Notes under the pieces: model-generated | Databases searched by the model: none | The model's input: only the letters and a program-made list of their open reading frames with translations | Told to the model about the DNA's origin: nothing | Part shown: positions 1 through 34,632 of the stretch, piece by piece | Numbering within the stretch: the first letter of the stretch is position 1 | Layout of the letters: each line of letters starts with the position of its first letter | From: Methanobacteriota archaeon | Lineage (GTDB): Archaea; Thermoplasmatota; Poseidoniia; Poseidoniales; Poseidoniaceae | Reading direction: 5' to 3' | NCBI GenBank assembly: GCA_018623995.1 | Contig: JAAZUV010000002.1 | Span: 1 to 34,632 of the forward strand | Length of the DNA: 34,632 bases | Position numbers and translations under genes: made by a program

Positions 1-1
1 A

Positions 2-604
2 GATGAAACCGATGTGAACGTCACCATCGAAGGCAAGAGGGCGTGGGTTGAAGGCATCGTTGAGGAACTTGGCCTTTCTGAAGTTGGTGTAATGCTGCCA
101 ATCGGCGTACAATCACCGCTCCAAGATACGCCATCACAAACCGATGAAGATTCCGAAGATGATGATGCGCTACTCCCACCGAGCGACATGGGGCCTGAAC
201 CAGACCCAAGCCGCATTCCCGTTGTACGGCGCCCGATTGGAGCGCTCAATGTTGACCTCGAAATCGAGAAGATTGGGCTCGAACCTCCAAGTGCTAACGA
301 TGTGTTTGAGCTCATGGATGCTTTTGCTGATCTTGACGAACCTCGTCCAATTCAAGGCGAGATGAGCGTCGATCCAATGGCTGAGGCATGGTTGAAGGAA
401 CTGATGCGACTTATCGTTCGAGAAGGTGGCCGAACTGCCTTAGCAACCGAAACAATCGAAGAAGTTGCAAGTGCAAAATTGGGCGGTCGAACTGGGGTCG
501 AACTCAGCGTTTGGTTGGAATCTCTGTTTGCAGCCGGAAAACTTGTCAAAATTCATGGTGGCGATGCCACCGGTTGGGGCCCCTCGCCAAGATGGCTTGG
601 CTGA
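2..604 (+). CDS. hypothetical acidic protein, 5' end cut by window edge
   Basis: The frame is open from base 2 (GAT GAA ACC GAT GTG..). The track ORF begins at GTG 14 and the stop is TGA 602-604. A D/E/P-rich linker (TDEDSEDDDALLPPSDMGPEPDP) is followed by a helical C-terminal part. No family recognised by eye. Confidence 0.6.
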   Translation, partial: DETDVNVTIEGKRAWVEGIVEELGLSEVGVMLPIGVQSPLQDTPSQTDEDSEDDDALLPPSDMGPEPDPSRIPVVRRPIGALNVDLEIEKIGLEPPSANDVFELMDAFADLDEPRPIQGEMSVDPMAEAWLKELMRLIVREGGRTALATETIEEVASAKLGGRTGVELSVWLESLFAAGKLVKIHGGDATGWGPSPRWLG

Positions 605-698
605 GTTACAATCGGGCCGCAAGAACGCACATTTGCCTTGCGTAGGGCGAAGCGTAGCATCAAAGGGGTTATAGTGGAAGTATGGTTGGCTAAGTTGA

Positions 699-3600
699 GT
701 GATATTGATGCAAACAGAGACAAACAAAATCGGGGCAAAACTTCGAAGCGTATTTCTTGTACTCATAATGGTTCTATCGACAACGGCTGCCTTTGCAACC
801 AACGCAAGCGCATCCGCTGCACGGAATTATACTACCAACCGTGACCCAATTGACATCGGTATTGCCGATTTCAACTGTGATGGCCACAACGATATGGCCG
901 TTGCTACCGACGGTACACACACCATTACGATCCTCTTGAACGATGGTACTGGTGACTTCACAGAGCGCTACGACGTTTGGGTCTCCAAGAACACTTCTCG
1001 AAACGCCGAGTGGGATGAGTTCTCCAACGTCCAGTTCCTCGAAGTCGGAGAGTTCAATGGTGACAGCGCACCAGATATCGCCATCTTCCAGCGGAACAAC
1101 CCATTCAAGACAGACGACAACGGCGCACCTGCTGGTGAACCAGGAAACCTGACCATTCTCGAGAACGATGGCTGCAACAGCGACTCGTTCACCATCGGTC
1201 AGCGATACACCCACTTCTGGGCATGGGATCTCGCCGTGGGAGACATCAACCAAGATGGCAACGATGACGTCATCATTCTCGATCTCTTGAACGACATCTC
1301 CAACCAGCGTGTCGTCACCTACATGGGCCCAATCGGTGCAAGCACTACGCCAATGGTTACAGCATTAGGGACTGCAAATACCAACTCCTATCGAAGTCTC
1401 GAAATCGGTGATTGGGGCGAGTCCCAACAAGGCCTCACCGGACAATGTTACGACGAGGATATCTGGCTCTTGCGCAGTGAAGGAGTTGACTATGCAACCG
1501 GTCAAACAACCAACCCTGGTAACGATGACAACGTGACCATCATCGAATTCAACTGTCAAACCAATCTGTTCCCAGCAACGTACACCTTCTCGACATCCAC
1601 TCAAGCAGGATCCCATGTCGTCAACATGGCCAACATCTTCGGTGCCTTTGACATCGGTGATATGGACAACGATGGAACCATCGATACCATCGCTATGACA
1701 CAAGGTAACCTCGAGAACATCACCTTCTCGACCTCCTCCGCTGTCGGTACCTGGTCAAGCCCTACCTTGGCATACTTCGGCCCATACATCTCTTACGACG
1801 TTACTGTGGCCGATATCAACGGGGACGGTGAACCAGATTTCGTCAACCCAACCGTTGCATACCAACAAAACACCTCGGACTCCGCTGGTGGTTCAACCTC
1901 TTCCTTCTGGCTCAACTTCCCAACAACCGTTCAAGTAACGCTCTCTGACGGGTCCGGTGGACACGTAACGCCACTCTCCTATGAGGCTGGACGTCGTCCA
2001 AACATTGCCGTGGTTGGACAACTCGCTGGTGCATCAACTTCTGCACCAGACATCGTTGTCGGACACGCGTCCTACAACTTCGGAAACTGGGTTGATAACC
2101 TAGGTTGGGATGCTCAATACGACTATCTTACTGTTGTTGAGATGGACAGCAAAGACATCGCTGTAACCGGCATCGAGATCAATCCAGTCGATCGGTTCTT
2201 TGGTATCGTTGGTGAAGGAAACCGAGACATTAACGTCACGATCACCAACACTGGAATGGACACGCTCACACAAAACGCAAACCTCGATGTCGTTCTCCAA
2301 GTCGTTGACGAAGCGAACTCTTCCAACTCGACGGTGTTTAGCCATGATTTCGACACGCCTGCCGATGCGACAGGATGTGGCGGCGGTTGTACCTGGGCGT
2401 TCAACGAATACGTCGACCAATCCTCAAACTGGATTCTTGAAACCAATCACTCTGTTGGTGGTAGCGACGGAAACAATGCACCAAACGTGTCTGCGAACTA
2501 TCAAAACCCAACCGACTTCATGTGGGCAGGGGAATACAAGACCAACAGCAGTGGCGACGAATGGTCAGGATACGGCCGTCACTGGGACGATGCACTTACA
2601 CTCGAGGACGTTGACTTGACGGGCTCTGACCGTGCTTTCCTCAGCGTCGAGTTGTTCCGACACCTTGGTTACGGTGCTCTCGGGTCTGTTGATGCAACCA
2701 CTGGACAGTGGCTCATCGGTGACCTTTGGGACGATGTTGCCATGATCGAAGTTGGCTCGGCTGAGACTGGATGGTCGACCATCGCCTGTCCAACATCTGC
2801 TCAGGTTGCAGGAGAGTGTCTCTCTGGGTCCTCCATCTGGGGTGGCTATGACAACGACCGTGCCTTCAAGATCAACGGCTATGGCGGTGTTGCAGAAGGA
2901 CGCTACTATTACGGTGTCTTCAGCTCAGGTACCTACTACGGATGGAGCAACTTTACCCAGGAAGGCGTTGGTGAGTTCGACCTGTCTCCATGGGCTGGTG
3001 AAACCGTTGACATCCGATTCCGTCTCCGCTCAGGATTCGAAGGATCGATTGCTGATGACAACGAATCTCTCTGGTCCGGTCGAGATGGATATGCCATTGA
3101 CAACATCACCATCTACAAGCAAAACACTGCTTACTTCCCGAACCCACAAACACTTCAACAACCACTCGCGTTGACCAATCTAGGACCGGGTGAGGAAGAA
3201 ACTGCCTCGATTTCAGCCAACCTCCTCAACGATACGATTTATCGAATCTCAGCGACCCTCAGCAACCATGCATGGGACGAGCAAAGTGTGAACGACGAGA
3301 TCATCGGTTACATCCAACCGTTCAATCTCTATGACCCGACAGTTGAAGGTATCGATTACTTCAATCCTGGTGGCCTGTATGCTGAAGGCATGTTCGATAT
3401 CGATGTCATTACCAACAACTGGGGTAACACCATGGTGGACTACGATATCAAGGCAACCGTCTTCTCTGCAACGCCTTCCGACGTTCTCTGCAGCGCACCT
3501 GCAGTCATCTGTAAGGAATCCTTCGAAGGTGGTGCCAACGGATACGTCTACAGTGACGATGGCAACCCACAAGGTGCCATCTACAACGAAGCGACCTGTA

Positions 3601-6600
3601 ACGATCTCATTTTCAATAACAACGCCTACTGGTTCGGTCACCCATGTGACACAGCAACGCAAGGATACGGCGACTTGTGGGAGAACGAGACGCTCACCAT
3701 CCCTGGTGTTGATTTGACCAGCATGTCCGGTGATTTCGTTTCACTGAACTTCGAGTACTATGCAGATACCTTCTACGGTATCGATGTCGACGGAACATCC
3801 ATTGTCGATGTCAACGACTATGCTTCCATCAACGTCGATTTCACCAAGGGTAGCGACACATACTCAGGTGTTCTCCTCGGACAATGGAACGACTACGACG
3901 AAGACGGAACCTGCCGCAACGACGACAACGGTGACGGATTCACGAACTCAAGTGAATCCATCAACCAAGCAGAGATTTCCTTCATCGGCGACTCTGCCAG
4001 CACGGACGGATCTGCCGGCAATTACAACGTCTTCTTCAACACAGACGATCTGGTTTTGAGCCGAAGCATCGACTTGACGCATCTGTACGTCCTCAACAAC
4101 ACCGCTGCAGACAGCTTGCAGTGGTTCCGTGAGTGCATTTCCCTCGCAGGCTCGACCGTTGACATCAACTTCGAGTTCCAGAGCGACGGAGACGGCCGCA
4201 ACGGTATCAACGACGGTTTCAAGGGTGTAGCCTTCAACAACATCACATTACAGGAATTCACATTCTACGAGGATGCTTCCTACACCGTTTCCCGAACCAA
4301 CGTTGATGCAGAAGACGTTGCAACAACCACCGTTGCCAACCACGAGTTCTTCTCCGGTGTCTACATGATTCGTGCAGAGACGATCTTCGACAACACCACC
4401 GCTGGTGTACCATGGTTTGGCGACAATGAACTGAGCAACTCCAACAACATCGAGCAAGTGATCTTCAACGTTGAATCGGTTGACATCACGCTCGGTAAGC
4501 CAAGTACACTTGCGTGCTTGGATGATGGTGTCTACGCTTGTGTTCTCCCAATCGATGGAAGTTTGACACACAACTGGGACCTCAAGGCAACCAACGGTGT
4601 GTTGGCTGGTGATTACATGTTCTACATGACCGTCTTTGACGAGACCGATGGAACACAAGCCTACCAGGCTTCTTCTGCTCCAACGACCACAACACTCGCA
4701 TCCAACGAGCGCATTGACTTGACGTTCCCTGCGTACAACGGTTGGATGGATGGCCACACCTACAACGTCAGTTTCCACGCTGAACTTGCCAACGGAAACC
4801 CAAGCGGTAACGTTCGCTACTTCCATGCAACCTTTGCTGACCAAATCGATGTTGCCATCCTTGGTGATTCAACCGCACGTACCTCGACCATCAAGCAGGA
4901 TCTCCAACTCTTGGGCATGTCCTACACACAGTACGGCATCAACGATTGGACCACCTATCTTGACTCTGGATGGATGACCCACTACGACAAGATTCTCTTG
5001 CCATGGCAAGAAGACATCGCTGCAAAGGACGTTGAAAGCGGTGGCCGTGGTTACTACCAGAAGCTCGGATCAACTGCCAACCGACAAACGCTCGAATCGT
5101 TCATGTCTGCTGGAGGTACCGTACAGGCTCACCTTGGTCCTCAAGGAAGCCAAATCTACGGTCTTGACGTTGGATTGAACGGACGACTACCGTTTGGTAT
5201 GGATGTCCAAAGTCGAAACACACCTGAGACCAAGATTCTCTACACAGGTCTCGACATTGCGGACCCATTCCACCCAATCATGGACGATGTGTCCACGACC
5301 GCCTTCCAAGGCTTCGAGGGTGATGGAACTGTTGCAACAGCCGTTCTCAACACAAACTCTGTTAGCACGCAAAACGTTCCAGGTGTCTGTAACGGATACA
5401 TGGAGGATGGAGGCTTCTTCCAGAGTTTGTTGCGAACCGATGCGAACAGCAAGGACGTCATCATGGGAACATGCAGTTACTACCAAGGTGGAATGATTGT
5501 TTCCACCATTGACGTATCGACCTACTCGTCTCGAGCAGACAGCACAACCTTCCCACTTCTCGGAAACATGCTGTCCTACTCCGTCACGCCTTACCCAGAA
5601 GGATTCGGTGCTATGGGCCAAGATCTCGGACTGACCATTGATGGTGAAATGCCAGGCATTGATCCATCAACCGGTGGCTATGCTACACACTACATGAAGA
5701 GCGATGCGACCGTCAACTTCGGTTACACAACAGCTACCTCAGCAACGCTCACAGCCGATTGGATCCTTGACGGACCAACCGACTGGATGGGCCAAACCAT
5801 GGCAAGCGGAACCGACCACATTTCGGAAGCCTCTCCATCTGCGACCTTCTGTAAGACCGACTTGTCGTCTGCAACAGGATGTCTCCAAGGTGCCACATGG
5901 ACCGTCACTCTGCTTCTGCACGATGAAGCAGGTCACGCTCGAATCATCACCGTCGATGTCGAAACCAACGACGTCCTCGCTGACGCATTCGCACCTGAAG
6001 CAAACATGAGCATCGACATGCGTGATGAATACGCAGACAACATCGAGTACATCGGAACAAAGACAGTTTCCAGCACAGAATGGGACGTCAACCGTGTGAT
6101 TCTCTCCGAAGCTGGTGAACTTGTTCTCCACTTCGATGCGAGTGAATCGTTCGATGCAGATGCCATCGATGGAACCAACGGAATTGTTACCTACGAATGG
6201 AAGGTCTTCTTCGACGCTCCGTACGGTGACACCTCGTTCAACTTGGAAGGACACACGTTCGAAGAATCCGCCGCAAGCAACGGTCTCTTCTCGTACAAGT
6301 TCCAAAACGTCACCGTTGACGATTCAGGAACAGCAGAATCGCAGATTCGTATGGAACTTCGTGTGTACGATGCATCCGGTAAGTTCTCGGACAAGTTCCG
6401 TATGTACTTCGTTGTCGTACCTGAAGGATATGGGGACGAAATCCCAGTCGTTCAATACGACAACTTCGACAACGCCTCCGTGGGCTTCACCTCCGAATCT
6501 GAATTCACCATCACAGGAACCATCCTCTCCGGATCGGAAACAGGTGAGGTCTACGTTGAAGCAGCCTTCAATGAGGATGATTTCTCTGCCTCGGCAATTG

Positions 6601-7376
6601 AGAAGTACAACCTCATTACGGACAAGCGATTTGACCGCAGCGACGCTCTATCAGACTCCGACACGTTCGAACTGTCGCTCTTTATCGGCGACCGATACAG
6701 AAACACAAGCGAAGTTGTGGAAATCTGGGTCCGAGTGTACGAAGGTGACGACGAGCGTTGGTCAGATGAACTCACAAAGAGCGTCATTGTCAAACTGAAC
6801 ATTTGTCAAGGCATTCTCGCAAATGAATCTGCCAGCATTGCTGACGGAGCAGATTCCTTCGTCTGGAATTCAACTACCATGCGCTGTGACTGGATTGGTT
6901 CTTGGTCCTATGATCACGAAACCGGCGTTTGGACAGCGCCAACGACCGATCAACAAGGCACCGAAGATGCAGAGGAAAGCAGCATGATGCTCATTATTGG
7001 TATCATTGCGACTGTTCTTGTCCTTCTGCTTGTATCTGCCTTCTTCCTCCGTGGTGGAAGCGGTGACAAGGTCGACAACCTCAGTGCCGCTGCCGCAGGC
7101 TATGGTCAAGAGATGGATATGACGGAACAATACGTCCAGCAATTGATCGCTCAAGGCTACCCAGAAGAAACCGCACGGGCCTATGCAGCTCAATATGTGG
7201 GTCAATCTGCAGCAGCTGCAGCGCCAGCCGCTGCCGCACCTGCAGCTGCAAGCAACGATTTGTACACGCAGTACTACAACCAGTACTTCCAGCAATTCGT
7301 AGCCCAGGGTTACGATGAGGCGACGGCTGCGCAATATGCACAGCAGTATGCCGCACAAGCCCAACAGCAGCAATAG
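699..7376 (+). CDS. giant (2225 aa) type-I membrane surface protein: signal peptide, FG-GAP/VCBS-like propeller repeats, PKD-like module, C-terminal TM helix, Q/A/Y-rich cytoplasmic tail
   Basis: Single uninterrupted 6.7-kb ORF; start is GTG 699 or ATG 708. The N-terminus KLRSVFLVLIMVLSTTAAFATNASA is signal-peptide-like. Repeated Ca-binding blade motifs are present: DFNCDGHNDMAV, GEFNGDSAPDIAIF, GDINQDGNDDVIIL, GDMDNDGTIDTIAM, ADINGDGEPDFVNP. LHFDASESFDADAIDGTNGIVTYEWKVFF is PKD-like. There are many N-x-S/T sequons. TM helix MMLIIGIIATVLVLLLVSAFFL lies at 6984-7049 and a 108-aa tail at 7050-7373. Confidence 0.9.
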   Translation: MILMQTETNKIGAKLRSVFLVLIMVLSTTAAFATNASASAARNYTTNRDPIDIGIADFNCDGHNDMAVATDGTHTITILLNDGTGDFTERYDVWVSKNTSRNAEWDEFSNVQFLEVGEFNGDSAPDIAIFQRNNPFKTDDNGAPAGEPGNLTILENDGCNSDSFTIGQRYTHFWAWDLAVGDINQDGNDDVIILDLLNDISNQRVVTYMGPIGASTTPMVTALGTANTNSYRSLEIGDWGESQQGLTGQCYDEDIWLLRSEGVDYATGQTTNPGNDDNVTIIEFNCQTNLFPATYTFSTSTQAGSHVVNMANIFGAFDIGDMDNDGTIDTIAMTQGNLENITFSTSSAVGTWSSPTLAYFGPYISYDVTVADINGDGEPDFVNPTVAYQQNTSDSAGGSTSSFWLNFPTTVQVTLSDGSGGHVTPLSYEAGRRPNIAVVGQLAGASTSAPDIVVGHASYNFGNWVDNLGWDAQYDYLTVVEMDSKDIAVTGIEINPVDRFFGIVGEGNRDINVTITNTGMDTLTQNANLDVVLQVVDEANSSNSTVFSHDFDTPADATGCGGGCTWAFNEYVDQSSNWILETNHSVGGSDGNNAPNVSANYQNPTDFMWAGEYKTNSSGDEWSGYGRHWDDALTLEDVDLTGSDRAFLSVELFRHLGYGALGSVDATTGQWLIGDLWDDVAMIEVGSAETGWSTIACPTSAQVAGECLSGSSIWGGYDNDRAFKINGYGGVAEGRYYYGVFSSGTYYGWSNFTQEGVGEFDLSPWAGETVDIRFRLRSGFEGSIADDNESLWSGRDGYAIDNITIYKQNTAYFPNPQTLQQPLALTNLGPGEEETASISANLLNDTIYRISATLSNHAWDEQSVNDEIIGYIQPFNLYDPTVEGIDYFNPGGLYAEGMFDIDVITNNWGNTMVDYDIKATVFSATPSDVLCSAPAVICKESFEGGANGYVYSDDGNPQGAIYNEATCNDLIFNNNAYWFGHPCDTATQGYGDLWENETLTIPGVDLTSMSGDFVSLNFEYYADTFYGIDVDGTSIVDVNDYASINVDFTKGSDTYSGVLLGQWNDYDEDGTCRNDDNGDGFTNSSESINQAEISFIGDSASTDGSAGNYNVFFNTDDLVLSRSIDLTHLYVLNNTAADSLQWFRECISLAGSTVDINFEFQSDGDGRNGINDGFKGVAFNNITLQEFTFYEDASYTVSRTNVDAEDVATTTVANHEFFSGVYMIRAETIFDNTTAGVPWFGDNELSNSNNIEQVIFNVESVDITLGKPSTLACLDDGVYACVLPIDGSLTHNWDLKATNGVLAGDYMFYMTVFDETDGTQAYQASSAPTTTTLASNERIDLTFPAYNGWMDGHTYNVSFHAELANGNPSGNVRYFHATFADQIDVAILGDSTARTSTIKQDLQLLGMSYTQYGINDWTTYLDSGWMTHYDKILLPWQEDIAAKDVESGGRGYYQKLGSTANRQTLESFMSAGGTVQAHLGPQGSQIYGLDVGLNGRLPFGMDVQSRNTPETKILYTGLDIADPFHPIMDDVSTTAFQGFEGDGTVATAVLNTNSVSTQNVPGVCNGYMEDGGFFQSLLRTDANSKDVIMGTCSYYQGGMIVSTIDVSTYSSRADSTTFPLLGNMLSYSVTPYPEGFGAMGQDLGLTIDGEMPGIDPSTGGYATHYMKSDATVNFGYTTATSATLTADWILDGPTDWMGQTMASGTDHISEASPSATFCKTDLSSATGCLQGATWTVTLLLHDEAGHARIITVDVETNDVLADAFAPEANMSIDMRDEYADNIEYIGTKTVSSTEWDVNRVILSEAGELVLHFDASESFDADAIDGTNGIVTYEWKVFFDAPYGDTSFNLEGHTFEESAASNGLFSYKFQNVTVDDSGTAESQIRMELRVYDASGKFSDKFRMYFVVVPEGYGDEIPVVQYDNFDNASVGFTSESEFTITGTILSGSETGEVYVEAAFNEDDFSASAIEKYNLITDKRFDRSDALSDSDTFELSLFIGDRYRNTSEVVEIWVRVYEGDDERWSDELTKSVIVKLNICQGILANESASIADGADSFVWNSTTMRCDWIGSWSYDHETGVWTAPTTDQQGTEDAEESSMMLIIGIIATVLVLLLVSAFFLRGGSGDKVDNLSAAAAGYGQEMDMTEQYVQQLIAQGYPEETARAYAAQYVGQSAAAAAPAAAAPAAASNDLYTQYYNQYFQQFVAQGYDEATAAQYAQQYAAQAQQQQ

Positions 7377-7436
7377 ATGCCAGTGGCCCCGTGGCCATGA
7401 AGATGGGTTGAAAAACCCAGAGTACTCGCAAGAGTC

Positions 7437-8711
7437 ATGGAAGGTTTGGATACGGGCGAAGGCTATGCAGTTCGCAACATTGGACTTGCAGATGAAGGAT
7501 CCCTGAGAGTCGATTGGGCTCGTTCCAGAATGCCGGTTCTGGCAGCACTACGAGAAGAAGCCGAGCGCACCAAACCACTGGCTGGTATGCGTGTAGCAGG
7601 TTGTTTGCACGTGACCAAAGAGACCGCTGTGCTGGTCGAAACCATCGCTGCTGCTGGTGCTGAACTTTCTTGGTCCGGTTGCAATCCTTTGTCAACACAA
7701 GACGATGTAGCAGCTTGGCTTGCCCGTGAAGGCTATTCTGTGTATGCTTGGCATGGTCAAAGCGTTGATGATTTCTATTGGTGCATTGACAAGACCCTGG
7801 AGTTCAAGCCAACACTCACGCTTGATGATGGAGCGGATTTGATCGTCCGTGTCCATGGTGAACGCTCTGAATATGCAGAAGGTGTTCTCGGTGGAACAGA
7901 GGAAACCACAACTGGTGTGCACCGACTTCGAGCAATGGCTGCTGCTGGTGACCTCAAGTATCCTGTCATCGCCGTCAACGATGCTGTAACCAAGTGGGAC
8001 TTTGACAACGTCTACGGTACTGGACAATCAACGCTCGATGGAATCTTGCGAGCAACATCTGTTCTTATCGCAGGGAAAACAATGGTGGTAGCAGGGTATG
8101 GTCACTGTGGAAAAGGTGTTGCCATGCGCGCCCGTGGTCTAGGAGCCAACGTTATCGTGACGGAAGTGGATCCACTCGCTGCACTACGAGCCGTTATGGA
8201 TGGTTACAAGGTCATGACCATGGACGATGCTGCACCATTGGGTGACATCTTCTGTACTGCGACCGGAATGAAAGACATCATTGTCGAGCGCCACTTTGCA
8301 ACGATGAAGGATGGAGCCATCGTATCCAACACTGGGCATTACGATTGCGAAATCGATGTCGTTGCACTCGAGAATCTCTCCACCTCCGTTCGAACCATTC
8401 GAAAGGATAACGAAGAATTCACGCTTGGGAATGGAAATAAAATCCATCTTCTTGCTCGAGGACGACTCGTGAACCTTGCAGCCGCTGAAGGCCATCCTTC
8501 TGAAGTCATGGATATGTCCTTCGCAAATCAATTTCTTTCGTTGTGCAGACTCGCTGCTGAAGCCAAGGATATGGATAACAACGTCTACGACATCACCATT
8601 GAACAAGACCAGAACTTAGCGACGACCAAACTCGAGACGATCGGTGTGAGCATTGATACACTAACAGATGATCAAATCGACTACAAAGACGATTATACTG
8701 CAGGAACCTGA
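7437..8711 (+). CDS. ahcY: S-adenosyl-L-homocysteine hydrolase (adenosylhomocysteinase)
   Basis: 424 aa. NAD-binding motif GKTMVVAGYGHCGKGVAMRARGLGANVIVTEVDPLAALRAVMDGYKV, plus ETTTGVHRL, the HYDCEID region and GRLVNLAAAEGHPSEVMDMSF, are all classic SAHH signatures. Confidence 0.95.
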   Translation: MEGLDTGEGYAVRNIGLADEGSLRVDWARSRMPVLAALREEAERTKPLAGMRVAGCLHVTKETAVLVETIAAAGAELSWSGCNPLSTQDDVAAWLAREGYSVYAWHGQSVDDFYWCIDKTLEFKPTLTLDDGADLIVRVHGERSEYAEGVLGGTEETTTGVHRLRAMAAAGDLKYPVIAVNDAVTKWDFDNVYGTGQSTLDGILRATSVLIAGKTMVVAGYGHCGKGVAMRARGLGANVIVTEVDPLAALRAVMDGYKVMTMDDAAPLGDIFCTATGMKDIIVERHFATMKDGAIVSNTGHYDCEIDVVALENLSTSVRTIRKDNEEFTLGNGNKIHLLARGRLVNLAAAEGHPSEVMDMSFANQFLSLCRLAAEAKDMDNNVYDITIEQDQNLATTKLETIGVSIDTLTDDQIDYKDDYTAGT

Positions 8712-8716
8712 GCTAC

Positions 8717-9754
8717 TTATTCCTCTTCAAATGAGGTGAGTTCCTCATCCTGCTCTTCTTCCCAGAATGGAGCCTCATCGGAGATGTGTGAAGAGAAATT
8801 AGGCAGCTTTGGTTTCCAATCACCCTTGAAGGTCTCTTTCGCATCCACAATTTTCAGCATTCGATCTTGGAATGCAGGCGGCCTTCTGCTAAGAATGAAC
8901 ATGAACAGTTTGGAAATTCGAATTTCTTCCGGTATGACGACATAGCCTGTTGCAGTTTCAAAATCCATAGCTCGTAACAGATTGAACGCAGGCCGGTTAA
9001 GTCGTTGGAACCATCGCCTTGAGATACGCATTCCGAAGATGACTGTTGTAAGGATGAGTAATGAGGTAAGACAGAAACCTCCGAACCCTGAGCCGAAAAA
9101 CTGTGGCGCCATGATGACTTCCAGCATGAGGATTGGTGTTGTTATGAGAAGGAATATTTTCGATTCACTGATCGGCGGTTTGTTCATTCGCATCTTGATG
9201 GCTTCCCAACCATCGTGATGTTTTTCCCACGGTTTGAAATGCTCAGAAGACGGCTGTTCACTTGCCAATTGACACATTTGATGCAATCGTGCAACGCGCG
9301 CATACTGTGTAGTAGCAAGATCCATGTTTTCATCAAAAATCGACTGCAACCGATCGCTTGCTTCACTGTACAGTCCCATATCTGCTAGAATAGCTGCTTG
9401 CTCAACAATCGGCGTGACCTCTTCTGGAGCATGATGACGTGCATCTTGCCACCATTGTAGCGCATCCATGTACAAACCAAGTTCATCGGAAAGCAATCGC
9501 CCTCCTCGAACCCACATAGCCAAATCATCCGGTTGGAGAGCAACCACCTTCTTCGCAGCAGAGAGTGAGGAAGCAGCTTGCTTCAAGGTTGGTTGCAATC
9601 GAGATCCTGGAAGACTCGCATCAGAAATGACTCTCCAAGCATCAGCATGTTCGGGGTCAATTTTGACCGCCTTTCGAGCATGCGTGAGCGCTTCTTCACG
9701 GTTTTCAGCGTCAAGGGCTTCAAGCGCATCCAAGTAATGGGCTTCTGCTGTCAC
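8717..9754 (-). CDS. TPR-repeat membrane protein (hypothetical)
   Basis: 345 aa. The N-terminal half has TPR-like helical repeats (YLDALEALDAENREEALTHARKAVKIDPEHADAWRV...). Hydrophobic segments IFLLITTPILMLEVIMAPQFF and FCLTSLLILTTVIFGM sit mid-protein. The C-terminus is acidic and ends in FEEE. Convergent with ahcY across a 5-nt gap. Confidence 0.75.
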   Translation of the reverse strand: MTAEAHYLDALEALDAENREEALTHARKAVKIDPEHADAWRVISDASLPGSRLQPTLKQAASSLSAAKKVVALQPDDLAMWVRGGRLLSDELGLYMDALQWWQDARHHAPEEVTPIVEQAAILADMGLYSEASDRLQSIFDENMDLATTQYARVARLHQMCQLASEQPSSEHFKPWEKHHDGWEAIKMRMNKPPISESKIFLLITTPILMLEVIMAPQFFGSGFGGFCLTSLLILTTVIFGMRISRRWFQRLNRPAFNLLRAMDFETATGYVVIPEEIRISKLFMFILSRRPPAFQDRMLKIVDAKETFKGDWKPKLPNFSSHISDEAPFWEEEQDEELTSFEEE

Positions 9755-9765
9755 GTCCGTTCACC

Positions 9766-10773
9766 TCAGTCGTCTCGATCCTTGCCTTGATAGCGTCGAG
9801 GACGAATGGGTTGAGGTCCTCGGTTGTGTGCATGGCCTGGCCGTTTTCCTCGAGCTTTTCGATAACGCTCATTTGGACGCTCATCGTTGTGATCACGGCT
9901 TGGACGACCTCGTCCAGAGTCACGTCGATCATCACGACCGTCTCTGTTCCCGCCGAATCCACGGCCTCCGTCGCGCCTTCCGCCACGTCGATCTGAATCC
10001 CTTCCACGACCTCCGTCGCGGCTTCCACCACGTCGGTCTGAATCTCTTCCACGACCTCCACCGAATCCACGGCCTCCGTCACGGCTTCCACCGCGTCGGT
10101 CTGAATCTCTACCACCTCGTTGACCACGGTCTGAAAAGCCTCCACGAGACCGTCCATGGCCGCCGCCAGGCTTTGGCTTTCCACAACTGTTGCATTCCGT
10201 TCGGAATGAGAAGTTAATGTTGCCACATGAGGGGCATTCCCAATCGTTGCGTCCATGACGTTCCTGTTGAGGTCGGTCTCGACGATTGTTTGAGCGGTTA
10301 TTGTCTCTGAAGGAGGATTTGTAGGCTTTGACATTCCCTTCTTTGGCTTTGCCACAACTGTTGCATTCCGTTCTCCAGGAGAAATTGACATTGTTGCAAG
10401 CAGCACAAACCCAGTCGTCTTTTTGTTCGTCATTCCTTCGACGATTGTCTCGACGATCAAAAGAGCGGTCGTCACGACGTTGAGGTCGATCGCTGCGTTG
10501 CTCTCGACGAGGACGTTCTTCACGTTCTTTCTTTGCTCGAATGGTTACAATAGCACCGATGAATGCATCGTTGTCTTGCTTCCGATCAAGATGCGCGACA
10601 TGTGCAAGAGGGGCTTCGGTCGAGCCAAGAACTGCGTCGACCTTACCAATGTAGTGCCCATCTTCCTCTCGGACGATGATGGAGCCAAGAGCTGGTGAAG
10701 AGCCACTAAAGGTGAGAAGTAAACCACCCTCGTGGCTTGTACGGTCTACAGTACCTCGAAACATGTCCCTCAA
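9766..10773 (-). CDS. Gar1-like (H/ACA RNP) core fused to two RanBP2-type zinc fingers and an RGG/GAR repeat region
   Basis: 335 aa. Residues 1-80 resemble archaeal Gar1 (G.V....GLLL......P.LGS.V......YIGKVDAVLGS.E.P...V......IGA.V.I). Two exact W-x-C-x2-C-x3-N-x6-C-x2-C fingers are present: WVCAACNNVNFSWRTECNSC (10354-10413) and WECPSCGNINFSFRTECNSC (10183-10242). An RGG-rich region lies at 9904-10167 with three RDSDRRGG(S/R)RDGGRG units. Confidence 0.8.
   Translation of the reverse strand: MRDMFRGTVDRTSHEGGLLLTFSGSSPALGSIIVREEDGHYIGKVDAVLGSTEAPLAHVAHLDRKQDNDAFIGAIVTIRAKKEREERPRREQRSDRPQRRDDRSFDRRDNRRRNDEQKDDWVCAACNNVNFSWRTECNSCGKAKEGNVKAYKSSFRDNNRSNNRRDRPQQERHGRNDWECPSCGNINFSFRTECNSCGKPKPGGGHGRSRGGFSDRGQRGGRDSDRRGGSRDGGRGFGGGRGRDSDRRGGSRDGGRGRDSDRRGGRRDGGRGFGGNRDGRDDRRDSGRGRPSRDHNDERPNERYRKARGKRPGHAHNRGPQPIRPRRYQGKDRDD
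9959..10110 (-). repeat. in-frame 45-bp tandem repeat (3 units, third separated by an 18-bp insert) encoding RDSDRRGGSRDGGRG
   Basis: Plus-strand units are at 9959-10003, 10004-10048 and 10067-10110 (ccacg[g/a]cctccgtc.cg.cttcc.cc.cgtcg.tctgaatc.ct). The repeat lies inside the Gar1-like CDS. Confidence 0.85.
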
Positions 10774-10809
10774 CCCTACGTGCCTTGCAACTGCGTTTGA
10801 GTCTGTTGG

Positions 10810-12726
10810 TCAATCTCGGCGTGATGAAACCCATCCTGCTGCAACCAATCCAATCATCAGCGTAGCAAGGAGTCCTGGAGCAGGAAGGATGTTCCCGCCC
10901 TCATCTTCGCTGTTGGTTGTGGTTGAATCGCCACCTGAATCTGTGCCTCCAGCGTTCGGATCAATCACATCGATGCTCAAAGTGGTCGATGCACCAGACT
11001 CATCGGTTGCAACAATAACCACATTGTATGGTGATTCGACGTTGTTCTGGATGCAGTTGGCAATGGAGACTTGAATTTCCCATGCGAGATTGTCTCGATT
11101 GAAATTCGATGTTTGGCCGTTGCAGATGCTCAAGACCATGCTCACATCTTGACCATCAGGATCGATGACGTTTCCATTGAGCGTAAATTTCAGTCCATCG
11201 AGTTCCCACTCAGCCTCTTGACCCTGAAGATTGGTATCAATTGTAATCGTTGGAGGTGTGTTTGCCTTTTCAATGCCCAGATCAAGCATGAAGTTGTAAT
11301 CCAACATCCCATTGGCGGTGGCTGAACCCATGATCATGACTTCGCCAGGTGCAAGGCCAGACATCGACAACGAGAGAACCGTGAAGGCCCCTTGAGCCAC
11401 CGCAGTCGTTTCCGAGCCCATAGCGGACATTTGATGTGCGTGAGCTGTTACAGTTAGGCTTTGAACAAGGTCGGTTGGTGCAACAGTGAATTCGATTTGG
11501 TCACCGTCACTTGACACTGCTGCAGAGGCGTCCATGACCTTGCCGAAGGTGTAGTTGCGGTGTTCAACGGTTTCTGCGCCAAATGCATCGACGCCAGCAC
11601 ACTGTCCTACGGCTGAATCACCGTTTGCAGTAACGTACAACGCAGCGTTTTCATCCATGCGAACATCCCAGCCAGCATCGACGAAATTACATTGCAAACT
11701 CCATCCGCTCTCGTCGGTCACCCACGTACCTGCATCTTCGCTTGCAAGCATCTCTCCGTTGGTTGTTCCAACTGGGATGATGGTCCCTTCAGCGGGTGCA
11801 AGTGCGGTCCAAACAGGGTCCTCGTTGGTGAACGGTGCCATGGTCGTAAAGTCAACAAACAGATTACGGACCATTGGATAGGAACCGAGCGGGTAATCGA
11901 CATCAGCGACGATGCGCAATCGTCCGTCAGGCAGGAATTCGCTCTCTGGTACTGCAAGTGCTTCGTTGAGAACTCCGTCGTCATAGAAGCCCATTTCAGC
12001 AACACGTAGTCCTTGTTCGACCGGGAAGGTCATGATCAAGCGTGCATCGGTGATGTTGGTGATGTTCATGGCGAGTGTAAAGTTCGAACTACCTTGGTTC
12101 GGAAGCTGGTCAAAACGCACATTGTTGTTCTCATTTTCAGCAATAAGCAGATGAATTTCCAGATCGTCCGTCACTGTGACCGGGACCTCCTTGCATCCTG
12201 CATCTGAAAGTGGGCTACTGCATGATCGCTCTTGCTCGTGACCGGTTGGAACGAGGTTGACTTCATCGAGTGCAATTCCGTCCTCCACGAATTCAAGATC
12301 GTTCCAGTCCACGTTTCCTCGATGTGCAAGCCCTTCACGAATACCGAGTCGGGTTTCCATGTCGGCGATACACTTTGGTCCGATGGAGCGAACAGCTTCT
12401 CGCTCGTCGGTTGAAATCCAGTCATCGTCACCACCAGGGACGCCCTCAAACAGACCATCCAAATTGTCTCGGACAACAGCGGATTTGCTGCCGTTCACCC
12501 ATGCTCTCGCATCCATGACCCCAGTAGCCCAATCGTCGTTCACATCGAGCGTGAAGAGAGCGAAATCGTATTCGAAGAGGTCTTCGAACGTGTAGCCACT
12601 GCAATCAACATCGAGGCTACCTTGACGTCCAGATGTTGTCTGAACAGGTTCGCTTTCATCCAAAGTGGACATTTCAATCGACGGACTCACGAGGGCTAGA
12701 AGCATCATGATGAGGACGGGTATCAT
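10810..12726 (-). CDS. secreted/cell-surface protein with C-terminal PGF-CTERM-like anchor (hypothetical)
   Basis: 638 aa. Signal-like N-terminus MIPVLIMMLLALVSPSIEMS. An Ig/cadherin-like C-terminal module is present (..NGNVIDPDGQDVSM...VVIVATDESGASTTLSIDVIDPN). A G/S/T/D linker is followed by LPAPGLLATLMIGLVAAGWVSSRRD-stop. Confidence 0.8.
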   Translation of the reverse strand: MIPVLIMMLLALVSPSIEMSTLDESEPVQTTSGRQGSLDVDCSGYTFEDLFEYDFALFTLDVNDDWATGVMDARAWVNGSKSAVVRDNLDGLFEGVPGGDDDWISTDEREAVRSIGPKCIADMETRLGIREGLAHRGNVDWNDLEFVEDGIALDEVNLVPTGHEQERSCSSPLSDAGCKEVPVTVTDDLEIHLLIAENENNNVRFDQLPNQGSSNFTLAMNITNITDARLIMTFPVEQGLRVAEMGFYDDGVLNEALAVPESEFLPDGRLRIVADVDYPLGSYPMVRNLFVDFTTMAPFTNEDPVWTALAPAEGTIIPVGTTNGEMLASEDAGTWVTDESGWSLQCNFVDAGWDVRMDENAALYVTANGDSAVGQCAGVDAFGAETVEHRNYTFGKVMDASAAVSSDGDQIEFTVAPTDLVQSLTVTAHAHQMSAMGSETTAVAQGAFTVLSLSMSGLAPGEVMIMGSATANGMLDYNFMLDLGIEKANTPPTITIDTNLQGQEAEWELDGLKFTLNGNVIDPDGQDVSMVLSICNGQTSNFNRDNLAWEIQVSIANCIQNNVESPYNVVIVATDESGASTTLSIDVIDPNAGGTDSGGDSTTTNSEDEGGNILPAPGLLATLMIGLVAAGWVSSRRD

Positions 12727-12772
12727 GTTTGGACGAGACCAACAACGTTCATCAATGCTTGGTTAAGAACAG

Positions 12773-13603
12773 TCAAGGAACAAGCCGATTCAGTCGACGC
12801 TGGAACAGGTAGACCGGTACAATTGTCCATAGGATGGCAGCAAAGTAAGCGCCAAGTGCTGAAACACCTCGATCAACCCCGTCCAATCGGGTCTCCAAAA
12901 GGTGATGATAGACTCCGTTCGGAGAAAGCAAATCCAAGCGCCCCTCAAACACGAGGTATCCTTGATCTTGAGTGTCGCCAACTGCAACGCCGTTCAATGC
13001 AGCGAGAAGTGTCGTGAACAGGACCCAGAGCAATGTGAACAAGAACCACAGGCCGATTGAAAATGCAATGGCAGAGCCTTGTTCCTTGGCAATACTTGAT
13101 GCGAGCAGGGCGAAGACAGTGTACCACAGAAGAATTAACATCGCTGCAACGATGTAGATCAGGGCATCACCAAACGGCATCCACATACCGCTTCGATATC
13201 CTACAAGCATCATGGATGCAGCCAAAAGAACTGCCACAGGAAGCGCAATGCTGCTCCAATGGCCAAACATGAGGACAACACCTTGTCTCCATCGTGGCAT
13301 TGGTTGGGAAAGGCGGACTTCGAGAACACCGCTCACACGATCTCGGCTTATTCCATCGTGAGCGATGAGGACGGCAGCCATCGTCCCAGCAAAGACGATA
13401 CCAATGCTTGCAAGGAACATGACTTCCGTTCCGTTCTTTGGAAGCTGTTCTGCTGGAAGCTGAATGTTTGGGTCTGCGAAACCCCAAGCCATTCCTGGAA
13501 TGAACAACAAAAGAATCGGCAGCATGATCAACATCCGTGTCGACAACATTCGTTGCTTACTGAGAGCAAACGCAAGCCGCCACATTCGTTTGGATGGTGT
13601 CAT
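12773..13603 (-). CDS. ABC-2 type transporter permease
   Basis: 276 aa with six hydrophobic segments, typical of ABC-2/NosY-like permeases. Its ATG overlaps the stop of the upstream ATPase gene (ATGA, 13600-13603). Confidence 0.8.
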   Translation of the reverse strand: MTPSKRMWRLAFALSKQRMLSTRMLIMLPILLLFIPGMAWGFADPNIQLPAEQLPKNGTEVMFLASIGIVFAGTMAAVLIAHDGISRDRVSGVLEVRLSQPMPRWRQGVVLMFGHWSSIALPVAVLLAASMMLVGYRSGMWMPFGDALIYIVAAMLILLWYTVFALLASSIAKEQGSAIAFSIGLWFLFTLLWVLFTTLLAALNGVAVGDTQDQGYLVFEGRLDLLSPNGVYHHLLETRLDGVDRGVSALGAYFAAILWTIVPVYLFQRRLNRLVP

Positions 13604-13617
13604 TCTTCCTCACCACC
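13600..13617 (-). promoter_or_regulatory. Shine-Dalgarno plus stop/start overlap (translational coupling junction)
   Basis: The minus strand reads GGTGGTGAGGAAGAATGA (GGEEE-stop of the ABC-2 ATPase, with the ATG of the permease inside). It matches the phnC/phnE-like junction at 17 of 18 positions. Confidence 0.7.
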
Positions 13618-14610
13618 CACTGTTCGGAACGGTATCATGCTGCTTTGTTCAACATCCATTCCGATGGTTTCCCGATCCATCCCTGTTGCTGCGCAAAGCA
13701 GTTCGATGAGCGTTGGAGGTACAACTCTCCAGGTTGAAATTGTATGATTGTTCTTCACGAGTGTCTCGAGAAGGTCATGATGGCCCGATTCGATGACATA
13801 GCGATGTTGTCTTTCGGATTCGATGTGTTCGAGAACGTTCATTGCGTCGAGAAGTTCTTGCTCGATTTGCCGATCGAGAACGATTTCAGTCATTTGTTCA
13901 AAGCCAAGATTGGCTCGAAGTGAATCGGTTGTGCCATGAGCGAGCAGTTGGCCACGGTGAAGCAATGCAATGGTGTCAACGAGGTGATCAAGTTCTGCGA
14001 GATGATGGCTTGAAACGATGATCGAGATGCCTTTGTTTGCTAACGAGCGAAGCAAACGTTTGAACGCATCAATTGCAACTGGATCCATGCCATTGAATGG
14101 TTCATCGAGGACGAGAACACGTGGCGTTCCAAGCAAAGCAACGCCCAATGAAAGCCGTTGCCTCATACCTTGACTCAATGAATCAAGGGTAGAATCCATT
14201 CGATTTTTGAGTCCCACAACGGCAAGAACATCGAGTGCAGATTGAACCGAGCAGCCACGCAAGTGTGCAAATTCAGTCATCGTTCGACGAATGGTTCCTT
14301 GACTCGACCATCGGACTTGTTCAGGCATGAATCCGACCAAGGAACGTAAAGCATCGCTGTCCATTACGCTATCATGGCGTTTCACCGTTCCTTCTTCGAG
14401 CGGGAGGATGCCGCTGATCATCCGCAAGAGTGTGGTTTTTCCAGCACCGTTTGTTCCTACTAAGCCAATGATGCTTCCTTCCGGAATGGAAAGATCGACG
14501 TGGGTGATTCCCGCTCCTTTTCGTTTTTTGAACGGATTGTACCATGCAGGATTTGGAATTTGGTGGCGATATCCGATGGAGTCAAACTGCATCGCATCGT
14601 CATCCCCCAT
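13600..14610 (-). CDS. ABC transporter ATP-binding protein (ABC-2 exporter type, with C-terminal extension)
   Basis: 336 aa. Walker A GTNGAGKTT, signature LSQGMRQRL, Walker B VLVLDEPFNGMD, H-loop SSHHL, and a roughly 100-aa C-terminal domain ending GGEEE. Confidence 0.9.
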   Translation of the reverse strand: MGDDDAMQFDSIGYRHQIPNPAWYNPFKKRKGAGITHVDLSIPEGSIIGLVGTNGAGKTTLLRMISGILPLEEGTVKRHDSVMDSDALRSLVGFMPEQVRWSSQGTIRRTMTEFAHLRGCSVQSALDVLAVVGLKNRMDSTLDSLSQGMRQRLSLGVALLGTPRVLVLDEPFNGMDPVAIDAFKRLLRSLANKGISIIVSSHHLAELDHLVDTIALLHRGQLLAHGTTDSLRANLGFEQMTEIVLDRQIEQELLDAMNVLEHIESERQHRYVIESGHHDLLETLVKNNHTISTWRVVPPTLIELLCAATGMDRETIGMDVEQSSMIPFRTVGGEEE

Positions 14611-14643
14611 GCTACGGCTTAGAAGGCATATGTCTCAAATGCT

Positions 14644-15585
14644 TTGTTTTTGGTAACCATATCCCAAACGCATATGACCGATTCATCCTGTTCGTTGAGC
14701 ATGGGGATGGCCATTGATACGATTGGCTTCCTCCTTGTTCTCGTTTCGATTCCGCTCGCTTTTGGTATTCTAAGACTTGTTACCAAGAACGAATCAATCG
14801 AATTCGTATCGTTCATTGGTCAACGTTCAACATTGTACGCATTCGCAGGACTGGTTCTCTTGCTCGTCATCCCTTACGGTGCGTTCGTTGTTCTGCCAAT
14901 CATCGTTGCTCTCTCATTTGCAAGTCCAGCAGGGCGTCTGGATTGGGCTGAGTTTCGTAATCGGCGTATCCTGGCTGGATTGCTGGTATTGTTGATGCTC
15001 GGAGCTTCTGGATTCATGCCCACTGACGCTCCACGCGCGCCGGAAGAATGGGGTGAACCGTTTGCAACGGAGAACCCCTACGCACCGGCTTGGCCCAGCA
15101 GTCAGCAGTATACTTGGGTATTTGTTGAACCAATGGATCCAACCAATTTTGAAGTTGTTCAGAGTCTTGTTCTTCGAACTCCCCATCAACACAATCCCTT
15201 CCTGCAAGTCGAATCATCGATTTGGATTTCATCGTTGCTTGGCTTGCAGGAGTCGAGAATGCGTCAAGCGATTGACTTGGTTGATGAACGAGTCCCAATC
15301 CGAATCGATAGCGAAGCCTTCCGACTTGATCAGAAAGGCGATGCACAATCGCACACGTTCCGACCAAGCTCTGGTGATGTTGAACTCAACGTTTGGGTCT
15401 ATGACTGCTATACAACCTCTGGAACGGATCCTGAAGGGACGAACGTTGGCGAAGTTGTCGTTGTTGGACAATCCAACTGGGGAGGAACGGTTGAGTTGTT
15501 GGTCATCGTCCGGCCATTTTTCCATGATGGTCTCACCACTGATCCATATGCAGAATCTCTTGTCAACGCATGGATTGATGTATAG
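14644..15585 (+). CDS. hypothetical membrane protein
   Basis: 313 aa in the track (TTG 14644). More likely starts are ATG 14674 or ATG 14701. It has three to four N-terminal TM segments (IGFLLVLVSIPLAFGILRL, LYAFAGLVLLLVIPYGAFVVLPIIVALSF, ILAGLLVLLMLGASGF) followed by a soluble domain. Divergent from the ABC-2 operon. Confidence 0.7.
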   Translation: MFLVTISQTHMTDSSCSLSMGMAIDTIGFLLVLVSIPLAFGILRLVTKNESIEFVSFIGQRSTLYAFAGLVLLLVIPYGAFVVLPIIVALSFASPAGRLDWAEFRNRRILAGLLVLLMLGASGFMPTDAPRAPEEWGEPFATENPYAPAWPSSQQYTWVFVEPMDPTNFEVVQSLVLRTPHQHNPFLQVESSIWISSLLGLQESRMRQAIDLVDERVPIRIDSEAFRLDQKGDAQSHTFRPSSGDVELNVWVYDCYTTSGTDPEGTNVGEVVVVGQSNWGGTVELLVIVRPFFHDGLTTDPYAESLVNAWIDV

Positions 15586-15636
15586 TTTTAGGGTGGCCTA
15601 AAATTATATACTACATAGTTTTAGGGCAACCGAAAA
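15582..15636 (+). promoter_or_regulatory. two operator-like palindromic direct repeats flanking a TATA-like box upstream of the transferrin-like ABC operon
   Basis: ATAGTTTTAGGG occurs exactly twice (15582-15593 and 15615-15626), 33 bp apart. Repeat 1 contains a perfect inverted repeat, TTTTAGG-GTGG-CCTAAAA (15586-15603). Repeat 2 is TTTTAGG-GCAA-CCGAAAA (15619-15636, one mismatch). TTATATA sits between them at 15604-15610. GGAGAG (15638-15643) precedes ATG 15647. Confidence 0.55.
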
Positions 15637-15646
15637 CGGAGAGATA

Positions 15647-17758
15647 ATGATGCTACACGCAACGAAAAAACCGATACTGCTAGCCCTATTGATTGTTCTT
15701 GGATCCATTGCCGGATGCATTGGGAACGATGAAGAAAAAACTGAACTGGAGACCTTGACCGTCGCATTTGAAGTCAAAGATGATTACACGAATGTCGATG
15801 AGAACCCTCAGAAGTTCGCCGACTACCTTGCGAATGAACTCAACATGAATGTTGAACTCTACCCAATCGATTCAGAGGGCGCGATTCTCGAAGCTCTTCG
15901 GTTTGGAAATGCTGACATCGCTTTCATGGATGGTGCAGCCGCATGGGTAGGTTGGCAACAATACGGTCTCGATGCATTAGCAGCAGACCAAAAGTCCGAC
16001 GGACGCACATATTACAACGCACATGCGGTCGTTTTGAAGGATTCAGAAATGGCTATTGCTCACCTTGATGGTGATGATTCAACAGACCCGTTTGCTCTCC
16101 TTGCTGGAAAGACGTCGTGTCACACTGGGTGGCTAAAGTCAGCAGGCATGCTTCTACCAATGGGCTTCCTCATTGGTAACGGATACGCGAATGTTATCGG
16201 CGATCCAAACGACATCGAATCGTTGCGAAGCACAGTCTTGAATTTCTTCAGCGAAGACTCGAGCATCCCTGATTCGGGAACTCCCTATTACTCGTACTCA
16301 GGGGCCGTAAAGTGTCTGACTGAGGGTGCAGGAGATGTCGCGTTCGCCAAGGATTCGACCATTTCATCCTACTGTGGCAACACTGATGCTGCAGAAAACG
16401 AAGAATGGTGTCTCCCTGAAGATGATTACGTGCTCCTACCATCCTACGGTGCTGCTCCATCTCACCCTGTGATGTACAACCCTGAACTGCTCGATGCTGA
16501 GCTCATTACATCCATTCAGGATGCGCTTGTTGGAATGAAGGATTCTGAGGAAGGGCAATCTGTGTTGACCAATGTGTTGAACACGCCATCGATTGTAAAG
16601 ACAACAGCTCAGGAGCACCTTTCTTCCTACGGGAACCTTGTCAAAGATTTGCCAGGTATTCAATCCTATTTCGGTGATAAATTCGGCATTTCAGACACCG
16701 TTAGCCCAACAGTTTCAAACATTCGAATTGCCTTTGAAATCAAAGAGGATTACACGGATGTTGATTTGAACCCACAACTATTGGCTGATTACATCGCTGA
16801 AGAAACAGGCGTGGAGGTCACACTCTATCCAGTTTCATCCGAAGGAGCCATCATCGAAGCACTACGGTTTGGCCATGCTGACATCGCCTTCATGGATGGA
16901 GGATCTGCTTGGATGGGCTGGAAAGAGTACGGTCTTGCAGCAATGGCTGCCGACATGAAGTCCGATGGCCGAACCTACTACGATGCACATGCAGTCGTTC
17001 TCAATGGTTCAGACATGGCCAATGCATACCTCGATGGCGACGATTCGACAGATCCGTTCGCACTTCTCGAAGGTAAGACCTCCTGCCATACAGGATGGTT
17101 GAAGTCTGCCGGAATGCTCTTGCCGATGGGTTACCTGATTTCTGAAGGATACGCTCCTGTTGTGGGGTCAGAGGATGACATTGAATCATTGCGTTCAACC
17201 ATCTATTCCTACTTCAATGAGGATGCGAGCATTCCTGATTCAGGAACGCCATATGCATCGTACTCTGGTGCAGTCCGCTGCTTGTCCGAGGGAGTCGGTG
17301 ATGTGGCCTTTGTCAAGGATTCAACCATCGCAAGTTACTGTGGTAACGAAGATGCCGCAGAGAATGAGGATTGGTGTCTGGATGAGGACGAATACATTCT
17401 TCTTCCTTCCTACGGGTCTGCACCATCACATCCTGTCATGTACAATCCTGACCGTGTAGATATACAAACAAGAACTGCGATTTTGAATGCTCTGCTCTCA
17501 ATGAACGATGAGATGTACGTCGAAAACTATCAGATGGGTGGTCAGACGTACACGGGATGTTACAACATGAACTCGCACGCTGTCGATTCTGACCAACCAA
17601 AGAATGAGTGTGGAGATCAAATCCTCTCAAACATTCTGAACACGCCTGGTATTGTTGAAGTGAACACGCAAGAGCACATGGGAATCTATGGAGATCTCAT
17701 CGGCTCGATTCCTGGAATCACCACGTATTTTGATACAAAGTATGAGATTCAGGAATAG
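15647..17758 (+). CDS. tandem-duplicated (bilobal) transferrin-like / PhnD-family substrate-binding lipoprotein
   Basis: 703 aa. Lipobox LGSIAGC (Cys24). Two homologous lobes span about aa 35-350 and 355-703. Each carries transferrin-type motifs: ADIAFMDG, TYY.AHAVV, GKTSCHTGWLKSAGMLLPMG, YSGAV(K/R)CL(T/S)EG.GDVAF.KDSTI and APSHPVMYNP. Confidence 0.85.
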   Translation: MMLHATKKPILLALLIVLGSIAGCIGNDEEKTELETLTVAFEVKDDYTNVDENPQKFADYLANELNMNVELYPIDSEGAILEALRFGNADIAFMDGAAAWVGWQQYGLDALAADQKSDGRTYYNAHAVVLKDSEMAIAHLDGDDSTDPFALLAGKTSCHTGWLKSAGMLLPMGFLIGNGYANVIGDPNDIESLRSTVLNFFSEDSSIPDSGTPYYSYSGAVKCLTEGAGDVAFAKDSTISSYCGNTDAAENEEWCLPEDDYVLLPSYGAAPSHPVMYNPELLDAELITSIQDALVGMKDSEEGQSVLTNVLNTPSIVKTTAQEHLSSYGNLVKDLPGIQSYFGDKFGISDTVSPTVSNIRIAFEIKEDYTDVDLNPQLLADYIAEETGVEVTLYPVSSEGAIIEALRFGHADIAFMDGGSAWMGWKEYGLAAMAADMKSDGRTYYDAHAVVLNGSDMANAYLDGDDSTDPFALLEGKTSCHTGWLKSAGMLLPMGYLISEGYAPVVGSEDDIESLRSTIYSYFNEDASIPDSGTPYASYSGAVRCLSEGVGDVAFVKDSTIASYCGNEDAAENEDWCLDEDEYILLPSYGSAPSHPVMYNPDRVDIQTRTAILNALLSMNDEMYVENYQMGGQTYTGCYNMNSHAVDSDQPKNECGDQILSNILNTPGIVEVNTQEHMGIYGDLIGSIPGITTYFDTKYEIQE
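15749..17755 (+). repeat. internal gene duplication (lobe 1 about 15749-16696, lobe 2 about 16709-17755)
   Basis: The two halves of the binding protein align residue-for-residue over most of their length, with long identical peptide runs (GKTSCHTGWLKSAGMLLPMG, DGDDSTDPFALL, DIESLRST, IPDSGTPY). Lobe 2 has an extra Cys-containing insert (ENYQMGGQTYTGCYNMNSHAVDSDQPKNECGDQ). Confidence 0.85.
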
Positions 17759-17781
17759 TGCTGCTTCCACTGAATTGAAAA

Positions 17782-18528
17782 ATGGAACCACTTCGGATAA
17801 ACTGGGGTGGCTACATGGAACAGGATACGCCGCTCCTCGTTTTGGAAAACTTGAGTATTGGCTACAACGCTGTACTCGCCTCCGGAATCAGTGCCAGTAT
17901 CCATGCAGGAGAAGTTATTGCAGTCCTTGGTCCTTCAGGCATTGGTAAGACGACTCTTGTACGAACAATTGCTGGTTTGGTGGAACCGATCGACGGTAGA
18001 GTCGAATTGCTTGTTGACAAACGGGGAGGCTTGGGGTACATCCCACAAAAGCTCGGTTTGGTGCGACACGCAAGTGTGTATCATAATGTCAACCTAGGAG
18101 CACGAGCGAGCCTCCCCGTGCTCAAAGGGGGATCGGACGAGAGGAAAAAGAGGGTCAACTCAGCACTTTCTGCACTTGGTATTGAAGAAAAGACAACTGA
18201 GCCAGTACGTCGCCTCTCGGGGGGTCAACTCCGGAGAGTCGCAACGGCTCGTGCCCTTGCACAGCGACCAAGTTTACTTCTAGCAGATGAGTTTCTGAGC
18301 GAGTTAGATCACAATACAGTTGATGTCGTCATCGCAGCAGTGAAAGAGTTGCTCGATGCTGGCACTTCGATCATTATGGTTGAGCACCATGAAGAAAACG
18401 TGACTTTACTCGCAACTCGAGTTTGGATAATTGAAGGCGAGAAACTCTACGATTTCTCGATTGATGAGTGGAAATCAAACAATTCTCCTGTCCAGGTTGG
18501 TCTCTCCCCAGGAGGTGAGGAAGAATGA
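17782..18528 (+). CDS. ABC transporter ATP-binding protein, PhnC-like
   Basis: 248 aa; alternative start ATG 17815. Walker A GPSGIGKTT, signature LSGGQLRRV, Walker B LLLADEFLSELD, H-loop VEHH. Ends GGEEE. Its stop overlaps the start of the next gene. Confidence 0.9.
   Translation: MEPLRINWGGYMEQDTPLLVLENLSIGYNAVLASGISASIHAGEVIAVLGPSGIGKTTLVRTIAGLVEPIDGRVELLVDKRGGLGYIPQKLGLVRHASVYHNVNLGARASLPVLKGGSDERKKRVNSALSALGIEEKTTEPVRRLSGGQLRRVATARALAQRPSLLLADEFLSELDHNTVDVVIAAVKELLDAGTSIIMVEHHEENVTLLATRVWIIEGEKLYDFSIDEWKSNNSPVQVGLSPGGEEE
18511..18528 (+). promoter_or_regulatory. Shine-Dalgarno plus stop/start overlap (translational coupling junction)
   Basis: GGAGGTGAGGAAGAATGA encodes GGEEE-stop of the ATPase and contains GGAGGTGA plus the ATG of the permease. 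The 15-mer GGTGAGGAAGAATGA is identical to the junction at 13600-13614 on the minus strand. Confidence 0.7.
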
Positions 18529-19403
18529 GAAAATCGTTTATCCTCGCTATCCTCGTTCTTCTGTATTTGTCGTGTATAACACTCTACAATTTGGTTGATG
18601 ACTGGGGTAGACTAGAGGGTGGATGGGAGAACCTCACCATATTCGTTACCGAGAGCATGTGGCCCCCTAACTGGTCTGTTCTTGAGGCACAATCCTACCC
18701 TGTGTGTGAAAAAGACATAGAATTTTTCTGTTCTGTTGGCTATCTTGGAATGGTTGAGACAATAAAAATCGCCTTCGTATCAACGATCCTTGGATTCATT
18801 GGAGCCCTTTGCTTGTCATCCTTTGCTGCTCGAAACCTCATGCCCATGTACATCGCTTTACCGTGCCGACTCATCCTTGCAGCAACCCGAAGTCTTCCAT
18901 CGCTTATTTGGGCAATTCTATTCGTCATCGTCATCGGTTTTGGACCACTCGCTGGTGTCCTTGCAATGACCTTCTACACAATTGGGTACCTAGGCAAGTT
19001 GCAATATGAGACCTTTGAGGGAATGCCAAGCGATGCCTTGGAAGTGAGTAAAGCAATGGGGCTCTCACACGCAACAACGTTCACTTCGGTTGTGATCCCA
19101 GAAACAGGGAATCATCTTCTCAGCCAATTGATGTTCATGTTCGAATACAATGTACGGCACGGAACAGTCATCGGAATTGTAGGAGCTGGTGGCATCGGCT
19201 ATTACATCAATACATACATGAAATTCTTGCAATATGACAAGGTTTTAGCCCTCTTAATCATCATATTCGTGGTAGTTGTTGTTATTGACTTAATGTCATT
19301 GATGGTTCGTTCCTTCGTTACCGATGAAGGTGACGTGCGCCGCCCAACATGGTTGAAGGCTATGATCAAATTGTATCGGAGTCGAAACTCCTCATCGCAA
19401 TAA
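18525..19403 (+). CDS. ABC transporter permease, PhnE-like
   Basis: 292 aa, multi-TM, with an EAA-type loop (ALEVSKAMGLSHATTFTSVVIPE). 4-nt ATGA overlap with the ATPase gene. Confidence 0.85.
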   Translation: MRKSFILAILVLLYLSCITLYNLVDDWGRLEGGWENLTIFVTESMWPPNWSVLEAQSYPVCEKDIEFFCSVGYLGMVETIKIAFVSTILGFIGALCLSSFAARNLMPMYIALPCRLILAATRSLPSLIWAILFVIVIGFGPLAGVLAMTFYTIGYLGKLQYETFEGMPSDALEVSKAMGLSHATTFTSVVIPETGNHLLSQLMFMFEYNVRHGTVIGIVGAGGIGYYINTYMKFLQYDKVLALLIIIFVVVVVIDLMSLMVRSFVTDEGDVRRPTWLKAMIKLYRSRNSSSQ

Positions 19404-19407
19404 TCGC

Positions 19408-19659
19408 TCAATCTGCAGCGATGTGCAATGCACCGTTCTTGTAAAACACTTGAATTCGTTGAGGCACCTTTCGGGTTAATGCTGCAACTGCCTCATAGAT
19501 GGCTTCCTCTTCAACGTAGAATTGCTTTGCCGCCTTTTGTGTCGACCAAGGTTCAACATGGAAGTTGTTTTCGCACAACCACTCGAGGAGACCTGCTTCA
19601 AAGTCTGTCAAATCAGAAGAGTTGTCATCTGCCATGCTTGGAGGATACCATCCCTCCAT
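19408..19659 (-). CDS. small acidic hypothetical protein (possible winged-helix fold)
   Basis: 83 aa. It fills the gap downstream of gpsA on the same strand, 15 nt after the gpsA stop. The helix-rich pattern LLEWL..STQKAAKQF.VEEEAIYEAVAALTRK followed by a beta-like IQVFYKNGALHI is only suggestive. Confidence 0.45.
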   Translation of the reverse strand: MEGWYPPSMADDNSSDLTDFEAGLLEWLCENNFHVEPWSTQKAAKQFYVEEEAIYEAVAALTRKVPQRIQVFYKNGALHIAAD

Positions 19660-19674
19660 ATGAGGAAATCGGCC

Positions 19675-20709
19675 CTATCCCAAGAGAACCATTCGTCGGC
19701 AACACTCTTCTGCTTCAATATCACCATCGAGGAGCGTATTGAGTGCTTTTGTAAACGGAATTTCAATGCCTTGGTCGATGGCTCGATCACGGAACATGCG
19801 TGCTGCACGAACACCCTCTGCAACCATGGTCATTTCTTCGAGCGCTTCTTCCAATGTCTTTCCTGTTCCAAGTTTCTCACCCATGGACCTGTTTCGTCCA
19901 AATGGAGACGTAGAGGTCACGTATAGGTCACCCAATCCAGCCGGACCAAAGGCTACCTCTGCCCTTGCACCTAGGAGTGGTAAGAGAATGCATCCTTCCT
20001 TGAAGCCTGCACTGAAAATAGCGGCTTTTAGGTTGTCTCCACCAAGTGTTCCGATGGTCTTCAATCCGTCAACAAGGCCGCATGCAAGGGCAACGACGTT
20101 CTTGAACGCACCCCAGAGCTCCGCACCTTCAGGGTCGGAAGCGGCGTGCAAAAGCAATGTAGGTGTGGAGAGCGTCTCTGCAAGTCGTTCAGCAACAGAG
20201 AGGTCCTCAGACGCCACCAAGGCTGTTGTCATTACACCTCCGGCTGCTTCTGGAGCGATGGTCGGACCGGTGAGTACCGCCAACGGATTTGAGCAATTTG
20301 CATTCTTCAAAGCCTCATGAATTGCTTGAGAAATCAACCGCTTTCCTGGAGCCAGTCCCTTCGCCAAATCGAGCAAGACGTGTCCAGGACGCAAGAACGG
20401 AATGATATCATCTACAACGTTGAGAATGACCGATGAAGGAATGGCAAGCACAACGATTTCAACACCATCAAGCGCTTCTTCAAGATGCATCGTCGCCTCC
20501 AATCCTTCAACAGATTGTTGAGGCAAATACTTGCGATTGATCCCATCCATGGTGATCGATTCATACACTTCTTGCTCAATGGTCCAACCTTTGACATGGT
20601 GACCTTCAAGCAGCCAAAGACGAGCAATAGCTGTCCCCCAATTTCCCAAACCCAACACCGCAATGTGTGCCATGACTAGGGACTTCGAACTCTTTGTCCT
20701 TATGTGCAT
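19675..20709 (-). CDS. gpsA: NAD(P)H-dependent glycerol-3-phosphate dehydrogenase
   Basis: 344 aa in the track. The likely true start is ATG at 20673 (MAHIAVLGLGNWGTAIA, a Rossmann GxGxxG). Length and motifs are GpsA-typical (..NVVALACGLVDGL..G.N..AA....G..E...L, PFGRNRSMGEKLGTGKTLEEA). Confidence 0.85.
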   Translation of the reverse strand: MHIRTKSSKSLVMAHIAVLGLGNWGTAIARLWLLEGHHVKGWTIEQEVYESITMDGINRKYLPQQSVEGLEATMHLEEALDGVEIVVLAIPSSVILNVVDDIIPFLRPGHVLLDLAKGLAPGKRLISQAIHEALKNANCSNPLAVLTGPTIAPEAAGGVMTTALVASEDLSVAERLAETLSTPTLLLHAASDPEGAELWGAFKNVVALACGLVDGLKTIGTLGGDNLKAAIFSAGFKEGCILLPLLGARAEVAFGPAGLGDLYVTSTSPFGRNRSMGEKLGTGKTLEEALEEMTMVAEGVRAARMFRDRAIDQGIEIPFTKALNTLLDGDIEAEECCRRMVLLG

Positions 20710-20763
20710 TCCCTCTACGAGAGCCTGAAAGGCACAATTTCTGAGAAAATTTGGTTCACCGAA

Positions 20764-21939
20764 TCAGAACAAGTCGTCATCGTCTTCCTCATCGAATGAG
20801 AAGACATCCTCTTCTTCTTTCTTCTTGGAAGCAGCGGCTTTCTTCTTTGGCTTCTTTTCTTCCTTGACTGGTTCAGGTTCTGGTTTCGCCTCTTCAACGG
20901 GCTTTTCTTTGCCACCTTGAGTTCGAAGTTTCGCCATTTCCTCCTCGCGACGCTGGAGGTCCTCGACCGATGTACCCGTTTGTGCAGCGAGTGCACGACG
21001 GCGGTCTTCTCGGGCTTTTCGCTCAAGTTGCTTGTGCTTTGATTTGTCGATGTTTTGCAACATGTACATAGCATCGTGTTCCAGCAATGGAGAGTCTGAA
21101 ATCAGGGTAATGTCCAACCAACCACCGTCTTCGACGATGAATTCTGCAAGAGGTTCGAAGTTCAAATCGGACTTCTTGATTTGTGTGTAATGCATAGCAT
21201 TGCCAGTTCGGTGCTCAACGCCTGAGAAATGGCAATAGAATTCCTTGGTTCCGATCGACTCACGAACCATATCGAACAATTCGCCATAATCTTCGGACGT
21301 CTTCATTCGACCATGACCACGAGCGTGGATGTGGGCAATGTTGAGGACGGGAATGGTTCCTTCAACGTGGTTCACAACTTCGATGACTTCTTCCAGACTT
21401 CCCCACAGTTCTTGGCGACCCGATGTCTCGATACCAATCTTGGATGGTGTTCCGTCCTTGATCCATGGGAAGACTGGGAACTCATCCTCGTCGTCATGCC
21501 AGATGTCGTGAACACGCTCAACAATGCTGGAGAAGATGTTCGCAACCTGCTCATTGGCAGCCGTGCCTCGTCCGAAGTCTCCGTAGTGACCTGTGTGGAG
21601 GGTGATATGGCGTGCGTTGATGGTTCGCGCTGCTTGCAATGTTGCCTCGATCTTTGCAAGCGATCGTCCACGCTCGACACGATTCCCGAGAAGTTCGGAA
21701 TAGTACGGTCCATGGATGTTCATTTCGAAATCAGCCTTGTTGGCTAAGACACCGGCTTGCCAATATTGTTCGAAGTGTTGTGGTTGAATCAATCGAACCG
21801 TTTGAGCTTCCATCGTCTCGAGTCCGAGAGCAATAATATCGTCCATTCCTTCGACGATTGTTCGTCCTTTACAGGACAAAGGTACGCCTGCAGGACCAAG
21901 TTTCACACCCATCATTCCACCCCCGCGAATACAAGCCAA
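20764..21939 (-). CDS. xylose-isomerase-like TIM barrel / endonuclease IV (AP endonuclease family 2)-like protein with long charged C-terminal tail
   Basis: 391 aa; the likely start is one of the ATGs at 21915 or 21912 (MMGVKLG). Metal-ligand-like His/Glu motifs are present: IHGPYY, ITLHTGHYG, IGIETSG, NIAHIHARGHG, YCHFSGVEH. The last 93 aa (20767-21045) are K/E/R-rich and end in KKPKKKAAASKKKEEEDVFSFDEEDDDDLF. Confidence 0.7.
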   Translation of the reverse strand: MACIRGGGMMGVKLGPAGVPLSCKGRTIVEGMDDIIALGLETMEAQTVRLIQPQHFEQYWQAGVLANKADFEMNIHGPYYSELLGNRVERGRSLAKIEATLQAARTINARHITLHTGHYGDFGRGTAANEQVANIFSSIVERVHDIWHDDEDEFPVFPWIKDGTPSKIGIETSGRQELWGSLEEVIEVVNHVEGTIPVLNIAHIHARGHGRMKTSEDYGELFDMVRESIGTKEFYCHFSGVEHRTGNAMHYTQIKKSDLNFEPLAEFIVEDGGWLDITLISDSPLLEHDAMYMLQNIDKSKHKQLERKAREDRRRALAAQTGTSVEDLQRREEEMAKLRTQGGKEKPVEEAKPEPEPVKEEKKPKKKAAASKKKEEEDVFSFDEEDDDDLF

Positions 21940-21986
21940 GCCGTTCCCTACATTAACCCCTTTCCGTCACCCGTTTGCCGGAAATC

Positions 21987-22001
21987 TGTACATAATGTAC
22001 A
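21987..22001. promoter_or_regulatory. perfect 7-1-7 palindrome TGTACATAATGTACA in the divergent promoter upstream of ribB
   Basis: Read directly from the sequence. It lies between the endonuclease-IV-like gene (minus strand) and the likely ribB start at 22040. The AT-rich centre could double as a TATA element. Confidence 0.4.
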
Positions 22002-22747
22002 ATACGACGGTTCATGAAGGTGAAACGAAACGACAGCCTATGTCGGAAATTGTCGAAGCAGCTATTGCTGCATTCCGTCAAGGCAATCCAGTTTGCCTGT
22101 TTGATTCGGATAAGCGTGAAGGCGAAACCGACCTTCTCTTCCCTGCAGCATTTGCACAGCCTGCAACGATGCGACAACTCCGTCAAGATTGTGGAGGGCT
22201 TCTCTTTTTGGCCATTGGACACGATGTCGGCCAAGCCTTCGGGTTGCCATTTTTGCAGGATTTGCACACACACGATGCTCTGACTGCAGAATATCCCGTC
22301 TTGGCTGAATTGAAGACGAACGACCTGCGGTACGATGCTCGGTCGGCATTTACGCTCTCATTGAATCACCGGGATACCTACACAGGCATAACCGATCATG
22401 ACCGAGCACTCACAACCCGTCGTTTTGCAGAACTCACTGCGACCGTATTCGACGATGAACTCAGCGAGGCTGAGGCGCAGCGACGGATGGGTGCAGAATT
22501 CCGAACACCTGGGCACATCCCTGTTTGCCGTGAATCAGAAGGTGGTCTCCTGACACGTCAAGGTCATACTGAACTCGCAGTCGGCATCGCTCGTCTCGCT
22601 GGATTGACACCTGTTGTCATCGGTGCGGAAATGTTGCAGCCCGATGGAGACGGAGCTCTCTCTGTAGCAGATGCTCGAACCTGGGCAGCAGAGCGTGGAA
22701 TTCCATTCTTGGAAGGTGCGGAAGTCATTGCAGCATTGCATGGGTAA
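21995..22747 (+). CDS. ribB: 3,4-dihydroxy-2-butanone 4-phosphate synthase
   Basis: 250 aa in the track; probable start ATG 22040 (MSEIVEAAIAAFRQGNPV). Motifs: DSDKREGETDLLFPA, RDTYTGITDHDRA, PGHIPVCRE, RQGHTELAV. Confidence 0.9.
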   Translation: MYNTTVHEGETKRQPMSEIVEAAIAAFRQGNPVCLFDSDKREGETDLLFPAAFAQPATMRQLRQDCGGLLFLAIGHDVGQAFGLPFLQDLHTHDALTAEYPVLAELKTNDLRYDARSAFTLSLNHRDTYTGITDHDRALTTRRFAELTATVFDDELSEAEAQRRMGAEFRTPGHIPVCRESEGGLLTRQGHTELAVGIARLAGLTPVVIGAEMLQPDGDGALSVADARTWAAERGIPFLEGAEVIAALHG

Positions 22748-22776
22748 TCTCAAGAACATGATTCCTCTGCTCAAAA

Positions 22777-23229
22777 TTGGTGAACACAATGAGAAAGGTC
22801 ATGGCTGTAGGAGTTTTTGACCTTCTCCACGCAGGCCATCTTCACTATCTTGAGCAAGCAAAGGCCCTTGGAGATCACCTCACCGTGGTCGTTGCTCATG
22901 ACGATACCGTTCGTAAGCGAAAGCATGAACCAGTTACCAATCAGGACCTTCGTCGTCGAATGGTTGAAGGTTTGAAACCGGTTGATGTTGCGTGCATTGG
23001 TAATTCTCCAGATGTTCCTATTTTCGACATCCTACCTGAGATTCAACCATCCATCATCGCCTTAGGATACGATCAGGAACATGCTGAAGATCGAATTCGA
23101 ACCGCATTGGAAGAACGAGGATTCACCTCGATTGAAGTTGTTCGAGTTGAAGGTTTGAGCGACGATTTGGATGGAACTCGGAAGATCATCGCTCGCATCG
23201 TTGAGCGAGCAAAGGGAGGCGAATTCTGA
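22777..23229 (+). CDS. ribL: archaeal FAD synthetase (FMN adenylyltransferase), cytidylyltransferase family
   Basis: About 145 aa; the track start is TTG 22777 and the likely start is ATG 22789 or 22801. The nucleotidyltransferase motif VMAVGVFDLLHAGHLHYLEQAK and overall size match archaeal RibL. The stop overlaps the ribE start by 1 nt (TGATG). Confidence 0.8.
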   Translation: MVNTMRKVMAVGVFDLLHAGHLHYLEQAKALGDHLTVVVAHDDTVRKRKHEPVTNQDLRRRMVEGLKPVDVACIGNSPDVPIFDILPEIQPSIIALGYDQEHAEDRIRTALEERGFTSIEVVRVEGLSDDLDGTRKIIARIVERAKGGEF

Positions 23230-23828
23230 TGTTCACTGGTATCGTCCAAGGGAAAGGCGAAATCGTTTCTATAGAAAATGGAAACGATATCACAACCCTC
23301 CAAATCCGTGTTCCATCGACGGAGGGATTGCAGATTGGAGCCAGTGTTTCCATTGATGGTGTTTGCTTAACAGCGACAGCATTTAGTGATGATATCGTCT
23401 CATTCGATGTTATCCCTGAAACCCTCGAAAAGACAACGCTCGGTCAACTTGAGCAAGGAGATCACGTGAACGTTGAGCGATCGTTGCGATACGGGGATGA
23501 AGTCGGAGGCCACTTGCTTTCAGGACACATCATTGGTCGTGGTCTTGTCAGTAAATCGGAACGTGTTGGCGATGGTGCTCAATATTCGATCATCGCTCCA
23601 CCCAACGTTCGGAAGTACATTGTCAGCAAGGGATACGTCGGTATCGATGGTATTTCCTTGACCATTGGTGATGTCTCACAAGACCACTTTGATCTCCATT
23701 TGATTCCTGAAACACTGCGACTGACCACCATCGGTGACAAGCAAGTTGGAGATGCAGTCAATCTTGAAATCGATTCAACCACCATGATGGTTGTCGAAAC
23801 AGTTGAACGAATGATGAAGGAGAAATAA
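23229..23828 (+). CDS. ribE: riboflavin synthase, bacterial/eukaryotic (alpha-chain) type
   Basis: 199 aa. Canonical N-terminus MFTGIVQGKGEI. Internal duplication is visible (SVSIDGVCLT / VGIDGISLT; NVERSL / NLEID). Confidence 0.9.
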   Translation: MFTGIVQGKGEIVSIENGNDITTLQIRVPSTEGLQIGASVSIDGVCLTATAFSDDIVSFDVIPETLEKTTLGQLEQGDHVNVERSLRYGDEVGGHLLSGHIIGRGLVSKSERVGDGAQYSIIAPPNVRKYIVSKGYVGIDGISLTIGDVSQDHFDLHLIPETLRLTTIGDKQVGDAVNLEIDSTTMMVVETVERMMKEK

Positions 23829-23830
23829 AC

Positions 23831-24232
23831 ATGCCAAACATCGTAGCCGTATGCGCAATGTACCACTTGGACGAAATGAATAAAATGCTGAAAATCGCAA
23901 CCTCTCAAGCAGAGGATTTGGGATACAACATCGTCGATGTGATCGAAGTTCCTGGTTGCATGGAAATCCCACTAGCGCTCGACAGAGTCCTAGCAAACGA
24001 GGAGATTGATGGAGCATTTTGCCTTGGTATCATCGAAAAAGGCGAGACGGACCACGGTCTTGTCATGGGTCAAGGCGTCCTCAAAACCATCCTCGAATTG
24101 CAATTGGTTCACAACAAACCAATCGGTTTGGGCATCATTGGTCCTGGTGCATTACCCGAGCATGTTGGACCTCGAATTGGACCACATGCAACAGCTGCAG
24201 TCGATGCACTACGCCCGTTCCTCGATGAGTGA
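23831..24232 (+). CDS. ribH: 6,7-dimethyl-8-ribityllumazine synthase (short archaeal-like form)
   Basis: 133 aa, starting 2 nt after the ribE stop. Motifs VPGCMEIPLA, GIIEKGETDHG and KPIGLGIIGPG resemble archaeal RibH (VPG..D.P.A, IEGETEHD, PV.LGI.GPG). Confidence 0.8.
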   Translation: MPNIVAVCAMYHLDEMNKMLKIATSQAEDLGYNIVDVIEVPGCMEIPLALDRVLANEEIDGAFCLGIIEKGETDHGLVMGQGVLKTILELQLVHNKPIGLGIIGPGALPEHVGPRIGPHATAAVDALRPFLDE

Positions 24233-24754
24233 TTGGTTTCGTTTCTTGTAGAACACGTACGACCAAATGGCGATGATGATCGCTAAATTCGTGAACCATA
24301 TCCATGGCGTGCTCCACCGATATCCATCAACCCGAATGTCACTGAACGGTGCCAAAAACGGTGTAGGGAAGAATTTCGCAGTATGCGTCGGTATGTCGTT
24401 GAAGATGTGGATGAACCAAGGAAGCCACAGCCAAATTGCAGCGTTACGTGCTGAAAGTGAATGGTCGGTAAACAACCGTTGCGTAACGCCTCGCTTTTCG
24501 AAGAAAATCCACGTGAACAAGAATCCAATCGTCGCCCAAATGAGGCTATGCGTGACTTGGTATGCTTCCCATGCGTACCATCCAAAATCAGCGGTGACTG
24601 TATTCTCATCAATCTCAGGTCGCCCGTCCAAAAAGAAGGAGTTCGGAATGAAAACAAGCAGGTCTGGAAGGACGCCCATCAATCCAGCAACCCAGAATTT
24701 CGTACGTCCATTCGTCGCACCCGAACCCATCAACCAGTGTGAGGCGACATCCAT
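24209..24754 (-). CDS. membrane protein, DUF457/YdjM-like putative metal-dependent hydrolase
   Basis: 181 aa with four to five TM segments. Conserved His/Asp positions (N-terminal SHW, LPDLL, VTHS, HIFNDIPTH) are reminiscent of the DUF457 family. Its 3' end overlaps the ribH 3' end by 24 nt (convergent). Confidence 0.6.
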   Translation of the reverse strand: MDVASHWLMGSGATNGRTKFWVAGLMGVLPDLLVFIPNSFFLDGRPEIDENTVTADFGWYAWEAYQVTHSLIWATIGFLFTWIFFEKRGVTQRLFTDHSLSARNAAIWLWLPWFIHIFNDIPTHTAKFFPTPFLAPFSDIRVDGYRWSTPWIWFTNLAIIIAIWSYVFYKKRNQSLIEERA

Positions 24755-24817
24755 AATGCAACCTCAACGTATTGAGAATTAAATTTTAGCACAAGGCCGA
24801 ATTCAATCCTAGAAGGA

Positions 24818-27800
24818 TTATTTTCGATGAACCCATTGCTGGGTTGATGGATCTCGGTAGAACCATTGTTGGCTTCCTGATGGATGTTCAATCCATTCCA
24901 TGCCATCACGCATGGCGCCACGAGTCGCATATTGTGGATATTCAATCGATGGAGCCTCCTCAAAGCCATCACTCTCTTTTCGTCGCATCATGGTGAATCC
25001 AATCAATACGACAACAACCACACCTGCAACCCAAACAAGCATGTTTGATGTGAGCAAATTCTCATCTGAACCTGCTCCTTTCAATTCGTTTTGTTCATCA
25101 GAACAGCCTTTTGCATTGGCAATTTGATTGGCACCTGTATTTGCACATTCATCGTTGGCGTCATACACGCCATCACCATCTGAATCCATTTGCCATGCTG
25201 AGCATCCATTCGGAGCTACAGAATCAGCGAGTGTGTTTGGACAAAGGTCGAATTTGTTGAAAATCCCGTCCATATCATCGTCACGCTGATTCCATGAACA
25301 TCCATTTACATCGACCGTTTCGTTAAATTCAGTGTTCGGACATGTGTCGATTGAAGTACAGTTCGATGGCCCTTGAGAAGCGGCATCTCTGTTGCAAATT
25401 AAATCCAAATCAGTATCGACTTGAAGATCTGAACAGCCTGAATCATCTATTTCAGCCCCGATTGCAGTGGCTTCACACACATCCCAATAATCGTTGATTG
25501 AATCTTGGTCGGAATCACGCTGCTTTCTGTCACACCCGTTCGCATCAGCATCTCCGGGGATTTCGGTGTATTCACACAAATCATTGCCGTTGTCCACCCC
25601 ATCGCCATCGCTGTCCTGTTGTGCCCAACTACAACCATTGCTATCGGTGCTTACGCCTGTTGAAGTGCCCGGACACTTGTCTTCGCCAGTGCAATCGGAT
25701 GGGCCGTCACTTGGAGCATCATCGTTGCAGATGCCATCGAAATCTTCGTCAACCTGGCCTTCTGTACAGCCATTTTCATCCGTACTCACGCCTGCGGGCG
25801 AGTCCATACAAAGGTCAACAAAATTCGCTACACCGTCGTCATCATCATCGAGTTGTTCTTCACTGCATCCGGTTTCATCTACGACCCATTGAATATCTGT
25901 CAGTGGACATGCATCGACTGAGTTGTTGAACCCATCTCCATCGGAATCTTTAGTCATTGAGATGTAGTTATCGCTTTGACCTGGCTTGATGAGTACAACC
26001 TCCTCATCTGGGTGATACAATGGTGCAACAACATCACTTGATCTGTACACTTCACTTTCAGCGAGAAAGCTCAGATTGCCTTCATCAATTGAGTATGTTT
26101 TGAGAATCGTTGTTGCTCCCTCTTGTTCATCATCACATCTCCAAGAGCAGTATTCCAGCAACACAGTGACGTAAATCATTTTCTGATTCTTTGAGAATTG
26201 GATATCAATAATTTCTGAATCGTTTTCTGTTACAGCGACAGTGGTAGTAGTGGTTAATTTTGATGCTGAATAGGTCATGATTTCCTCATCCGAATGAAGG
26301 AGGAAGTGTCCTCCATCAGAGGTGAGTTGCATCGTATCTGAACCCCTCATAGCACGTGTCTCCACAAATTCATAATTTTGCGCGTCCCAGACGACAATCT
26401 GCGATCCATCACCACCAAACAGCCAGCCGCCGTCACGAGAGAATTGGAACATACTTGGAGCAAAATTGCTGTCTTGAAGCAGTATTGACTGCATTGAACT
26501 GTCGAGCAGAATGGTCTCTACTCTGTACCCAGAATTGTATGCAGATAATACAACCATGTTTCCATCATGTGAATACGTTGTGCTGTCAGCCCTCACACCC
26601 CTACAATCTGAAAGAAACACTTGGAGTTCAGATAACACCTGAGTTTGTACATTCCAAGTTTGAAATTCACATTCCGAATCATCGTTGCTTATGGTCAACA
26701 ACAACTCTTGGCTATCCGGGCTCCACTCGTAATCATTGAAGTAATAGTCTCCAGGTGCGTATATCGTGTATACAACTGAAAGATCCTTGTCCATAACAAA
26801 AACGTCCCCATATGAGGGAGACTTTCTTGCAGCGATAAAATCCCCATTTGGAGCAAATTCAAGGTACCCGTAATCTTTTGAATTTTCGATGTGCGTTCCA
26901 TTGAAGTCCCACAAAATATTCTCCGGGCAGTCATTGAATGCATCCAACGGGCATTCGTCGCTCTCATCGCTCAACCCATCGCCATCTGTATCTCTCTGCA
27001 CAGACGAGCAGCCATTGCGATCCGTCTTCGAATTGGCTGCGGAGTCGGGACAAACATCATCTGAGTCGGCTATACCGTCACCATCTGAATCCAACAATTG
27101 AGAGACTGAGCAACCCCTCGCATCGACAGATGAGGTATCCTTCGTGCGAGGGCAGTCATCGAATTTGTCATTGATTCCATCTCCATCAGTATCTCGTTGG
27201 CTTGATGAGCAACCCGATGTATTCGATTCCTCTTCAGGGGGGGTTTCAGGGCATTGGTCTTTGGAATCATCTACACCATCTTCGTCCTGATCAGGCATGT
27301 AGCCAACCAATTTCGTAGTATCGTAGCCACCAGATATGAGAACAAAAATTTCAGAATCATTTGCTGAAAAACTTGCGTCTTTGTTTCCGTAGGAGACGTC
27401 TAAATCTCGTTCAAAATCCCAATCCATTGTTGAGTAAATTCCGATGTCACCAGTCGAATAAGAACCAATTGTTTGGAGAAATGACGTTCCATCATGTGAA
27501 AATTTTGCCTCTCCTGTTGTATATTGGATTGTATCACTTAGCGTGTAGTCGTTGGTCGTATACACGTAGGTGCTTGAACCGTCGTTTGCTATGAGAGCAT
27601 CACCGTCAGGGGATGCGGCAAGGTCGTACACTGGACTTTGGATTGTAAATGAACGCGTTAACACCCATCTCTTGCCTGCAAGAGGAACGTCTTGATACTC
27701 GTAAACGTTCCCTGAGCCATCAGAGCCTACGTACCAAATTTTTTCCTCGCTTGGATGATGAGTGACTAATATTCCGGTGGAAGAGGCACCCTCAACTTCA

Positions 27801-28408
27801 TTCCAATCAGGAGCTTCATACATGTGGCCGCCGTTGTTGCCTGTGGCGACAATGACTCGAGTGCTATCTCCGGACCATGTGACTGAATTGAAAAAGAAAT
27901 TATCGCCTGTGGAGCGAGATTGACTGACTACCTCCGTCCATGTCGCTGTTTCAACGACCGAGAATGTTTCTGGTGAGCGCAAAGCTAGGTACTGCCCGTC
28001 TGGCGAAAACATGACATCTCGCAAAGAATCACTGTTCTGAATCGTGTGAAGGAGGCTCAAATCATGCGTGTTGTATACGATCACATCGCCAGTTTCATCA
28101 TCGCACCCTTCTGAGTAAATGGCAAGCATGTCGAGAGTGCTGGTCGCAGTAATGAGGTAATCAGATCCATAGTAACTCCTACAGCCATCATCAACAAAAA
28201 TTTCCCTGTGAATCACCCAATCTCCATAATGCACTGAACGCCCTGAAGTCCCTTGATTGGCGGCTTCCTCCGGAGAAAATTCATGCATGTGGATTGGACT
28301 TGTTGAACAGAGAACGAAGAGCAGTGAAAGAAAAAATGGAAGAATCGTAATACGACTACTCATTGAATAGATTCTCTGCACTGACCTACATAGGTGTTTA
28401 GCCGACAC
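24818..28408 (-). CDS. 1196-aa type-I membrane surface protein: two beta-propeller (TolB/WD40-like) modules alternating with two thrombospondin type-3-like Ca-binding repeat arrays, TM helix, 55-aa cytoplasmic tail
   Basis: The track start is GTG 28408; the likely start is ATG 28363 (MSSRITILPFFLSLLFVLCS, a signal peptide). Propeller blades: FSPDGQYLA, WSGDSTRVI, ASPDGDALI, FSHDGTSFL / FAPNGDFIA, WSPDSQELL, YSHDGNMVV, FSRDGGWLF. TSP3-like units: DTDGDGINDKFDDCP, DSDGDGIADSDDVCP, DTDGDGLSDESDECP, DSDGDGFNNSVDACP, DSDGDGVDNGNDLCE, DDDMDGIFNKFDLCP, DSDGDGVYDANDECA. TM helix at 24986-25045. Confidence 0.9.
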   Translation of the reverse strand: MSAKHLCRSVQRIYSMSSRITILPFFLSLLFVLCSTSPIHMHEFSPEEAANQGTSGRSVHYGDWVIHREIFVDDGCRSYYGSDYLITATSTLDMLAIYSEGCDDETGDVIVYNTHDLSLLHTIQNSDSLRDVMFSPDGQYLALRSPETFSVVETATWTEVVSQSRSTGDNFFFNSVTWSGDSTRVIVATGNNGGHMYEAPDWNEVEGASSTGILVTHHPSEEKIWYVGSDGSGNVYEYQDVPLAGKRWVLTRSFTIQSPVYDLAASPDGDALIANDGSSTYVYTTNDYTLSDTIQYTTGEAKFSHDGTSFLQTIGSYSTGDIGIYSTMDWDFERDLDVSYGNKDASFSANDSEIFVLISGGYDTTKLVGYMPDQDEDGVDDSKDQCPETPPEEESNTSGCSSSQRDTDGDGINDKFDDCPRTKDTSSVDARGCSVSQLLDSDGDGIADSDDVCPDSAANSKTDRNGCSSVQRDTDGDGLSDESDECPLDAFNDCPENILWDFNGTHIENSKDYGYLEFAPNGDFIAARKSPSYGDVFVMDKDLSVVYTIYAPGDYYFNDYEWSPDSQELLLTISNDDSECEFQTWNVQTQVLSELQVFLSDCRGVRADSTTYSHDGNMVVLSAYNSGYRVETILLDSSMQSILLQDSNFAPSMFQFSRDGGWLFGGDGSQIVVWDAQNYEFVETRAMRGSDTMQLTSDGGHFLLHSDEEIMTYSASKLTTTTTVAVTENDSEIIDIQFSKNQKMIYVTVLLEYCSWRCDDEQEGATTILKTYSIDEGNLSFLAESEVYRSSDVVAPLYHPDEEVVLIKPGQSDNYISMTKDSDGDGFNNSVDACPLTDIQWVVDETGCSEEQLDDDDDGVANFVDLCMDSPAGVSTDENGCTEGQVDEDFDGICNDDAPSDGPSDCTGEDKCPGTSTGVSTDSNGCSWAQQDSDGDGVDNGNDLCEYTEIPGDADANGCDRKQRDSDQDSINDYWDVCEATAIGAEIDDSGCSDLQVDTDLDLICNRDAASQGPSNCTSIDTCPNTEFNETVDVNGCSWNQRDDDMDGIFNKFDLCPNTLADSVAPNGCSAWQMDSDGDGVYDANDECANTGANQIANAKGCSDEQNELKGAGSDENLLTSNMLVWVAGVVVVVLIGFTMMRRKESDGFEEAPSIEYPQYATRGAMRDGMEWIEHPSGSQQWFYRDPSTQQWVHRK
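25094..25957 (-). repeat. thrombospondin type-3-like repeat array 2 (coding)
   Basis: About eight degenerate units (NGCS.xQxDxDxDGxxNxxDxC) within aa 818-1105. Confidence 0.75.
26924..27295 (-). repeat. thrombospondin type-3-like repeat array 1 (coding)
   Basis: Three to four units of C-x-x-x-Q-x-D-[ST]-D-G-D-G-x-x-D-x-x-D-x-C-P within aa 372-495 of the surface protein. Confidence 0.75.
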
Positions 28409-28413
28409 TTTGC

Positions 28414-29403
28414 ATGAGAAAACACAGGGATAATGTTCAAGTCCATCGGGGTGTTGGTCGAAGAGTGAGTCAAATGTCAGATGTTCACAATGTCATCATT
28501 ATCGGTTCTGGACCTGCTGGATATACTGCTGGTTTGTACGCAGCTCGAGCTATGCTCGAGCCACTCATGTTCGCTGGATACATGTCCGGTGGCCAGTTGA
28601 TGCTCACCAGCGATATCGAGAATTTCCCTGGCTATCCGGAAGGTATCGGCGGTCCTGAGATGATGATGCAACTTCGTGAGCAAGCTGAGCGATTTGGTTT
28701 GAACGTTCACGACAAGAACGTTGAATCCGTTGACACGTCCTCTCGACCGTTCAAGGTCACCGTTGAAGGTGAGGATTTCTTTGCGCATTCGCTGATTGTT
28801 TGTACTGGAGCAGAATCCATTTGGCTTGATGCTCCTGGTGAAGCGCAGCAAAAAGGACGAGGCATTTCCACCTGTGCAACGTGCGATGGAGCCTTTTTCC
28901 GAGAAGAGGAAGTTCTCGTTATCGGTGGTGGAGATTCTGCCTGTGAGGAAGCAACCTTCCTCACTCGATTTGCTTCAAAGGTCACGTTGGTTCACCGTCG
29001 AGATGTGTTCCGAGCATCGACCATCATGTACGAACGTGCTGCGAACCATCCGAAGATTGAGATCAAAACCTTCCGTCAAGTCAAGGAATGGCTGAGCGAT
29101 GAGAAGGGACTGACTGGAGCCGTTCTCGAGGATCCAAGAGATGGGTCGACCGAAGAGATTGCTGCAACTGGGGCGTTCATTGCCATTGGTCACAAACCGA
29201 TTACAAACTTCCTTGGTGGACAGGTTGAAACGGATGAAAATGGGTACATTATTCACAAGAACCACACCATGACTTCGGTTGATGGTGTCTTTGCAGCAGG
29301 CGACGTTGTTGATACTCGTTACAAGCAAGCCATTACCGCAGCGGGAATGGGTTGCCAAGCCGCTATCGATGCAGAAAAGTGGCTTGAGGAAAACGTTCAT
29401 TGA
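28414..29403 (+). CDS. trxB: thioredoxin-disulfide reductase
   Basis: The likely start is ATG 28474 (MSDVHNVIIIGSGPAGYTAGLYAARA). Redox-active CATCDG, the NADPH motif VIGGGDSACEEATFLTRFASKVTLVHRRDVFRA, and C-terminal GVFAAGDV. Confidence 0.95.
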   Translation: MRKHRDNVQVHRGVGRRVSQMSDVHNVIIIGSGPAGYTAGLYAARAMLEPLMFAGYMSGGQLMLTSDIENFPGYPEGIGGPEMMMQLREQAERFGLNVHDKNVESVDTSSRPFKVTVEGEDFFAHSLIVCTGAESIWLDAPGEAQQKGRGISTCATCDGAFFREEEVLVIGGGDSACEEATFLTRFASKVTLVHRRDVFRASTIMYERAANHPKIEIKTFRQVKEWLSDEKGLTGAVLEDPRDGSTEEIAATGAFIAIGHKPITNFLGGQVETDENGYIIHKNHTMTSVDGVFAAGDVVDTRYKQAITAAGMGCQAAIDAEKWLEENVH

Positions 29404-29443
29404 GCAACGATGTCTATTTGATTGAGCATCAATACGCATCAAC

Positions 29444-30598
29444 ATGGTCGATATGCAACGGCATGCCCGTCATCTTGTCCTTCCACAAGTTGGAATTGAG
29501 GGACAGGAGAAGTTGGCCAAGGCCAAAGTGTTCGTTGTGGGTGCAGGTGGGCTTGGCAGCCCTGTTCTTCTCTATCTCGCCGCAGCTGGTGTTGGGACCA
29601 TTGGTGTCATCGATGATGATTTGGTCGACATTTCGAATCTTCAACGCCAAGTCCTTCATCGAACCGAAGACGTTGGTCGGTTGAAGGTTGATTCTGCCAA
29701 AGAACAACTTCTCGCACTTGATCCAAACCTGAACATTGTCGAGCACAAGGAGAGGCTTAGCCCTGAAAACGCACTTGAACTGTTCAAGGGCTGGGACGTC
29801 ATTGTTGATGGAACGGACAACATTCCTACACGATACTTAATCGATGATGCTTGTCACCTTCTCTCGATTCCTTGGGTCTACGGTTCGATCCACCGATTTG
29901 AGGGTCAAGTCTCGTTCTTTTCCTCAAAAGAAGACCGCCGTTATCGGGATCTGTTCCCCGAAGCACCTCCGGCTGGAGCGCTGCAAAACTGTGCTGAAGC
30001 TGGAGTGTTTGGTGTTCTTCCGGGCGTTGTCGGCAGTCTTCAGGCAACGGAGGTCATCAAACACATTATTGGAATGGGATCGAGCCTCATTGGGCGCCTC
30101 CTCCTGTACGATGCAGAGTCAATGAGCATGCAATCACTGCACTTTGGTCCTCTTGACTCGAAGCCAGAGATCACGGATTTGTCCTATGCTCAGGCGTTGT
30201 TTGACGATCCTACCTACTGCACGCCACGCCCTCAGCAAGTTCAAGAAGACGAGGCTGCACGGGATTCCATGATGCAATCCATCACCGTGCCTGAATTGAA
30301 ATCAAAGCAGCAAACAGGATGGAATCCATTCATTATCGACGTTCGTAGCGATGAGGAACTTCAACAAGTTCGACTTGCAACATTCGATTTGCATGTCATC
30401 CACGATGTTGCGAATACGGCCTCGAACGATGTTCCTAGCGACCGTGATGTTGTGGTCATGTGTCGAAGTGGTATGCGTTCTCAAATGGCCATTATGTTGC
30501 TCAATCAAGCGGGTATCGATTCCAGTCGCTTGTACAACCTCACCGGTGGCATCATGGCATGGGGCCAAATCGCTCCAGAAGACATTGTTCACGGCTAA
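29444..30598 (+). CDS. MoeB/ThiF-family E1-like adenylyltransferase fused to a C-terminal rhodanese domain (MoeZ/MoeBR-like)
   Basis: 384 aa. Motifs: RHARHLVLPQVGIEGQEKLAKAKVFVVGAGGLGSPVLLYLAAAGVGTIGVIDDDLVDISNLQRQVLH, NCAEAGVFGVLPGVVGSLQATEVIKHI, and the rhodanese active-site loop VVVMCRSGMRS. Confidence 0.9.
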   Translation: MVDMQRHARHLVLPQVGIEGQEKLAKAKVFVVGAGGLGSPVLLYLAAAGVGTIGVIDDDLVDISNLQRQVLHRTEDVGRLKVDSAKEQLLALDPNLNIVEHKERLSPENALELFKGWDVIVDGTDNIPTRYLIDDACHLLSIPWVYGSIHRFEGQVSFFSSKEDRRYRDLFPEAPPAGALQNCAEAGVFGVLPGVVGSLQATEVIKHIIGMGSSLIGRLLLYDAESMSMQSLHFGPLDSKPEITDLSYAQALFDDPTYCTPRPQQVQEDEAARDSMMQSITVPELKSKQQTGWNPFIIDVRSDEELQQVRLATFDLHVIHDVANTASNDVPSDRDVVVMCRSGMRSQMAIMLLNQAGIDSSRLYNLTGGIMAWGQIAPEDIVHG

Positions 30599-30639
30599 TT
30601 TGTGGGTGAGGTTCAAAGAGCCGGAGGTCTCGTTTCCTC

Positions 30640-31674
30640 TTGGTCATCATGGGAAAGGTCATCGTTGCTGACGAGAATCAGGGTCGTCGTACCCTTCTCG
30701 CATCAACGCTTGAACGTGAAGGATTTGATGTTACCCGGGCCGGAACACTTCGTCAAGCAGAAGGAACAGCCCTTGCCGTCATGCCCGAGGTGGTTCTGCT
30801 TGATGGTGAGTGGAAATCAGGCGATGCCATTGATGCTGCTCAACGATTGATGGGCGATCCTGAATTTGCGTTCAAGTGCCGAATTGTCCTATTGTCTCGA
30901 TCCACGACTCCGGATTTCATGTTGGTCGCTGCGAAGGCTGGAATTCACGAAGTAATTGGTAAACCGGTCGACATGAAGGTTCTTGTCGACCAACTTTGGA
31001 AACACAGTCGCAAACAATTCGTTCCTCCTCCAGCAGACGTTACGCTCGATACCGGAGGTGGTTCGTTCGATGTCGCGGTAATGGCCGGTGGAGGGGGATG
31101 GGCGTTACCCATGCTCAAGGGGCTCGTAGGACCCGACCGAATCAACGAGTCCTTCATCAACGAAATTCTTGTTCAGATGGGCGAAGAAGGAATGGATGTT
31201 GACTTGGATTTGGAAGCAACGGATTTGTCCAATCTTCTTCGCGTTGCACTCAACCGCTTGGTGCAAGAAGGCGGAGAGGGAGGCGAAGCAACTGGGCCGT
31301 CGTTTGAAGATTTGAAGAAAAAGAAATCTCTGGGCGATTTAAACGAGCAACCAACGCCTGTTTCAGCAGGTGGAATGGAATCGATTTTGGAACAGCAAGC
31401 GGCAAACATTGCCGACGAGATTGAATCAAAAATGGATGATATCCTCGATGAAGTGCCAGAACAAATTGCGCTCCTTCCTGAGGATGATATGGACCGCATC
31501 GACCCTCAAGTCTTGCGCATGACACGACTGACCACAGAAATGGTTCATGAATTGATGTGGGATTTAGGACGGCCAGGGGCCGTCGCTGATATCACACTCA
31601 TGACACGAATAGAGGATGCAACAGAAATGCTTGGTGATGTCCTCTCATCATTGCCTGAATCGGAAGAGGAATGA
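30640..31674 (+). CDS. response-regulator receiver (REC) domain protein with uncharacterised acidic C-terminal region
   Basis: The track start is TTG 30640; the likely start is ATG 30649 (MGKVIVADENQ). REC hallmarks: acidic pair DE, putative phospho-acceptor in VVLLDGEW, LLSRS, GKP. The C-terminal ~220 aa are D/E-rich with no recognisable output domain and end in ESEEE. Confidence 0.75.
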   Translation: MVIMGKVIVADENQGRRTLLASTLEREGFDVTRAGTLRQAEGTALAVMPEVVLLDGEWKSGDAIDAAQRLMGDPEFAFKCRIVLLSRSTTPDFMLVAAKAGIHEVIGKPVDMKVLVDQLWKHSRKQFVPPPADVTLDTGGGSFDVAVMAGGGGWALPMLKGLVGPDRINESFINEILVQMGEEGMDVDLDLEATDLSNLLRVALNRLVQEGGEGGEATGPSFEDLKKKKSLGDLNEQPTPVSAGGMESILEQQAANIADEIESKMDDILDEVPEQIALLPEDDMDRIDPQVLRMTRLTTEMVHELMWDLGRPGAVADITLMTRIEDATEMLGDVLSSLPESEEE

Positions 31675-32476
31675 CGGTATGAAGAAGATTCCACGGCCAT
31701 CGGTTTCGCAACTTCCGAAGCCTTCGGAACTGCATCTCATCGATGGTCGAAAAAACCTCCAGCAAATGAAGCAACAAAAGGTTCGATTGTATCAATGGCG
31801 AGCATTGTTTGGTCTTGCAGTATTGGTTCTCTGTGGTGTTGCAGGCTACTTTTTGTTTCAAGATGCTGCGAACATCATTGATTGGATCAAAAGTTTCGGA
31901 ATTTGGTCACCTGTATTGTTCACGATTGCACTTTCGTTGGCGATTGTTCTTCTTTTGCCAACACCATTTGTGAAAGTTGGTGCAGGCGCCATATTCCCGT
32001 TCTGGATGGCTGTCATCGTGAACTTTGTCGCATCCATGGTTGGAGGTTTGATTGCATTTGTTCTTGGAAGATGGCTCTTCCGAGAATCCATTCAAGAGGC
32101 CATCCAAAACGATCAGAGGATGCTCAACATCGAAGCTGCACTGGGCGAAGATGCGATGCGAATCTCGGTCTTAGTACGTCTTTCACCGATTCTTCCTGAC
32201 GAGTGGCTCAACTACATCATGTCGGCAACTCCTGTGACACCTCGCGTCTTCTTACTCTCGAATCTTTCAAGTCTGATTTATTGCCTGATTTACGCTTACT
32301 ACGGCCATGCTCTGGGTTCGATTGCTCTCAGTCGATCGGGGATGGCAGGCCTAACTGAGTCGAGTGGAGGACTGTTCTTACTTCTCCTCGGTATTGTTGC
32401 AACAGTCTTGGCGACTGTTATCGTGACGCGTACCTCAATTCGCGTGCTCAAGGACGCTATCGGGGAAGAAGAGTGA
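31616..32476 (+). CDS. DedA / TVP38-TMEM64 family membrane protein
   Basis: The likely start is ATG 31679 (MKKIPRP), 4 nt after the REC gene stop. The track start 31616 overlaps the REC gene. Family-like core LLLPTPFVKVGAGAIFPFWMAVIVNFVASMVGGLIAFVLGRWLFRE and RLSPILPDEWLNY. Ends IGEEE. Confidence 0.75.
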   Translation: MQQKCLVMSSHHCLNRKRNDGMKKIPRPSVSQLPKPSELHLIDGRKNLQQMKQQKVRLYQWRALFGLAVLVLCGVAGYFLFQDAANIIDWIKSFGIWSPVLFTIALSLAIVLLLPTPFVKVGAGAIFPFWMAVIVNFVASMVGGLIAFVLGRWLFRESIQEAIQNDQRMLNIEAALGEDAMRISVLVRLSPILPDEWLNYIMSATPVTPRVFLLSNLSSLIYCLIYAYYGHALGSIALSRSGMAGLTESSGGLFLLLLGIVATVLATVIVTRTSIRVLKDAIGEEE

Positions 32477-32546
32477 GGCATTTTGCCAAATCCATGAATC
32501 CATAGCCTTGATACAAGGTGTCTCTTGGCCAACATGGGGCGGGGTC

Positions 32547-34632
32547 ATGACACAAGGTGCACAACCAGTCATTCACGGTGCTGAATGGACGCCAAGTGAA
32601 GCGCTAACCTTCACACAACCGCTGCTTATTGATGCCGCTCGTGCAGAAGTGATGCGCTTCTTTTCAGAACGCCACGAAGGACACGTTTTCTTGGCAGCCA
32701 ACATCTGGGATCATCTCCATGTGGATGGTCAACATTCCTTTGATGGTGCATCTTGGCATGCGTTCAGTGAACGTTTTGTTGATGCATTCAAGCGAGGGTT
32801 TGAAGCACAAAACACACACAAGATTTCGACCATTCTCGAAGAAGAGGTGATGCCACGAAGAACCATCGAAGAGCATCTTCAACGACGAATGAAGCATCTT
32901 ATTGTCGATCTTCGTTTGTGCCTCAGGCGCCTTGCTCATTACATGTCGACAACGATGGAGCAGCGAATGGAATGGCAGCGTATGATGACGCGTACCCGCG
33001 CCATGGATGCGCACCTCAAAGAAGTGTTCTTTTCTGGTATGGAAACGCCTGACGGCTCTCGATTTGGAGGCAAGGGATTCCGCTCAACGTGGCAAGAAGG
33101 TGTTGTTGCCGTTGCTACAGCATTGAAGCGCACTGATGAGCCAGACAAATCACAAACACCCGGAAACGGGTATGATGGCGACCTCGTTGCTCCGATGATT
33201 CGTGATGTTGGCCTTGCACTCGCCATGGGTGACACGGTTGTTGATGTCATGGCCGCTCAAATGGGCAAGGCAGGATCAAACCAAAACGGTGGCCACGATG
33301 GTGCTGGAGGGCGTGATTTGCACATCGGTGCTTGGCATGTCGGTGTACTTCCACCTACAGCACCACTTCCTATTGCCAGTGCAACCATGACGGGTCTTGC
33401 TTTTGCAGGATGGAAGCAATCGCTCGATCGTTTCCACGTTGCATGCATCGGAGAGGGAGCCTCGTCCTCTGGAGAGTATTGGGAAGCCATCAACTTAGCA
33501 GGTGCACGAGGACTGCCGATTTGCTACATCCTCCAGAACAACCAGATTGCGCTTGACACGCCTCCTGCGCACCAATCAGGCGTTGAATTGTGGGCAGATA
33601 AGGCCGTAGCAATGGGATTCCCTGCATGGACCATCGATGGTTCTGATCCTGCAGCGTGGCATGCAAGTGTCGCTACAGCACGAGAATTTGGACTCGAAGG
33701 TGGTGGTCCGACCATGATTCATGTTGAAACCATGCGTGGTTGCGGTCACGCACACCATCACGATGACCTCTATCTCGGTTCAGAAACCGGAACACCTCCA
33801 GGTTACGTCGATCGTGATCTCCTCGAATATTGGGCGAACAAAGACCCTATCCCCTCACACCGTGAGTTGTTGTTGACACTTGGTGCCAGTGAAGAGCAAC
33901 TCGCTGCAATGGAATCTGAAGAACAACAGCATGTTGATGAAGCTCGCCAAGCAGTTGAAGCGATGGCATGGCCTGAGCCAGAAACCGTGACGAAGGGTGT
34001 TACAACACTCCATGATGCAAGGACGCATGATGACCATCTCGCCACGATTGGAGCCGTTCCAAACACGCAATCCAGAGCATCCCGTCAACCACTGGAGTAC
34101 GTCGAATCTGGTGGATGGACGTATGCTCGAGCCATTCAACAAGCCATGGTCGACATTGCGAACATGCATGGAGATGATTGTGTCTTCATTGGAGAAGATA
34201 TGGAGGTCGCTGGAGCATTTGGAATGAACATGGCCCTGAAGAACGCAGGACACCAAGAAAAGTTGGTCGATATGCCTCTCTGTGAGGCCATTATCGTTCA
34301 CACTGGTGTCGGAGCCGCCCTCTCTGGCATGCGTCCAATGGTTGAGATTCAATTTGGAGGATTTGCTGCTCTCGGTTTCAATGCCCTCATCAACAATGCA
34401 GCAATGTTACGCTGGCGCTGGGGTGCTGATTGTCCCATGACCATTCGTGTTCCACTTGGCGCACGCACTCGCTCGGGTCCGTTCCATGCGAACATGATCG
34501 AATCGTGGTTTGCCAACGACCCCGGACTGGTCGTCCTTGCCCCAGGAACGCCGCAAGATGCCTACGACCTATTGGTCGAAGCGGCACATCTTGATGATCC
34601 AGTCCTGTTCCTCGAACACATTGGACTGTATG
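32547..34632 (+). CDS. fused 2-oxoacid dehydrogenase E1 component, alpha + beta subunits, 3' end cut by window edge (not in supplied ORF track)
   Basis: My own translation from ATG 32547 stays open for 695 codons to the window end. The upstream in-frame stop is TGA 32424-32426, and TTG 32508 is an alternative start. The alpha part has a TPP motif IGEGASSSGEYWEAINLAGARGLPICYILQNN and MIHVETMRGCGHAHHHDD. The beta part has FIGEDMEVAGAFGMN, DMPLCEAIIVHTGVGAALSGMRPMVEIQFGGF and PFHANMIESWFANDPGLVVLAPGTPQDAYDLL. Confidence 0.85.
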   Translation, partial: MTQGAQPVIHGAEWTPSEALTFTQPLLIDAARAEVMRFFSERHEGHVFLAANIWDHLHVDGQHSFDGASWHAFSERFVDAFKRGFEAQNTHKISTILEEEVMPRRTIEEHLQRRMKHLIVDLRLCLRRLAHYMSTTMEQRMEWQRMMTRTRAMDAHLKEVFFSGMETPDGSRFGGKGFRSTWQEGVVAVATALKRTDEPDKSQTPGNGYDGDLVAPMIRDVGLALAMGDTVVDVMAAQMGKAGSNQNGGHDGAGGRDLHIGAWHVGVLPPTAPLPIASATMTGLAFAGWKQSLDRFHVACIGEGASSSGEYWEAINLAGARGLPICYILQNNQIALDTPPAHQSGVELWADKAVAMGFPAWTIDGSDPAAWHASVATAREFGLEGGGPTMIHVETMRGCGHAHHHDDLYLGSETGTPPGYVDRDLLEYWANKDPIPSHRELLLTLGASEEQLAAMESEEQQHVDEARQAVEAMAWPEPETVTKGVTTLHDARTHDDHLATIGAVPNTQSRASRQPLEYVESGGWTYARAIQQAMVDIANMHGDDCVFIGEDMEVAGAFGMNMALKNAGHQEKLVDMPLCEAIIVHTGVGAALSGMRPMVEIQFGGFAALGFNALINNAAMLRWRWGADCPMTIRVPLGARTRSGPFHANMIESWFANDPGLVVLAPGTPQDAYDLLVEAAHLDDPVLFLEHIGLY

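What the first reader, a model, noticed from the sequence alone, without database searches (positions are those of the whole stretch)
9766..10773. Archaeal Gar1 core fused to two RanBP2-type zinc fingers and an RGG/GAR repeat tail (eukaryote-like RNA-binding architecture)
Archaeal Gar1 proteins are normally small single-domain proteins. The glycine-arginine-rich (GAR) flanks that give Gar1 its name are regarded as a eukaryotic feature. Here a Gar1-like beta-barrel N-terminus (aa 1-80) is followed by a basic R/D/E linker and then two zinc fingers. Both fit the RanBP2/ZRANB2 consensus exactly (W-x-C-x2-C-x3-N-x6-C-x2-C). They also carry the NF.[WF]R..CN.C signature of the ssRNA-binding subclass found in ZRANB2 and FUS/EWS/TAF15.

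After the fingers come about 85 aa of RGG/RDGG repeats, generated by a 45-bp tandem repeat. The ZnF + RGG combination is the arrangement of eukaryotic FET-family and snoRNP proteins. Finding it on an H/ACA component in an archaeon is unusual. It suggests extra RNA-binding or condensate-type behaviour, or arginine methylation, in archaeal pseudouridylation RNPs.
Basis: partly seen in the sequence, partly recalled or inferred. Interest (0 to 1): 0.75.

Follow-up and report, generated by a model that had tools for sequence, protein, structure and literature searches.

The report
Gar1 with RNA zinc fingers, RG tail
Marine Group II archaea (Poseidoniales) carry a version of the small pseudouridylation-complex protein Gar1 that has gained one to four eukaryote-type RNA-binding zinc fingers and an arginine/glycine-rich tail; this is a real, order-wide feature that I could not find described in any paper.

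Summary
Window 9766-10764 (- strand) encodes a 332-aa protein; the likely start is the ATG at 10764, not the TTG at 10773.

- **Core:** aa 1-84 fold as a Gar1 beta-barrel. The AlphaFold2 model has pLDDT 90, and its best matches among solved structures are all Gar1 (P. furiosus, TM 0.77/0.85). Sequence evidence is weak and below the curated cut-offs.
- **Fingers:** two RanBP2 zinc fingers pass Pfam (E 3.5e-14). Their closest solved relatives are FUS and ZRANB2. The residues that read GGU in those proteins are 93-100% conserved across 230 distinct fingers of the family.
- **Tail:** a 95-aa disordered Arg/Gly/Asp tail contains a 45-bp tandem repeat.

The fusion is not a one-off. At least 203 species-level genomes carry it, all named ones Poseidoniales of both families, in conserved synteny and with 0-4 fingers. 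Annotation pipelines label it "zinc finger Ran-binding" or "Gar1"; no paper found describes it.

Best reading: this is the Poseidoniales Gar1, with an added single-stranded-RNA-binding module comparable to eukaryotic GAR domains.

Still untested: binding to Cbf5, binding to RNA, arginine methylation, and whether these genomes also hold a canonical short Gar1.

The parts
9766..10764 (-). Whole gene: Gar1-ZnF-RG protein, 332 aa plus stop codon. The TTG at 10773 is a less likely start.
   Evidence: ORF. Homologues start MF.G. 245 homologues at E<=1e-3. 203 matches in species-representative genomes.
10513..10764 (-). Gar1-type six-stranded beta-barrel core, aa 1-84.
   Evidence: AF2 pLDDT 90. Foldseek top 11 hits are all Gar1 or Naf1; best are 2ey4_D and 2hvy_B, TM 0.77/0.85, rmsd 1.6-2.1 A. 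hhalign against Thermococcales Gar1: E 2.5e-5, probability 75%, 66 columns. Only Gar1 models are hit in NCBIfam, by 12 of 22 members.
10423..10512 (-). Disordered Arg/Asp/Glu-rich linker 1, aa 85-114 (40% Arg).
   Evidence: pLDDT <50. Composition.
10327..10422 (-). RanBP2-type zinc finger 1, aa 115-146.
   Evidence: Pfam PF00641. Motif match. pLDDT about 87.
10252..10326 (-). Disordered basic linker 2, aa 147-171.
   Evidence: pLDDT <50.
10162..10251 (-). RanBP2-type zinc finger 2, aa 172-201.
   Evidence: Pfam best stretch. Best PDB sequence hits are the FUS finger 6g99 (E 2.8e-7) and ZRANB2 2k1p/3g9y (E 1e-6). pLDDT about 90.
9877..10161 (-). Disordered Arg/Gly/Asp-rich repeat tail, aa 202-296. 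Includes the 45-bp tandem repeat at 9958-10059.
   Evidence: TRF. Composition and RGG/RG counts. pLDDT <50. Repeat units are gained and lost between relatives that are 92-98% identical over the first 204 aa.
9769..9876 (-). Conserved C-terminal peptide PNERYRKARGKRPGHAHNRGPQPIRPRRYQGKDRDD, aa 297-332. Function unknown.
   Evidence: Nearly invariant among close relatives while the tail varies. Found in 158 family sequences. G306, G310, H311 and P317 are at least 90% conserved. No match in the PDB.

Best explanation
This is the Gar1 subunit of the box H/ACA pseudouridylation RNP of Poseidoniales (Marine Group II archaea), extended at its C-terminus by an accessory single-stranded-RNA-binding module.

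**Proposed mechanism**
1. The N-terminal beta-barrel docks on the catalytic domain of Cbf5 and touches its thumb loop, as P. furiosus Gar1 does, controlling substrate loading and product release.
2. Flexible Arg/Asp-rich linkers tether RanBP2 zinc fingers: two here, 0-4 across the family. Each finger is predicted to read a GGU-like trinucleotide in single-stranded RNA.
3. A disordered RG/RGG-rich tail adds low-specificity RNA affinity.
4. Together these would hold the RNP on, or recruit it to, its RNAs (pre-rRNA, tRNA or guide RNA). This is the role proposed for the GAR domains of eukaryotic Gar1.
5. The conserved C-terminal peptide is probably a docking site for a partner.

**Shown here:** the domain identities, the disorder, the conservation, the order-wide distribution and the single-copy synteny.

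**Inferred:** Cbf5 binding, RNA binding and its specificity, and the functional consequence.
For: - **Gar1 fold.** The AF2 model (pLDDT 90) is closest to P. furiosus Gar1 in the Cbf5-Nop10-Gar1 and full H/ACA RNP crystals, then to eukaryotic GAR1.
- **Gar1 sequence signal.** The only sequence-profile hits are Gar1. hhalign gives E 2.5e-5 in full-domain register. JGI names members Gar1.
- **Fingers.** They pass Pfam and are most similar to the RNA-bound FUS and ZRANB2 fingers.
- **RNA-contact positions.** Over 230 distinct family fingers, the positions matching the ZRANB2/FUS RNA contacts are kept: Asp 99%, Asn 94%, Asn 100%, Phe 98%, Arg 100%, Asn 93%. PMC6384913 shows that D4, N14 and N24 matter for GGU binding and that ZRANB2, EWS and FUS fingers bind GGU.
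- **Beads on a string.** The full-length model has three folded domains separated by disordered segments.
- **Distribution.** Single copy in 80 of 80 listed assemblies, 203 matches in all, in conserved synteny. Present in both Poseidoniaceae and Thalassarchaeaceae.
- **Precedent.** RGG domains of yeast Gar1 alter RNP dynamics and turnover (PMC8096250).
Against: - The Gar1 sequence signal is below every curated threshold.
- A profile of the core finds no PDB Gar1 by sequence.
- That profile also finds what looks like only its own clade: 120 representatives among 1.84 billion, with names checked for 20 of them and all those named being Poseidoniales or unclassified archaeal MAGs. The core is therefore very divergent and could have changed partner.
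- No H/ACA gene (Cbf5, Nop10, L7Ae) or guide RNA lies nearby. The neighbours are an ABC transporter, a surface protein and a TPR/membrane protein.
- I could not check whether these genomes also hold a canonical short Gar1.
- The tail is 17% Asp, unlike eukaryotic GAR domains.
- Some Thalassarchaeaceae-type members lack fingers altogether, so the fingers are dispensable in some lineages.
Confidence: 0.58

Rival explanations
1. It is a neofunctionalised Gar1-fold paralogue: a stand-alone RNA-binding protein (RNA chaperone, ribosome-biogenesis or mRNA-binding factor) that no longer works in the H/ACA RNP. A separate canonical Gar1 would serve Cbf5.
For: The core is highly divergent: below the Pfam and NCBIfam cut-offs, and its profile retrieves what looks like only its own clade. 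There is no H/ACA gene in the neighbourhood. Eukaryotes have a precedent in Naf1, a Gar1-domain paralogue, which also appears among the fold hits.
Against: The best fold matches are bona fide Gar1 chains rather than Naf1. The gene is single copy and conserved across the whole order. No second Gar1-like protein from these archaea surfaced in any search, though the searches could not have seen a canonical one.
Confidence: 0.27
2. The RanBP2 fingers are protein-binding modules (ubiquitin-like modifier or GTPase binding, as in Npl4 and RanBP2/Nup153 fingers), not RNA binders. They would link Gar1 to a protein partner.
For: The RanBP2 finger fold serves both protein and RNA binding in eukaryotes (established knowledge). 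Nup358 fingers appear as weak hits. De Franco et al. found some family members that bind no RNA (PMC6384913).
Against: The top sequence matches are the RNA-binding FUS, ZRANB2 and RBM10 fingers, not Npl4 or Nup fingers. The RNA-contact Asp/Asn/Asn/aromatic/Arg positions are 93-100% conserved. From my own knowledge, not tested here, the Thr-Phe dipeptide of ubiquitin-binding NZF fingers is absent from the C-x3-N segment (NNV and GNI here).
Confidence: 0.08
3. It is an artefact: a chimeric assembly, eukaryotic contamination, or a spurious ORF produced by a GC-rich repeat.
For: The repeat region spawns spurious ORFs in other frames and on the other strand. Many MAG contigs break inside the gene (27 of 79 loci are cut there).
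Against: The same gene sits in the same archaeal synteny in dozens of independent assemblies, including a 1.0-Mb contig. All three domains are under strong conservation.
Confidence: 0.01

Closest known systems
Archaeal Gar1 (e.g. Pyrococcus furiosus PF1791; PDB 2EY4, 2HVY, 3HAY)
   Same: Same six-stranded beta-barrel: TM 0.77 normalised to the query and 0.85 to the target, rmsd about 2 A. The G.V....G.L...P.L..vv....iG.V.dV.G....P pattern aligns in register.
   Different: Only about 20% identity, and below the family cut-offs. Canonical proteins are mostly 90-128 aa with a single PF04410 domain and at most a short Lys-rich end. This one adds about 250 aa of linkers, two zinc fingers, an RG tail and a conserved C-terminal peptide.
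Eukaryotic Gar1/GAR1 with flanking GAR (RGG) domains
   Same: A Gar1 core plus a disordered Arg/Gly-rich, presumably RNA-binding extension. The fold also matches GAR1 in snoRNP and telomerase structures.
   Different: Eukaryotic GAR domains flank the core on both sides, have no zinc fingers and are poor in acidic residues. Here the extension is C-terminal only, is 17% Asp and includes RanBP2 fingers. The core is nearer the archaeal structures by Foldseek E-value.
ZRANB2 and the FET proteins (FUS/EWS/TAF15): RanBP2-type ssRNA-binding finger next to RGG or charged low-complexity regions
   Same: Finger consensus and RNA-contact residues. Finger 1 NFSWRTECNSC and finger 2 NFSFRTECNSC compare with FUS NFSWRNECNQC. 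Tandem fingers joined by flexible linkers, as in ZRANB2. A finger followed directly by an RGG region, as in FUS.
   Different: No RRM, no SYGQ prion-like domain, no RS domain and no PY-NLS; Pfam finds only PF00641 and weak Gar1. The fingers have C-x2-C where FUS has C-x4-C. The host is an archaeon with no spliceosome or nucleus.
Naf1 (eukaryotic H/ACA assembly factor with a Gar1 domain)
   Same: A Gar1-like barrel embedded in a longer, largely disordered protein. It appears among the fold hits: 2v3m, TM about 0.62.
   Different: It ranks below genuine Gar1 chains. Naf1 is known only from eukaryotes and has no zinc fingers or RG tail.

Membership tests
Gar1 (H/ACA RNP subunit; Pfam PF04410, NCBIfam PRK13149 equivalogs) | Six-stranded beta-barrel of the Gar1 type | tested here: met
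   AF2 pLDDT 90. Foldseek top hits 2ey4_D/C and 2hvy_B, then eukaryotic GAR1 chains; unrelated barrels reach only TM <=0.6.
Gar1 (H/ACA RNP subunit; Pfam PF04410, NCBIfam PRK13149 equivalogs) | Sequence score above the curated family cut-off | tested here: not met
   Pfam 14.8 bits against 29.3. NCBIfam 21.8 bits against 132. Only Gar1 models are hit, by 12 of 22 members. hhalign against Thermococcales Gar1 gives E 2.5e-5, probability 75%. HMM against PDB finds no Gar1.
Gar1 (H/ACA RNP subunit; Pfam PF04410, NCBIfam PRK13149 equivalogs) | Binds the Cbf5 catalytic domain and thumb loop and stimulates turnover | not testable with these tools
   No complex prediction or biochemistry is available here.
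Gar1 (H/ACA RNP subunit; Pfam PF04410, NCBIfam PRK13149 equivalogs) | Is the only Gar1 homologue in a genome that also encodes Cbf5, Nop10 and L7Ae | not testable with these tools
   Only about 12-20 kb around each copy could be read. The search with P. furiosus Gar1 reached only Thermococcales. The gene is single copy in 80 of 80 listed assemblies.
RanBP2-type zinc finger, ssRNA-binding subclass (PF00641; ZRANB2/FUS/EWS/RBM5/RBM10) | W-x-C-x2-4-C-x3-N-x6-C-x2-C with a Pfam score above cut-off | tested here: met
   Both fingers match exactly. Pfam 52.2 bits against 27, two stretches.
RanBP2-type zinc finger, ssRNA-binding subclass (PF00641; ZRANB2/FUS/EWS/RBM5/RBM10) | Conserved RNA-contact residues (Asp before Trp; Asn, Asn, aromatic, Arg; Asn after the third Cys) | tested here: met
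   Present in both window fingers and 93-100% conserved in 230 distinct family fingers. Aligned to the FUS and ZRANB2 fingers. Residue roles from PMC6384913.
RanBP2-type zinc finger, ssRNA-binding subclass (PF00641; ZRANB2/FUS/EWS/RBM5/RBM10) | Binds GGU/GGN single-stranded RNA | not testable with these tools
   Needs ITC, EMSA or SELEX with recombinant fingers.
GAR / RGG domain | Disordered region with clustered RGG/RG repeats | tested here: met
   95 aa with 5 RGG, 11 RG and 12 GR; 31% Arg, 33% Gly. pLDDT <50.
GAR / RGG domain | Composition like eukaryotic Gar1 or fibrillarin GAR (Arg/Gly/Phe, few acidic residues) | tested here: not met
   17% Asp and only 3 Phe; the repeat unit is GRDSDRRGGxRDGGRGFGG. 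The reference composition is from my own knowledge.
GAR / RGG domain | Arginine methylation by a PRMT | not tested
   No PRMT-like domain among the window's gene products. No genome-wide search was possible.
FET family (FUS/EWS/TAF15) | SYGQ-rich N-terminus, RRM, RGG regions, one RanBP2 finger, PY-NLS | tested here: not met
   Pfam finds no RRM and the N-terminus is a Gar1 barrel. Only the finger-plus-RGG sub-module is shared.

The most novel reading that the evidence does not exclude
Poseidoniales attached a eukaryote-type RNA-recognition module to their H/ACA RNP, either by capturing it from a eukaryote or by convergence. The module is an array of GGU-reading RanBP2 fingers plus an RG-rich disordered tail. 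It would target the pseudouridylation machinery to specific RNAs, or concentrate it in a nucleolus-like condensate. That would make this the first archaeal small RNP with a functional GAR-like domain, and a natural experiment on why eukaryotic snoRNP proteins acquired GAR domains.
Probability: 0.12. Interest if true: 0.85.

Novelty: new variant of a known kind. Interest (0 to 1): 0.58.

Why it matters
- **It challenges a textbook line.** GAR/RGG extensions on snoRNP proteins (Gar1, fibrillarin) are treated as eukaryote-specific and linked to the nucleus and nucleolus (PMC1865073, PMC7194090, PMC8096250). An abundant marine archaeal order that fixed an RG-rich tail and FUS/ZRANB2-type RNA fingers on its Gar1 shows such accessory RNA-binding modules can be selected without a nucleus.
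- **It offers a tractable system.** The recombinant core, fingers and tail could be used to ask what these extensions do for an H/ACA RNP.
- **It widens the known range of the finger.** It is, as far as my literature searches show, an unreported case of the ssRNA-binding RanBP2 finger subclass outside eukaryotes. That raises a question of horizontal transfer between marine eukaryotes and Marine Group II archaea.
- **It has a practical use.** The gene is a clade-specific marker. It is also a frequent breakpoint in MAG assemblies.

Tried and rejected
- **Core profile against PDB sequences.** No Gar1 hit by sequence, so I had to use structure prediction and hhalign instead.
- **hhalign of the core against the single P. 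furiosus Gar1 sequence.** Only E 0.005 and 7% probability. It improved to E 2.5e-5 and 75% with an 18-sequence Thermococcales alignment.
- **Homologue search with a finger-less distant member, P0207.** It returned nothing, so that search was wasted.
- **Homologue search with P. furiosus Gar1.** It reached only Thermococcales. It could not tell whether Poseidoniales also have a canonical Gar1, and that question stays open.
- **HMMER scan of 1.84 billion representatives with the core profile.** It returned what looks like only this clade (120 representatives), so it gave no bridge to canonical Gar1 by sequence.
- **Rfam and tRNA scans of the window.** Nothing found, so there is no nearby H/ACA guide RNA among known families.
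- **C-terminal peptide against the PDB.** No match.
- **Literature searches.** These combined Gar1, RanBP2, RGG, archaea and Poseidoniales. No paper describes this fusion.
- **Rejected readings.** A FET-family member (no RRM or prion-like domain), Naf1 (ranks below Gar1 and is eukaryote-only), and an assembly artefact (conserved synteny in many assemblies).
Full report
**1. The observation**

Window 9766-10773 (- strand) is an open reading frame of 335 aa from a TTG. Almost every homologue begins MF.G, and the ATG at 10764 is preceded by GAGGG (sequence). I therefore take 9766-10764, 332 aa, as the gene.

- **Zinc fingers.** The two motifs WVCAACNNVNFSWRTECNSC and WECPSCGNINFSFRTECNSC fit W-x-C-x2-C-x3-N-x6-C-x2-C exactly. 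Pfam Zn_ribbon_RanBP (PF00641) is significant: 52.2 bits against a cut-off of 27, E 3.5e-14, two stretches.
- **Repeat.** Tandem Repeats Finder reports a 45-bp unit at 9958-10059, 2.3 copies, 91% matches.
- **Tail.** The segment it lies in (aa 202-296) is 31% Arg, 33% Gly and 17% Asp, with 5 RGG, 11 RG and 12 GR.
- **Gar1 by sequence.** The resemblance is weak: Pfam PF04410 E 0.025, below cut-off; NCBIfam Gar1 equivalog E 1.4e-4, far below cut-off.

**2. Is the N-terminus Gar1?**

I aligned 22 diverse N-termini of the family (A1).

- NCBIfam hits for these members are to Gar1 models only, by 12 of 22.
- AlphaFold2 on A1 gives a confident barrel: pLDDT 90, pTM 0.79.
- Foldseek against the PDB puts P. 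furiosus Gar1 first: 2ey4_D/C and 2hvy_B, TM 0.77 by query and 0.85 by target, rmsd 1.6-2.1 A. Eukaryotic GAR1 from snoRNP and telomerase structures follows, then Naf1. Unrelated barrels (ATP synthase N-terminal domains, RimM, IF2) reach only TM about 0.5-0.6.
- A profile search of PDB sequences misses Gar1.
- hhalign of A1 against 18 Thermococcales Gar1 proteins gives E 2.5e-5, probability 75%, 66 aligned columns across the whole domain.

I conclude the core is a very divergent Gar1 homologue. The fold is established; sequence membership is below the curated thresholds.

**3. The fingers**

Against PDB sequences the finger region is closest to the FUS finger solved with RNA (6g99, E 2.8e-7). 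ZRANB2 finger 2 (2k1p/3g9y, E 1e-6), ZNF265 and RBM10 come next, with Nup358 only marginal.

I collected 435 fingers (230 distinct) from family members. Beyond the Trp and the four Cys, the conserved positions are:

| Position | Residue | Conservation |
|---|---|---|
| before Trp | Asp | 99% |
| 10 | Asn | 94% |
| 12 | Asn | 100% |
| 13 | Phe | 98% |
| 16 | Arg | 100% |
| 20 | Asn | 93% |

. By alignment to ZRANB2 and FUS these are the RNA-contact positions. De Franco et al. report that ZRANB2, EWS and FUS fingers bind GGU with sub-micromolar to micromolar affinity, that Asp4 is critical, and that Asn14 and Asn24 read the third base (PMC6384913). Binding itself is untested.

**4. Whole-protein anatomy**

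A full-length AF2 model built on a 32-sequence alignment (A2) shows beads on a string:

| Residues | Element | pLDDT |
|---|---|---|
| 1-84 | Gar1 barrel | about 90 |
| 85-114 | linker 1 | <50 |
| 115-148 | finger 1 | about 87 |
| 149-171 | linker 2 | <50 |
| 172-201 | finger 2 | about 90 |
| 202-306 | RG tail | <50 |
| 307-322 | C-terminal peptide | about 50-60 |

- Among relatives that are 92-98% identical over the first 204 aa (core and fingers), the tail differs by whole repeat units (GRDSDRRGGxRDGGRGFGG). This fits slippage of the 45-bp repeat.
- The last 36 residues or so (RPNERYRKARGKRPGHAHNRGPQPIRPRRYQGKDRDD) stay almost invariant. A recognisable form of this peptide occurs in 158 family sequences. 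It matches nothing in the PDB.

**5. Distribution**

- A protein search found 245 relatives. Every one that carries a name is from Poseidoniales or an unclassified 'Euryarchaeota/Thermoplasmatota' MAG.
- A scan of one genome per GTDB species found 203 matches. The 80 listed come from 80 different assemblies, almost all labelled Poseidoniales, Poseidoniaceae or Poseidonia. Two sit in bins labelled as bacteria and are probably mis-binned.
- A HMMER scan of 1.84 billion representatives with the core profile returned only 120 proteins at E<=1e-3, and by inspection they all look like this clade.
- Of the 20 more distant representatives whose cluster names I looked up, those that carry a name are Thalassarchaeaceae (MGIIb), Poseidoniales, or unclassified 'Euryarchaeota/Methanobacteriota/Thermoplasmatota' MAGs; several carry no name at all. 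The order and its two families are as in NCBI taxonomy.
- Finger number varies from 0 to 4. Some MGIIb-type members have only a basic tail.
- Naming: NCBI calls members 'zinc finger Ran-binding domain-containing protein'. JGI calls some 'rRNA processing protein Gar1' or 'Gar1/predicted nucleic-acid-binding Zn-ribbon protein'.

**6. Genomic context**

The gene sits in a same-strand run: ABC ATPase (13600-14610), ABC-2 permease (12773-13603), a 638-aa protein with no Pfam match (10810-12726), Gar1-ZnF, and a 345-aa weakly TPR-like protein (8717-9754). A convergent S-adenosylhomocysteine hydrolase (7437-8711) follows.

This order recurs in most fetched loci. Matches to the window's genes were found in 78 loci for the upstream 638-aa protein, 72 and 68 for the ABC permease and ATPase, and 52 for the downstream 345-aa protein. 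It also recurs on a 1.0-Mb contig.

No H/ACA partner gene, Rfam family or tRNA is in the window. No RanBP2 finger occurs elsewhere in the roughly 0.8 Mb of Poseidoniales DNA fetched by that point.

**7. Mechanism**

Archaeal Gar1 binds the Cbf5 catalytic domain and its beta7/beta10 thumb hairpin. It is needed for full activity and does not contact the guide RNA. Archaeal Gar1 is described as lacking the GAR domains of eukaryotic Gar1 (PMC1865073; PMC8096250). In yeast, removing the Gar1 RGG domains changes RNP dynamics and turnover, and the authors suggest contact with substrate RNA.

My best reading (confidence 0.58) is that this protein is the Poseidoniales Gar1. Its barrel would dock on Cbf5. 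Its fingers (GGU-type) and RG tail would add single-stranded-RNA affinity that helps capture or retain substrate or guide RNA. The C-terminal peptide would be a docking site for a partner.

Rivals:
- A paralogue that has left the H/ACA RNP (0.27).
- Fingers that bind protein rather than RNA (0.08).
- An artefact (about 0.01, refuted by synteny).

**8. Comparison with known families, and novelty**

- It works like a eukaryotic GAR-bearing Gar1, and its finger-plus-RGG sub-module resembles ZRANB2 and the FET proteins.
- It is not a FET protein: it has no RRM or prion-like domain.
- Its tail is not a textbook GAR, being 17% Asp.
- Its core fails the curated Gar1 sequence cut-offs while meeting the fold criterion.
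- Seven literature searches found no description of it, or of any archaeal Gar1 carrying GAR or zinc-finger domains.

I rate it a new variant of a known kind.

**9. Limits**

I could not test the following:
- whether Poseidoniales genomes also hold a canonical short Gar1, or a PRMT;
- binding to Cbf5;
- binding to RNA;
- the origin of the fingers (transfer from eukaryotes or otherwise).

Noticed in passing
window 9769-9876 (- strand), aa 297-332: A conserved C-terminal peptide, ..[FY]RKARGKRPGHAHNRGPxPIRPRRY..DD, follows the variable RG tail. It is present in 158 family sequences, with a GHH..DPxPL variant in one sub-clade. It has no PDB match and only modest AF2 confidence. It may be a docking motif.
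   Followed up: partly
window 8717-14610 (- strand); loci L001-L080; L081: A same-strand cluster is conserved across Poseidoniaceae: ABC ATPase, ABC-2 permease, a 638-aa protein with no Pfam match, Gar1-ZnF (45-bp gap), then a 345-aa weakly TPR-like protein (11-bp gap). A convergent SAH hydrolase (7437-8711) follows in many loci. Why Gar1 sits here is unexplained.
   Followed up: partly
loci L006, L009, L015-L019, L021, L026, L027, L029, L031, L033 and others: 27 of 79 fetched loci end inside this gene, mostly in or just before the RG repeat region. The repeat is therefore a frequent contig breakpoint in MAG assemblies, and many database entries for this protein are truncated.
   Followed up: partly
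L081 10001-11409: On a 1.0-Mb ENA contig the gene is called as two overlapping ORFs of 235 and 234 aa. This is probably a frameshift in the repeat region, either an assembly error or a real pseudogene.
   Followed up: no
L008 (CALDQY010000298.1) and L080 (CAXQWT010000111.1): Two contigs carrying this archaeal locus and its Poseidoniales synteny are deposited in MAGs labelled 'uncultured Rhodobiaceae bacterium' and 'Salipiger bermudensis'. This is likely contamination of those bins.
   Followed up: no
window 9720-10523 (-), 9828-10217 (+), 9787-9996 (+): Long ORFs in other frames and on the opposite strand overlap the gene. They are by-products of the GC-rich, repetitive Arg/Gly/Asp codons and are not separate genes.
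   Followed up: partly
proteins P0182, P0183 and P0279 (166-167 aa): Some family members that start MSF.G.. like the Thalassarchaeaceae-type sequences (P0279 is named only 'Methanobacteriota/Euryarchaeota archaeon') have the Gar1-like core and a basic Arg/Ser/Gly tail but no zinc finger. The fingers have therefore been lost, or never gained, in some sub-lineages.
   Followed up: partly
window 699-7376 (+) and 24818-28408 (-): Two giant probable surface proteins: 2225 aa with FG-GAP repeats, and 1196 aa with a WD40-type beta-propeller plus thrombospondin type 3 repeats.
   Followed up: no
window 21995-24232 (+): A riboflavin and flavin-cofactor gene run: DHBP synthase, a cytidylyltransferase-like (FAD synthetase-type) protein, riboflavin synthase (lumazine-binding domains) and lumazine synthase.
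   Followed up: no

Follow-up and report, generated by a model that had tools for sequence, protein, structure and literature searches.

A transferrin-family receptor in a probable DtxR-controlled Fe(III) ABC importer operon of Marine Group II archaea

The analysis of a 34,632-nucleotide stretch of Poseidoniales DNA (here called the window) has revealed a three-gene operon of Marine Group II (MGII) that most probably encodes an Fe(III) ABC importer with a genuine transferrin-family receptor, under the control of a DtxR-type repressor; a probability of roughly 0.78 is assigned to this reading. The receptor gene has long been read as part of a phosphonate transporter, but the kinship of its product with transferrin, the surface anchor, the neighbouring ABC genes and the metal-repressor site upstream make iron uptake the most likely function. 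A previous sequence-only reading of this DNA, which had interpreted the protein as an archaeal ABC-coupled transferrin, is supported by these results. The open reading frame lies exactly where it had been placed, and the lipobox, the downstream ATPase and PhnE-type permease genes and all the iron-ligand, anion-site and cysteine residues that had been named were found at their positions (Table 1).

Table 1. Position of the receptor operon and its regulatory elements in the window.
Feature	Position	Strand	Details
Operator 1, palindrome TTTTAGGGTGGCCTAAAA	15586..15603		Core TTAGG-N4-CCTAA at 15588-15601; abuts the TATA-like element
TATA-box-like element TTATATA	15604..15610	+	Between the two operators; putative promoter element
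Operator 2, TTTTAGGGCAACCGAAAA	15619..15636		1 mismatch relative to the palindrome; about 10 bp 5' of the start codon
ORF, bilobal binding protein	15647..17758	+	703 aa
Signal peptide and lipobox, residues 1-24	15647..15718	+	...LGSIAG/C24
Lobe 1, residues 31-352	15737..16702	+	Transferrin-type
Lobe 2, residues 353-703 and stop codon	16703..17758	+
Lobe 2 insertion, residues about 625-657	17519..17617	+	Gap in the lobe 1/lobe 2 alignment
ABC transporter ATP-binding subunit	17782..18528	+	PhnC-like or metal-type; PF00005, 97.2 bits
PhnE-family ABC permease	18525..19403	+	TIGR01097, 218.8 bits (cut-off 216.7); PF00528, 65.5 bits

The Pfam model PF00405 (Transferrin) matched the whole 703-aa protein with 146.7 bits, lobe 1 with 78.2 and lobe 2 with 76.4, the cut-off being 20.3, which confirms lobe by lobe the homology that had been proposed by eye. 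A phmmer search against the PDB retrieved lactoferrins (3.5e-30), and a profile built from archaeal lobes only reached melanotransferrin at 3e-60, with all 60 of the 60 matches listed belonging to the transferrin family. Of 1.84 billion cluster representatives only 386 matched lobe 1, and those from outside the archaea that bear a name were eukaryotic transferrins. Judged by these searches, the resemblance to transferrin is far beyond chance. The two lobes are 61% identical to each other (BLASTP E value 2e-162), in agreement with the tandem duplication already recognised, and one-lobe and three-lobe forms coexist with this two-lobe form. The lipobox cysteine Cys24 is invariant in 120 homologues, and A-G-C lipoboxes are found in homologues.

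The iron ligands of transferrin are present twice, as D95, Y123, Y217 and H273 in lobe 1 and as D417, Y445, Y539 and H595 in lobe 2, together with the anion-site residues T160 and K164 (T482 and K486 in lobe 2) and the cysteine pairs Cys158-223 and Cys243-255 (Cys480-545 and Cys565-577 in lobe 2). The HMMER alignment on lactoferrin places D95 on D60 (and on D395 of the C-lobe), Y123 on Y92, Y217 on Y192 and H273 on H253, and the anion-site residues T160 and K164 on T117 and R121, so that the postulated ligand equivalence holds. The four ligands and the Thr and basic anion-site residues are invariant among 120 close homologues. Among the species genomes, 56 of 57 lobe-1 copies, all one-lobe forms (24/24) and 44 of 55 lobe-2 copies carry these residues intact, and the lobes of ichthyosporeans and metazoans keep them as well.

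Eukaryotic transferrins (serotransferrin, lactoferrin, ovotransferrin and melanotransferrin, all PF00405) share with the archaeal receptor the fold, the Asp/Tyr/Tyr/His set, the anion site formed by Thr, a basic residue and a helix N-terminus with the motif CHTG..[RK]SAG, two conserved cysteine pairs at equivalent positions and the possession of two lobes by tandem duplication; melanotransferrin keeps the site in one lobe only, as some MGII paralogues do. The receptor differs from them in being archaeal, lipobox-anchored, encoded in an ABC operon behind a DtxR-type operator and duplicated independently. Its cargo would be handed to a permease, whereas eukaryotic transferrins are secreted soluble glycoproteins taken up by receptor-mediated endocytosis. 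The lipobox and the operon are thus a difference of cellular context, which leaves the fold and the binding site unaffected. The anion site contains Lys where vertebrate transferrins have Arg, and the sequence-only reading had allowed for an unusual synergistic anion. The replacement gives no reason to expect an exotic anion, since Lys is the commonest residue in the sampled eukaryotic lobes with a full D/Y/Y/H set (28 Lys and 9 Arg, n=37).

An AlphaFold2 model of the receptor was obtained from a 36-sequence alignment with a pLDDT of 85.9 (35.4 with single-sequence input), and the pLDDT near the ligand residues was about 88-94. When this model was compared with the PDB by Foldseek, the best 50 matches were all (50/50) transferrin-family structures. 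Their whole-chain TM-scores of just 0.3-0.4 are compatible with a different relative orientation of the two lobes in the model. The convergence of the D/Y/Y/H side chains on one three-dimensional site is predicted from homology. Lobe 2 carries an insertion, a beta-hairpin in the model with its strands at 622-630 and 633-640, that contains an extra cysteine pair, Cys638/655, in the module C-Y-N-x2-S-H-x10-C (Cys638...Cys655). This hairpin module is an addition with respect to eukaryotic transferrins, and FEA1-related lipoproteins of MGII bear repeats of the same motif at their C-termini.

Homologues of the receptor are named by JGI 'ABC-type phosphate/phosphonate transport system substrate-binding protein', the kind of automatic annotation that had been foreseen for this gene. 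This naming, and the description of phosphonate transport as a core MGII trait (Tully 2019), would fit an ABC importer for phosphonate, phosphite or phosphate with a binding protein of the PhnD type, whose transferrin-like residues would serve anion binding. The model PF12974 (Phosphonate-bd) matches the receptor with 161.2 bits and the subfamily model TIGR01098 with 106.7 bits, just below its cut-off of 112.05; moreover, the permease passes the PhnE equivalog model, the PhnE family is known for anionic phosphorus substrates, and the anion site of transferrins is homologous to the phosphonate site of PhnD. Since PF12974 (161 bits) scores as high as PF00405 (147 bits), Pfam alone cannot part the two families, and the comparison of both models that had been proposed has established the significance of PF00405 for each lobe and failed to discriminate. 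However, the receptor misses the PhnD equivalog TIGR03431 badly (72 bits, cut-off 261.1) and aligns with Escherichia coli PhnD by hhalign with an E value of only 1.7e-7, so no placement within PhnD was found. Used as calibration, E. coli PhnD itself yields 267.7 bits with PF12974 and no match to PF00405.

The binding residues also differ. The ligands of E. coli PhnD, which we take to be Y47, Y93, S127, T128, S129, H157, E177 and D205 (mature numbering; Alicea et al. 2011), were checked against the E. coli PhnD sequence before being transferred to the receptor. Of these eight, only Y93 is kept (Y123) and T128 is conservatively replaced by Ser (S165); Y47 has become E77, S129 A166, H157 Y217, E177 S237 and D205 H273, and S127 falls in a gap. 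Both amine-binding residues, E177 and D205, are therefore lost, and the positions of H157 and D205 are occupied by the Tyr and His of the transferrin set. The receptor and E. coli PhnCDE belong to the same type II periplasmic-binding-protein superfamily and have the same partners, a PhnC-like ATPase and a PhnE permease, and the receptor and PhnD share the anion pocket at a helix N-terminus in addition to the one Tyr. The receptor differs from PhnD in its tandem two-lobe architecture and in its genomic context, as the ORFs annotated in the window (34.6 kb) include no C-P lyase or phosphonatase gene and its regulatory signature is of the metal type rather than the phosphate type. MGII is not named in a worldwide survey of phosphonate genes, and the operator described below is common to FEA1, NRAMP and dtxR genes, with no phosphate-related gene seen behind it here. 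Taken with the sequence comparisons, this makes a phosphorus transporter very improbable.

In the operon of the proposed iron importer, the start of the permease gene overlaps the stop of the ATPase gene by 4 nt. The ATPase matches best the NCBIfam models AztA (118 bits) and PhnC (115 bits), both below their own cut-offs. Of the 67 loci whose sequence extends far enough, 64 show the genes in the order binding protein, ATPase, PhnE, and at some loci a separate copy of the operator belongs to the ATPase gene; both observations argue for a functional coupling of the receptor to the ABC genes. On the other side of the operator, a divergent gene encoding a protein of about 670 aa, without Pfam match, recurs in MGIIb. 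As it is homologous to the surface protein encoded in the window at 10810-12726 (minus strand), it was taken as a syntenic neighbour and not as a member of the regulon.

The core TTAGG-N4-CCTAA is found in the window with 4 strand-matches against 0.30 expected, none of them outside the region upstream of the receptor gene. In orthologous loci operator 1 is kept at about -62 and operator 2 at about -29, the latter where transcription start is expected; positions and arms are conserved across MGII and the 4-bp spacer varies. In the upstream regions of 29 orthologous loci a tATATa-like element lies at the same spot, flanked by the two operators. Across 1.21 Mb of MGII DNA the core occurs 143 times (1.16 expected), and the genes behind it include the transferrin-like (Tf-like) gene (62), the cognate ATPase gene (15) and FEA1-family genes (10). 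Genes for FEA1-family lipoproteins (NF038033) are located directly upstream of the Tf-like gene, with the same operator, in about ten species genomes, and the FEA1-family neighbours in MGIIb loci score 89.6-94.1 bits with PF07692 and 342-393 bits with NF038033 (cut-off 250).

A scan of metagenomes, whose counts are lower bounds and not frequencies, found the double operator adjoining DtxR-family genes in at least 29 stretches and NRAMP genes in at least 9. A three-domain DtxR-family gene lies divergently beside the Tf-like gene in the loci L069, L070, L074, L130, L175 and L198, the protein of L130 being an orthologue (73% identical), and two-domain MntR-like genes and NRAMP transporters are found behind the same operator in other organisms. 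The 34.6-kb window contains no dtxR gene, nor any match to FEA1 in Pfam and phmmer searches, so that for this genome the link to metals is made through operator identity and orthology. The GC-cored motif with TTAGG/CCTAA arms and its adjacency to dtxR genes favour a DtxR-type double operator as the identity of the paired palindromes, and disfavour an operator of the Pho or Fur type. The operator evidence points to metal rather than phosphorus.

This regulation indicates a metal and not specifically iron, because the DtxR family has manganese-responsive members and the operator also precedes genes of NRAMP (Mn/Fe) transporters. A transferrin-family ABC receptor that takes up, in place of free inorganic Fe(III), a small metal chelate or a hard metal ion such as manganese would agree with the presence of Mn sensors among DtxR-family repressors, with the MntR-like and NRAMP genes behind the same operator, and with the Ti, Cr, Bi, Yb, Al and Cu complexes found among the PDB matches of the model. 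Transferrin sites can accommodate many tri- and tetravalent metals. However, the complete and strongly conserved set of Asp/Tyr/Tyr/His and anion-site residues is what marks Fe(III) in this family, a co-regulated neighbour belongs to the FEA1/ISIP2a family of 'low-iron-inducible' proteins, and the DtxR-family genes located by the Tf-like genes have the three-domain DtxR/IdeR architecture. A cargo other than iron is consequently considered unlikely.

In the proposed Fe(III) importer, the receptor is lipid-anchored through Cys24 on the outer face of the membrane, and each lobe would close on one Fe(III) coordinated by Asp, His and a pair of tyrosinates; Thr, Lys and a helix N-terminus would hold the synergistic anion, an oxyanion for which carbonate is the simplest candidate. 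Once loaded, a lobe would dock on the permease of the PhnE type, and the PhnC-like subunit would, by hydrolysing ATP, open the lobe and drive the import. Transcription would start from the TATA-like element bracketed by the two TTAGG-N4-CCTAA palindromes, on which a DtxR-family metal-dependent repressor is predicted to bind, switching the operon off when intracellular iron is sufficient.

The mechanism proposed here, the capture of free Fe(III) by tyrosinates and a synergistic anion followed by transfer to an ABC permease and ATPase, is the same as that of FbpABC, HitABC and FutABC. However, FbpA (the so-called 'bacterial transferrin') and FutA come from other families of binding proteins and owe their likeness to transferrin to convergence, whereas the archaeal receptor is a true PF00405 member associated with a PhnE-type permease; no FbpA/FutA family match to it was obtained at E values of 1 or lower in Pfam and NCBIfam searches. 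Diatom ISIP2a and algal FEA1 (PF07692) also capture inorganic Fe(III) with a membrane-anchored surface protein in iron-poor seawater, ISIP2a being a eukaryotic protein that works by endocytosis. The Pfam search found no PF07692 (Fea1) domain in the receptor. According to McQuaid 2018, as cited in PMC7676907, transferrin and phytotransferrin share only a distant origin among phosphonate-binding proteins.

Relatives of the receptor are present in 116 species genomes of MGIIa, MGIIb, MGIII and other Thermoplasmatota. Contamination with eukaryotic DNA is excluded by this number of archaeal genomes and by their conserved archaeal synteny. The archaeal lobes form a single clade (neighbour-joining, bootstrap 76), and with this clade across all these groups any transfer must be ancient. 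The closest non-archaeal relatives are eukaryotic (ichthyosporeans, Corallochytrium, amphioxus and Bryopsis), and in a first neighbour-joining tree, with E. coli PhnD as its sole outgroup, the archaea fell among eukaryotic lobes with 13-37% support. This topology, with its negligible support, was set aside as unreliable. Topology and closest relatives would accord with a eukaryotic transferrin recently captured for the sequestration or storage of iron at the surface and uncoupled from the adjacent ABC transporter. Such a capture is highly unlikely in view of the single archaeal clade, of the conserved order of the ATPase and PhnE genes and the occasional operator of the ATPase, and of a second tree, from which the degenerate lobes on long branches were removed and in which more closely related PhnD-type outgroups placed the root, with modest support, between the archaeal and eukaryotic clades.

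The phylogeny that the sequence-only reading had called for has yielded an archaeal clade whose lobe duplication took place within the archaeal lineage, independently of that of eukaryotic transferrins; the position of the root is modestly supported and the topology differs between the two trees. It is tentatively suggested that the archaeal clade may be the prokaryotic sister group of the eukaryotic transferrins as a whole, or may even have given rise to them, in which case the D/Y/Y/H site would have arisen in a binding protein of marine Thermoplasmatota that was still coupled to its ancestral PhnC/PhnE partners, and been transferred horizontally to early holozoans at a later time. If this were true, the operon would preserve, in living cells, the intermediate stage from PhnD-type binding proteins to transferrin.

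Transferrin has so far been treated as a eukaryotic family, and the receptor is a prokaryotic member coupled to an ABC importer. A study of marine transporters explicitly excluded PF00405 when binding proteins were counted. No archaeal transferrin is described in the literature searched, in which no description of iron acquisition by MGII was found either; the supplementary trees of McQuaid 2018 may include such sequences. Marine Group II is among the most abundant microbes of the surface ocean, and this operon, a core locus that is widely conserved, would constitute its high-affinity Fe(III) uptake system. Its re-assignment from phosphonate transport, the reading given by annotation pipelines and in MGII genome papers, changes the metabolic reconstructions of MGII and probably the environmental counts of phnD. 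With a prokaryotic transferrin wired to an ABC transporter, the origin of transferrin from periplasmic binding proteins becomes directly testable. The co-regulation with FEA1/phytotransferrin-family lipoproteins suggests that the two iron-capture families of eukaryotes that are known to depend on carbonate are both in use in archaea as well. This bears on the predictions of iron uptake under ocean acidification.

The reading frame at window positions 15647-17758 (+ strand) was confirmed and encodes a 703-residue protein in which every residue position listed by the sequence-only reading is correct, including those of the lipobox Cys24 and ten further cysteines. The tandem duplication seen by eye has also been borne out, as both halves are 61% identical (BLASTP E 2e-162), with roughly 31 residues inserted in lobe 2 (residues 353-703) relative to lobe 1 (residues 31-352). 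Profile searches carried out lobe by lobe gave 78.2 and 76.4 bits with Pfam Transferrin (PF00405, cut-off 20.3), and 89.6 and 76.1 bits with Phosphonate-bd (PF12974); these scores are about equal, so Pfam alone does not decide between the families.

More specific tests place this protein with the transferrins and not with PhnD. The PhnD equivalog model was failed (72 bits, cut-off 261.1), and a phmmer search of all PDB sequences retrieved lactoferrins, melanotransferrin and serotransferrins (best E 3.5e-30). The outcome that the sequence-only reading had named as refuting, a firm PhnD placement lacking a transferrin match, was not observed. A profile for which archaeal lobes alone were used matched melanotransferrin at 3e-60, with 60 of the 60 listed matches belonging to the transferrin family, and aligned to Escherichia coli PhnD with an hhalign E of only 1.7e-7. 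For calibration, E. coli PhnD reached 267.7 bits with PF12974 and gave no match to PF00405. When lobe 1 was searched exhaustively with phmmer against 1.84 billion cluster representatives, only 386 proteins were found at E <= 0.001; a typical PhnD-like query would presumably match far more, given the size of that family. The AlphaFold2 model, built from a 36-sequence alignment, showed pLDDT 85.9 and pTM 0.69, with values of about 88-94 in blocks around the ligand residues. The best 50 Foldseek PDB matches of this predicted structure were all transferrin-family proteins (top 1.8e-30), PhnD being absent among them. Whole-chain TM-scores were only 0.3-0.4, which is consistent with a different relative orientation of the two modelled lobes.

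The proposed iron ligands were recovered by HMMER alignment, with D95, Y123, Y217 and H273 of lobe 1 corresponding to lactoferrin D60 (and C-lobe D395), Y92, Y192 and H253 ('vPsHpvm' versus 'VPSHAVV'), and the anion-site residues T160 and K164 corresponding to T117 and R121; lobe 2 carries the same set. In a 98-lobe alignment, the D/Y/Y/H ligands and the threonine are common to this clade, one-lobe archaeal forms, and ichthyosporean and metazoan transferrin lobes, while E. coli PhnD has G/Y/H/D at the ligand columns. The anion-site lysine is nothing unusual: of the eukaryotic lobes in which all ligands are present, 28 have lysine and 9 arginine. The PhnD ligands, which in Alicea et al. 2011 reportedly include Y47, H157, E177, D205, Y93, T128 and S129, had their positions checked against the E. 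coli sequence. Four of them correspond to E77 (Y47), Y217 (H157), S237 (E177) and H273 (D205); Y93 is kept as Y123, and the pocket at the helix N-terminus is partly kept (T128 to S165, S129 to A166). Among species genomes, the site is intact in lobe 1 of 56/57 two-lobe proteins, in 24/24 one-lobe forms and in lobe 2 of 44/55, degenerate second lobes being found mainly in the subgroup with an FEA1-like gene upstream. These proteins recall melanotransferrin. Loss of the lobe 2 ligands with lobe 1 kept was observed in the two-lobe MGII paralogues P0122, P0123, P0126, P0130 and P0132 and in the transferrin-like genes of loci L046-L056 (for example, NSSDDD replaces DYTKYH).

The order transferrin-like gene, ATPase and PhnE permease on the same strand was found in 64 of the 67 loci with enough downstream sequence. 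One close homologue is named 'PhnD/SsuA/transferrin family substrate-binding protein' at NCBI, and the JGI name is 'ABC-type phosphate/phosphonate transport system substrate-binding protein'. 'The transport of phosphonates' has been counted as a core trait of Marine Group II (MGII; Tully 2019, PMC6336850), a call that presumably rests on this operon. Against phosphonate as the substrate, the window's annotated ORFs revealed no C-P lyase, phosphonatase or Pho-related genes, and MGII goes unmentioned in a worldwide survey of phosphonate genes in the sea.

Coordinates of features in the window and in compared loci (L numbers)
Feature	Location	Strand	Remark
Operator 1, palindrome TTTTAGGGTGGCCTAAAA	15586-15603		Upstream of the transferrin-like start codon
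Operator 2, palindrome TTTTAGGGCAACCGAAAA	15619-15636		Immediately upstream of the start codon
Cysteine-bracketed module	17519-17617		Lobe 2 insertion, residues ~625-657
ABC ATPase	17782-18528	+	Downstream of the transferrin-like gene, same strand
Permease	18525-19403	+	PhnE equivalog TIGR01097 passed (218.8 bits, cut-off 216.7)
ABC ATPase, ABC-2 permease and 638-aa acidic surface protein	10810-14610	-	Upstream cluster; surface protein has no Pfam match
Very large predicted surface protein	699-7376	+	2225 aa, FG-GAP repeats
Very large predicted surface protein	24818-28408	-	1196 aa, beta-propeller and thrombospondin type-3 repeats
FEA1-like lipoproteins	L050:8062-9711, L048:680-2203, L044:3434-4894, L046:2163-3818, L055:8458-9702, others	+	Preceded by the double operator; in many cases the transferrin-like gene follows directly
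Small hydrophobic, apparently multi-pass membrane protein	L039:4224-4949, L041:4262-4969, L048:4455-4955	+	Directly behind an operator copy

A TTATATA element is located between both operators. This arrangement, with two operators around a TATA-like element and the start codon about 12 bp further on, is kept even in orthologues whose proteins share no more than about 64% identity. As the 4-bp spacers vary freely, this layout constitutes a phylogenetic footprint. In MGII loci totalling 1.21 Mb, the core TTAGG-N4-CCTAA was counted 143 times (1.16 expected), preceding 62 transferrin-like genes, 15 cognate ATPases, 10 FEA1-family genes and 45 other genes, mostly divergent neighbors or spurious small ORFs. 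Its arms (TTAGG and CCTAA) match the arms of the DtxR/IdeR iron box, TTAGGTTAGCCTAACCTAA, and some MGII copies read TTAGGTTAGCCTAA. A metagenome scan (at least 120 stretches) located the double operator next to DtxR-family repressor genes (at least 29 stretches), transferrin-like genes (at least 18), FEA1-like genes (at least 13) and NRAMP transporters (at least 9). In the MGIII genomes L069, L070 and L074 and contigs L130, L175 and L198, the operators lie between the transferrin-like gene and a divergent DtxR-family gene with three domains (Fe_dep_repress, Fe_dep_repr_C and FeoA-like); the L130 transferrin-like protein is a full-length orthologue of the window protein, 73% identical to it. 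Regulation alone does not separate iron from manganese.

Loci in which the double operator precedes NRAMP and DtxR/MntR-family genes are L086, L088, L096, L121, L136, L173 and about 30 more from metagenomes, a pattern suggestive of autoregulation. Their contigs (GC 0.43-0.48, some with soil- or peat-style identifiers) have no relation to MGII, so the motif seems to represent a DtxR-family box of wide occurrence rather than an MGII-specific one. The small hydrophobic membrane protein, encoded in three genomes, may be a further member of the regulon; its L048 copy gave no Pfam match at E <= 0.001. In MGIIb loci, homologues (about 670 aa) of the 638-aa surface protein lie next to the operator in divergent orientation.

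Homologues with the highest identity (75-97%) belong to Marine Group II/Candidatus Poseidoniales. Relatives are present in 116 species-level genomes, which cover Poseidoniaceae, Thalassarchaeaceae, MGIII and other Thermoplasmatota; the 2012 MG-II assembly CM001443 is one of them. Archaeal forms have one (~350 aa), two (~700 aa) or three lobes (P0105, 1156 aa). Outside the archaea, the nearest relatives are transferrins of eukaryotes, namely amphioxus, the green alga Bryopsis and ichthyosporeans (Chromosphaera, Creolimax, Amoebidium, Ichthyophonus, Sphaeroforma and Abeoforma); the gene-model prefix 'Clim' of another relative suggests Corallochytrium. Lobe number is very plastic, as seen in P0105, P0125, P0136, P0142 and the one-lobe forms at L061-L081; among eukaryotic relatives there are at least five lobes in Chromosphaera (1894 aa), and many repeated matches in the ~2,600-aa proteins from Bryopsis (2619 aa) and amphioxus (2661 aa). 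NJ trees unite the archaeal lobes, including both lobes of the window protein, in a single clade (bootstrap 76), so the duplication arose separately from that in eukaryotes. With E. coli PhnD as sole outgroup, the position of this clade was poorly supported (13-37%). Three closer PhnD-type outgroups, with degenerate long-branch lobes left out, placed the root between all-archaeal and all-eukaryotic clades with modest support (eukaryotes monophyletic in 106/200 bootstraps, archaea in 79/200), so that transfer may have gone in either direction. The archaeal operon also occurs in records labelled as bacterial MAGs (L042, Rhodobiaceae; L054, Rhodobacteraceae; L077, Salinimicrobium), probably by binning contamination.

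The accessible literature yielded no account of prokaryotic PF00405 proteins whose iron sites are intact, nor of their ABC coupling or DtxR control, and one marine binding-protein study left out PF00405 on purpose. At the cell surface, a lipid-anchored receptor with two sites would bind inorganic Fe(III) along with carbonate and pass it to the PhnE-type permease, powered by the ATPase, while a DtxR-family repressor bound to operators overlapping the TATA element and the transcription-start region would turn the operon off at iron sufficiency. The receptor is a homologue of eukaryotic transferrin, and such an importer would be a functional analogue of FbpABC/FutABC and an ecological parallel of diatom phytotransferrin.

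MGII FEA1-like proteins scored 89.6-94.1 bits with PF07692 ('low iron-inducible periplasmic protein') and 342-393 bits with the NCBIfam equivalog NF038033 ('FEA1-related lipoprotein', cut-off 250). A homology search yielded 846 matches at E <= 1e-5, the named ones all from MGII, and in about 10 MGIIb-type genomes the gene lies directly upstream of the transferrin-like gene. The short module C-Y-N-x2-[ST]-H-x(6-14)-C occurs once in the window protein, four times in P0105 and in 1-5 tandem copies at the C-termini of MGII FEA1-like proteins (e.g., that of L050). It was missing from all eukaryotic transferrins and further MGII paralogues that were checked, and might serve in docking, surface attachment or auxiliary metal binding. 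With FEA1/ISIP2a-family and transferrin-like genes together, MGII has homologues of both eukaryotic iron-capture families.
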